The notes below the pieces were generated by a model. The model had not been told where the DNA came from. It searched no databases and saw nothing but the letters and a program-made list of their open reading frames with translations. Below, in pieces: positions 1 to 64,000 of a stretch of DNA of 64,000 nucleotides. The translations under genes were made by a program, and so were the position numbers. The DNA is from Callorhinchus milii (lineage: Eukaryota): assembly GCF_018977255.1 (NCBI RefSeq), contig NW_024704742.1:32056001-32120000 (forward strand), read 5' to 3'. Positions within the stretch are counted from its first letter, which is position 1. The number at the start of each line of letters is the position of its first letter.

Positions 1-54
1 ACGAAGCCTGGTGCGGGACAGTACACGAGCTGCAGAGTTCTGAATGACCTGCAA

Positions 55-870
55 CTTGAGACAGCAGTAACTAAGGTGAATCGGACTATTGATTACATTG
101 CCAATTCAATTGATTTCCGATCAACTGAAAACGAGCTTGATAGGCTATGCACATGAGCCAATAAAAGGCAAATAGAGTTAAATGCTGATAAACATGCAAC
201 ATGTCAGATCCAAGAAAAGAAAACACAAATTGGATGGGATTAAAGTTCCCAAGGGGGAGGCTGAAAGAGATCTAGGAGTGTTAGTTGACCCGTTACTCAT
301 TGCTGACAATGTCAAAACAATGTGAGAAAGCAATAAACAAGGCAAACAGTATGCTGGGCTATATTACGAAATCAGTTGGGTGTAGATCTCCAGACATCAG
401 TCTCAGGCTGTACAGTGCTCTGGTCAGACTGGATCTTGAATACAGCATTCAGTTCTGGTCACTGTAACATAAGGGGGATGTCCAGACCCTAGAGACGGTG
501 TAGAACAACAAGGATGAATCCCAGTATTAGAGGAATGATCTATGAGTAACGACTAGACAGGCTAAACTTTAAATGGGATTGAAAAATAAACCCAGATTAT
601 TATTTTAGGATGTATCATGACAGCAGAACAGTAGGACATAGAGTTGTAATCAGACATGAAAGGATAATTTTAGGACAGATATGAGGAAGGGTTCCTTTAC
701 ACAGAGACTGGAACAGGTTGCCAGGAAAGGTGGTAGAGGCCAGGACACTGGACTAATTTGAAAAGCAGCTTGGTGCAGTTAAGGGGATGGTTGAGTGGGT
801 GGTCTGGAGGGATGAGATCAGATGGGCTAAAGGGCCTTCTTCATCCACATCAATCTTGTGATCTTGTGAC
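55..870 (+). mobile_element. CR1 LINE 3' fragment, decayed
   Basis: ORF 285..467 (KAINKANSMLGYITKSV...LYSALVR.DLEYSIQFWS) is a CR1 ORF2 C-terminal motif; ends in short repeat (atcttgtg)2. Confidence 0.85.
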
Positions 871-1964
871 ATATGCATGTACCGTGTATAAGTGAACCAT
901 ACCCAAAGTATCGCGTATAGTTCTGACTGCTACATTGAATCTCACCAATTTCCAGGATTGACATTTTGAAACACCTTTCTGCTTTTCAAAGTAATATTGG
1001 TACGCCATTTAATATGCAACCTGCATCCATAGGTGTGCAAAATACAGTATGTTAATTAATACTTGTGTTAATTAATGCATTATATCTCATTTTAAGCACC
1101 TATGTCTCCAGTGGGAAAGATGCAAATTCTTCTGTTTAAGAAATTTGTACATTGTAAAATAGCTTGTGATTCTTGGAAGTAGCCTGATCAGTCTTGGGTC
1201 TTCCTCCTTCAAATCTAGTTGAAGATCGAATGAATTCTTATCCATGTCAGCCACTATTACTAACCAGGAAACCTCCAGAGAATATTGATTACAAATAGAG
1301 AACTGCTCGCTCAACAAACCAACCGAGCCAGTGAATTTGAAATTGCTGTCTGATGTATTGATTGCAAATCAAAAAGCGTTAACTAAAGCATAGCTGGAGT
1401 CTTAATACTCCAGGATCCTATTGATCCTATTACAATCAGTTGATTGCAAGCAAGCCTTGAATTGACACTGACTACAATAGAGAGAAATATGAGATAGAAA
1501 GATAAAGTTAACAGTGTGGATCACATGATAAATAGTTAAGCATCCATTATAGGGTGTGGGTGAAGTTCAATGCCTTTCCTTCCCCTCATCCCAAACATTG
1601 TATCCGGAGCAGGTGGGGAAAGAGCAAAAAAAAGAGCAGTTTTTCCCCCTAGAATTGAAAAGTATGGAGTAAAAATTGTGACACTCAACGTGATAATTAT
1701 TAGTAGTTATCACCACCCGAATGATCGAAACCTAAACGACTTCTAAATGTCATTTGAGATAGTGGGTGTTTCAGTGTGCTCCAGGGATATCTACTGTCAG
1801 TCTAATTTTTCATACAGAGAGCTGGAGGCACTGGAACACAATTTGTCTTGGTTTCTCAAGCTACTCTGTTTTGTGATGAATCCAGCACCAAAGGTTCAGA
1901 AACAGTTTGCCAGTTACTGGGTAAGGAAGACAGAGACAGATAAAGTGCACACTGCAGATTGGAG

Positions 1965-2452
1965 CAATAATAAATTGGTCATTTCAATGCACTACTGTTT
2001 GTGGGACTCTGCTGTGCGCAATTGGCTACCGCGTTTCGCCCACAAAAATACAGTCAATTCACTTTACAGTCTATTCTTTGAGACGTTGAGAAGATGTGAA
2101 ACGCGCTATATCAAATGCAAGGATTATATTATTATTATTTATTGATTCCGAGCCAGGTCGAAACCTCAGGCAAATTTCCGTACTCCACACGCCTGTTTAC
2201 CTAGCAGTAAGTAGAAACTCGGTTGTTAGTCGATTGGTGGAACACTGACTGCCGGCTATAATCCCTTTTTAAAAATTGGTCACACAATCCACGACTGTTT
2301 GTGAGACACTGCTGTACGCAATTGGGTGCTGCATTTTGCCCACAAAATATACAATTAATTCACTTTATAGTCTTTTCTGTGAACATTTTGAGGCGTTTCA
2401 AGGTTGTGAGAAGGTGCTATGTGAAATGCAAGGATGATTATTATTATTATTA
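1965..2452 (+). mobile_element. Two tandem 5'-truncated copies of the tRNA-derived SINE
   Basis: Family body and tail (aaatgcaaggattattatt) end near 2140 and again near 2450. Confidence 0.85.
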
Positions 2453-5400
2453 CTGCTAGGTGATTGTCTGTCACAAATCTGTTCATGAGATGCAGTGGAA
2501 TCAGATACAAGACAAATAGTATATTTATAAAATACACTTTTTTGCTTGTCAATTTTCTGCAAAAAACATTTCCTTTTGATTCTATTTATTTTGCAAAAGA
2601 CACTTGTACAGACAATATTGGATGCTTGTTCAAGGCTGTCTGACAGATAACACCAAGTGCAGAAAACACAACATAACTCAGCCTGGTGCTTTAATGCCTT
2701 TAATGCTTTAAATATTACCCAATATTATATATTATAATGGATTATAATTTCTTAGGTTTCGTTCAAAAGAGCTGGGTGCACCAGGGTGCACCTTTCAGCA
2801 CTGCATATCTCTTCTACTGATACAGAAGGATATTCAGCTCAACACGCATACACCGTATGCAATCCGCTCTCTAATGGACTCCAACCAGCCTATCTAATCC
2901 TCTGAGGAAAGATTCTGCAAAATATAACAATCATTAGTACAGCAGGGGTCCAACATTTTTTTTTGCGTTAAAACAACCATTATCTTAAAATTTACGATTG
3001 GGCAGAGGTTTGAAAAGAAATTTAATTTATACCAAATAAAAAATCGCTAGCCTCAGCTTTTTAAAAAAAGGCGTCCACCACATCCTAGAAAGGAAAAGAA
3101 TCACTTACCTGGAGGGGTGTGCTGCCACCCAATGTGTTAGATAAGGAACGATTTATCCACTGTTGTCCTTTTTGAAGGAAGATTAAATAATGTGCCCTGT
3201 TTGTATGGTAATGGTTCTGTTCAGGACTCTCGTGGATATTGGTATAAGAATATTTGAGCAAGTGTGACTTTGGGGACAATGAGTGGTACTGTATTTACAA
3301 ATGTAGTTTCAAACAATAATGGTGTACTTCCTGTGGTCGGTTGGCCAATAAAAGAAACGATTCTTGATTTATGGCATAAATCTATGCTATTTTGTTAATT
3401 TCTATCATTATCTTGTCGGACAACCAAAACAGGTTGGCCACCGCTGTTGTACACATGGCATTGATCATTTGTCATTTGATATTGTAATATTATCCTACAA
3501 TGCAAGGTCACTGCACTTTACAGAAAAAAACTTTGGAAGGACTTTGAGATGTTTTGATATGATAAGGCTGTATGATACTGTACTAGAAGTCCATTTAATT
3601 CAGCAAACAGTTTTCTTCATGGAACAAGACTTGCATTTGATATACTGTCTTATCACGGCCTCGAGACATCTCACAAGATTTATTGTGAAATGTAGTGACT
3701 GGCTATTTTGGAGGCCAATGCACCAGCCAATTTGTGCACAGTAATGTCCCACAAACAGATTCTTGCTTCCCAGCTTTGTATTTTCGCACAGGTGCTAAGG
3801 ATTGCACTTGCCGATTCCATTATATTACAGGTTTGCTTTTATTTATAGATTTTGTAAGACAGACATATATATTATAATAATGCTTGTGTTTGATACAGTG
3901 TCTGCTCTTGTTATCAAAATTGTTCAAAGAGTTTAATGGGTTTTACTGCAAAGTGTAGTGACTGTTCATTTGGAGGCAGACACAGCAGCCAACTTGCGCT
4001 CAAAGATGAGCTTAACATCTAGATGTAGGGTTGAACTCACAGCCTCCTGACTTGGAGCCAAGAGAACTAGCTAGTGAGCCAGGCTGACACCTCAGCCTGA
4101 TATACTAAACATCTAAAAAGATGTTAGATCTAAAACATTTTAAACATTTAAAAGCAAATGAAGAATGCAAATTTAACTCATCACTTGGCAAATTGATTGA
4201 TTGCCCAGTAATACACAAATGAGACACTATTTTAATAGTTCATGCACACATCTGTAAGCAGAATGTAAGGTTGTTTCACATCAGAGAACATTTACCTGGT
4301 ATAAAATTTGTGTGGAACCCATTTTTAGGATGGGATTTGGATGCTGGTCTGTCAGGCATGGTTGAATTTGGAATTTATTAACTATTGTGACAGGAAACAG
4401 ATATTCACATCAATAGATTTTTCTTTGGGCAGAAATGTCAAAAAATGGGATTCTTGCATTAGATGAGCACAAGATAAATATTCACAGTATCTCTCTCCTT
4501 TCTCGGTTTGTTCTTCAGAGTGAAATTGCACTCCAATCCGATCAGCTCTACCTGGGTAGCTCCCGGCGCTTTTTAATGTGTGCATTGATCGGAGGAGTTA
4601 GTACTTCAAAATCAAGATGGCTTACTTGGAAATCAGCAGAGGAAAAAATTTTGATCAGCAGAGGAAAATAATTTGCAAACCCCTTTGCATAATGCTGCAA
4701 CTGCAAGGCAGCATTGCAGATTTGGAAATAGGTCAGACGGTGTTCATGGTGTTTCATTGCAAAGACCCATAAACACTCAGTAAGCTCTGCTATTACCTAG
4801 TCATATGTTTTTGCTGCTACTTATTTAAGTGCTATTAAGCTCGACCAGAATAACCAGGACACAATGCTACTGTCGATCAGAAAACTCCTTTAAATCCTTT
4901 AAAAGGATCGAAATATGATAATGAGGTTTAAAATGCAAATTCCTTGCCAGGAACACGGACATCTAAAAGGTACCTCACACTAGGAAAAACTCCTTGATCC
5001 TATATAAAATATGCCTTATTCAAGGAACCCTATGTTCTTCACGTCGACCCAAGAGAACATGCCTCTGAGTTCAGGCTGTCTCAAAACAGAGCTATCGCAG
5101 GTCAACATGACTTATGTTCCCTGCACAAGATGTCCTGAGATATATTTTCCTTCACAAGGCCTTCATTTACACTGTGAGTTCCTGTCAACCTCAGGGCATC
5201 TTGTAATTACATAGAATATACTGCAATGAAAGAGGCCATTCAACCCATTAACTTCACATAATAATAATAATCCTTGCTTTTGATATCGCGTCTTATCACG
5301 TCTTCAAGACGTCTCAAAGCATGTCACAGAATGTAATGTAAAGTGAATTGTGGGCAAAAATATGAGCTTCCACTCCTCCTAAACTGAGTGCTCCAAGACT

Positions 5401-5879
5401 TTACCCTGATTGAAGGGTGCCATATAAATGCAAGTTGTTCTTGTAGTTGTTGCAGATCCCTCTCATGAGCCCCTTTCAGTACCGCAATAATAATTATTCC
5501 TTCAAAAAAAAATTGGTCACTCCATCCACGGCTATTTGTGAGACAATCCTGTGTGCAATTCGCTTCCAGATTTCACCCACAAAAATATACAGTCAATTCA
5601 CTTTACAGTATATTCTGTGAAGCTCTTTGAGACATCTAGAAGACGTGATAAGGTGCTGTATCAAATGCAAGGATTGTTATTATTATTATTACCTTCTGTG
5701 TAAACAAATTACTCCTAAACTCTTTTAGATCCGTCAATGGCTATCTGATATTTACATCCTTGTGTTTTGGACTCACCAACAAGAGCAAACGGCTTATTTA
5801 TGTTATATTGTTGCCTTATTTCATATGTTTATATATCTCTATCAAAGCCATGTACTATATCTAGATTTGTTTCTTTGAC

Positions 5880-6850
5880 AAACTACCTCACGAAAGGTTC
5901 CTTTACAAACTGTGGTCACCAAGGCAAGACGATGGCAAGACATGGGCATGGATTCAGAAATGGCTGAAACGAAGGAAGCAGAAGGTCTTTGTTAGGGGAG
6001 CTGGGTCAAAGTGGGGAGAGGTGCTAAGCTTGGTACCCTCTACTGGGATCCCTCCTGTTCCTCCTATATATTAATACCCTGGATTCGCAGACCCAGTGTA
6101 AAATAATTACATTTGCAAATAACACCAAGTTGGAGGAAACTGTGGAAACACATGTCCTTCAAACAACAACACAACAAATTATATGTGTATAGCACCTTTC
6201 ACGTCGGAAGGACATCCCAAAGTACTGGAAAGTCAAGGATTTGCCCCTGAGCTGGGGGTTGGGATCAAGAGGGGTGGAGGGCAGGAATGGTGGAGGTTGG
6301 AGGGTGATGGAAAGTGTAGTCGAAGAGGAAGGTTTTAAGAGGGGCCTTGAAGGTGACAAGGAAGGGGACAAGATGAAGGGACTGTAGGATGGATTTCCAA
6401 AAGGTGAGGGCAGAAAGACTGAAGGCCTCACCACTGCTGTTGGGAAGGGCAGGGAGGGGGACATGGAGCAGACCAGATTCCGCCGAGCGGAGAGAAGGGA
6501 CAGAGGTTAGCAGGTCACAGAGGTAGGGAGGCGAGGACAAGGATTTTGAACTCTATCCTCTGGGGGATGGGGAGCCAGTGGAGCCTACAAAGAGAGCTTG
6601 ATATGGTCTGCACACGGACTGATAACTGGCGAATTAAATTTAATACTCATAAATGCAAGGTACTATATTATAGGATCCAAGAATAGGAAACATCAAGTGC
6701 TCCATGGATGGGATTGAAGTTGCCAAGAAGGAAGCTGAAAGAGTTTTAGGGATGTTAGTTGACTCATTGCTCTCCTCATCAAAACAGAATGAGGCAGCAA
6801 TAAACAAGGCAAATGGAATGACGGGCTACATTACTAAATCAGTTGGGCCA
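5880..6850 (+). mobile_element. CR1 RT fragment interrupted by an L2 insertion at 6160-6583
   Basis: Degenerate FADDTKLGG-like segment near 6110-6135; AINKANGMTGYITKSV in ORF 6704..6895. Confidence 0.8.
6160..6583 (-). mobile_element. L2 LINE 3' end
   Basis: ORF 6265..6540 (LRSAESGLLHVP...AFSLSALTFWKS...FKAPLKTFLF) plus (ttg)n tail. Confidence 0.85.
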
Positions 6851-8997
6851 AGAGTCTGTTTTCTCTTTCATACTTTTTATGATCTTATAACATGAAAGAA
6901 ACTTAATTGGTTATGGATGATTAAATGAGAGCTAAACTGAGGCCCTAAAGAATTAATGTTGACCTACTTTCTTGAAATGTTGTAAGTACTTAATAGCATT
7001 TTCTCTCAGCATGTCATTTTTAATGCTGATAGTGGCAGTCAATTTTCTTAAAGAAAAAAATGAGGCAAAATTTGCAAATAGACAGATTTACAAATCGCAA
7101 CTTAATTAGAATTTTACATCTTCTTAACCTACTGTGGAGCCGTCTTTTTTTTGTTGGTGGGAGGTTGGGATGGTTGGCTGTATGTATTAATCAAACTTGT
7201 CCAGCTCAGTCTATCCTAGTCGTCCTTCAGTTTCTATGGACAATTGTGTGTTTATGGTCTGGCTACAAATTGACTTCTTTTTATTAGCAAATGTTTCTTA
7301 ATGACCAAGTAAGACAAAGGCAAGTGATTGCACAGCGCTCTATGCATTAATCTATATATTAATGCTTTTGTTTAAGTTTACAGTATGTAATGTGCAATAT
7401 GAACCATTGCTATAGTTTACAGTAAACGTTATCCATTTTTCCTTCCTTGTTAGAAACTAAGTGGCTCCCTGAAAGATCTGCTCCAGAGAATGAAGAGATA
7501 ACAGTTTCATTGTTGCCTGGGTACTTGTGTCATCTGGAATTACATCAAATGATTTGCTGACATTTCCTCCTGCTACTGATGAGAATTCGTGCCCTTTTTG
7601 GATTTGGAAGTCCTAAGGTTTGAGCATTCAAAACGAAGACTGAAGTCTTGTTTTTTTTCTCCCATTGCTACAACATGGTGAGATTCGTGCATCCAGATTA
7701 GACTCTGTGCCAGGATTTCTTAGCATCACTGATATAAAGCACCACAGGAGTCAGTTAGTGGCATGGCTTCTACCACTTTGTCAGTCTGACACGGCAATGT
7801 TAATCCTTCCCACAGGACAATGACGACTGATCACCTTCTCTTACCCTTGTGTGATCCTACTCAAGGCGTGCTGCTCTCCTGTTGTGAGATGTTGACCATA
7901 ATCTCAGACATGAAAGAACACTCTTACAGACTGCAGTGCCCTAGGAGGTTTGAATGCCTGAGTTTGGATGTGTGTACAGTTCTCTGCCAATGAGAGACAG
8001 GTCAGAAAACCTCTATCAATGTTATAATACACCGCATTTGAAGAACACCCAACCAATGGTATATTTTCCCTTCATAATTTCATTTGATATAATGTTTAGT
8101 GTGGGTGCACCGGACAATTTCCTCCACAGGCCTGCAGTGAAAATGAATAATCTGAGTTTTTACTGCTATTTGAACAGAACTCTGGCTGTGATTTAATGTG
8201 CGGAGTTGAAGCATTGACTGTTACTGCAAGTGATGACTGGAATTCCGAAATGAATAGAGAATGAATCTCCTAATGCTCAGTGCTGCCGTTAATGTCACAA
8301 TGACTTGGGCTGTGTGCTCTCCGAAACAAAAAAATATTCTGCACATCTGATAGATTCTATACGCTAATCTAGCCCTAACGTTATACGAGTGACGATTTAA
8401 CACACAGAAAACATGTAGCACTCTCCATTTCTTTCAATGTGATTCCTCTTTGCTATAGTTTCTTATGCTGTAAGCAAGACAGTACCGTTGAAGTGTAGCC
8501 AGAGATCATTGATACCGCATTGTAGGAATGTATTACCATGGAATTGGTGACATGGCTTCTTGGTTGAGATCAGCTCGCTGTTGACAGACCAGGGATCAAA
8601 TCTGAGGTGCTCTCATCTTAATCTAATATGGCACTGGGGTGGGGTGGGTGAGGTGGGGGTGAACAAGTTGAGGTAGAAATTAATGAAAGCATCATGGGAG
8701 AAGGGGCAAGGAGTAAACTCCAGGGATATTATGGGGAAAAGGCATGTAAATGGAATTGAAACAATTGCTCTCTTTAAAAGAGCCAGTGCAGAGTCATAGG
8801 GCTAAAATGCCTTCCTCTGTGCTGTAGATTTCTATGGTTCTTAAGTGTAGCTCAGTTATGCAATGGACAGTGATTGTACCAATTGAACATTAGGAGAGTT
8901 GCTTTCACTAATTTATATTCAGGATTTCGCAAATCTCTAAAAAGGTTCCTATTTTATTGTTGTCATGTTTTTGATGACAGCCTGATACTTGACTAAG

Positions 8998-9318
8998 GGA
9001 GATCTGTAGCTCAGTGGTTAGAGCACTCGCCTTGCAAGTGAGACACCTGCATTCAATTCCAGACAGGGCGAAACCTTGGGCAAGTTTCCTTACTCCACAT
9101 GCCTAATAATAATCCCTCCAAAAAACAAAACAGTAATAAAATTAGTCATCTTCAATCCACGACTGTTTGTGGGACACTGCTGTGCGCAATTGGCTGCCGC
9201 ATTTCGCCCACAAATATATAGTCAATTCACTTTACAACATATTCTGTGAAGCGCTTTGAGACATCTCGAAAACGTGAAAAGCGCTACATCAAATGCAAGG
9301 ATTATTATTATATTATTA
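8998..9318 (+). mobile_element. Full-length tRNA(Ala-like)-derived SINE
   Basis: A box tagctcagtgg, B-box-like cattcaattcc, family body, (att)n tail. Confidence 0.9.
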
Positions 9319-9734
9319 CTTCAAAATCTGCAAGGGGCTTTTAACACTCAAAGAGTTAAAGGCAAAAATTACCCAGTGGCATATTGACATTTAGCGCAAT
9401 TTTATCTAAGACATGATAGGATTCCGAATGAATAGATAGCTATGCTGACAGTGGAACTAATTAGTCAAGTCCTAATCTTATGTAAACTTGTTTCAATCAA
9501 TAGAAGTAACTAATTGAACAGCTACGGCACTTTTTTGTTTGTTCAAACAAATGTTCATTGATGGAAATCAATATTTCCTACAAGACTGGAAGCCAATTCA
9601 GTTCTGACTCCAAATTGACATTGGAGTTTTAGATGAGAGCCTTCACATTGCGGCTTCACAAACGTGACTGCGGCTGTTGCAGGTGTCTAAACAAATTTAC
9701 CCCCAAAATTGTCTGCTTATTTAATTCCAGAAAG

Positions 9735-10122
9735 TAATAACAAACCTATCTTGTATTTGATATAGGGCCTTATACATCTTCGAGACGTCTCAAAGCGCTT
9801 TACAGAATATATTGTAAAGTGAATTGACTTGTATATTTTGTGAGCAAAATGCGGCAGCCAATTACACACAGCAGTGTCCTACAAACAGTCATGGACTGAG
9901 TGACCAAATGAATTTTTTTAAATTTTCTTTATTGTTGAAAGAATTTTTACCCCAAGAAAACCCATCCACGAATCGACTAACAACTAGGTTCCTACATATT
10001 GCTAGGTAAACAGAGGTGTGTGGAGTAAAGAAACTTGCTTAATATTCTGCCCTGCCCAGGAATCGAACGCAGGTCCTCTCGCTTGCAAGACTGATGCTTT
10101 AACCACTAAGCTAAAGGACTCC
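9735..10122 (-). mobile_element. Full-length tRNA-derived SINE
   Basis: 5' end ggagtcc at 10122; same family. Confidence 0.9.
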
Positions 10123-11638
10123 AAGTTGTACCAATTGAACCATTAGGAGAGTTGCTTTCACTAATTTATATTCAGGATAACACTCCATAAAGTATTAGAT
10201 AATGGTTGGCGAGAACCCAGGCTTGTGGACCCCAGATTGATACTGTTGGAGATTAACCAGCTAAAAAAGCATAGTTTGCCATTGAGAGCACTATCTTTTC
10301 ACTGCTTGTCAATCTAGGGACAATCTAAACATTAGGGCTTTGGTTTGTAGGGTTAACAGGAGTTGTGGGAAGAATTCCAAATCCAGTCTGCCTCTCCAAA
10401 CCCCTGCCGACAAACCAGGTTGGCTGGATCAGCAGTTAAATTATCAGTAGTGACTTGAAATAATGCAGACTTACCAGGCTCAAATGACCAAGACTTCCAG
10501 AGATTGACTTAAACCCAGTTCCTGGGGGTAAAAGAGTCACACGAAACACAACAGGAAGGTGCTTATTTCCAAAACACTGATAAAGTGAGGCACATTGAGT
10601 CAACTCTAGTACTTGTCCAGCTTTGCCTTCAAGATTGCGTGGATAACTGAGGGGGAAGGAATTATCTCCACAGTTGCTGACCCAGGCGTATCTATATTTA
10701 CAGCTCCCTGTTATCAACATTGCATGTTCAGAAATCTATTAGTTTGTTTGACTGGTTGCCAAGGTCAAATTACAGATTTTTAAATCCGGATTTTATGGAA
10801 AAATGACCTTTCAGTATTTATCAATTCCATTATTAACACAATCATTACCACTGAAAATGACAGATTTAAAATGACAGATGAGTAAATATTCACATCTTAC
10901 AGCACAGTCTAGGACCTTTGGTGCTGAAGGTGGATTGGGTGGGGCTGGAGCTGAGTCTGAGAACTATTCAGTAAGAAGATTTAGAACATTATTAGAGATC
11001 TTTTTACTTTCACATTAAAGCATACGCTGCACACATTACAAGTACTGTAACACCTGATGCCTTGACTATGCTTTTGGTCACCTTCCCCCCAAACCCAGTT
11101 TGGGTCACCACCTGTGAGGTACTTTGAGATGTCCTCACAGCATGAAAGACTATATAAATGTAACTTGTTGTTATCGTTGTATTAAGGATTTAACCTTGTA
11201 CCAATAAAGCAAATTGAAAGCCACTGTTACATGTATCTTACTCAGTAGCTAAAGGGTCAAAGCTCATTGTGTGGGGTATGTAATCACCAAAGTTGAAGAC
11301 AGAAGGAAAAAGGATGAGATAACTCAAGTTGTGGTTAAGTGACAGCAAATTTAAAATAATGCAGATTTTTGGAGTTGGAGAATAGAAGCATGGAAATGGG
11401 AAGATGATGGTGGGTATTCCAGAGTACACATCTGCCAGTTCTATTGATCAAATAGGCTGAAGCCCACCTCTGCCTCTCTTCGGAAATTTCAGCACGGAGA
11501 GAGGTCATCAACCTTAAGATAATGCTATCTCCTCCAATTGCCTAACTAATCCAATCTCACTGATGGAGATTACCGTATACAAAATATCAGTTCAAGTAAG
11601 AGCCAAGTGATAAATCAAATTCAAGGATTATTTTCTTA

Positions 11639-12008
11639 TAATAGTAATCCTTGTTTTTGGTATAGCCGCTTATCACGTCTTCGAGACATCTCAAAGCACT
11701 TCAAGAATATACTGTAAAGTGATTTGACTGTTTATTTCATGGGCAAAACGTGGTAGTCAATTCCGCACAGCAGTGTCCCACAATCAGTCGTGGATTGAGT
11801 GATTAAAATTTTTAAAAATATTTTAAGCGATTATTATCCCCAGAAAAGCGATCTTCCCATCTACTAACAACCGAGTTCCTATTTACTGCCAGGTAAACAG
11901 AGGTGTGTGGAGTAAGGAAACTAGCCCAATGTTTCGCCCTGCCCGGGAATCGAACCCAGGTCCTCTCGTTGCGAGGCGAGTTCTGTAACTACTAATCTAC
12001 AGGACTCC
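11639..12008 (-). mobile_element. Full-length tRNA-derived SINE
   Basis: B box ggttcgattcc; same family. Confidence 0.9.
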
Positions 12009-12262
12009 AACTGATAAATTGATTACAATGCAACAGTGAGGAGAAAGTCTGTATATAGCAGCACATCTGAAGGTTAGAAAGTTCTGAGGAACAATGATAT
12101 AGATAAAATGAAAATAATCAAATTTGTGTCAGAGAGTTTGGAGGTTAGAAGTGAGATCACAACAGACATTTGTATCCTGCGCAGGACTAAGATGTTAAAA
12201 GAGCTTCATGAGACTATAATCAAGTCTCAGATGGGTTTAGATTTTATATGACCATCTCTCGT

Positions 12263-12860
12263 AATAATAATAATAATCTTTGCATTTGATCTAGCAGTTT
12301 CCACATCAGGAGGACATCTCAAAGCATTTTGCAGGTTTTACCATGAAGTGGAGTAACTGTGTATTTTGTAGGCGAATGTGCCAGCCAACTTACACACCAG
12401 TGTCCCATAAAAGTCATGAAGTAAATGACCATTTTTATCTGGGGAAGATTTGGCCAAGAGAAACTTTGTTCGATTTTCAAATAGCACAGCAGTACCCCAA
12501 CACATGCTCTGGGGTCCCCCCAGCCTTGGCTCTTGCCCACCAGAGCCTAATACTTTCTGGAATTAGATATGCAGGATACATCCTTCCAGAGAGAGAGTGC
12601 TCATTCCATTCCAACAATCTCTCTCTGGAATTTCCATGTGTAGGTGGGAATGCATGAAATTCTCAGAGTTTGGATACTCTTAATGATGGGTTTCCACATG
12701 TGTTTGTTGTGGCTGATCAAAACAAAATCATCTCATCCAAAGGATAGCACGTCTGACAATGCAACACTCCCCCCAGCACTGCAATGGAGCGTCAGCTGAG
12801 TCAATGCAAGTTCAAATTCCTGACATTGGTGCTTGAATCCACAATCTTCTGACCAGAGCT
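12263..12860 (-). mobile_element. Deu-domain SINE, decayed and interrupted
   Basis: Family tail at 12263; catctcatccaaaggatagcac...gcttgaatccacaatcttctgac near 12730-12855. Confidence 0.6.
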
Positions 12861-14377
12861 AACACCTTTCTTACACAACATCTTGCACTTTGTGACAATG
12901 CCTGTCACAAAGAATGAAAGCTTCCCAATCTTAAAATACATTAAAATAATGTAATAAAATACAGAGTCAATCCACCTTACAGTATTTCCTGTGAAGTGCT
13001 TTGTGACGTCTCAACGACATGATATATCAAATGCAAAGATTATTATTATGATTAAGAATTGGATGGTTTAGCATTCTGGAAGGGCCTTCTTCATCAGAAA
13101 CTTTCTTATAGCTTTGGGAAAGTTAAGAGCTACTGAAAGGGGAACAAGTTGATCTAAGAAAAAAAAGTGAGCTTCGGAGAGGGATCTTAAGGTTTGACAT
13201 TTAATTTCAGATCAGAGAATGTTCAATCAGACCAATCTTGCCCTGGAGAAATTACCCACCTCATCTACTTAAAACTATCATTATCACATATACAGGGGTT
13301 GTAAAATGTGATGATTCATAAGTGATTTAATGTGATAATTAATGTTGAATCTGTTATGAAACAGTATTTTTCATCTTATAGTGATATACTAGAATAAATG
13401 GCAGCTAAATTGCATTCAAAATTGTAAATTATAACACATGTGTGTGTTAGGAGCATTAGGTACTTAAAACTATTCTCTTGATAGCATTAATTGCTAAACT
13501 TCGGAAATGCTCACAACCTTAACATCCCACCCCCACACGTGTATTATTTTACAGGTTGTATACTTTTTAATCATTCACCAATTTGGCTGTGCATCTAGAA
13601 GTCTTAATGATTAAGATGCTAAAACCATGATTTTCACAATGACGGCATATACATATAATAAATCAAATATATCATTGCGAAAGCAATAATACACTGTGTG
13701 CACACAGCACAAATTAAGATTGGTCTGAATGACTGATGGATCTAATTTACAGCCGTAATTTTGTTTTATTGTTCAATCAACAATCTATTAGGCAAGACTC
13801 TAGCCACTTTGTAATCTATTGTTTCGAATCGTATGCTACATACAGTACACTACTGTATTTATGTTAAAACCTACATGAAAATAATTGACCCTTAATTACT
13901 ATTAGCTAAAGTTACCTAAACCTAAACTGATGCAATACAATTACTACGACTTGTTTGATATTCACTTACTGAAGTGTGCTCAACATCTCTGAGCTGGGGG
14001 AATTATTCAGAGACATACAGGGCTGTGTTACATCTTCTAAAGTACGCTACTTGGATCACCCTCCTCGAAATAAAGCCTTCGGTGTTATGATCGGGTTGAT
14101 GAGGTAATTGGCTGAAGGGATGATCATTATACATGTCTGAAAGAGCCACCCTCAATCTACGCAGACAGCCCATGAAATGTGGCAGTAATCACTGGTTTCA
14201 AACAGTTGATTTTAATACAGATAATTACAGCTCTCTCTAAAGCAGGCACTGCTTTCCACGTGTGAGATGTTACACTCACATGGTTGCATTCACCCAAGTA
14301 CTCAGCGAGGTTATACATTCAATTTCTTCAATTGGAGTATTTCATCTATCAACATGTGCGTTTCTCTATCTCTGAAT

Positions 14378-14780
14378 ACAAAATACAATACAAAATGACA
14401 TTTGTATAGCGCCTTTCACGTCGGGAGGATGTCCCAAGGTGCTGGATAGTAAGCGATTTGGACCTGAGCTGGGGGAGTTGGGATCAGGGAGGGTGGAGGG
14501 CAGAGAGGGTAGGAAGGTGGCCGAAGGCACAGGCGAAGAAGAGGGTCTTGAGATGTGCCTTGAAGGAGACAAGGGAGGGAGCAAGGTGAAGGGAATGTGG
14601 GATGGAATTCCAAAGGTTGGGGGCAGCGAGACTGAAGGCCCGCCCGCCAATGGTGGGGCGGGTTAGGCAGGGGACATGGAGCAGGCTGGAGGCTGCTGAG
14701 TGGAGAGCGTGGACAGGTTGATATGGGGTTAGCAAGTCAGAGGTAGGAAGGATCAAGGCCGTGGAGGGCCTTGAAGGCGA
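14378..14780 (-). mobile_element. L2 LINE 3' end
   Basis: ORF 14484..14798 contains GGRAFSLAAPNLWNSIP...FKAHLKTLFF. Confidence 0.88.
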
Positions 14781-14953
14781 TGAGTTAAGTCCCATCAAAT
14801 GTCTGTGTGTGGAGGGACACTACTGTGTGCAATTGGCTGCCGCGTTTCGCCCACAAAATACACAGCCAATTCACTTTTCTGTATATTCTGTGAAGCTCTT
14901 TGAAATGTCTTAATGGTGTGTTAAGGCATTCCATCAAATGCAGGGACTGTTAT

Positions 14954-15238
14954 TAAGAACATAAGAATTAGGAGCAGGAGTAGGCCATTTGGCCCCTCGA
15001 GCCAGTCCCGCCATTCGATGAGATCATGGCTGATCTTCAGACCTAACTCTAATTACCTGCCTTATCCCCATATCCCCTAATCCCTGTTTTTTTAAAAAAA
15101 TCTATCAGTCTCAGCCTTGAAGTTGTTCAAGGACTGAGCATCTACAGCCTTCTGGGGTAGTGAATTCCATAACTTTACTACCCTCTGAATGAAGAAATGT
15201 TTCCTTAACTCTGTTCTAAAAGGCTGACCCTTAATTTT
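14954..15238 (-). mobile_element. CR1 LINE 3' end
   Basis: taagaacataagaattaggagcaggagtaggcc start is typical of chondrichthyan CR1 3' ends in reverse orientation. Confidence 0.75.
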
Positions 15239-16084
15239 AATTATTAATTATTTTATTATTATTTACCTTAATTATTATTTTTATTATTTTAAGCCCACTG
15301 TTTGTTAAGGAATACGTCAGCCCCACTCTAATGCACCTTTCGCTCGCTCTTTGCTGACTTTTTTTGTGGACTTGTCCATCAATCAAGAACTGTTTGCATT
15401 GAATTTTATAGCAGATGAGCAACCCGCCACCCGCAGGACAAGTACAGACCTGCACAATCCAGATTTCGAACAGTACATCAGTTTTTTTCCATGGGCTGAA
15501 CACTTTTGTAAAAACAAAGGAAAATGCGGTGGAGTTAAACCGAGTGTAACGGTTTAGAAAAGCAGGTATATTTTAAAATTGTAGAGTATTTCAAATATAA
15601 TTGCAAGGAAAAGGGAGTTGGTAAATCTAGTAGTTCATTTTAAGATGTAGAATTTCTAGTAAAAGAGGTGGTTGATCAACAATAGTCATTTACATTTCTA
15701 TAGCACTCTGCATATCGGAAGGACACACATCTGAGAGGAAGCCCAAGTCTTGCAGGCAACGTGATGGGACTCAGGAATGGCATTCCATCTGTCTTGTGAA
15801 ACATCCATTTAGGGATCTGTGGACTGTACAGATTGCACCAGTCACTTGTGAAGGATAAAAAGCCAATAAATTCCTTCAAGATTGTTTCAGGCTTTACTCC
15901 AATCTGAAAACATCTGCAATTGTTGATATTTTCACTAAAACTTTATTTTAAAAAAAACTTCAACTGTACAAAGTTGTCATAAGGTGTATATTGAAAGACT
16001 CACCTTTTGTCAGCTCAGTCTTCCAATCTAAGCCTCAAAGTGAACAAAGGATTTATCTTGACAATCTCAAATTGCAAGGATATT

Positions 16085-16400
16085 CTGTTGGTTGGAGCAC
16101 TCGACTCACAAACAAGAGGACCCAGGTTCAATTCCCAGGCAGAGCAAAACCTTCGGCAAGTTTCCTTACTCCACACGCCTCATTTACCTAGCAGTAAGTA
16201 GGAATCTGGTTGTGAGTCGATTGGCACAGCACTTTCTGGGGGTAATAATCCCTTCCCAAAATAATAATAATGCTGTTTGTGGGACACTGCTGTGCGCAAT
16301 TGGCTGCCCACAAAATTAATTCAATTCACTTTACTCTGTGAAGTGCTTTGAGACGTCTCAACGATGTGAAATGTGCTATCATCAAATGCAAGGATTATTA
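16085..16400 (+). mobile_element. tRNA-derived SINE
   Basis: B box ggttcaattcc, family body and tail. Confidence 0.85.
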
Positions 16401-17227
16401 TGCTTCCTCTTTCTACTCAATCAGTTTCTTACTCAAAGGAGTATTCATCTTTTGAATAGGCTCCTCCTTACATTTCAGCTGCTGACTAGAAATTTCAAAA
16501 GTAAATTTCCCATTGCATCAAATAATTATACATCAATCAGCGGGGCTTTCAAATTCTCTCTCCTATGAGTCAAGCTTGATCACATATTTTTGTTGCAGTC
16601 AATAGCGAACCATTACCTACATAATGGTATATTCTTCTAACATCCTATAGAACAATAATTGCCAAAAATGTCTAGTGATAGCACTATAATTGAAATGTAA
16701 TACTGGATTGCTTTTAAAATGAATCTCGAGTTAACTCGGCAAGGTCAGAGGTATTGCACAAACATCAGGCACAGACAGCTCAGCTCTTGCAAGTGAATGC
16801 TTTCCTCGATCCAGATGAGACTAACATTCTTTTCATATCTGTCTGCATGCCTGAAGCGGGCAGTCACCAATATCTCAGCCATGACTCAATAATAATTTAC
16901 ATTTATATAGCATCCACTTTTCACTTCAGAACTGCGTCTCAAAGGGCTTCACACAACTCCCTGGGAACTCCAGCTGAAGAGGAGCAAAGGAGGAAAGAAA
17001 GTCTGATGGCTCACCTAAAAAAGGGGGAGCAGAACAGATTGGGGACATGAATCAGGCTTGCGTTTGCTCAGCAGGAGTAGTTGGGGCAGGAGCGATGCAC
17101 ATCTCAGAGGTAGTGAGGGGCAAGGCTACGGATGGGTTTGAATGTGAGAGTTTTTCAAAGAGTAATAACCATTTAAAAATTAAGTAATGATCTCTCAAGA
17201 AACAATATTGTCGAGTATTAAAGGCAG

Positions 17228-17233
17228 TTTATT
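17228..17233 (-). terminator. Candidate ANLN polyadenylation signal (AATAAA), implying a 3'UTR of about 1.9 kb
   Basis: AATAAA on the minus strand with a U/GU-rich ttgtttctt tract about 25 nt downstream. Other AATAAA sites occur at 19068, 18772 and 18131. Confidence 0.4.
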
Positions 17234-18342
17234 TCTAAACGTGCATAAAAGACTTGCGATACAAAACTTAATATACCCAATAACATATTTTGAAGGCAAA
17301 CAGGACAGGAATAGAAAAGAACAGAAATTGAAGCAGTACAATAATTTTGCATTCCTTAAAACTTTACAAGGTTAGTGTATAATTTTGGTACATATTTGGC
17401 ACATACACTTACTCAATGCAACTTGTAGTTGGGGCAATAATTGTGTGGCACAAATCCTTTTCATTCCTCCAATCATCCTATGATGACATCTCAATGAATT
17501 CAAATTCAGTGTGCCTGACATTAATATAATCAAAAATGATCAACTTTAAATTCCTACAGTTGGACATCACAAGGAGTTTCATGCATGGGGAGGACAATAT
17601 ATTATTAAAAAAGGTGATCTAAACTTTTTTTTAGTATATTAAATAGCTCACAAAAAAGCACAATTGGCAGGATTTAGAAAGTCATTTCGTAAAAGGCCCC
17701 ACAGACTTTAATTGTTGACTATTAAAAATCTTGTGAAAAGACTCTTTGCTCAAGTTAAATGTCATAGCCTGCAAGCATGAAGCAGGTAATAGATAGCAGC
17801 ACAGTAAGATACATTTCATTTGAAATTATTGCATTGTACACTATGGTACTTCAAAAGCCCCTCCGTTTCAAAATATGGTTTGCAGAAACAAGTGTTATGA
17901 CACCAGATTAAAGATCATTCATTGTAACACCTAGCCCAACATTTTTGGAATTCTTGAATTGATGGCCTGGTAGATTAGTCTCTGTGCTTGAACTCTCAAA
18001 AGACTCGGTCCAGAATCCCACTCTGCAATTCTTCAGTTACCCTTTGCAAGCATGTTGCCGGATTTTAACTGAACCAGCAGTTATTTGACAAAAAAGGACA
18101 TAGGCCAACCCATTCTTGCAAGCAAGCCTGTTTATTGATATAGTGCGGTGGTGGCCAACCTGTGAGCCTCAGGGCTGTCGAGAAGCACTTGCACCCCCAT
18201 CCAAACATCTGTATGAGTTTAGCTAAGTCTGTGTTCAATTGGTAGTACATTTTCGGTTTTATCTTGATTGATGGCAAAAAATCAAGAATTATTCAATCAA
18301 GAAAATGTTGGCCGACCAAAAAGGTTGGCCACCACTGATAGG

Positions 18343-18662
18343 TAATAATAATAATAATCCTTGCATTTGATATAGCTCTTTTCACGTTGGGAGGACATCC
18401 CAAAGCGCTTCACAGAACACACTGTAAAGTGAATTGACTGTATATTTGTGGGCGAACGCGGCAGCCAATGGCGCACAGCAATGTCCCACAAACAGTCGTG
18501 GATTGAAAATGACCAATTTATTATTGTTTTTGGTTTTGGAGGGATTATTATTAGGCTCTGTGTGGAGTAAGGAAACTTGCCCAAGGTTTCACCCTGCCTG
18601 GAATTGAACTTAGGTCTCTCGCTTGCAAAGCAAGGGCTCTAACCCCTGCAGCTACAGGACTC
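18343..18662 (-). mobile_element. Full-length tRNA-derived SINE, L2-like tail variant
   Basis: Head, body and tail intact; shares diagnostic variants with 56393-56710. Confidence 0.9.
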
Positions 18663-19133
18663 AGATTATTGTGACCGTGGATCCAAATATCCTTCCTTCC
18701 TCTGAAGCACAACAATGATAAACTACAGTACATGGGAATGGTTTATAATTTGAACCCTTTCTACCTGCAGATTTATTACTTAATTTCAAGAATAAACAGA
18801 CAACCCTGACTGATCTGTGGCATCTTCTAACTTGTGAAAGAATTCTTGTAACTCAAAATGCCTAGTGCAATACCCTTTTTCTGCAAATAATCAATATACA
18901 TTAGTGTGAACAAAGGCTTCCAAAAAGGATTTTCTGCTTCATCATAAATAGGCTTTCTGCATATAAAATAATTTTTCAGCCACAGTTGAACATCGGGCTT
19001 TTCAAGCACACTGCCTGAAATTTATAAGGCGCAGCAAGCATTTGCACTTGTTCAATGCTCATAATATTTTATTTAGATCCATATGAGGAGAACCCACACA
19101 ATTAAACAAAGCTAATATTGCCACTCAATCTCC

Positions 19134-19254
19134 TTAAATGACCTGGGGTCTATAGCAGGCATCTGGTTGCCAGGTACGAAGATCAACTAGGACCCGATTC
19201 AGCTTCTGCATCCAGAGGTTGCGTTCCTCTTTAGTGTCTGCAGACAACCAGTTT
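19134..19254 (-). CDS. ANLN: ANLN exon 24 coding part ([40 protein letters not shown])
   Basis: tccag|A acceptor; TAA stop at 19136-19134; conserved C-terminus. Confidence 0.97.
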
Positions 19255-22200
19255 CTGGAGTGGTTGGAAAAAAAAAGGAACAATGATGTTAACGGAGTAG
19301 CAGAATAATTAAACTGCGCAACAATGTTTAGTTGTCAGATCTTAAAAACTTCAGCTTCATATTTCTTTGCTATCCTTCAATCAGACTCTTCCACACATCT
19401 CTTAAGGTATTTTTATACATTTCATCCACAAAATATATATTTACAGTATATTCCGTTAAGTGCTTTGGGACATCTTGAAGACATGATAAGGCGCTGTATA
19501 GAATGCAAGGATTATTATTATAAAAATTATATTATTATATATTATAAATTATATATATTATTATAAATTATATATATTATTATTATTTATATTATAAATA
19601 TATATATTATAAAAAATAATATTATATAGAATATATATTCTATATATTATAGAACTGGGATAGATCACAAGGCAAATGCATTACATTTCACATTGCTATT
19701 TAAATTATAATGCTAGAGTATAGACTAAAATTTCAAAGCACTTATAAACCTTAACATGCAGTGATTTCTAACAATTCCTTAATAAGAACTTCTGGTAATC
19801 AAAATATATCATGCACCCAATGCAATGTATATTATGTTGGATTGACAGTTCTCCCAGTTGATGCAACATATTTCCAATTTCCATACGAAGGGATCCAGTT
19901 AGAAATTGCTGCATATCAGAGCCCAATGTATTTTTAAATGCAATTCCATCAATCGCATTCAATTTGAAGTCTGTGATCAGAACCAAATCTAATCTGATCA
20001 CGAGACACATGAAAATAATTTCTCTTACTTGGTGACACAAAGTGTGTTCTTGCACTCGCTGACGAGCGTCTCTCGATCATCCTCTCGTTGAGGTCTTACT
20101 GTGATCAGTTCAAAGGTGTTCGGTCGAGCACAGAATTCCCGGTTAGCCGGGTCTATTTTTCTGCTGGTACAATTAGCCAGGTTTATTCTGCCAAGTGGGC
20201 GCTGCAAGTACAGTAAAATGCCAAAGTTGATTAAACATGTCTAGATGAAATATTTGAGCAGGGTCAGTGAAACCATGTAAATTTAAAGGTTATTTTCCAT
20301 ATATAATGAAGAGTGGGTAAAAACTTTATCCTGAATTTATTAAACAGGAAACTTGAGACTGACTTGATTTATACACATGCAGGTCAAGTTGAGAGCAAGC
20401 CTCAAGTGATATAATTTCACACATGCAAGTGGTAGCATTTCACTAGGCACACACTTCACTCAGGTTGAATTTTATTAAATAAGGTGGATTTTTTTGTCCT
20501 TTTTCTATAAATTCAGTGGAACAATTTTTTAGTAATTTTCTCTCCACCGAATTATGCCTCTCTGCTTTTGGTCTGGTCTCTTGTTGGGTGTAGTTCCATG
20601 GGCACTGGCTGCCATAAGTCAACCCACCTAAGTGGCCATTGCTCATGTATGAGCCTTGGCAGCGAGTGTCAGGCTACTTGATTGCAGAGGGAGTCACAGC
20701 CAAACAGGATCTCTAACCATCCAATTGATACTGACAGACACACACACGCGACCAGTAGAGGGTTCTAAAGAAGGACCAGAAATTCTAGCTGTTTTTCCGC
20801 TACCTTACTCTGGGAAGACAGGGCCAATTTAACCCTTAATGCATCTCCACCTGAAACCAACAAAGTCTGCAACAGCCATGATTCAAAGTTCTTGTTGCGC
20901 AAGCTGCGGTTCTGCACCATCGGGGCTGCCTGTGTGGAGGATATTTAACCCTATGTGCCTTGGGATGCCCCTTTGATGTGAGAGTCGCTATGTAAAATGT
21001 AAATTGTATTGTAATTTGGTGTCGCAACTAATCCATATGATTTTAGCTGCTATGTGCTGTGAGCCACTATTTAGCTGAAGTTTAGTGCCTTCAGCCACTA
21101 TGCCCCGAGGCTCTGGAATTCCCTTCCTCATTCCCTTCACCTCTCTCCCTCTCTTCCTATTTTCAAGTCCCTGCTGAAGACCTTTCTCTTCGACATAGGC
21201 AAATTATTCACTCAGCTGCAGAATAATATAGTCAATTTACTTTATAGTATATTCTGTGAAGCACTTTGAAACATCTCGAAGATGCAATAAGGCACTATAT
21301 CAAATGCAAGGATTATTATTAATATTCTTTTTGTATTGATTTTACCTGTAGCAAGGAATACCAGCTTCTATTCCCTCCATAGCACCTCCCTACCCCTCAG
21401 CTATTGTTTGCTTCCATGACTTGAAGCATTGGAAAGAGCTGGTCTATCTCAGAGCAGTTCAATTGAAGTTAAATAAGCGCAGCTATCTTGAACTCTCCTG
21501 CAATCGAATCTCAATGTATCGGATCCATTTCTGTAGAGATGCCAGCATTATGGTTTTGCTGGGCTAGGCAGCAGTAGATTGGCTTTCAGTCCAGGTCAAA
21601 GCACTTGCTCAGTTAAATAGTTAAAGGACAATGCCGTACAAATGTGACCCATGGTTTCAGAAATTATACTACCAGCTAACAGGTAATTTCTGCATTGCAT
21701 TCTCTAACAGTGTATGGTGCTCAACTCCTTGTTAATGTCTCCATACAAGTGACTAGAGGTAAAGGGTAATGACACACTTAGCAGAAAATTTTACAGGCAG
21801 ACGAAGGGGCTTTTTACCCCTCTAACAGCCAACTTTGACCTTCAAGCAGTTTAGTAATAGATTCAGGCCTCGATTAGTAATGGGTTGCTGGAATTGCTAT
21901 TAGTTCTCACTGGGCAAATTTATCTGTACTGCCGTGCCTCCCACTAAAATGCACAGTGGTTAATTGCACATAATCTAACATCTTAATTTCCTACTCTCAG
22001 TTTAATTTGTAAATGTAATTCCCTGTATTCATTCCTTTAATATTTTAGTCTTGCTATTTAACTATATATTTCGATTCAGATTAATTTCCTGATCTCAGCT
22101 GCATCAATAATGGAAAATTACCATCATCAGCGAATGTGTATCAGCACTTGGACAAGTCTAATGGTCTGGATGAAGGGTAGAGGACAGAATATTCAGGTTT

Positions 22201-25200
22201 AAGATGATACTAAGCTAGGAGGCATAGCAAGTTGTGAGAGTGGGAGCAGGAAGTTGCAAAGAACGTACAGTGAATTGGATAGGTATTCTATAAAGGAGAC
22301 ATTTGCAAGAGGTCATGGAAAAGATAAGTAAATGGTACTGAATGGATTGCCAACAAGCCTTCTTCTGTGGCTATATTTATTTGAGCAAGGCTGTTTAAAG
22401 AAGTTCTCCCAGGAACACAGAACAGATCCAAGTGCTATCAGTAAGCACTTAGTGAAGCAACTTTCCATTTAGGCATGTAATATTTATTCTTCCAGTAGTT
22501 GTTCTAATCTACACTATCATTGTTTTAGTTGGGAACCTAGGTACACAGAATTAGGATACAGTGCCATAGCTCTACTCGTCCTCCCACCTCACAGTGCCAG
22601 TCATTCTCTGTCTTTTTATTAAACTCTCTGTATCAGATCTCTGAATGCAAACTGAAACCTTCTCCATTGGTTAAATCAAACATATGTTAAAGAATACAAG
22701 CATGTGCCTGTTAAAGATTCTCGGCATCTATCATTGTGATATTGTGATCTCAAACCATTTTTTGCAAGGAATGTTTCTGTGCAGACATTTGGAAATACAT
22801 CTCCTGACAAAAGTCCCTAAAGGGTGGAATTTCTGAGGTATGAGGATTTTCTTGATTCAAGTTTTCCTCTGATTACAGTTGGAGTACAACTATCAAAAAT
22901 AGCCACCCTGTACATCTGAATTTCATTAACAGCTCTTCAGTTAAACCTCTACTTTCTGTCCTTATAGTCAATAGCTTCACTACAAACCTTGCATTTTTCA
23001 TCATCTGGATAGGTCCAGTATGAGATGCAGGCTCCTGATAGGACACACCAACGTCTATGCCAAGCTCCAAAACCACTGACATCATGGAACATAGTCTGCA
23101 AGAAGAGAAAGCACCTTCAGTCTAGCAGAAATGAGGCTCAGTCATTTCACCCTTTAAAACACACAAATACACGGCAGACATGTAAAGCACCAAGATATGG
23201 CACACCATGAAAGAACGAGTTTTGCTTATTCATAAGAACAGCAGTGGACATTTAGCCTTTTTTTAAAAAACAGACATCAGTCTTCTGCATTTTAAAATAA
23301 AAATGTCCCACTAACATATGCAAATCTTCATCAGTTCAGCTGATGAAGTCAGTGATGATGAACAGTCAGTAGCATTCTTGCCTCTGGGTCAGAAGGTCCA
23401 AGGACCATGTACCGTGTTGGGTCTTGGAGCTCATGATCCAGGCTGACAGCAGGCTGCAATATTATCGCAATACTGTATTGTCAGAGATACTACCCTTTTG
23501 TTTTGTAGGGTCATCTTCACTCCACATTGAGTTACTCTCTATATCCAATGCCCAGAGGCCCAGTATTATAACCATGGCATATACTAGTCCACTAGATGGT
23601 GCTATTAAACAAATCATGGTCTTGGAACATTAGACAAATGGAAAGAAACAAAGTGAAATCCTGAAAAGTTAAGATTCATATGGTCGATAGACAGATAAGT
23701 ACATTATGAAATCCATCGTAAGTACTGGACAATTACAAATCTTTTCAAATCATCCATTTTAACAAGGGAAATAGGCAGTTTCCTTTTTAATAAAAAATGA
23801 AACCTTGGCTACAACAAGAAGCCAGTAAGACAGCTTACCAGGAATCCATGTTCTTCCACAGAGGAACCAACCTGACACTGTAGCTTCACGTAAATGTGAC
23901 CTTGAATAGGACACAAGAATGGAACCTGAAATCACCCAAAAACATTAAATTGGCATCAGTTCAACAATAAGCATTTTAAAACGCCATTCAAGTCCAACTC
24001 AGTTATTTTTGTTTTGTAGAACATGGCTTTAAACTACAAGTTAATAATAGTAACTGTAAATATTCAGTGAAATCTGAATATTTACAACCCTACCTTTTGG
24101 GGAATATTTCATGTCTTGAATAACTTGTTACTAATTGCTACAAAATGCTTACAGGGTCAAAATGTACTACGTATTCAGACAGAGAAGACTTCGTAACAAC
24201 CAGCACAAAACCTCTATTCATTCTAATGGATGCTAAGCAGCACACATGGATGCTCACAAGTGGGAGGATGGAGCTGGTTACAGAAAATAAACAACTCATT
24301 TAGAAATCCAGCTGTAGCAGAATCGTCTGATCATGTGAGACAGCACAGCTGTGCCATCAGCTTTACTGAAAGATAGATTTTGGAGTTTGAAGGGTTATTT
24401 TTATGGATCAGCACTGCACGTATCAATGTACTACAGCAATATGTTCACCAGATCCTAAAGTCCACAAGCTATAGAAATTTTGCTGATATTTATAACTCTT
24501 CATAAAAAAAACAGATAAGCCTTTATGATCCTGTTCTGAAACTCCATTTGACACCAAGTGGGCACTCAGTACTAAAACTAAATGGGGAGAAACGTTGGGC
24601 AAGTTTTCTTCCTCCACACCGCCTCTGTTCGCCAAGCAGTAAATAGGAACTCGCTTTTTATTATTTTTATGCAATCCCTTCAAAAAAATAATATGGTCAC
24701 TCAATCCACAACTGTTTGTGGGACACTGCTGTGCTCAATTGGGTGCTGCGTTTTGCCCACAAAATATACAGTCAAATCACTTTGCAGTATATTCTGTGAA
24801 GCGCTTTGAGACGTCTCGAAGACATAAGGTGCTATATCAAATGCAAGGATTATTATTATTAAGTGTTTTGATTGAATTAAGCAAGAAAATAAAACACAAA
24901 TGAAGCAATTAACTTTCAAATCAAATTAATGCCTATATGAAAGCAAGCCACAAGCAACCCCATTTCCTGCCATTATATCGGTGAGGAAACCATGTCACCA
25001 CACAAGCTAGTATTATTCAGACACAAAGCCTTTGCTGAATCACCTGCAAGAATCTGTCCAATGGACATGGAATTAAAAGTACTAATGCAGCAATAGACGA
25101 GAAAAAGTTCTCAATAGTGGTTAACCATGGAAACCTAACAAGTACTGAGGCAGAAAATGATATATTTCAGGATAAGAGCAATAGTGTTCAAGTATTCTCT

Positions 25201-28200
25201 CAAAAAACATCTGCCCCCTCCAATATTTACACTACTTTTTTAAAAAAAACAGCAACTAGTTGTCTGACCAGAGCTGTTTGTTTCACACTGTCGGAATCTT
25301 GCCACCAGAAACAGTTAAGTGATAGCATCTAAGCCACTATATGGTTAAACTTTTAAACAAGTTGTATGAACTGAGCATGTTCTTTGTCGGAAAGGTACTT
25401 AACATTATATATACACGAATAAGATCTTTGAGGGTTTAATTTGTTGCATTCTTTTTCAATGAATTTCAGATATTAAAACACAGCATATGCTGAAACACTT
25501 TCTTCTGTCAACCACATTCAGCAGCAACATGCAATGCAACACAAAAAAGCAGTAAAAGCTGCAAAATCACTGAAAACGAGACAGCTGTGGCACAGCAGAT
25601 AGATGGACAAGAACTGTGTTAACAAGGCAAGCAAGGCACCCAGTAACTGCTTGTCCAGACCTTCAAATTTTATCTAGAAGGTAAGAGATACCAGGGTCAT
25701 TTAAAGCAAAAGCTTCTGCATGCTGTTTGCATGGTTACTGTGAATATTAGAATAGTGAAATAAAACAAGGCATCAGCAAGCCACTTCTCCAGTTCTGGCA
25801 CATTCAAAAAGAATATGTTAAAGCAAATAGTTGAATATGGAAATGTAGAGAATTAGAGCAACATCCTGAGAACAATGAAGTTCTTAACTTCTTACATTAA
25901 AATGCTTAAAATAGTTAATTTACATTCAGTTTTGATGAAGGGTTACATCTGAAACATAAACTTGATCACCTGCTGTGCATTTGAGGTATCTTGATTTTAT
26001 TTAAGATTTCCTATATTCATTTCATCTCAAACTAATGTACTTTGTACATCTCTCTTTTCATATGAATCTACATTATTTATAAGCTCTGTTACATACTTAC
26101 AGCAACCGTTTCAAAAAACGGTTTAATTCAAGATCAACTTTCCAATCTTTGGTATCACATTCCAGAAATTATGGCTCATAGCCACTAGTTTAAGTTACTC
26201 TGCTCTCCAAACTAACCCTTGTCAACTACCAAGTGTTTTGAGGATGATTGCTGAAGAGATAGATGAAATTAAACAGTGAAGACTTCATATCTCAGTAATG
26301 TGCTGGGTGGTCCCATCCAATGAATGTTGCTATAATTAGCAATAACAGCAACTCATATTGTAGAATCCCTGTGGGTAGCAAGCAGCTGCAGTCACTTTCA
26401 TTTCAATTTTTTTAAAAAAAAAATATGATTCGCTCCCAAATAAATGGTTGAACATTATACATCAGGAGTATTTAAAGCATGAAAGTCTCAAGAGAAAGTT
26501 AGTCAGTTCATAGTCTCCAGTTTTCTAACCTTATCCAGTTGGAATTTTGTATTTCCTACAGAAGAAAGCACAATCTTGTAGGATCCGACCATGACAAAAT
26601 TACTTGAGCGTACTGCATTTGGGCCTCCAGGACTTGACAGAGCTATTGAGGAAAACAAAATATCCATAAACATTGACCAAACTGACTTCTCCTTCATGGA
26701 ATTACCATAGAATAACTAGCACAATATACCCATTTGTTACATCTTAAGTTCCAGACCAAAAGAAACCCTAATGTCAGTAAAATGACCAGCTCCAGATGCT
26801 GGAGGTTTCTACAAGGAAATGCAATGAACATTGGCCTTCCCAAGCCTCAATCATTTATGATGAGATTTCTGTAGAATGTATTGGTGAACATCAACAACCT
26901 GTATCAGGTGTCAGCCTGGATCAGTTGGTAGTCCTCTCTACTCCGAGTCAGAAAATTGTGGGTTGAAGCCCCATGTTGGAACTTGGAGGTAATAGTGCAA
27001 CACTCGAGTGCAATTCTGTGGGGAATACTGCATTGCCAGTAATGCTGTCCTTGGGATGAGACATTAAATCGAGGATCTGTCTGCCTGTTCAGGTGGACGT
27101 TAAGATCCCATGGCACTATTTGTAAAGAGAAGGGTTTTCTCCCAGCATCCTGGGCAACAATCCCCCAGATAAAATTGGTCACTCACTTCAGGACTGTTTG
27201 TGGGACATTATTGTGTGCAAATTGACTGTCATTCACCTACAAATACAGTCATTATATGTTTGGGACATTTCAATGACAATGAAATAAGACATGTAAGGCT
27301 TGTGATTATCGCAATGTACTTGTAAAGTCCACATTTCAGATGAGCTATGCAAGTACATAATTTATCCTGTTGCAGAAGAGGTTGATTACCTCCAAATTAC
27401 TTGTCTTTATAGGGCTGAATTAGCATGGAAAAGATACATCTAACAAAGCTAGGCCAGTAATCCAAAGCATTTTTATGGTTGAATAGCCAGTGGGGATTAT
27501 CAATGAGACCTGGAGGTGCAGACATGTAAACATATAATCAACCATTTGATCAAGTTCCTAATGTGTCTCTTGCTGTGAAGTTACATTCAAGCTAACTATA
27601 CTATACGCCGCACATCTGTTCTTTCCTCCTCATTAGGCTAAAAATTGCTCAACCAAAGATTTATTGGAAAAACTTGGTCATGGATACAAATAAATTTACT
27701 GATAATATTGGTTGCAGTTGCAAATAGCAGACAAACAGCAGGCAGAATATCAAGTTTTTTTGTAATTGGGCTGAGAAATTGCTTCATTTGAAGAAGAAAA
27801 TTACTTTATAGAACAGTTTTAAAGTTGCAAATGAGGTTTAATCCTGTCGGTAATTATTCTAAATTTTTAAATTTCGGTTGGCTGATTACAGTAAATACAG
27901 TATGCAGGGGTCCTTAAATCTCTTATTAATAATATCAAATCTTTCATCTCGCACTTATAATAGGAAGCATTTCAGTGATTTGGGCTGGATAGACTTAGTT
28001 TGTCACAAGAGAAATTTACATTGTCCCAAAGTATCTCAATTTATAGCAAAAAAACTTTCAACTTACCTGGAGTATGAATATTGCTTTTCTGTTGATAAAA
28101 AAAAATCACAAAATTAGTTATTTTGTTACAATGATCTCTAAACATATCTACAGTAGAATTTGTTAATTCTCAATCCATTAAACAGAACTGTGCAAAAAGA

Positions 28201-31200
28201 TTTTTAAATCACTTTAACATATTTTCTCCTCTTCTATTGGTTTCCCAGAAAAAGAACAATCCAATGTCTTAATTCAGGCTTGTGCTGCTGCTGAGGTTTA
28301 TTGAAATACACCAAGCTTAGACTAGGACTCACTTGAATTCCCTCCTTGTGGGAAAATCTTCAGCCCTTCCTTCTTTGAACCAACACAGAAGAGATGTAAA
28401 ACTAAAACTTGCCTTTTGGGAACAATATCCACCCCTACTTTTGGATACCATTACTCCAAAACATATGGAGAATAAACAAGTGGTGCTAAATATCTTGTAT
28501 TTCAAAGGACTCTTGTATTCCCCTCACAATTTGAACAGAAAAAAATAAATGTTTAAGTGAAAATGTGTAATCCAATCTGGCTTGGATGGGTTACTGCCTG
28601 CCACATACCCAGCTGACCAAAAAAGTGATTAGATACAAGGAAATCTGCTCACTCCACTCTACTGAGAAAGTTCAGTTGTGGATTGCCATGCACTAGAACC
28701 ACCCAAACCTTGGACCACCAACACATTTTCAGCCGCCCAGCATAAAATGAACCCTCTTCCAGCCAAACATATCTTCAAATTGGAATGGACCAACAATAAA
28801 TATGTAACTTGCTCATTTTAATTTAAGTGTGGTGAAACACCATGCAAAATTGATAGATTAAACTTACTGTGATTGAAGTAAGTAGTCTCTTTGGAGTTAT
28901 AGCCTGAAGATAAAGTGGAAAGAATGTTTTGGTTATTGAAGTGGGTCAGTAGTTCTACATTAATGCATTCCCAATAGCTGCATGTAACAGCTAGTTCAAA
29001 GGGTTGCCTTCTTGAGCTTTTAGGTCCAATCTCTAGTCACAGATTGGAACTAAATATACACTTCCAGTTTTGTGATTTTCCACATATTAACTTTGATTTA
29101 TCTGCCACCAATGAACAGTTAACAAACCTAATGGTGATGGTGAAAAGAGAGCAATCACAAGCCTGACTAGTAGAGGTTTCCTGCCCCTATATATCAGAAA
29201 CAATACAGTTTTAGTCACACTGACCAATACAGTGCATCCTTTATCTCAAGAAAATGTGAACAGGAAAACAAAATGAGATCACATGCATATACATAAAATT
29301 AAAAATATATTTGATAGCGCTTTTCACGTCTTCGATACGTCTCAAAGCCCTTCACAGAATATACTGTAAAGTGAATTGACTGTATATTTGTGGGCGAAAC
29401 GCGGCAGCCAATTGCACACAGCAGTATCCAGTTGAGTATTGTTTTTTTTCTTGAGGAATTATTATCAGGCGTGTGAAGTAAGGAAACTTGGCCAAGGTTT
29501 CGCCCTGCTGGAAATCAAACCCAGGTCTCTCGCTTGCGAGGCGAGTGCTCTAACCACTGAGCTACAGGACTCCACTGTTACACTTAATCCAAGTGATTTT
29601 TCATGTGCAAAGCCTGGATACAGAGCATTATAGTTCAACTAGATTATGTAATGGTCAACCATACAAAACTTTGTTGTGAAGTTAAAGGACACCAAAGATA
29701 CATAGGAACTCGGATGATTTTTCTCAACCTTAGTCTGTTGGCCAATTCTAGCATCCCACTGAGATCCAATTTTTTTTCACATATATTAAAACCACAACTC
29801 AATCCCAATGCTATGAGACAAAGGATGATCCAAGTCCGTGTAAAGTCACATTTTTATCAGAATTTGAAGAGGCAATGAATTGTAAGTCAGACTAATGGCA
29901 GCCATGTTTTTGCCCTCCTGTTGATACAATCTCACGCTACAAACACGACTGTTAAATTAATAGGTGTGCAAACCCTACCAAAATATAGAACCACTTTACA
30001 AAAAAAATCTATCAATGTTGGTGTAAGAAAAAGAGCCCATCACCATCATGCTGTGTGAATTGACATTCATCCATCACTTTGGACAATAATAAACAAACCC
30101 ACTGGAGTGCACATCTAGAAATAAAAACACCTCTGACTATTGGCCCACTCACAGTGTAAGACAGATAATATCAGAGTTTGATTGCTGAAAAGCATCCACA
30201 AAGGTTTTACTAAAAAAAAATGAATCATACCAAAGAGAAAATCAATTCCTGAAAGTAATGATATATTCCCAGATGAAGTGCAGAGGCTTTGCACATAAAC
30301 TATAGAAATAAAAATCATTTTCAAGTGTTGGCAGATTTCAAAAACGCAAACTCTATAGCAAGTGTGATATCAGAGGCTATAATCACTCTTCAAAAAACAG
30401 TTTACAAACAAATCTTCCAATGAAGACTAAAAATATTTTACAGATAGAATCTATCAGGGTTTTTTTTTTAAAAAAAGTGTTGAAACTTATAAATTTTGGC
30501 ATGAACTCCACAAATTTACATTTTAAATCCTCAGATTTCAGGACGCAAGATATTCATGTCAAATCCTTTAGCCATTTTGAGGGGATTGTGTGGTTAGGGG
30601 AGGTGTACAATTAAGTTATACCTCACTACATTATCATAGTTCAGGAAAAACATTTGCATTGCTCAACTGATTCCCCTCACAGCATTTACTTCAGATTTAA
30701 TCAAATCTCATGATTGTGCTGCACTCATATTTTACATGCTCCCACCTCCCTATCCACCTACATCAGCATAATGAAGAAATGAGTCTTGAATGATTAGTCC
30801 TGTACAAATTTCCAAATTCTTATGTTCAGAACAAATTTCCACCAAAACGTGGCTTTACCTTAGATTTATTAGTTTTTTTCTTCTTGTCAGTAGAACTCAT
30901 CTCCTGTCTCTGTGCCTAAAACAGAAACATTTTACACAAATACAGATACATTCAACTCGCAACATTCTCTAATAAAATATACTAACTCCTGGCAAGCCAG
31001 ATTTTAAAGCTAACTGCTAATCCTTACATTTAACATCAATAAAATAAGTAGAACAAAATATTTCCTAGCATTTCAAAAGAATTTTAAATACTGTACAGTA
31101 ATCCTGATATTTATTTGTGTACATACCAGACTGTAAACTTCAATTTCAATTTCAAAATCATTTGAGACATCTTGCCTAAAATTGAAAATGCACATTTTAG

Positions 31201-34200
31201 ATACTTTGCCATTTGTGAAGAGACAATTTCACATGAAGATTTTAACAAACAATGAGAAAAGGGCAGTGATAAAAACTGTAATATATGAGAACAATAAACT
31301 CTATTAGAACTCTCAATTATATTAACCAGTTTGAATAGCGAACACAACAATTGAAACTGGAAACATCCCCCACATAGTGCAGAAGTAAATCCAATCCATT
31401 CTGACACCATCAAATTGATATTTGCTTCTGTGCCATATAAAAGGCATTTCCTCTGAAGTTATGAATTATTTTGTCCCCCTCAACTGTGTGATATGTTAAA
31501 GATTACCCTGAAAAATGTTAATACAAAATGCCCAAGGTGAAATTGCAGATGAAAATCAACGACATTTACAAATTGTTCCAGTAACTTTTCACAAAGCTAT
31601 CGAAATGCTTTGAAATGCAATGATGTCAACATATTTTGATATTTGATGATTGACTTGGTCATTCTGTGTAGGTAAGTACATCGCATAAGTATATATAACT
31701 GAAGAAATAGGGAAAATTTAAAGTCAGAATTACTTCAATGATTCTGCTTCTAATATACATTTTTAAAATATTAGTGAAACACAGTAATAGTTGCTAATGA
31801 TCAATGCAGTGACAGTTCACCTTTTTATTTCCTAAAACAATGGTAAGAATAAGGATCATGTTTTAAAAAAGGCATGAAACCCAAACCATATACTCTGGGA
31901 CCTCAGTAGTTTGCATCCATTTTACTCTTTCTTGGAGTGAACAGTTAATGGAACCCAAGCCTTTAATTGCATTCTATTATGTATGACTTCAGGGTCAACT
32001 GCATTTCTCACTTCAGATATTTTGTTTAAAAAAGCTAATTAAAAAAATTAAAAAGTGGACAGTTCCAATCATTTTTGTTCAGAACTATGTACTGTTCTAA
32101 GGACTGTGCAAGTAATGAAGTCTGAATTGTGTCCGACAAAATGATTCGTAACCATAGTGAATCCTGGAACATGCCTCGGTCGGCCCTCTGGAGCTCTACT
32201 TGAAATCTAATTTCCACGAGGTCGGTATCCAAGCGAATTTCCTCAGGGTGAGCCACATCACATCCCTCATTTACAAGCTGCAAATCTCTTTGAGACTCCC
32301 ACACACTCAAATAAGTTATATAATTTATTGCAGGCTTCAAGCCTATCAATTAAAAAAAATTCAGCTATTCAGACTGTTACTATGTTACTTACAGTGTAAA
32401 CTTAGTAGGGAAAGTAATAGCATCGCCACTAACTGCATTTTGAGTAGAAGCCAATGGTGTGGCCACCATATTTAGAGCTCCAGCTCTAATCAGCACAAAA
32501 AAATAAAAACTTGCTGAATCTGAAAAAGATGAAAAGGCAAAGTTATAAATTAAGTCAGGAATTTAAGTACAGGACAACATGAATTCATATAGCATGTTTC
32601 ACACAGAACAGCTTGGAAGCACTCTGAAAGCAGAAGTCCTGGATTTAAAAATGGTTATAATGTATTAATTTTCCAATTAGTGTTTAATGCACAAAACAAT
32701 GATAAATAGCTAGACAAACAACAGACTACCCACCCCCTGATGAATTTAAAAATTGTTTTAGCTTTTTTGTGCATAGTTGCCTTGAATGTTGTTTGATCTA
32801 TTGTAATAAAATTATCATGAAACCAGAACAATGTTTCACAATATTGCACCTACTCTTCTGCAATTACAGATGTTATAATCAGATCTAAAGTCTTACTATC
32901 TGCAAGTATTGCACTTTGAACAAAACCAGCTCAAAGATGCTGAATCCCAAGTTTTATGTTTGAAATTATTTATTGTACCAACAAACAGCCAACTTTGAAA
33001 ATGCTCATTTTATCACTTGTCTAAAGTACTGATTTTAATAACTGGCCAATGTTGAACTAGCCCTGGTCATGGCTGGTTAATGATAGACACTGCAATTGGA
33101 TGGGTGGGGTGGAGGGGAGAAAGAAAACAAAGAAGAGTAAGAGGGGATTAAAAAGGGAAAAATCCTCAAGGAATTATATATCCATATTTTCTGAAGAAAG
33201 CTTTATTTTGCATTTGAGACGTTGAGCAGCTCTTATAGTCAGTTTCCTAGTGTTCCAAATGTAGCTCCAAGCCATATTCCAAATATCAGTTTCCATTTTA
33301 AAACATGCTTACCTGTTTTGTGAGCTGTTGAACAGATGAAGTCTGCCTTTAAAGGAAGACGGATTTCAGACAGAGAAATTGAGCCTCGTGATGGAGCAAA
33401 GTCACCAACTGCTTTAGCAGCAGATTCAGCTTTCTTTTGGGCAGACGCTCCCTCAGTCTTCAGTTTGTTTAGCTCAGCAAGAAGTACCATTCGTCTCTCA
33501 CCTATGTGCCAAAATCAAACAAAAAGCTTGAGGTCCTCTGAGAAATTATTTATGCACAATGTTAACTGCACTGACGCATACTTTTCTATTGCCTTTTGAA
33601 GGCAGGAGAATCGTGCCGCATTTCATTCAGGAAATTAAGGGATGCCTAGCAACTGAGACCCAAATTTTGATTTGAATTTAATTTAGTTTATCCCAAGGGA
33701 ATATGCACAATTTGGTTTATCGAAAGGGCAAGCAGACAGCAAGGTTGACTAAGTAATGTGTAACTGTGCATGGTCTGAATGAATAATTCAATCCTCGTTT
33801 GGTTATAATGCAAAGCAAGAACAGTCATCATTTATTTGTATGCACATGTGTGCACAAAATATTTTATATAGCTCTACGATCGAATGCTCTGAAATGTTTA
33901 ATGGTTTTATGCTTTGTTTCCCTGGCTTGTCTAACAGATGTATTTCCAAAACATCAGCAAAGACTGTTGAATTTTCAAGCAGCCCAAAACCCTAATAAAA
34001 ATCATCGCAACTGGTTTTACAACTGTTTCCACTTACCTTATGAAACAAGTTTATTCCATGATAATGGAGTTTAAAATGTACAGTACTCTACATTTATATA
34101 GCACCTTTCAAGTCAGGAGTACATCTCAAAGCACTTAAATATGAGATTGAATTCTACCATGTATTTAATGTTTACAACTCATCTTGGGAAAACATTCCAT

Positions 34201-37200
34201 TGATGAATGGAATTTATAGTTCTACAAATAGGGTAGAAGATATTTAAGAAACTGGAATCAATTCCTTAAAATTGTACTCTGTTCGTGTTTAGAAAGCAGG
34301 CTAGGAAACAAAATGAGGTATAGGGTGATTGTTGGGATCCAGAAAATTCACATCCATGTCATAAGTGAGGGCACAAAACAGGCACTGCAAGTCAGCACTT
34401 GCAGATGCAAGACATCAGCAGTGACATCAGTGAGGAACACTGTGCATGCAGAGAAAGCGTCTGGTTACTATTGCAATTCATAAACTAACTTACCAGCAGC
34501 AATAGGTTAGGTTGTGCATTTTCACAATGCATAACTTAACCCTCTCATGCAATATTTTCATGCTTTGATGTCATAAAATGTTGGGTTCATTACCCACCTG
34601 CCTTTTAGCGAGGCAGTGCTATAAGTGAAGAGCATTATAACCAGAGTTCCCTGTACCAAACGATGGTCAAAGAATAAAGGTAAATTACATTTTTAAATAG
34701 TACTTAATCTTATGAATTATGTACATCGTTAGTGGAGCAAATGTACATTATTGCATTGGAATAATAATCCCAGCATTTGATATAACTCCTTTTACGTTGG
34801 GAGGATTTCTCAGAGCACATCACAAGATTTACTGTAAATTATAGCAACTGTGTATTCTGTAATCAAATGCAGCAGCCAAGTTGTACACAACAATGTCACA
34901 CAAACAGCCATAGGCTGAATGACCAATTTTATTTGGGGGATTGTTGACACCAGGAGAAATTTCCTTCTCCTTTCAAATGGTTTGAGAGAAAGGAATTTCT
35001 CTGTGTTTAAGCACTCCAGGATGCCACCTCGCATGAAGTTGTTGTGCCCTGGGATCTTTAATATCCACCTGAACAAGCAAGTGGGACCTTGGTTTAACAT
35101 CTCATCAGATAATAGAATGCACTCCAGCAATGCATTGGCATCTAGACAATAATAATAAATGAGATTGACAGTTAACAAGCAAAATTAGAATTATTAAAAC
35201 TAGTGTTTCAATATTGCTCACATTTCCTGCCAAGGTGAAAGTGGATAATAATGAAGGATATCCCACTACCTTACTTTAATTGGTGCTAGTTTAGTGCTTT
35301 TTTTAAAAATGTTCAGCAGATTAAACTAACAAATACTGATGGATTGGGCACAATTGGCTTCAATCCAGGTTTCAAAGAACAGCACCTATGAACACAACTT
35401 AAATATATTATCACAGTATATATATCACTGTACGCTTTCCCTTTTCCTTGTAACAAAACAGCTTGCACGTTCAGAGATTAAATGTCACAGTTGGCTATTC
35501 TTACTGGCAATAAGTAGCAGCCTCTCAGCTTCAGCTTCTTGCTGAGATCCTTTCCCATGATCCTCATCTGTGCAGCAGTTTAAAGCCTGGCTGGCCTGGT
35601 GAATAACACTCTGCTGGATATTTATGTCATTGCTCAGATTCTTGGGATGACAGAAAATACAAACAAACAATTAACGATGTCATGGACTGTTCAAAGGTCA
35701 CAACGCGAGGCTTATATTGTCAGCAGTTAAGAAATCTAGCACCCCAACAAGTTAAAGCCAAGCAAGCGGTACCACCCGTTTTAACATGGAAGTGGCATCA
35801 GGAATCTGACAGTGTTTCTTTAGAAATACCATGTTTTAGCATTCGGTAGCAATTAATCTGCATTAAAGTTACCTTCATCCTCTGTTTTATATTAACTGAA
35901 CTTGGAGTTGCTGCCCGCCTTTCCTCAAGTCTTTGAGTAACATCCTCTTTGCGGACAATGATTTGTTTCACTGGGGGACGCTCGGTGGGTTTAATTCTTT
36001 GGGACCTGTAGGCATCAATGCTGTGCACAAGGAACAAAGTTAAGTATTTTACCAAACATATGCACCCACAAATCTAAAATAGAACTCCTGACTGAACATT
36101 GCCAGTGTAGCTCAATCCAGATGAAGTGCTTTCCACATAAGTTAACTTTGAATTGCTATTTGTAGGTATCAGTCCTTTATTTTTATTTCCTTTGCACCGC
36201 CAAGAAAATAAATAAAGCTAAAATGCCAAGCCCAACTAATGTTGCAGCGAGGTGCAAAAGCCACCAGTAGACCAGTAGTAAAATCCACAACCTTCTGCTT
36301 CAGAGAATAATAATAATCCTTGCATTTGATACGGCGTCTTATCACGTCTTCGAGACGTCTCAAAGCACTTCACAGAATATACTGTAAAGTGAAGTGACTG
36401 TATATTTTGTGGGCGAAACATGGCAGCCAATTGTGCACAGCAGTATCCCACAAACAGTTGTGGATTGAAATGACCAATTTTTTTTTTTTAAAAAACTCCC
36501 AGAAGGGCAACCAGGCCAATTGACTAACAACCGGGTATTTACTGCTGGGTAAACAGGCGTGTGGAGTAAGGAAACTTGCCCGCATTTTGTCCTGCCGGGA
36601 ATCGAACCCAGGTCTCTCGCTTGCGAGGCGAATGCTCTAACCACTGAGCTACAGGACTTCACAAATTTTGGGACTATGTTACCAACTGAGCCAGGCTAAT
36701 GCCTAAACGCAAGCAAACAATGTAAAATAAACCGAACGCTCGATAATAAGGCATTAATATAGATTGGAATAATTTTCTACAAAGAACAGGTACTTTTTGA
36801 CCTCACATGATTTTCTCTTTGGTCAACCAGTCGGACTGACACATGTGGAAACTCATCACCGTGCTTAAGAGTATCCAAACCAAATAGAGTTCCATGCATC
36901 ACACCTACACATGGAATTTCCTGGATTTGGAGTGGGGAATGCACACTCTCTTTCCAGAGGGACACTTCCTGCTTACCTAATTCTAGAGAGTATTAGGCGC
37001 AGGTTCGCAAGAGCCAAGGTTTGTGGACCCCAGAATGTGCAGTGGGGAACTGCTTGAATTTAACCAACTAAAATTGCAGATCTTGCCATTGAAAGTACCA
37101 CTGATTGCCCAGTTAGGACTACCCCAAGCTTTAGGGCTTTGGCTTACAGGGCTAACAGGGGCTGTGTTGGATGATAGAATCATGGAATGATTCTGCTCCC

Positions 37201-40200
37201 AAACAATAGAAAAGCAACAAGAGACAAAACATCAGCAACTGAAACTGATAAATAGAACTACAAAAGGAGTATTCTTAAAATTACCTATGCTATTAACAAT
37301 TCACATAAATACAATCAAGAGTATTCTGCAATTATACCTGTACAAAAGGTTCTGGTCATCGGTTGAAGACCCCATACTGTCCGTAGACTCTGCTCTGGTT
37401 AGTCGTGTTCGCTGGAACTTGCTTCTCTTTGCGTTGTCTGGAGTGTTATTGTTCTGTTTAGCTGGGCTGTTTAGAGCAGTTTTGGAGACCAGCTTTTGTA
37501 TGCAAAAAAAACAAACTATGAATAGCATTTGATCCCCATTTTTAAAGTCCATAAAGAAGTTAGTACTCCTTGTACTTTGTTTCAACTGATGCAACTTACT
37601 AAAACGAACTATATCAAAATACATCTACTGTAGTTCAATAAGAAGTTGTTAATTTATTATTTAGCACATCAACTGCTGCCAGGATAGATCTACTTTGAAA
37701 ACACACTGTACCTTGGTTAAATTATACAGGCTTTTGAAATATTATGCTGAGCAAAAAAAACAAGGGGATTCTGCCAAACTTGGTCTCACCTCTGGACTCG
37801 CAACAGCTAATGGAGCAAGCAGCGACATCGAGGATATGTTCAGTTCACTCTCTCTCTCCTCATCGTCATCCACATCTTCATCCTCTTCCATAACGCCCTC
37901 AAACAGTTCATTAATAACAGCCGAACTGTTAAGCTCATCGTCAACACTCATCTCAACTTCACTGACCTTTCCAACTTTATCTGCCAGAAACACAAAATGA
38001 AAATCATGTGTGAAATGTTTAATACATTCCCTGGTTTGATATGCTGATAAGCTGAAACTCATCAGGTTTAAGGAATCTGTAGTTCAATTTGCTTAGAAAT
38101 CAAAAGCAGTTTCAGCTAAACTTGCACATTACCAGCACAAAATATTTGCAAGTTTAATGTACTAATGGACTAACCCAGTCATTAAGGCATTCACAGGTGG
38201 AAGAATACAATTACCCAGTAACATGTCTACCCAACCAAATCCCATCGACGAGTCAAAAGGCTGGTTAATCAACAATACCCTGATCTACTACAGAGCTGTT
38301 CAGCCCAGGTATTGGATCACAAAAAAGACCACAAGTTCAATATCATGAATCTGGCTTGTTGGGACGGGTATACTCTACGTCATCAAGTAGTGACGTTTTC
38401 AAAGAGACAAGCTCATTATGAAAGCAATTCTGCCTCCAAAGTATTGAATGACAGATTAGTATAATTTTTCTGCAAACCACTCCACAAGTCCAGATTTTCA
38501 GGAAATATTTCCATTGCACGCCTAAAAACTTCAAATCTTAAATGAGAACAATTTGAACATGTGCTCAGACATCCTAAGCTTAACCTCCACTGAACTTTGC
38601 TTCAAATGAGTCGTTAACTGCGATATCCCCAGGAGTGGAAATTCTGACAATGTGACTGAATGTCATATTTTGCACCAATGATTTAAAACTTTGAAATGAA
38701 GCATTAAGTTCTGGACTGGTTCCCACTAACAGCATATTACCAAATATAAGATGGTGCAGCTGAGTTTATACAAATCGACATGTCTTGTACTCTAAGTTGA
38801 AGGTGACAGTTTTTATTCATAACATTAACTTGACGAAGAGGTGAGTAAATATTTAAAGTATAACTGCCACATATCCAAAGTTAAAGAATGACTGCTCACC
38901 AGGATTTCTTTCATCATCACTCTTCTCATCATCTGAGGTACTCTCTATAACATTCAGTTGTTCAGACACAAACATAACCTTTCTGAGAGGACTTGATTTG
39001 GCAGGACTGGACGGAACCTTCTCCTTACATTCAATGGCAGGAGCTAGTGGATTTAAATAAAATAATTAATGTCACAGACTCATACAAAGGCACCAAAATT
39101 GCAATACCTGCAAAACAAAACGATACCAAAAAATGGATCCCTTAATTATTTAATATGAGACTTGGATTTGGACTTGGTCCCTAACATAGTAGAACACAGT
39201 TAAAAGGTGCTCTCTTACCAGACATTCATTTATAAAGCAAATGAGTGTCCTGTGAACTCATCCTCCATCACAAATGGCTATGAGCATTCCTCTCCTACAA
39301 AGGAAGCAATCTACCTCTTATAATATAATCCTTGCATTTTGATTCAGCGCTTTTCACATCTTCTAGACATTTCAAAGCGCTTCACAGAATATACTGTAAA
39401 GTGAATTAACTGTATATTTGTGGGTGAAACGTGGCAGCCAATTGCGCACTGGAGTGTCCCACAAACAGTCGTCAATTGAAGTGACAATTTATTATTGTTT
39501 CTTTTCTTGAGGGATTATTATCAGGCGTGGAGTAAGGAAACTTGCCCAAGGTTTCACCCTGCTGGGAATCAAACTCAGGTCGCTTGCCACTGATCTACAG
39601 GACTCCACAGGACTCCCCTTGGCACCATGGTTGAGCCTGGGAATTGCAGTCTTCACTCAAAATTTGCAATGGCAATTTCCAACAGCATCTCCAGCCTCAG
39701 AAACGTAATGATACAGCCAGCTGTCATTACCGATAACATTTTTAATCAAAATATTTTAAAAACTCAATTTTCTAAACTTAAAGAAAGGGGATGATATTTT
39801 AGTGATTGCAAACATTTCACTTTTTCTTAAGTTTGTAAAATATGCCTTGCGCAACAAGTGTGCAACAGAGCTTATACAATCATTAATGCCAAATATTTTC
39901 ACTTTTCTTATCATAAGTGTTTCCAAGGGACTAACACATTTCTATAACAAAGTCTTTGTACCTGCAGATTCTGTGCTAGTTACTTTCACAGAGGAAGATT
40001 CACCCTCATGTACAGATATAAATTTTGGCTGTGGTTCTGAAGGAGCCTTGCAGGGTGGTTGAAGGGCTGCGGTGATATTCATTTGAGACTCCTGAGATTT
40101 TGCACTGGTTTGCTCAGAGGTCCCAAGGGGAGACACATCAGTCTCCTACAATAAAATGGAAAAGGGCAAATATTATCAATTTGATCATAAATGTCAAACT

Positions 40201-43200
40201 CGATACAAGAAATGAACATGCAATTGTGGAATATCCAGTTTATTCCACTCATGAGGATAACACAACTTTTTGATCAGACAAAAAAAGGGAGTTTTCTGTA
40301 TCAACAGAAAAACTAGAACATTCCATCAATCTTGATATTCTCTTCATACAACGTGGGAGGAACTTTAGTAGATCTTAACCATTGTAACAGAGGGCATGAA
40401 GTGCAGATAGTTTCTGAGACCCAAATGTTCAACGTATTCAATCATCAGTCTTAAGAACATAAGAATTGCTCGGCGAAAGAAGACCAAAATCCATTCAGTT
40501 CCCCTTCCACCATCCCGGCAGTCGCAGGCACACGTCATGGCCCAGAAGTGTCATTGCTGTAGCAGTTTTAGCATTTAAAAGAAGGTTCTAAATTTCTGAA
40601 AGGACATCACTGCTGAATAAAAGCAAAAACTGCTACAGGTTTACTTGCATTCAACAGAAAATACATCTAACATTTTTTATGGGGGTGCTGGGAAAGTAGT
40701 AATTAAAGCAACTGCAGCAATAATAGTGATTTTCCCCGTCCCAGTCAACTACATTACTTAGCGGACATAAGGATTCGAACCCATGACCTTTTGTCTGTAT
40801 TCCTCCTAGTAGTACTTATACTCGATTGGGCATCAAGGGAAATGCTGTTCACTAAAATCCCGACTCTTTTAGCACCAGTAGCAAAATCATTAGTCTTTCT
40901 TATCACCATAGAATTTCTGAATGACAAATTAGTCAGTGGTTTACATGAAATATACATATCAAAAAGCATTTCATACCTTGGGCTGCTTGGTAAATGAGCT
41001 TTCTCCTTTTTTTTCCGTAGCACCGACGTTGCCTCCCTGAAAACGATTGCGAATATTGGCCAGCTCTTTCTCACGCTCCTGAAATAATTGCAAAAGCAAG
41101 ACTATAAAATAGGACACAACATAACTGGCTTGAGGCTGATTTCCTGGACTATCGCTATTCTGATAAAGTAATTTCCACATAAAATCCTGGAATAGCCTCA
41201 ACTTTCATCATCTACATGTCACAAAATCCCTGAAGCAATCTTGTTCGGATTTTGCCAGTGTGTTTCCTTTGATTCCAACTTCCAACAACCTTCCTGGCTG
41301 ACAACGCTAGCTAACTGAACCAGTGGACCTATGTCACTCAATTCCTCAGCCTTGCCTCATTCTTGCCCATCTTCAGGTCTCGCCTGAAGATCTTCGACTG
41401 TGCCTACGGTATATAAATGCAATTTGTTGCTGAGTCTGAGCTCAGCCCTCTCCACAGCCAAAAAATGTTCCATGCTTTTGTCCCCATAAGGCTAGATTTG
41501 CCTGATGTTCTCCTTTGCTCCTCCTACATACACTCCAACTCATCCGAAGTTCTGCACCCATATTATCTCACCTTCAGGGTTCTCTGCGAAGGATTATTAC
41601 TATGTGGGCTAAACTATTACTTTTTCCAGAGATGCAACTCCTACATGATATGACTTTCTGCAAGTATTAAGATTAGCAAACCCAATTTCTGCATCTTCAG
41701 ACGTGGCATGTTTCAAACAACATGGTAGCACGGCTCATGAGCTAGGCCAATAGAAAAGTCTGGCCACACCTTTCCCGAATTTCCTGCCATAATGACCTAT
41801 GTCCACTACAAACCGCGCTCTCTCTGTGACTGTGTGCGTGTCTGTGATCAGGGCTCCCTCTGCCTCCTTGTCTTCCTCGAACTCTCTGCCGCCTTCGACA
41901 CTGTCGACCACTCCATCCTCATACACCGCCTCTCCTCTTTACTTAATCTTCGCAGACCTGCCGCCTGGTTCGATTCCTATTTCTCTCACCATCTCCACTT
42001 TGTTGCCTCTAACGGTCCCTCCTCCAGCCCCCGCACTGTCATGTCTGGCATCCCCCAGGACTCTGTCCTTGGCCCTCTCCTCTTTAATATCTACATACTC
42101 CCCCTTGGTGACATCACCCACAGACATGGGGTCAACTTCCAAATGTATGCGGATGACAACCAACTATCTTTCTGCCTCCACCCTCAACTCCAGGACCACT
42201 GCTGTCCTGACAGACTGTCTGTCGCACATCAAGTCTTGGATGAGGGCAAATTTTCTACAGTTGAATGTGAACAAGACTGAGGCCCTCCTGATTGGCTCAC
42301 ACCAGCGCCTCTGCACCTCAGGCTCTGGCAGCATCAACCTCCATGGTTGCACACTTCAACTCACCAAGCCATCAGGAGCCAAGGTGTCTTTTCTTCCCCC
42401 ACATCCAAGCCATGACCCGCTCTGCCTTCCCTCACCTCCGTAACATCGCCCGACTCTGCCACTACCTCACCCCTCAGGCCGCTGAAACTCTTGTTCATGC
42501 CTTCATCACTTGCAGGCTCGACTACGCAAACACCCTGCTTGTCGGCCTTCCCAACCTCCCTCCACAGGCTGCAGATAATCAGGTACTCTGCAGCCCATGT
42601 CCTCTCCTGCACCAAACTCCGTGCCCCCATCTCCCCCATTCTCGCCCGACTTCATTGGCTCCCTGTCCTTCAAAGGATCCAGTTCTAGATCCTGGTCCTC
42701 ACCTACAAAGCCCTCCATGGCCTCGCCCCAGCCTAATAATAATAATAATACTTGCATTTGATATAGCGCTTTTCACGTCTTCTAGATGTCTCAAAGCGCT
42801 TCACAAAATATACTGTAAAGTGAATTGACTGTATATTTGTGGGCGAACCCTACCTCTGTGACTTCCTAACCCCTACCAACCCGCCCGCTCCCACCGCTCA
42901 GCTGGCTCCAGCCTGCTCCACGTCCCCCGTCCCACCATTGGTGGGAGAGCCTTCAGCCACTCTGCCCCCAACCTCTGGAATTTCATCCCCCAATCACTCA
43001 GTCTTGGCCCCTCCTTAGCCTCCTTCAAGTCCCGCCTCAAAAGCCTCCTCTTCAACCATGCCAGTGGCCACCTCCCTTCCCCTCCCTTCTCCCCCCGACC
43101 CCAACTCGGGTCTGAAATGCTGTACACTGTCCAGTGCCTTGGGACGTCCTCCCGATTTGAAAGGCGCTATACAAATGTAATCTTGTTGTTGTTAGTGTGC

Positions 43201-46200
43201 GTGTCTCTCTCTCTCTGGATCTCTGAGTCTGTCTCTCTCTCTCTGGGTCTGTGTCTGTGTTCAGTGCCAGCACTGAGAGGCAGGAGGTGGTGAGCTCCTG
43301 TAGCTTCGCGGTGTCCCCCATCACCTCCACCCAAAAAAAGGCCACTCAATTTTTGTTCAAGAAGCAATTAATAATTTGTTTTGCAACAATCTAATGTGTT
43401 ATTTCCTTATGTTTAGTTTTTAATCAATAAAGTGAAAAAATGTAGCAATAAAATGTACCTCAATAGCACCAATCAACAATCACATTTTCCCCCACAAAAT
43501 CTAACAAAACCCTCAGCACTGCTAGCAACAAGCTCTGCAATTTTTCTCAAAAATGTCCGTACTTTTCTATTAGCCCAGCTCATGAGTTCCTTTTTCAACC
43601 ACCTAGCACAGGTGAAGAAGCTTCCTACAAAAACCAATGGGTTGCATAAGGCTCTCATACTCAACTGGTATTTATATAACAGCCTGGAAGAAACCAAGAC
43701 AGTTCTGCTCCACTCACTTGCGCTGGAGAGATTAAAATAAAAACACGAGTGGTCTACAAATGTAGATCAGACCCCTCACCAGTAAAATGCAAAGTCAGAC
43801 CTGTTTAAGCTGCTGCGTGAGGCTTGCTGTGGTGGAGAGCTCCTGCTGTTTAAAAAGCCTCTCCTGGATGGCTTTTGTGTTTGGAGTAACAGGAGATTTC
43901 AGCCCAGGAGTTGGTGCTTTGGGGTTTGATGCACTCCGCTCCTGGCAGCGTTCACTAAACCTTTCCAGGAAAGACTTCACCCCTGTTCCACCTACAACAC
44001 ATTGGGAGATTTGCAAGGACAATTACGATTACGGTAGGGTATGCCATTAATTCAAATAGTAAAATAATAATCCTTGCACTTGATCCTTGCCTTTCACGTC
44101 AGGAGACATTCTCAAAGCGCTTCACAGGAATGTACTGTAGAGTGTAATGCCTGTGATAATTTACGCACAGCAACATGCCACAAACAACTATCAAGTGATT
44201 GATCCAAGTTGATTTGGGGGATTGTTGATCATGACACTGGGAGAAACTCCCTTCTCTTTTGAACAGTGCCAACAAACCCCTACATATAAATTGGTCACTC
44301 ACACCATGGATTTTTGCGGGACATTGTAGTGTGCAATTGGCTCCAAAAATACAGTCAATCCACATCTCAATTACATGATAAGGCGCTATACGAAATGCAA
44401 GGATTATTAATATTATATGAACAAGAGAGATAACATTACTAGTACCAGCTTTCAGTTAGTTGTTCCTGTAACCAAATAAAAAGAACCAGCCCTTCATGGT
44501 TAAAAGGGCATTGAGCCTTCTACAGGACTAGGAGTTATTCAGCCATGAGACCAGTAGATATTATTAAAAGTGTTGTGGTGCCAATTCAAACATGACAATG
44601 TGTTAGTAACCACGTGCTATTCCAGGAAACTGACCAGAGCAATGTGGCCTGGAACAGCTTATCTGCCCTCTTGACAGCAGGTTGTGTCGGGAAGTAAAAG
44701 AGGAAGTCTCCCTCAAAAATCAGAAGCCATTAAGTTAAGAGTCAATATAGAGTAGAAACAAGATCAATATAGAAAACAGTAACAATTATCAGTCAAGCTA
44801 TTCGATACAATTGTCTGGCCTAAAGACATGAACAACAATTCCTCTTTCTGACTTTGCACAATGGTTTGTCCAAAACTGGCCTGAGCTTTCTATGGCCTGG
44901 ACTTTGGGTGGAGTCTGTTGTTTCAGCAGCACTGCACGGGACACGAGATAAATTTTTAAAAATTGCTGCATTGAGTACAATTCTTAGCAATGTGATAATC
45001 AGCTTTCACTCCATTACTCTATTCACCCACATTATGGCAAAATTTGCAAAACTGTACCTGGGGTTAGATTGCCTCTGGACTGAAGCGGAGCAGTGGTCCC
45101 TCTGGTTGGCTGATCTCTAGGCTGGGTTTGGTGCTGGGCAAACTCTCCTTTAGAAGGCAGTAGATTACGCTGTTCAGTTTTCTTTGGACTAGAGTTTACC
45201 TGATCCAGTTTAAGTGTCCCTTTAGGTGCCAGTAGCTTGGGCAACTCAGTTTTCTTCAGACCTGAGTTGGCCTGAGCTGACTGAAGTGGCCCTTTAGTTT
45301 CCAATGGCTTGGGCTCCTCAATTTTCTTCAGATTCAAGGTGGCCAGATTTGGGTTAAGTGGCCCTTTAGTTTCCAATGGCTTGGGCTCCTCAATTTTCTT
45401 CAGATTCAAGGTGGCCAGATTTGGGTTAAGTGGCCCTTTAGTTTCCAATGGCTTGGGCTCCTCAATTTTCTTCAGATTCAAGGTGGCCAGATTTGGGTTA
45501 AGTGGCCCTTAGTTGCCAGGGTCCTCGGCTCCTCAATTTTCTTTAGATTCGAGCTGACCTGATCGGAGTTAATTGGCCCTTTAGTTGCCAGTGGTTTGGG
45601 CTGCTCAGTTTTCTTCGGACTAGGTGGAATCACTTTGGTTGATTGAACGGTCTAATAATAGGGAAGTAAAGAACATTTAGCAAAGGGAATTACATCTAAT
45701 ACTATGTTTAAACATCGGAAAACGAAGCGGACATCCCAAAGAAATCTTAGAAATTTTTTACTTTAGAAGACTAAGATCAAGGTATTGGTTATTTAATTGA
45801 AGAAAGAAATTTCCAGAATTAAAGAAAGTTATGTTTTCCTATGTTTCTGTTCCTTCATTTTGATTTGCTTCTTTTTCAAGGAATTCCGCACACACCCTCT
45901 TCCAGCTGAAAGGGCAGCTTCGATTCCTACACAAGCACAACTGTCTGTTGATTCTTCCACTCTCTCTTTCCGAAAAGACAAGCACATTTGAAACACGGAG
46001 CACCTAGGAGAATAACTGGTAGAAATCTGCAAGCCTCGTCCTTTTCTTACTGTCAGAAATCAGCAATAGAAAGTAATTTTGAACTAGGACATTTGCAAAC
46101 ATTGTATCACATATCCTTTTTTAATCCAAGTATCTGCCTGCAATTTATGGTTGTGGAAATGGCACACATAATAAAACAAAGGGTGCTTTAAATCAACAAA

Positions 46201-49200
46201 CAATAGAACCGCAGATCTCATTTGGTTATCAAACAAATGATCTAACTATTTGAGGGTTCAATTTTGCTCCACTGATTTAATAGAACTCTTTTTTGCAAAA
46301 TATTCACTTTGAAAAATAGGTAAAGATTCGCAGATTCTTGCTTTAGAAGTTACTTTTCAGAAACAGAACTGCAATCTTTCTCCTACCTGCAAGACAACGG
46401 GGGCTGGCTTATGGACGACTGTTTCCACAGGCCTTGGATCTTGCCGTTTAACACTGCTGCTGTTGACAGTAGCCGGGGCTCTGCCTGAAACTGGTAAACA
46501 AGCAGTACCAGGCTGTCCTTGCGGCTTGTTTTGCTTCGCAGTTGGGCGGCTCAAGTCATCCTCCCAGGATGAAATTGTTGCTGCAAGATTGTTCAAGCGT
46601 GCTCTCCTTCCAGCTGGAGTACCAGGCTGGACACTGGTCGGTGTCTGGTGAGGTGGTGGTGGAGATGCTTGCCTGCACAATTTTACTGGTGATGCTACAT
46701 CTAAGTCAAATGCGTTACCTATTTGTGATGTAAAGACAAGCCATGATCAATTGAATCCCCTTGGCAATTCAAGTGCACTTCACAATGTGTCCAACAGCAG
46801 ATGGTTTAAATAAGCATTTTCTTAAGAGTAGTTTGCCTAACAAGCGGTGCCTACAATTGGGGTTAGCAAACAGGTGATCAATTCTTTTACTGCAGTTTAT
46901 ATTTCCATATAATGCATTTCCCAGATTAAATACAGTGCCGACAAACTAGTGGTTATACAGTATTATGAAAAGGAAGAATGAAGATTTCTAATCTAAAACA
47001 TTCCCAGCCAATTAAATTGTATTCTCTTCAACCTCATAGGAAATTCTTGCAATTTAATGTAATTTCCACAACTGCTCAGATCGTCATTTCAGACCAGCTT
47101 TATAGTGAAAGTCTCTTTATAATTACTTTCTTCTTTAACCTTCACGGTGCCATTCAACATTGCAAATTCATCTGAATTTTCAAACATCAGTTAACAACAT
47201 GGGACTGAAAAATACATTTCATTAAAAAAAAATTCCACTGTACCTTAACTGGACTATGACTACAATTCTAAAGTTCTAAAAGTTGCTGCGCAGCTTCTGT
47301 TTGACCTGGATACGTCACTCTGGGGACCAGATCAAACTCAGTGTGAAAAATGCCCCAGACAGTAAGATGTCTGAAGGGTCTCACAATATTCATTTGATAG
47401 CAGCCCAGGAAAAATGACTCAAGCATTACATGAAACAAGTGCTGAAAGTACATTGATAGGGTATTTTACAGGAGGAGGCAAGAGGGGATAAAAGCTGACA
47501 TTCTCGCCAGGCTATTACTGTACCAGTATTACTAGGCCAATCAGCCAGCTCAACAGCTATGCTTTTTATAAAGGAATTGAGGAAAGTTCGAGGAAAGTAT
47601 GCACAAGGATCCATGGCCTTCATCGGACAAAAAAAAAAAACAATACCCGCAAGCACGTTTTGTGAACATTTTGCAACGGTGCTGAGAATACATCAGCAGT
47701 GGCCTGGAATACCACTCATGGACGACCATGACTGCCATAGTGGGTTGGTTCAATTCCAGTTCAGTTCCGAGGAGACTTGCTTACCTCCCCCACCCCAGGA
47801 AGATAGAGCTATGATTAAAGAAAAATGTGTGTCTAAAAAAGTTTTACTTAAAAAAAATTATTCTTTGGAGGAAACAACAAAATTGTCACATTATGGTGAC
47901 AAAAGGCACTTCCTATGGGTTTGCTACTAGCAGCAAATTAAAGTACAGAGGCCTCTAGTGGGAAAAGATGTGCATTTCTGGAGTTACTCAATATTACTTT
48001 TTTTTGTATTTTGTCTAATGTCTTTGTATTTTTCCCCATTTTGGAGGCCTTCATTGTGCTTCCTAATGCATCAAAATATATCTACCTGTTAAACACGCAC
48101 CATTTTGTGGGGAGAGTGCAAAAGAATGCAGTTCTATAGCATTAATACCAACCAAGTCTTTTGTTAGTGCTGCATAAAAACAGTAAGTTTCATTAAAAAA
48201 GGACAATGCGCTCATCACAGTACAGAAGGTTTTCTTTGGTATTTCAAAGTGATATGATCTAAAATCTCCTTTGCAAAAAGAAAAATTACAAGCAATGTCA
48301 TGATAACATGATGCATGAGCATTGTAATGATTTTAATACAATTTAGTCTCTTCCTCTCCTGAAGACCCTGACGTAGACCAGAGTACAGCTCCTCAGGGCC
48401 CAGCAGTACCATATCCAACAACTTATACTAGGTGTTGGCAGGCAATGTTGAAACAAATGGAACCAAGTCCAGTATCATCTTCACCAAATGCACATTTTTT
48501 TCAGTAGAGGCATTATTGATAAGGATTATAAACAGTAGGAGACTCAACATGGAGCCTGTGAGCTCAACTAGAGCCAGCCCCTCCCCTAAACATTACTTTT
48601 GCCTTCAATTTGAATCGTTAGCTCCAGTATATAAAAGGTCACAGTGAAATCTACAAATTCACTCTGCTGTATGCGATTAGTTCTTACCATCACCGTCCCA
48701 GTTCTGCCGCTGCGCAGCCAATTGCTGCATTCGATTCTTTACAGAGGCGGCTGTCGATTTAGGGTTCACATCTTGCACTTCCTGCTCCTGGACTAATTCG
48801 GCAGGTTGGCTTGCAGGAGGTACTACAACAGTAGTAGCCATAGGAGTTTCTGGCTCCTTGTTTTCCACACCAGAAACTGCCGTTTCAACTTTGTCTGAAC
48901 AGCGTCTTTTGGATGGAGAAGGCTTGGTAGAATCTTTCACTGAATAAACCAAAATAGTATTTGTTAGTACATATGCATGATGTGCAGAGAATACTTGATA
49001 TTTAGACAAAAGTTATACCACAAGTGATTCTACACTAATATAAAATGCAAGGAATGTAAATTGCAATTTGGTAAACAAACATTTAAATGCTCAAGTTCTG
49101 GCGAAGGCAGTAAGCAGTTGTCTTACACATTACAATCAATTGGCCACAGTGCCTGGGATAAAGAGAAAAAAAAGTCAGGATTCCTGCCTCATTACCATTC

Positions 49201-52200
49201 AAGAAACCTTCTTTTACATCTGTGCAAGAACAGAATCGTAGGTTTTCAGTGGCCATTTAAGACGGGCATCAAGACACAAATTTATAGCCCCGGCAAGAGT
49301 TCGCACTTTCAAAAGAAAAATTGCAAAAACACAAGAACAAAACACGCTATTCAGTCACGCAAGAGTTCAACGGACAAATCACTAACTAGAAAGCCATCCT
49401 TGTTCAGGACTACAATAGTTTGGCTGTTTGACTACAACACAGTTTGACTCAAGCTCCCAAATTTCAAGATTAAATGATGCATACACATCTTGGAACAGAA
49501 ATATTACTCTCATAGGATGCTGAATTTTGCACTTTCTATATAAAATTATATTTCTGGCATAAACAATAATAATACTTGCATTTGATATATAGCACCTTAT
49601 CACATCTTCGAGACATCTCAAAGCACCTCACAGAATATACTGTAACATTAATTGACTGTATATTCTGTGGGTGAAACACGGCAGCCAGTTGCAGACAGCA
49701 GTGGATTAAACAAACAGTCGTGGATTAAAGTGACCAATTTATTATTATTATTTTTAATATTTCTTCTACTGAATAACTCTTACCTTCCTCAGCAGCTTCT
49801 GAAGGTTGGTTATTTGCTTCACACAAAGGTTCCCTGATCCTTTTTGCAATTTGTCGTCCAGCTGCCGTTGGTCTTTCAGACATCTTTTTCTGGAGATTTT
49901 CTCGTCGAGCTCGCGTTCGTTCAAGTAGTTTCTAGAGTAGCAACAATTCAATATACGACATTACATAATAAGTGGAAATCACGTCAATCATTAAGAACCA
50001 TTTAATTATTTGATATTTCAATAAGTCCCTAATTTCACCGAATTTTTTTTGCTCAATTCCCCTCGAATCCTGTTAAGAAAAAACTCCCTTCTGTATTGCC
50101 ATGGGATCTTTAAAGTTCACCTCACGGGGAGATGGAACCTTGTTTTTTTAAAAATTTATTTTAGCAATGCTTTAAATGAAACAGTTTAGGGGATGAGATG
50201 TGGGATTTAATGCTTGCTTTGCCCAAAGTTCTTAGTACTTTAGTAAGTCCAGTAGTTTCTTCAACCTCTGAAATGACTGCCTATTTATCTGTAAACAGAG
50301 CTTTAAATAACGATTGCTGGACTCTTGCCAAAAAGACTCTTCCTTCAATTTAGGTAGAAGTGCTCAGAGGATAAGAAACTTCAAATGGCTTTAGTTGAGG
50401 GTATCAAATCACAGCTCTTCACAGGATATATTTACATACCTATAAGTACAATACTAAACATTGAGTTAACCTTGACAATACCTAGATGTGACTATTACAA
50501 AGGTCAGAACCGAACACAGCATGCTAAGAACTACATTGGCAGGTAAGATAGAATGACTCAGTAACCAATTGAAACATACCGGAAATTAATTTATAAGATA
50601 CAACTCATGCATTTTAACATGGCAATAATTTAAAATGGGTTAACGGTAACTTTTATAAAATAGCTAACAGCGCTCTTAACTGACCCAGTTAACGCTTACT
50701 GATACAATACATTGTTAACAGTGCTTCAGGCAGGGTTAGTTACCATGTATGATCACATCATTGTGGGTGGGGGAAAACATAAATCCACATACCTACACTG
50801 TAATGCAGTCACTGATGCAATTGTTTTAATGATTAAGAACTATGCAAGGAAAGTGCATTGTTAGTTACCACGAGCAAGTGAATAGAAATATATCAGGTCA
50901 CTTTAAAAAAAAGCATATAAGAGAGAATTATTTTATTATTTACTGTAAATTGAAGCAAAATGCTTGACAAATCTTTGCCAGACATTACCTAAAATGACCT
51001 AATGAATAACTTTGTATTTTTTTATATAAAATAACACTTGTTCTTGGGTCGGTTGATTTTTCCTGCATTCATAACCACTTGAATAGCAATACATTTGCCT
51101 TGATCTTCCTTTCCTCCCTCCTCAATGATCCCTATTGAGCCTATGGAGGGAGGGCCTCCCCAACTCCTCCCTCCACAGGCTGCCGATCATCCAGATCTCT
51201 GCAGCCCGTGTCCTTTCCTGCACTCTGCTCCGCGACCCTATCACCCCCATCCTCGCCCGACTCCACTGGCTTCCCATCACACAGAAGATTCAGTTCAAGA
51301 TCCTGGTCCCCACTTCAAAGCCCTCCACGGTCTTACCTCTCTGACCTCCTAACCCCCTACCACCCTGTTCGCTCCCTCCGCTCAGCGGGCTCCGGCCTGC
51401 TTCATGTCTCCCACTTTCTCGCCCCACTATAGGCGGGCGGGCCTTCCGCCACTCTGTACCCACCCTGTGGAACTCCATCCCGCAGACCCTTCGTCTCGCC
51501 CCCTCCCTCGCCACCTTCAAGACCCACCCGTTGTCTGTCCAGTGCCTTGGGTCATCCTCCAGACGTGAAAGGCGCTATACAAATGTAATTTTGTTGTTGT
51601 ATTGCCTTTGTGAAGCCCTAAGATATTCATTCTATAATCAAAGCACCATATAAAGTAAAACAGTTAGCATCTCATGGCCAAGCAGTTATTGCGGACTAGG
51701 AAGGTTCAAAAAAGCAGTTATATAAATTCCAGTACCGTACAGTACTGAATTTGGAGTTTTGAACTCACTCTGCTGTAAATCTATCAACAGCGCTTCATTC
51801 ATCCAGGCAACTGAATATTTTAGGAGTTGAATCATTGTGGTTAACGAAAGATTTGGATTTCAATCACTTGGCTTCATTACTCCAATGATCTACATTTCAT
51901 TTTGCCACATCGCACTTTCTTCTGATTTAAGAGGACAATTATGTTTTAAACAGCATTGGAATGTGTTGAAGCATTTGCCAGTTCTGCCAACCAAACCCTC
52001 TGACCAAATGTTTATTGAAACAGATCGTTCATTCCTCAAGAATGTAGGTTTGACACGTGACTCAAAATTCAAATTTTACTGGACTAACTGGTCTCCTGTA
52101 CAAGTGATTTGAAAACACCGGACAAGATTTTAAGTTTTATTTATCACAGCCTATCTCAGCCCTTTTTAAGGACCTTGGACAGGAAAACTATTTGTCTTCA

Positions 52201-55200
52201 AGTATAATGCAAAGCAACTCATGCATTACAAGTTGAGCTTTCAGATTTGAAGCAGAAAATGTTTTTTGAAGTATTGTCCTATATTAATTAAGCTCGAGGT
52301 CAAAAACAATTAGAGGGGAAAAAGAATAACAGAAACTTAATTGCGAGCTTTGAAAAAGGTGAATCTCATTATTGCAACCGTGTGATTAGCAATACTCATT
52401 CAGTACAATTGATTGGATTTTTCACTCATTCTGCCCCCACTTTCTGAAAATCCACCTCATTCTCTTCCTCGCCACCTTAACATCCACCTAAAGATCTTTC
52501 TTTTCAACTGTAACTTTGGTCACCTCTCAACCCCCACACCCCACCTTCACCACCTTCCTCTGCTTGCCCCAGCTATGGCGCTGTGAAATCTTTAAGATGC
52601 CCTAACGACATGAAAGGCTCTGCTTTTAAATGTAAAACTGTTGTTGTGGTTAAATTAAAAGATTTTAGAGCCGTTATTCTAAAAGTAATTAGATGAGGCT
52701 AGCAATACATTAAATATAAAGTATAAATTCTTATATTATTATTCTCTCTCCCCATGGAACCTTAGTTTAGAAAAGCAAGCACCTTCTTCTCCCCAACCAG
52801 TATATAGTGCTTTGGCACATCCAGTATTAACCAGTGGTAATAATAATAATCCTTATTATTATTAATAATTAAATAATAATAATCCTTGTATTTATCATGT
52901 CTTCAAGACGTCTCAAAACGCTTCACAGAATATATTGTAAAGTGAATTGACTGTATATTTTGTGGGCAAAATTATCGGTTGGGAAATTATTATTAACTTC
53001 CATGCTAATCAAGGCTTTTGCAGGAATCCAACCCCATCACTTGACGACTTCCAAAAATGGATTTATCGCTAGTGAAAAATTACCAGCTATTTGCATTATA
53101 GTGTATCTTTTCTTCACATCTGTTCACAAGGGGCCACCAGGAAGCTGCAAACCAGTCAACAGTACAAGTTAAGCTGTTTTAAGGAAATGGCGATGGGTGG
53201 GACTGAAACAAAATAACTAGTGTACTATACCTTTCTTTACATAAACCAGACAGGGGTAATAACTAACTTTTAACACACATTTTCAAACAAATTCATGCAA
53301 CTGTACTTGTAATAATTAGCAATGAAATACTATAAACCTAGATTGAGTACAGCCTTCAGTTTTCTATCTTTTTAAATTTGTCATTATTTTGGTGTTGACA
53401 CTGCACATCATCTAGTATTAAATTCTACGAATACTACCTTCTTCCACGTCACCATTTTTGATCGTGTTCAACAATCAATGTCCCTATTGAAACAGTTTAC
53501 TCTAGAAAAACATATGGAGGATAGGTTATAATTTGATATGGGACAAAACAGCAAAATAAACTTTATTTTTAAAAGACCTTGACAATGCTTTTGGTGATAG
53601 AAGGTTTGCCGACTGTGATAACATGCATTTAGAATCATCTGCTATCATACAGGGGGTCAGACTCCGTCTCTGTCAAGCCCTCTGGAACACTACCCTGTGT
53701 GAAGGGTGCTACATAAATACAAGTTGTTGTTGTTCACATTCACTTCCTTTAATCTTACCCAATCAAATCTGACTCCCTAATGCAATAACCTACAACCCCC
53801 ACCTCGCTTTATAATAATAATCCTTTCATTTGATATAGCATCTTTCACAACAGGAGGCAGTCACAAAGCGCTTCTCAGGATTTATTGTAAAGTGTAGTAA
53901 AGCTATATTTTTGCATGCGAACATGGTAGTCAATGTGCACATAACAATGTTCCTCAAACAGCCATGGGTGTATAGTCAAATTTATCTGGGGGGTTGTTAT
54001 CTATGACACCAGGGGAAACTCCCTTCTCTTTTTGAATAGTGCCATAGGATCTTTAAAGCCAACCTGACCAGGCAGACTGGACTTTGGTTTAACATCTCAC
54101 CCGAAGCTGGCACCTCAGCAATGCCGCACTCCGCAGGCAAAACATTGGAGTGTCAACCAAGACTATTTAAGTTCAAAGTCTCACCCTGGGGCTTGAACCC
54201 ACAACTTTTTGAATGAGAGGCTATCAACTGAGCTCGACTGATAAGTTATGATCTGAGCATATGAACTCAACTAATGATTTGACATTGTTGCATGATAGTT
54301 GGGGTTGCACCACAAGTGGGTTTATTAAATTGGCCAGGTTACAAATCTCACTCCAAAATACCACATAGCTTAGCAAATGTGTTTCACGACCAAAATTGTA
54401 TGCAGTATGCCAAATACAGCCTGCCCAAAGCATGAAGGGCCCTGAATTTAAGCAGAATAACCTCACAAGACCACTGTTCCTTGCTAATTCACAGATGTTC
54501 CTTTCTTGGAAGATGGTATACTAAATCCACTGTTCCACTGACCAGCTTTCAAAAGGTGTGCGAAAGTCACGAGAGCTGCTGCATATCATTTTTGACATAC
54601 CTGCTGGCGATTTCATGACATGCGTGTTCATTTAAATCATCAAGCTGCTATTAGTCTGACCGTAGCATCTGATTTACCGTAGGAAACCCCCTTGCTTTTT
54701 TTTTTGAAACAAATATCAGAATCAATATCAATGGCGGAACGCAATGCAAACTTTCCACGCAGATCCTATACTTGATATTATGCAGTCGTGCTAACGGTAT
54801 TGTGCAATACCTTCGAGACGGTCCAACAAAACCATTAAGAACAGCGGTCGAGAAGTGACAACAACGACAACAAGATTGCATTTATAGAGCGCCTTTCCTC
54901 ACGTCGGGAGGGACGTCCCAAGGCGCTGGACAGTTGGGTCGGGACCCGATCGGAGGGGGTGGGGGGGGGGAATGGTCAGGGGGAGGGGGGGTGGAGAGAG
55001 GAGGGGGAGGGGAGGGAGAGAGGAGGGGGTAGAGAGTCGAGAGGGGAGCTGAAGGCTCGGTCAAAGAGAAGACCCCTCCAGTAGCAGCAATGCCTGGGGG
55101 GAAGGGGGTGAATACAACATGGACAGAGGCGGCCCCGGGGGGGGGGGGGAGGCGCAGGGCTGGAGGGGGAGGCGGCCCCGGGGGGGGGGAGGCGGCCCCG

Positions 55201-55923
55201 GGGGGGGGGAGGCGGCCCCGGGGGGGGGGGGGGAGGGAGGCGGCCCCGGGGGGAGGGAGGCGGCCCCGGGGGGGGGGGGGGAGGGAGGCGGCCCCGGGGG
55301 GGAGGGAGGCGGCCACGGGGGGGGGTTGCGCGGGGCGGCGCAGCTCATCCCTCCCGAGCCAGAATTTGTGAGTTTTCGGGACGGGACCGGGGTCGGGGCT
55401 GAGGGAGAGGAAGAAAATAATACGAGTTCTTTTTTTGTATATATATATATATATATATAAAACATATATATATATGTACATATATCTATAGCTAATGTGA
55501 AGAAGGTATTCCTGAGTGAAAGGGGGTAAGTCGGACTCCCACACTTATCCAACGGGCAACACCCGGGACAAAGAAACAGGACCCGCCCGGGGGGGGGGGG
55601 GGGGTCCTCCCCTGATCCTACTAAAAGATCATCGGCCTCCGGACGGACCCAGTCATCGCCACCCACCCATCCATCTCCCTCCCTCCCGGGACGGAGGCCC
55701 CCCCTTCCCCTGGTGCCTCACCCCCCTGACCCCGGCTCCTTCACCTGCACCGCCACCCCCTCCGCCACAGAGAAGCCGCTTCCCCCCCCCCCACCCTTCC
55801 CCCGTGTCGGGCAAGAAGAGGCCTGGAGCGGCCCGGGGACGCAGTTTCAGAGCAGAGAGGAGCAACACAGGAGCAGGGGAGCGGCGGGGAGGGTGGTGCT
55901 GGTACCTGGGTGTAGGGATCCAT
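19134..55923 (-). CDS. ANLN: Anillin, whole spliced CDS span (24 coding exons, about 1219 aa after restoring 1 bp in exon 5)
   Basis: Exon translations match vertebrate anillin from [23 protein letters not shown] through the anillin-homology region to the C-terminal PH domain ([10 protein letters not shown]...[11 protein letters not shown]). Exon lengths sum to 3659 nt, or 3660 with one base restored. Confidence 0.98.
19512..19650. repeat. AT-only low-complexity tract grown from a SINE (att)n tail
   Basis: Follows the SINE 3' fragment at about 19425-19520. Confidence 0.85.
20029..20201 (-). CDS. ANLN: ANLN exon 23 ([57 protein letters not shown])
   Basis: Matches ORF 20025..20207; 173 nt, phase 0 to 2. 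Confidence 0.98.
22988..23095 (-). CDS. ANLN: ANLN exon 22 ([36 protein letters not shown]), PH domain
   Basis: Highly conserved PH-domain segment; 108 nt. Confidence 0.98.
23839..23925 (-). CDS. ANLN: ANLN exon 21 ([29 protein letters not shown])
   Basis: Conserved sequence; ttcag|GTT acceptor, CTG|gtaag donor; 87 nt. Confidence 0.97.
24585..24860 (+). mobile_element. 5'-truncated tRNA-derived SINE
   Basis: Family body and tail. Confidence 0.85.
26530..26642 (-). CDS. ANLN: ANLN exon 20 ([38 protein letters not shown])
   Basis: Conserved SPGG..AVR.SNF..VGSY motif; 113 nt, phase 1 to 0. Confidence 0.97.
26905..27290 (+). mobile_element. Deu-domain SINE (SacSINE1/AmnSINE1 superfamily-like)
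   Basis: tRNA-like head followed by gatgagacattaaatcgagg...tctgcctgttcaggtggacgttaagatcccatggcactattt, matching the Deu core as recalled. Confidence 0.75.
28067..28088 (-). CDS. ANLN: ANLN exon 19, 22-nt micro-exon (KSNIHTP)
   Basis: aacag|AAA acceptor, G|gtaagt donor; human has KSNIHSS; supplies the required phase 0 to 1 change. Confidence 0.93.
28868..28903 (-). CDS. ANLN: ANLN exon 18 ([12 protein letters not shown])
   Basis: Same peptide as human; ttcag|GCT acceptor, ACA|gtaagt donor; 36 nt. Confidence 0.96.
29311..29573 (-). mobile_element. tRNA-derived SINE with internal deletion
   Basis: Head ggagtcctgtagctcagtggttagagcactcgcc. Confidence 0.88.
30859..30915 (-). CDS. ANLN: ANLN exon 17 ([19 protein letters not shown]), polybasic loop
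   Basis: tttag|GCA acceptor, AAG|gtaa donor; 57 nt; human has DKKKKTSKSK. Confidence 0.95.
31127..31175 (-). CDS. ANLN: ANLN exon 16 ([16 protein letters not shown])
   Basis: Nearly identical to human [16 protein letters not shown]; 49 nt, phase 2 to 0. Confidence 0.96.
32393..32519 (-). CDS. ANLN: ANLN exon 15 ([43 protein letters not shown])
   Basis: Conserved [10 protein letters not shown] motif; 127 nt, phase 1 to 2. Confidence 0.96.
33313..33501 (-). CDS. ANLN: ANLN exon 14 ([15 protein letters not shown]...[21 protein letters not shown])
   Basis: Conserved [12 protein letters not shown] motif; 189 nt, phase 1 to 1. Confidence 0.97.
34761..35135 (-). mobile_element. Deu-domain SINE fragment
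   Basis: gggatctttaatatccacctgaaca...ggtttaacatctcatc. Confidence 0.7.
35505..35640 (-). CDS. ANLN: ANLN exon 13 ([23 protein letters not shown]...[11 protein letters not shown]), Rho-binding region
   Basis: Conserved QASQALNCC and EAEAERLLL motifs; 136 nt, phase 0 to 1. Confidence 0.97.
35873..36020 (-). CDS. ANLN: ANLN exon 12 ([29 protein letters not shown]...NIKQRMK)
   Basis: Conserved SIDAYRSQR motif; 148 nt, phase 2 to 0. Confidence 0.97.
36306..36660 (-). mobile_element. Full-length tRNA-derived SINE
   Basis: Intact A and B boxes, body and tail. Confidence 0.9.
37338..37492 (-). CDS. ANLN: ANLN exon 11 (LVSKT...[18 protein letters not shown]...LLY)
   Basis: Conserved KFQRTR.RAES motif; acceptor tacaaaag|CTG is an AAG type; AG|gtat donor; 155 nt, phase 0 to 2. 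Confidence 0.92.
37790..37980 (-). CDS. ANLN: ANLN exon 10 ([20 protein letters not shown]...[18 protein letters not shown])
   Basis: Conserved EMSVDD and [12 protein letters not shown] motifs; 191 nt, phase 1 to 0. Confidence 0.96.
38900..39043 (-). CDS. ANLN: ANLN exon 9 ([25 protein letters not shown]...DDERNP)
   Basis: ctag|CT acceptor, G|gtgag donor; KSSPL motif shared with human; 144 nt, phase 1 to 1. Confidence 0.87.
39320..39606 (-). mobile_element. tRNA-derived SINE
   Basis: Partly deleted head, family body and tail. Confidence 0.85.
39962..40145 (-). CDS. ANLN: ANLN exon 8 (ETDVSPLGT...VTSTESA)
   Basis: tgtag|GAG acceptor, G|gtac donor; open frame; 184 nt, phase 0 to 1; poorly conserved region. 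Confidence 0.85.
40977..41078 (-). CDS. ANLN: ANLN exon 7 ([34 protein letters not shown])
   Basis: ttcag|GAG acceptor, AAG|gtatg donor; 102 nt; corresponds to human ERQKELACLRGRF. Confidence 0.94.
41800..43193 (+). mobile_element. 5'-truncated L2 LINE with frameshifted RT domain, containing a SINE fragment at about 42733-42848
   Basis: [42 protein letters not shown] and LHWLPV motifs across shifted ORFs; (ttg)n tail. Confidence 0.93.
43801..43991 (-). CDS. ANLN: ANLN exon 6 ([18 protein letters not shown]...[14 protein letters not shown]...QQLKQ)
   Basis: Highly conserved anillin motifs; 191 nt, phase 1 to 0. Confidence 0.96.
45058..45651 (-). CDS. ANLN: ANLN exon 5, containing the 72-bp coding tandem repeat and an apparent 1-bp frameshift near 45509
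   Basis: ttag|ACC acceptor; ends NLTP-G|gtac, matching human TTPG|GTG. 594 nt as given, but the flanking phases (0 to 1) require 595. Confidence 0.88.
45141..45622 (-). repeat. Coding minisatellite, 72-bp unit, about 6.5 copies
   Basis: Equivalent positions at 45167, 45239, 45311, 45383, 45455, 45526 and 45598 (spacings 72, 72, 72, 72, 71, 72). Confidence 0.95.
46387..46700 (-). CDS. ANLN: ANLN exon 4 (DVASPVKL...[19 protein letters not shown]...PVVLQ)
   Basis: Conserved GRRxRLxNLAATIxSWEDD and QPGTACL motifs; ttag|AT acceptor, CAG|gtag donor; 314 nt, phase 1 to 0. Confidence 0.93.
48688..48939 (-). CDS. ANLN: ANLN exon 3 ([15 protein letters not shown]...[19 protein letters not shown])
   Basis: ttcag|TG acceptor, G|gtaag donor; 252 nt, phase 1 to 1; conserved [10 protein letters not shown] and SVKxRMQxLA motifs. 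Confidence 0.95.
49560..49750 (-). mobile_element. SINE 3' half next to the ANLN exon 2 donor
   Basis: Family tail and body. Confidence 0.8.
49784..49931 (-). CDS. ANLN: ANLN exon 2 ([49 protein letters not shown])
   Basis: ctag|AAA acceptor, G|gtaag donor; 148 nt, phase 0 to 1. Confidence 0.96.
51155..51600 (+). mobile_element. L2 LINE 3' end
   Basis: [22 protein letters not shown] in ORF 51135..51344; shared L2 tail. Confidence 0.88.
53810..54235 (-). mobile_element. Deu-domain SINE, near full length
   Basis: Reverse-complement similarity to 26905-27290 (aatagtgccataggatcttt...ggtttaacatctca). Confidence 0.75.
54858..55075 (-). mobile_element. L2 3' terminal fragment
   Basis: Tail nearly identical to the copy at 60803-61040. 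Confidence 0.8.
55126..55330. repeat. GC-rich minisatellite, gaggcggcccc(g)n, about 9 units
   Basis: Directly visible tandem units with variable-length G runs. Confidence 0.9.
55438..55490. repeat. (TA)n microsatellite
   Basis: Visible TA run. Confidence 0.9.
55906..55923 (-). CDS. ANLN: ANLN exon 1 coding part (MDPYTQ)
   Basis: Strong Kozak context gtcgccATGG; CAG|gtacc donor; human start is MDPFTE. Confidence 0.95.
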
Positions 55924-55982
55924 GGCGACCTTCCTCCTCGCTCCTGTCTCTCTCTCTCGCGCGCCCGTAAGCTCAGCTCTGG

Positions 55983-55996
55983 TTCAAATATTTGAA
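55983..55996. promoter_or_regulatory. Palindromic double CHR element TTCAAATATTTGAA
   Basis: TTTGAA on both strands about 60 bp upstream of the ATG. CHR is the MuvB/DREAM site of G2/M genes. Confidence 0.75.
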
Positions 55997-56068
55997 TCTC
56001 AGCGCCGTTTAACGCCAAGTCGTCTGTGTTCGCAAAGCACCATGGGCCGCGGGGGGGGCGGGGTTACA

Positions 56069-56078
56069 CCATATAAGG
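56069..56078. promoter_or_regulatory. CArG box CCATATAAGG (SRF consensus)
   Basis: Exact CC(A/T)6GG match in the proximal promoter. Confidence 0.55.
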
Positions 56079-56114
56079 AAGAGGATGGTCGGTGGCCCAC
56101 CTCCGGCACTGTCG

Positions 56115-56252
56115 CCAATCACAAACACGGGATCCGCTGACTGACAAGGCGGACTGTGCAATCGGCGACGTCGCTCTTTACAGAGACCCCGCCTTGTCCA
56201 GTCCCCCGCCCCAGACAGACGGACGGGCGGGTTTCACGCCCGATTGGGCGGG
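56115..56252. promoter_or_regulatory. CCAAT boxes (56115-56119, 56243-56247) and Sp1-type GC boxes (about 56187, 56203, 56225, 56246)
   Basis: Motifs read directly; typical layout of cell-cycle promoters. Confidence 0.6.
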
Positions 56253-56392
56253 TTTGGTTGCACTGTGTGCCTGGGGGCTTCAGGCGGGTGCTTCATTTTT
56301 TTTTTTAAAAATTGTTTTTATTTAAACCTGCAAAACGCTTGCGGGTTTTTGTTTTCCCTTGAAGACCTTGCACGGTACTACTACTACTACTC

Positions 56393-56710
56393 ATAATAAT
56401 AATCCTCGCATTTGATATAGCGCCTTTCACGTCGGGAGGACGTCCCGAATCGCTTCACAGAACACACGGTCGAGTGAATTGACTGTATATTTGTGGGCGA
56501 ACGCGGCGGCCAATTGCGCACAACAATGTCCCACAAACAGTCGTAGATTGAAAAATGACCAATTTATTATTGTTTTGGGTTTTGGAGGGATTATTATTAG
56601 GCTCTGTGTGGAGTAAGGAAACTTGCCCAAGGTTTCGCCCTCTGCCTGGAATTGAACTCAGGTCTCTCACTTGCAAAGCGAGTGCTCTAACCACTGAGCT
56701 ATAGGACTCC
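56393..56710 (-). mobile_element. Full-length CpG-rich tRNA-derived SINE upstream of the ANLN promoter
   Basis: Intact head, body and tail with many CpGs retained. Confidence 0.9.
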
Positions 56711-57499
56711 ACAATTTAAAGCGACCGCTCTCCTATCCAAAGAAGACAAAGCGTAATATTTAGGGCTGGTGTTTGGTGGACTTTGGGCTACAAACGTGTT
56801 TTAATCTCTGGCCGCCCTGATGTTGGGGAGCCTTACTCTGGAAATGTGGTGCCTTAGATAGTCCAAACCCTGAACGCGTCTCTTGAATACAATACAAACT
56901 TACGTTTATATAGCGCCTTTCATGTCGGGAGGACGTCCACGTAGTCCACGGCGGTTAAATCTGAAATCTGCTGACACAGCTCCAAGACGGTGCTCCCAAT
57001 CGAGAGAAGCCATTGGCAGAGTGACCATGTTTTTGGCAGGCGATTTGCCAGCCGGCAGCACCGCCACGCTCTACTTCTTTAAATAAAAATGTCAGAGAGT
57101 GGGTGAGGTCAGCTAACCTGCGGAGACATGGCACTGGCTGGAAGTCAGATTCTGCAACCTGACTTGCAGCAACGGCGTTGAGAATAGTGTTGTGGGGGAG
57201 CGGAGACGGACATCTGTGGACATTGACATTTGGGTTCATTACACATCAATGCAGTTTACATTTATATCACTCCCTTCACGTCAGGAGGGCGTCTCAAAGC
57301 GCTCGACACTGCTGCCTGAGCACACAAGCCTGGGGGTGGGTAGGCAAAAGTTGACCGAAAGTGCGGTCAAACCTAATTTTAGATCTGCAGCTCAGCAAAT
57401 TCAAGAGTTTAATACTTATCTATTTGGCAAGTCATTCAATTGAGGCAGAAGAGATGCAGTGGTGTGGGTAGGCTTTTTAGTTTCTAGCTCATTACAGAG

Positions 57500-58500
57500 T
57501 ACTAGGCATTAGTTGGCCAGAGCCAAGGAGTGTGCATTGAGGTACTGCTGGAGATACCAGCTAAAACTGCACAGCTTGCCATTGGGAGCTATCTGGCAAG
57601 CTTTCCCAGTGCTTGTCCGGCTAGAACCACCCTATCTATTAGGACTAAGGTTTGCAGGGTTAATAAGAGTTGAGTGAGAAGAGTCTCTGCCCCCTGTGAT
57701 TGGTCTGCCCTTCCAAGATCTGCCGATGAACCAGGCTAACTGGAGCACCACTGATGCCCTGGAAGTAGAGAAGGATATAGTCAGGGCCTGAAGAGAAAAA
57801 AGTGAATAGTCTGGATGGTAGTGTTCCTGGAAATTTGGAGATGGAGGGCTCAGGACGCTGCTGCAAGATGGGGAGTGTGTTTCCAGGCCGATGACTGTAG
57901 TCAGGGTGGCAATGGTGTGGTGCGATCCTGATCAGTGTTGAAAAACTAGGGAGTTGGGACCGAAAGGATGAAAATGAGAGCCGTGGTCCCAAGATGGGAG
58001 AAAGAACAGGATCTTCAGCTCGAGCTGTTGTGGGCGAAGATAATCCCACGGTGAGTTGGATGGAAGGCGGTTGATTTGAAAATGATGCTGGGAAGTCTAG
58101 CGTGACATCACGGTCATCTTCTGGAACACTTGGTAATTACTGCGAAGATAGTATCCAGTCTTTGGATGTCTCAAAATCAAGAGTTTGATTGATGACTGAA
58201 TTCAAAGCAGGATGATTAAAATGCAATGTAAATACGCATCTGCTGCTTGGCAGCACTTTCCGTGAGGGACAATTCCCATCACAGTCGGTAGAAAATTAGC
58301 CAACGGACTTCTGTCTACAGATTTGATGTAATCTCTTGTAAACTGCTGCCAAGCGCTGGGTATGTCTGGTAAGATATGATCCAAATTGCACCACAGATAT
58401 GTATCTAACTGATATTGCTTTGTAGTTTGAGCAGATGCGCTCGTAATGCTTGCTGAGTAAAATCTTTCAAAGCTTAAGGTAAAATCATCCAGAAAGGCAT
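57500..58500 (-). repeat. Unclassified old interspersed repeat with a decayed reading frame; shorter copies at about 10195-10435 and 36990-37170
   Basis: Shared blocks such as ccagctaaaa...ttgccattg...ttaggg(c/a)t...agggttaa occur in all three copies. Confidence 0.6.
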
Positions 58501-58807
58501 TTTTGATGTTTTTTTTAAAAAAATTCAAGAAACCAATCAACACAAAGGTAAACCTCCAAATACACCCAGTGTTGCAACAGTGAGCAGTAGATTTTATTTA
58601 ATTTTTAAATTGCAGTGAAATTTGCTTTGTTTTTAGTGGGTTGCTGAATGCAGCCCCCTAAGTGATTAATGACTTATCAGTGAGATTTCACAGTGAGCTG
58701 TTCATCTTTGTCACCGCTGCTTTCAATTATATATCACGGCATATTTGAACACATACATCTCAAGAACATTATGATGCTGAGTCCAGCTACAGGTCAGGGA
58801 ACACAAT

Positions 58808-59465
58808 GATAATAATCCTTGCATTTGTTATAGAACCTTTCAAGTTGAAAGGACATCTCAATGCAATGCACATGATTTACTGTGAAGTGGAGTAACTGTG
58901 TATAGCACTGGGACGCTATCCCGTGTGAAGGGCGCTATATAAATACAAGTTGTTGTTTTAGGCGAATGCCCAGTTGCACATGGCAATGTCCCACAAGCAG
59001 CCAAGAAATGACATTTTATTTACAGTGAAACTCTGATAAGTTCCCCTGGGATAAGTCATCAACCCCACATAACGAGTCATTCACTCAATATCCCAGCTAT
59101 TCGAGAAACTGTACTTTGGATAAATAATCAACTCCGATATGTAGTCTTTTGAGCTATTTCCCTTGGTGTGACGAGTTATCAAAGTTTCACTGTATTTTTA
59201 AAAAGAAATTTGAGGGATTGTTGGCCAGGACAACTCGCTTCTCTTTTTGAGTAGTGTCATGGGATCTTTAACATCCACCTGAATAGGCCGATGAGACCTC
59301 ATTTATCGTGTTATCCAAAGGATAACCAACAATGCACCCGCCCACCACCCACCCACCCACTCACCCACCCACCCAACACTGCCAATGGTTTATAGACTAT
59401 GTGAGTTTTTGAATCCAAAACCTTCGGACTCAAAGGTAAGAATGCTATCAATTGAGCCAGGCTGA
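58808..59465 (-). mobile_element. Deu-domain SINE carrying a nested MITE
   Basis: Tail at 58808, Deu core at 59250-59320, head ending at about 59465. Confidence 0.7.
59023..59192. mobile_element. 170-bp MITE, Tc1/mariner superfamily (pogo/Tigger type)
   Basis: 17-bp TIRs CAGTGAAACT(C/T)TGATAA with 1 mismatch; TA on both flanks (59021-59022, 59193-59194). Confidence 0.85.
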
Positions 59466-60096
59466 ACCTTTTCCTCTGTTAATTTGGAACATACATACTA
59501 ACATTCTCCTTAAATCTAATTATTTTATTGGATAATACATTATCAATATTAAAAAAAAATGTGGGTAACTATGCACTTTTCAACAGGTCGGATGTTAGTG
59601 CTGGGAAATGCAACACTCTCCCATTTTAGGCATCCAGTGTCAGATTTTTCTGAAAGAGTCAAACTGACATTTCTATGCTAACTAAAGGGGAAGCTACCTC
59701 ACACGGAAGGCACTCACTCTATTTATAATCGTGTTCTCCTTGAACTCTTCCCTTTATCACATTTTAGCCGATCAACATTGCTCTGTTGTGTCCCTGAGGA
59801 GGGTCAGAACTGTTTGAAAAGTTGCCGCCACTTTCCAGGGACTGTAGTGGTTACTACGGTGTTTCGAAGAGCTCAAGGCAATAACTGACATTCATCTCCA
59901 GTTTGTGAAAACACGATTGCGCAGTAAGTAGATTTTCAGCACTTTCCAAAGACATTTGTTTCTACTGGCAGTAATCAGTCCAGAGGTCAGTCAGCAAATT
60001 TAACAAATTGTTGAGGAACGTTGCTTCATACCTTGTGCGCCACTAGACAGTGCCTTTACCGATTTGAAGACCAAGTTCTAAAAAAATCCCCCCAAA

Positions 60097-60592
60097 AATC
60101 CTTGGTTTCAGTATAGCACCTTTCATGTCGGGAGAACATCCCAAAGCATTTCGCAGGTTACATTGTAAAGTGGAGTGACTGTTTTGTGGGCAAACACAGC
60201 AAATAATTTGGCACAGCAATATCCCAGAAACATATACAGTCAATTCACTTTGCAATATATTCTATGAAGCACTTTGAGACATCTCAATGACGTGATAAGC
60301 TGCTATATTAAATGCAAGGATTATTATTAAACAGCCACAGAGTGATTGACCAATTTTTAGTTTGGGGGATTATTGGTCACGACACTGTGAGAAATTCTCT
60401 TCTCTTTTCGAATAGGGTCTTTAATGTCCTCTTGGCCAGGCGGACAGGGCCTCATCTGAAGGACGGCATCTCCAACAATGCAACACGCCAGTACTGCATT
60501 GGAGTGTCATCTTAGACGTGTTCTGATGTGGGGCTTGAACACACAATCTTCTGACTCCGAGACAAGAGCGCTACCAAACTGAGGCAGACTGA
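60097..60592 (-). mobile_element. Deu-domain SINE with a nested plus-strand SINE tail (about 60231-60330)
   Basis: Head near 60590; the insert is flanked by aaaca on both sides. Confidence 0.7.
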
Positions 60593-60802
60593 CTGTCTCA
60601 GAATGGGGAACTCCTTTATAATTATTTCCTTGCATTAGCAAACAGCATATGTTAGATTTTGCCATCTAATTTTAATTTCCTAAATAGACAGAAACCTAAG
60701 CTGCTCCAAATCCTATAAATCCTGCTCTTTAACTGCCTATTAGAAAGCTCCCAAGAGTAGCCCAGGTGCTCTGAGATGCTTTAGCTCTGATGAAATATGT
60801 CA

Positions 60803-61320
60803 AGCAACAGACAACAACAACAACAACAAGATTCCATTTATAGAGCGCCTTTCACATCGGGAGGACGTCCCAAGGCGCTGGACAGTTGGGTCAGGACCCG
60901 AGCGGGGGAAATGGTCAGGGTGAGGGGAGGGAAGGGAAGGAGCGAGGGGGGGGAAATGGTCAGGGTGAGGGGAGGGAAGGGGAGCGAGGAGGGAGTAGAG
61001 AGTCGAGAGGGGAGCTGAAGGCACGGTCAAAGAGAAAGGTCTTGAGACCGGCCTTGAAGGAGGAAAGGGAGGAAGTGGCGAAGGCACTGGGGGATAGAGT
61101 TCCAGAGCCTCGGGGCTGAGAGGCTGAAGGCCCGGCCACCGATGGTAGGGCGGTTGGGGGGGGATGTGGAGCAGACCGGAGCCAGAGGAACGGAGGGTAT
61201 GGGCAGGTAGGTAGGGGGATAATAGGTCGTAGAGGTAGGAGGGAGCAAGGCCGTGAATGGCCTTGTAGGTGAGGATGAGGATCTTGAATTCGATCCTCTG
61301 GGGGATGGGGAGCCAGTGGA
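60803..61320 (-). mobile_element. L2 LINE 3' end with an internal duplication of about 43 bp (60905-60990)
   Basis: LHWLPIPQRIEFKILILTYKAIHGLAPSYL in ORF 60800..61342; GGRAFSLSAPRLWNSIP in a shifted frame. Confidence 0.9.
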
Positions 61321-64000
61321 GACATGAACTGCCCCACCTCATCCCATGGATCTTCCATTTAAGAGCTCATTGCAATAGGAGGAGTTCATATTCCTATCGC
61401 TTGTCGCACGTGCCATATCGCAAGACCCAGGTTTCACGCATTCATTATGCTGAACAGTTTCATTAAAAAATAACTTGAAAGTGAAATTAGGTAGTGAAAG
61501 TTTAAGATTATCACTGGAAAAATTAAAGGGCAGAGGAAACCTTTCAATGGAAAGGGTAATCATAATATGAAATCCTTTCCTATCGTGACTGAACTGAATT
61601 TAAGCCTTTGAAAAGGGAGAATACAAAGAGCTTGTGGTAAAGAGCAGGGAACTGGGATATGTTAGCTTCAGAGGTTCAGCTAGGAACAGCATCAATTAAA
61701 TGGGTTAACATAGTGAATCAGTGAATTTGTGGAAGAAACATTAAAGCATCACGATTGTGCTATACCTTCCTTTGACACACAGAAGCTTTGTCAAATTCCT
61801 GACCTCATTCACAACAGAGATTGGCTGTTTTCAATAGTTCAAATCTGACGGTTTGTAGAGAAAAATGCCGACAAGGAAAACATTTCCTTCATGCAGGCTC
61901 AGTGGGAGCAGCTAATATTCACCTTATCTACACGATATGGAGATAAAAAATGCAATGTTCTCTAACAGACAATTCCATTACGTAATAATGCTTTCCCCTC
62001 CTCAACAATCATAATAATGATCCTTGCATTTAATTGCTTTTAAAGTTTTCAAAGTGCTTCACTTTGCTGTCAAGTGTAGGATGCTATCATACAGAAATAG
62101 CCAAAACATCTTCCACAACTGCACAGGCTGTCTTAAAAAGTCAAATTGAATGCCTGTAATTAGGCAGCAGCAACAATACATCAAAGTCTGGAGATACTGT
62201 ATTTTAAAGTCTGAGATCCATTGAATAAAGGTTACTGATATACTTTTAACTTGAAATAGGCACTAATATGTAAAGGATGTATATTGATGGAACTAAGAAA
62301 TCTTGTATTATCCTGATAAGGGATTTAAATGTGTAGAGCTCGTGAATAATTATATACCTAGTGGTATGACTCAGGGTTGGTTTAGAAGGAGATAGAAAAT
62401 GTAAATGGAGAAACAGAAAACCAATCCAATTCATTGTCTCAACTGCTATAATTTTACAGCCTCCCAATCTTGCCCCATTTTTTTCCCTGCCACTCCTAAA
62501 TGTGGTGACTTTCTGGGATGCATTTCTATGGGTGGTATCCATCATCTAGTAACTTGCCTAAGTGATCATTCTTCATGTACGATCCTTAACAGTGAGTGTC
62601 TGCAGCATTTGACCAAGGGAGCAAAATAGATCATTTTGGTTCTTTTCCCACCCAATATCCATGCGCACTTTCAGCAGTGTTAATAATGCGACAGGAGGTG
62701 ATAAGAGTATAGTGTTTACTTTATAAAACAAACAGTAAAGCTCACTATCTATAATTAACTTTGACATAAAACAATACAATAATAATGACACAGATATAGG
62801 AAACAAACACGTGTCCAGACACTGTTCCTTTCTCCAGACCAAAGGAGTAGTACTGACGATACAGGTACAACAACACATATCCAGGTACTGTTTCATACTC
62901 CAGACTAAACAGTAGACCTGGGATCACAACTTGACATACACTGGAGAGATCAGCCCCTGGAAATACCCTGAGAGACAACTGACTCTTGTAATACCAACAC
63001 TAATCAGGGACTGGTGATCGGTAAACCCTTGGACCCAACAGTCATACCCACCAATATTCATTCAACAATGGGAACAGCAAATCACAAAGAGTGGCTCCGG
63101 TAAACTCAACAGACACAACGAACTGTTAGCCCAGACCTAACTCATACTGCCTAACCTGACTCCTGGGTTTCCCTGGAGCAACTACTACTACTGTTATTAC
63201 TTCTCTGCTTAGCAAACAGAACCCAAACCACATTACCCACTATTCCCCCTCTTTCACTTTTAATGGTCACTTTCTTATTGGAGGTAAATTCCCTCACCCT
63301 GTAGATACAGTAGAATTGATATCGATTCCATTTGGGAAGTGTGCTGACCTTCTACGCAACTCTATTTCCAAGTTACATCTTTCTTTTACTTGTTTCCAAC
63401 TCCACCTATACCCTTATCACAGAGATAGCCCCCACCCTTTGCATCTGCTTTTCACAGACAGCGATATAGACAACTTCTGGGCAGCCTTCCACAGCCTGCG
63501 TGTTCCTCAGCCTTGAGGCAGGTGTCTGAGGCTGCAGCACTTTTCTTTCTGTGGTCCAATATTCTTACATCTATGTTCAAGGTCCCGATTGGTCATTATC
63601 TCAGAGAAGTGAACATCTTTCCAGGAAAATATGAAATGTAATCAGAAGCTGACCTCAGCCCATCCAGCAAAGCTACTTTTAACTATTTAACTATCAAATC
63701 TTCTGGAACATTCGGTTACTGTTTGAAATATACCAATGTATCCCGAGGTGATAGTCAATATATTTCAACAGCACAGGTCATGGGATATAAATCGGAAACA
63801 AATATCCTGACTTATTTTTGCTCAGGAATATGGAAGCCATTTGTAGCACTCAATTTTGTTGTGGATGACGCAACTTAATGGTAGGTACTCTACAAGCGGG
63901 ACAATTATCCACTGAGACAACGAAGGTGCCCATCTCTGCAATAGGCTATTCATGACAGAAGGTTGTAGGTCTTTGCTGAGTGAGCTGATTTCAGCCATGG

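Follow-up and report, generated by a model that had tools for sequence, protein, structure and literature searches.

Tandem repeats that change a protein's length by whole units are familiar as in-frame coding minisatellites in disordered protein regions, a general class with textbook examples, and multivalent actin-binding arrays are known from Spire and Cordon-bleu. In the cytokinesis scaffold anillin, the actin-binding sites have reportedly been mapped finely by Jananji in 2017 and Matsuda in 2020. A coarser F-actin-binding fragment spans residues 231-454 of the human and 255-418 of the Xenopus protein (PMC7353083, Table 1). The WH2 motif, as an excerpt of PMC8102491 describes it, is defined by an N-terminal amphipathic helix whose hydrophobic residues dock in the barbed-end cleft of actin. 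Here we describe an array of 24-residue units in the anillin of the chimaera Callorhinchus milii. We consider it likely that an ancestral SPKK-type unit in the disordered N-terminal half of the protein has expanded recently as an in-frame minisatellite, the number of its units probably still varying.

Anillin exon 5 and its repeat array

The window, by which we mean the whole 64-kb stretch of DNA analysed, carries the anillin gene on its minus strand, along which tblastn of P0001, the annotated Callorhinchus milii "anillin-like" protein, runs from 49931 to 19137. In P0001 the Pfam domains PF16018, PF08174 and PF00169 follow one another in that order (E 3.9e-24, 6e-41 and 1.4e-15), and in the window itself Anillin_N (PF16018) matches two exons upstream of exon 5 (E 1.5e-4 and 2.7e-16) and the PH domain matches the 3' anillin exons. 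Together with the spliced joints given below, these matches confirm the placement of the array in anillin exon 5 that had been made from the sequence alone. The exons that concern us are:

46387..46719, minus strand: anillin exon 4, end of Anillin_N (PF16018, E 2.7e-16 on ORF 46360-46746)
45058..45651, minus strand: anillin exon 5 (joints of a spliced X6 contig; tblastn of P0001 agrees)
43801..43991, minus strand: anillin exon 6, conserved GVKSFLERF segment (100% identical to P0001 425-488 in tblastn; X6 and X11 joints)

Exon 4 is 100% identical to residues 140-250 of P0001 in tblastn and ends at the spliced X6 joint at 46387, and the exon 5 ORF is 90% identical to the same protein. A spliced, in-frame contig from run X6 has the joints 43989|45056 (the cut lying maybe 2 further on) and 45651|46387, with skipped ends CT..AC, that is, GT..AG on the minus strand, and run X11 has the same joint between exons 5 and 6. 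The RNA nature of both runs rests on these joints, none of the runs listed being recorded as RNA. Two studies thus supply spliced, RNA-like contigs that include exon 5. P0002 and P0003, models from another source, jump from ...ANSG to VKSF; an internal donor was considered for this jump but rejected, since the residues misfit the start of exon 6 in the window, and the jump was taken for a model artefact.

Exon 5 measures 594 nt in the window, against 595 expected of an intact frame, and its product of 175 aa (199 with the window's frame intact) compares with 54-85 aa in elasmobranchs, 75 in chicken and 90 in whale. The encoded stretch is rich in proline, lysine and glutamate and lies between Anillin_N and the GVKSFLERF segment, which contains invariant columns across the aligned orthologues. 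It is probably disordered, as judged from a single-sequence AF2 model with a mean pLDDT of 55.7, no residue at or above 90 and no helix in the units; weak periodic strands that the model places in the identical units (pLDDT 60-75) may point to a folded repeat there. The array and the sites that flank it are as follows:

45140..45615, minus strand: tandem array of 72-nt (24-aa) units, 6.5 units U1-U7, head to tail (Tandem Repeats Finder and unit table)
45544-45615, minus strand: unit U1 (this and the following units from the unit table)
45473-45543, minus strand: unit U2
45401-45472, minus strand: unit U3
45329-45400, minus strand: unit U4
45257-45328, minus strand: unit U5
45185-45256, minus strand: unit U6
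45140-45184, minus strand: half-unit U7
45284..45510, minus strand: perfectly periodic 227-nt tract comprising the end of U2, U3, U4 and the start of U5 (155-nt identity run at offset 72)
45610..45621, minus strand: S-P-K-K at the head of U1, a minimal CDK-type site S/T-P-x-K/R (translation ...PPSPKKTEQ; motif in most orthologues)
45179..45190, minus strand: S-P-K-K at the head of half-unit U7 (translation)

Tandem Repeats Finder reports a single array (45210-45616, period 72, 5.7 copies, 86% matches, score 527). U3 and U4 are identical in DNA (72/72 bases), whereas identity of the outer with the inner units is 68-81%, which bears out the earlier description of identical central and diverged outer units, with recent expansion as its reading. 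The 72-nt unit has five matches in the 991.5-Mb genome, all within the two anillin loci. Seven of the 24 positions (K1, K2, E4, P6, L9, K12 and G13) do not vary among the chimaera units, which may reflect youth or some constraint, and conservation is much stronger in the first half of the unit (KKxExPKxLxxKG) than in the second. L-K-K-I/T, read as LKKIE or LKKTE, heads five of the seven units in the window and P-K-K-T the other two. The interior units, which have N-L or G-L in place of S-P, carry a net charge of about +1 to +2 each in KK/EE blocks, and codon differences between units are nonsynonymous far more often than synonymous. A search of 1.84 billion representatives returned one borderline hit (E 9.4e-4), P0121, which carries an unrelated HKPRETRGPIET repeat; the best score in a protein atlas search was 0.78, under the lead level.

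Reading frame and unit number in the two copies of the locus

U2 has 71 bases instead of 72: an AAA run has lost one A, giving ACTAAGGGCC in place of the ACTAAAGGGCC of the other units, and the window's frame breaks at this point; read on from exon 4, it reaches a stop soon after the deletion. The unit translations listed by the sequence-only reading are correct as read, but its second unit silently joins two frames. The whole window is, however, duplicated in inverted orientation on another large contig (C2) of the same assembly at 99-100% identity, and there the frame is kept, the extra T is present and P0001 is encoded, in 5.5 units against 6.5 in the window copy. Two features set the copies apart:

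45508..45510, minus strand: one-base deletion in U2 (plus strand CCCTTAG against CCCTTTAG in other units; two ORFs of different frame meet)
45312..45383, minus strand: 72 nt, one whole unit, absent from the C2 twin (MAFFT of the window against L005, with the deletion in C2; placement within the perfect tract is arbitrary)

The frame break is seen in the window copy only, as is the count of 6.5 units. An X1 contig has a T inserted behind 45508 relative to the window, and an X6 contig carries at the U2 site the intact string, which is absent from the window and has a single occurrence in the C2 copy, so that the frame is intact in both of the two runs that cover 45508. The break most likely stems from a mistake in the assembly, or from a rare allele in a duplicated, haplotig-like copy, and does not characterise the gene itself.

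The same doubt could be extended to the unit number: both the seventh unit and the frameshift might be artefacts of a misplaced, poorly polished haplotype copy, the 5.5-unit form being the only natural one, a possibility to which we give less than even weight, though by no means little. It would fit the inverted duplication of the entire window, the position of the deletion in a homopolymer, and the finding that a probe 300 kb further along the window's contig (C1) matches part of a third contig (C3) at 100% identity, whereas a probe 300 kb away in the opposite direction is unique. It would fit, too, that the C2 copy, P0001 and the X1 and X6 contigs show an intact frame or a shorter unit order, with P0002 and P0003 following the order of P0001 until they leave the array. 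Yet the substitutions that distinguish the window behave as real alleles, X8 and X11 matching it exactly over 44840-45251 and 45056-45233, respectively, and a clean difference of 72 nt is the expected product of unequal exchange between identical units. The short-read contigs, assembled from 31-letter words, are moreover blind to the count of identical 72-nt units, and a longer form could escape them; equally, a fault of the assembly could account for the extra unit. A 143-nt skip in X6 and repeat contigs of 88 and 102 nt are what such words are expected to yield on identical units, and the depth ratio seen for the repeat contig of X1, 10.3 compared with about 5-7, does not translate into a copy number. 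The difference in unit number is accordingly one between two assembly copies, C1 and C2, exactly 72 nt apart, which may be alleles, paralogues or the product of an assembly error.

Over a 10-kb comparison of the window with C2, 33 of 36 differences fall within 42299-45603. Exon 5 accounts for six substitutions, all nonsynonymous, with a seventh, also nonsynonymous, in X6; the other exons have none. The density in exon 5 is intron-like, and seven nonsynonymous changes of seven are not significant (chance about 0.13, at roughly 0.75 per site). Contigs of X1, X6, X8 and X11 are mosaics of window-type and C2-type variants, a pattern that suggests alleles rather than fixed paralogues.

Origin of the unit and candidate contacts with actin

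Nine of the 11 elasmobranch orthologues have 1.5 units, with two KKTE-type motifs 24 residues apart, and two, both catsharks, have 0.5, with one such motif. On this comparison of sequences, the cartilaginous fishes ancestrally carry 1.5 units, and the building block of the array is an old 24-residue unit. Sperm whale and chicken have two degenerate SPxK units each. The amplification had been proposed to be specific to this lineage, and against the 11 sharks and rays, chicken and whale it is; gar and sturgeon, on the other hand, have their own four to six SPxK-type motifs in the exon 5 segment, spaced roughly 20-24 residues apart, so multiplicity is not unique to the chimaera lineage. Other holocephalans do not appear among the 120 matches listed of 571, and the expansion is therefore not datable within chimaeras.

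SPKK can be read as a kinase site, and it might instead be a motif for the minor groove of DNA, or a nuclear signal. In the array it heads two units, as had been pointed out in naming it a Cdk1 consensus; these are U1 and U7, and the sites flank the repeats. Among 16 aligned orthologues, 13 have S-P-x-K just ahead of the last half-unit (the exceptions being Cetorhinus with NP, Pristis with GP and gar with NV). The human counterpart of this site is presumably a recorded phosphosite; for S323 of ANLN, the literature searched offered nothing to the point. In human anillin the shift seen in mitosis is Cdk1-dependent, and in vitro Cdk1 phosphorylated the fragment 371-607, just outside the segment that matches exon 5, and most anillin phosphosites were dispensable in the authors' assay (excerpts of PMC5230765). 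Since the interior units have lost S-P, the expansion adds length and weakly charged KK/EE blocks and no CDK sites.

Exon 5 matches residues 280-369 of whale anillin, which places it, as the sequence-only reading had assumed, in the F-actin-binding N-terminal part of the protein (human 231-454; PMC7353083, Table 1); this position leaves room for a role in actin contact, which the exon may have. The array could then be a selected multivalent contact for F-actin or myosin II, or for a mitotic kinase or phosphatase, made through weak KK/EE and proline contacts with no WH2-type fold, its unit number tuning bundling or tether length. Such selection would agree with the location of the exon inside the fragment mapped for actin binding and bundling (PMC7353083, Table 1), with the far better conservation of the KKxExPKxLxxKG half, with the recurrence of multi-unit SPxK arrays in gar and sturgeon, and with an exon that is expressed and kept in frame. 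We nevertheless think it unlikely: sharks and rays have no more than 1.5 units, 0.5 in the two catsharks, and birds and mammals only a degenerate pair, all seven substitutions are nonsynonymous at the density of an intron, and youth alone can explain the conservation among interior units.

The sequence-only reading had gone further, taking each unit for a WH2/beta-thymosin-like module that binds monomeric actin by its LKK(T/I)E, amplified into a multivalent array. The motif LKK(V/T) expected of WH2 is indeed found in the window, at the five unit heads named above, and the genome's own beta-thymosin exon (L020) has LKKIE followed by PLPTK, where the anillin units have PLETK or LLPSK. The mapped F-actin-binding fragment, which encloses the exon (PMC7353083, Table 1), would suit such a module as well. 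In Smith-Waterman comparisons (2000 shuffles) the likeness to the L020 thymosin exceeded that of composition-matched shuffles at p values that were 0.016-0.043 at best, before any correction for the 30 tests made. A three-sequence thymosin profile scored 7.3 bits on the Heptranchias exon, a value that none of 1000 shuffles reached, and 2.0 bits on that of the chimaera, reached by 45 of 1000, in both cases along the central strand only. However, this thymosin-like central strand is marginally above shuffles in two of eight species, the other six showing no likeness beyond shuffles; non-chondrichthyan orthologues gave p>0.1, and once the number of tests is allowed for, only the Heptranchias half-unit stands out, its 7.3 bits comparing with a Pfam cut-off of 24.8.

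Profile searches count against the module. Fifteen queries, which took in the whole protein and whole ORFs as well as single, half-shifted and triple units, matched neither Pfam WH2 nor Thymosin at E<=10, the HMMER filters dropping most matches above about 0.1, and no PDB chain was matched at E<=10. A genome-wide six-frame search recovered 13 WH2 and 3 thymosin sites, with none at the anillin loci: the PF02205 gathering cut-off of 23.1 bits was not reached in any frame at C1:32.10 Mb or C2:22.15 Mb, nor was the 24.8 bits of PF01290 (helix, LKKTET, C-terminal helix) by the anillin units. An unfiltered WH2 profile, built from the genome's own 13 WH2s, aligned 'LKK-TEL' only and scored -2.8 bits (equalled by 304 of 1000 shuffles), against 38-61 for true WH2s. 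The earlier caveat that prolines make the helix doubtful proved apt: the 11 residues before LKK in interior units include two prolines where the 13 WH2s keep (A)LLxxI, so that P stands in place of the L-L and I of an amphipathic helix, and AF2 predicts none. The LKK positions themselves vary between species, an outcome that the sequence-only reading had named as telling against it. Elasmobranch units open S-P-K-K-T-E, with P where WH2 needs L; the leucine is a proline in 9/9 elasmobranch first units, in the units that precede the half-units of all nine and in both outer chimaera units, and the second lysine is K, I or T across orthologues. Anillin, finally, binds F-actin and is not enriched around G-actin (PMC7353083, Table 1), whereas WH2 and thymosin bind monomers. 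An amplified WH2 or beta-thymosin-like module is hence not supported, and we regard it as improbable.

A complex prediction of actin, ATP and residues 323-400 of P0001, run without controls, scored 0.00 both times and counts neither way; the actin was taken from the fused coelacanth gene model P0194 (residues 1-371, the last four residues being absent). The literature searches found, among the matches listed, no title or abstract opening on WH2 in anillin, on anillin together with LKKT, or on anillin together with elephant shark (tandem repeat). As a separate observation, L001 is an actin-like intron-less ORF, and a protein search gave fused or internally duplicated actin models among the matches listed.

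One conjecture would combine the two kinds of motif. S-P-K-K-T-E...P-L-P-x-K might be an old, extended, thymosin-like strand for actin contact within the F-actin-binding region of vertebrate anillins, with the preceding serine as a CDK switch that prevents the contact before anaphase. What was multiplied in the chimaera would then be a form without the switch (N-L), giving several always-on weak contacts whose number still varies between alleles. We hold this to be a long shot, and the present evidence does not support opening a new kind of actin-binding module.

A whole-unit expansion and its relation to known systems

With no sign of WH2 or thymosin modules, the array has the appearance of a common kind of length change, in a linker under loose constraint, and a minisatellite expansion is the reading we prefer. 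An ancestral 24-residue unit beginning with a minimal CDK-type site, S-P-K-K-T-E, was multiplied in frame, as a 72-bp unit, in the chimaera lineage, probably by unequal recombination or replication slippage between units. Each extra unit would add 24 residues of flexible tether to the actomyosin-binding half of the scaffold, and weak constraint on the precise sequence of this stretch would allow the change in length. Should this be true, anillin would offer a clean natural case of a disordered linker in an essential division scaffold that changes length by whole units, and the states of 1.5 (ancestral), 5.5 (expanded) and 6.5 units (possibly still variable) would form a natural series on tether length. 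For annotators the locus carries a warning, as the assembly stretch is duplicated and one copy has what is probably a frame-breaking error.

Set beside the WH2 proteins (PF02205), the anillin units are alike in presenting a short motif in a disordered stretch, with L-K-K-(T/I) at five of seven heads, in tandem within an actin-associated protein; they differ in having no amphipathic helix, no profile match and no leucine conserved across species, and anillin is reported to bind filaments where WH2 proteins bind monomers (excerpts of PMC8102491 and PMC7353083). With beta-thymosin (PF01290) they share LKK(I/T)E and, a few residues on, P-L-x-T-K or L-P-S-K, although the flanking helices are missing, a two-residue gap is needed in the alignment and there is no Pfam hit. 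Other jawed-vertebrate anillins have the exon in the same position, between PF16018 and the GVKSFLERF segment, and share the S-P-x-K-T-E core, the 24-residue spacing being common to elasmobranchs, whereas DNA-identical units and the interior change of S-P to N-L or G-L occur only in the chimaera. Coding minisatellites (in-frame VNTRs) have the same head-to-tail units of a multiple of three (here 72 nt), identical in the interior and diverged at the edges, with a length gap of one unit between the two copies of the locus, and the anillin array differs from them in residing in an essential cytokinesis scaffold.

Anillin array, frame break and second copy

The gene bearing the array is anillin: Pfam Anillin_N matches two exons 5' of the array exon (E 1.5e-4 and 2.7e-16), Pfam PH matches the 3' exons, and the annotated protein P0001 (1201 aa; 'anillin-like [Callorhinchus milii]' in its source) spans 49931 to 19137 on the minus strand. 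Tandem Repeats Finder reports one array, at 45210-45616 (period 72, 5.7 copies, 86% matches, score 527), whose coding strand is minus. Cut at each KK codon pair, the array comprises seven units (U1-U7) of 72, 71, 72, 72, 72, 72 and 45 nt spanning 45140-45615. U3 and U4 agree at 72/72 bases within a 227-nt stretch that is perfectly periodic (45284-45510), and U2 and U3 share 91.5% identity, as compared with 68-81% between outer and inner units.

The array and the unit peptides listed in the sequence-only reading recur in the translation of the minus strand, but the continuous frame assumed there does not, a frameshift in U2 having been overlooked. U2 has 71 bases, with ACTAAGGGCC in place of the ACTAAAGGGCC of all other units; at 45478-45508 one stop-to-stop ORF gives way to another in a different frame, and the frame entered from exon 4 runs into a stop. 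The second unit of that reading had been made by silently joining the two frames.

In the assembly (G000; 991.5 Mb, 1762 contigs), Anillin_N has a second, equal-scoring place on contig C2, and the 72-nt unit has 5 matches, all at the two anillin loci on C1 and C2. Probes from both window ends and from the anillin 3' end found an inverted C2 copy at 99-100% identity.

Copies of the window and of the anillin 3' end in assembly G000
Window 1-64000 (G000:C1:32056001-32120000) and G000:C2:~22128209-22191055, inverted: whole-window twin, 99-100% identical, C2 being another chromosome-sized contig
G000:C2:39888017-39888449: anillin 3'-end copy, exons side by side
G000:C4:55726808-55727240: anillin 3'-end copy, exons side by side
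G000:C1:80454720-80455037: anillin 3'-end copy, exons side by side

Over 10 kb (L005) the C1 and C2 copies are 99.0-99.5% identical, introns included, and 33 of their 36 differences fall in 42299-45603. Relative to the window, exon 5 of the C2 copy has six substitutions, all nonsynonymous, exactly one 72-nt unit fewer, and one more T at 45508, so that its reading frame stays intact and it codes for 5.5 units, like P0001. A C1 probe 300 kb further along (L024, C1:32420001-32422000) is 100% identical to C3:56747177-56749176, while one 300 kb in the other direction is unique in the genome. Together with the C2 twin, this makes the C1 region resemble a patchwork of blocks placed elsewhere too, which may be wrongly placed haplotype copies or duplications of very recent date, as both fit the pattern.

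At the three 3'-end loci, the final two exons of anillin (window 19000-19258 and 20029-20203) adjoin directly at 96-99% identity. These loci are processed retrocopies of the 3' end of anillin mRNA, and they stop short of exon 5, given that the 72-nt unit has no match outside the two anillin loci. Within anillin intron 1, window 54885-55717 (minus strand), just downstream of the exon encoding MDPYTQ (about 55744-55983), holds long proline-/arginine-rich low-complexity ORFs and a TA-rich simple repeat.

Sequencing runs over exon 5

Four runs from four studies, all of them contigs made from short words, were compared over 43700-46800. X1 covers introns and exons evenly, and its contig over 45486-45967 carries a T inserted behind 45508 and a C at 45603, both C2-type. 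A 2095-nt contig of X6 joins 43800-43989, 45056-45365, 45509-45651 and, beyond these, 46387; the ends of the skipped stretches, CT..AC, are GT..AG on the coding strand, and the contig is therefore spliced RNA containing exon 5. The same exon 5-6 joint occurs in X11. The internal 143-nt skip of X6 equals two units minus the base missing from the window, and the string across its joint, absent from the window, has a single occurrence in the C2 copy; at this joint the contig's frame is intact. Being a product of 31-letter words on identical 72-nt units, this skip is uninformative on unit number.

The window is matched exactly by an X11 contig over 45056-45233 and an X8 contig over 44840-45251, and X6 shows a seventh substitution, again nonsynonymous, at 45198 (V to A). 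The substitutions of the window represent real alleles. Window-type and C2-type variants are mixed as mosaics in the runs, which suggests that alleles of a single locus are segregating. At 45508 the frame is intact in both runs covering that position (X1 and X6). Most likely, a single extra unit is carried by one of the two copies of this duplicated assembly block, together with the U2 frameshift, the latter a probable sequencing error.

The exon 5-6 intron contains a very high-copy interspersed repeat (44012-44427), with many loose ends and joints in the run contigs and a summed word depth reaching about 5e5 (X1) and 1.7e5 (X6); stop-free translations like its own recur throughout the window, for example at 18300-18638, 29302-29514, 49539-49724 and 56390-56563.

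Origin of the unit across orthologues

Residues 100-480 of P0001 gave 571 matches, of which the best 120 were listed. Sixteen sequences were aligned: P0001, 11 elasmobranchs (10 sharks and a sawfish), gar (P0036), sturgeon (P0049), chicken (P0095) and sperm whale (P0111), leaving out two further C. milii models, another model from Chiloscyllium, two long ones from sturgeon, Galeopterus and all other bird and mammal rows. KKTE-type motifs spaced 24 residues apart, equivalent to 1.5 units, occur in 9/11 elasmobranchs, usually as (S/T)PKKTEE followed by SPKKTE(E)AKPLPAKGAF, and two catsharks have 0.5 unit each; the unit and its period are therefore older than the chimaera-shark split. Gar and sturgeon have four to six SPxK-type motifs at a spacing of roughly 20-24 residues, and chicken and whale two degenerate ones (SPQKTE, SPLKTE). 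With 5.5-6.5 units in the chimaera as compared with 1.5 or 0.5 in the 11 elasmobranchs, and U3 identical to U4, the proposal of a recent, lineage-specific expansion is supported, the chimaera having gained four or five units.

The core shared at depth, S-P-x-K-T-E, fits the minimal CDK consensus as a sequence match. S-P stands ahead of the last half-unit in 13/16 orthologues and is kept in the chimaera only by the two outer units, interior units having N-L or G-L. Encoded exon length is 175 residues for P0001, as against 54-85 (elasmobranchs), 166 (gar), 124 (sturgeon), 75 (chicken) and 90 (whale). An old SPKK-type unit most likely gave rise to the array by expanding in frame as a minisatellite, in what would be a weakly constrained, probably disordered tether. 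Two UniRef models of C. milii anillin (P0002/P0003) jump directly to VKSFLERF, bypassing the final 1.5 units as well as what remains of exon 5, and carry further substitutions (KKIEELRTL, EVQDLNPKS), probably a model artefact plus another haplotype.

Comparison with WH2, beta-thymosin and mapped anillin regions

A WH2 domain is defined by an amphipathic helix at its N-terminal end and an LKKV motif (PMC8102491). Pfam WH2 and Thymosin had no match at E<=10 in either of the two ORFs, in four queries of a single or half-shifted unit, in a three-unit query or in the whole of P0001, in searches where HMMER filters remove most matches above about 0.1, and phmmer against all PDB chains found none at E<=10. 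Six-frame searches of the assembly, serving as positive control, gave 13 matches to WH2 and 3 to thymosin, all of them away from the two anillin loci. With unfiltered profiles made from these peptides of the genome itself, true WH2s score 38-61 bits and the chimaera exon -2.8 bits, aligning 'LKK-TEL' alone; 304/1000 composition-matched shuffles score as well, and 3/8 species tested have no match whatever. The 11 residues ahead of LKK hold prolines where the genome's WH2s have LL and I, and AF2 (single sequence; mean pLDDT 55.7) predicts no helix in the units. Across species the best-kept unit positions are E4 and the prolines, better kept than the L, which is P in 9/9 elasmobranch first units, or the second K, which is K, I or T. 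Conservation of LKK no better than that of the remaining unit had been named in the sequence-only reading as grounds for rejecting its idea, and the actin-module mechanism proposed there is not supported.

This genome's beta-thymosin exon (L020, G000:C13:1068222-1068314, minus strand) reads LKKIE, then KNPLPTKES, and shares the LKKIE pentamer with interior anillin units. Smith-Waterman comparison with shuffles gave p 0.016-0.043, uncorrected over 30 tests. A three-sequence thymosin profile scored the chimaera at 2.0 bits (matched or exceeded by 45/1000 shuffles) and Heptranchias at 7.3 bits (0/1000), the other six of eight species doing no better than shuffles. The likeness appears real at motif level; we read it as marginal, composition-driven and about 15 residues long.

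Intron-less ORFs of ~374 aa at L001 (1489-2613, plus strand; G000:C24) and the similar L002-L004 match Pfam Actin (E 1e-109 to 1e-121). They are clearly not conventional actin, and represent either actin-like genes or retrogenes; elsewhere in the genome, matches to conventional actin genes follow their exons one by one.

Of the known properties of anillin, 46 phosphosites have been mapped and its mitotic shift is Cdk1-dependent; Cdk1 labels fragment 371-607 in vitro, outside the exon 5 segment, and most sites were dispensable in that study's assay (PMC5230765). Disorder is predicted for much of the N-terminus (PMC12402178). Table 1 of PMC7353083 gives anillin as an F-actin binder, not enriched around G-actin, with myosin binding mapped to Xenopus 142-254 and F-actin binding to human 231-454, Xenopus 255-418 and Drosophila 258-340. 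The whale counterpart of exon 5 is residues 280-369, which puts the exon within the fragment mapped as actin-binding, provided that residue numbers correspond between whale and human, as their lengths of 1126 and 1124 suggest.
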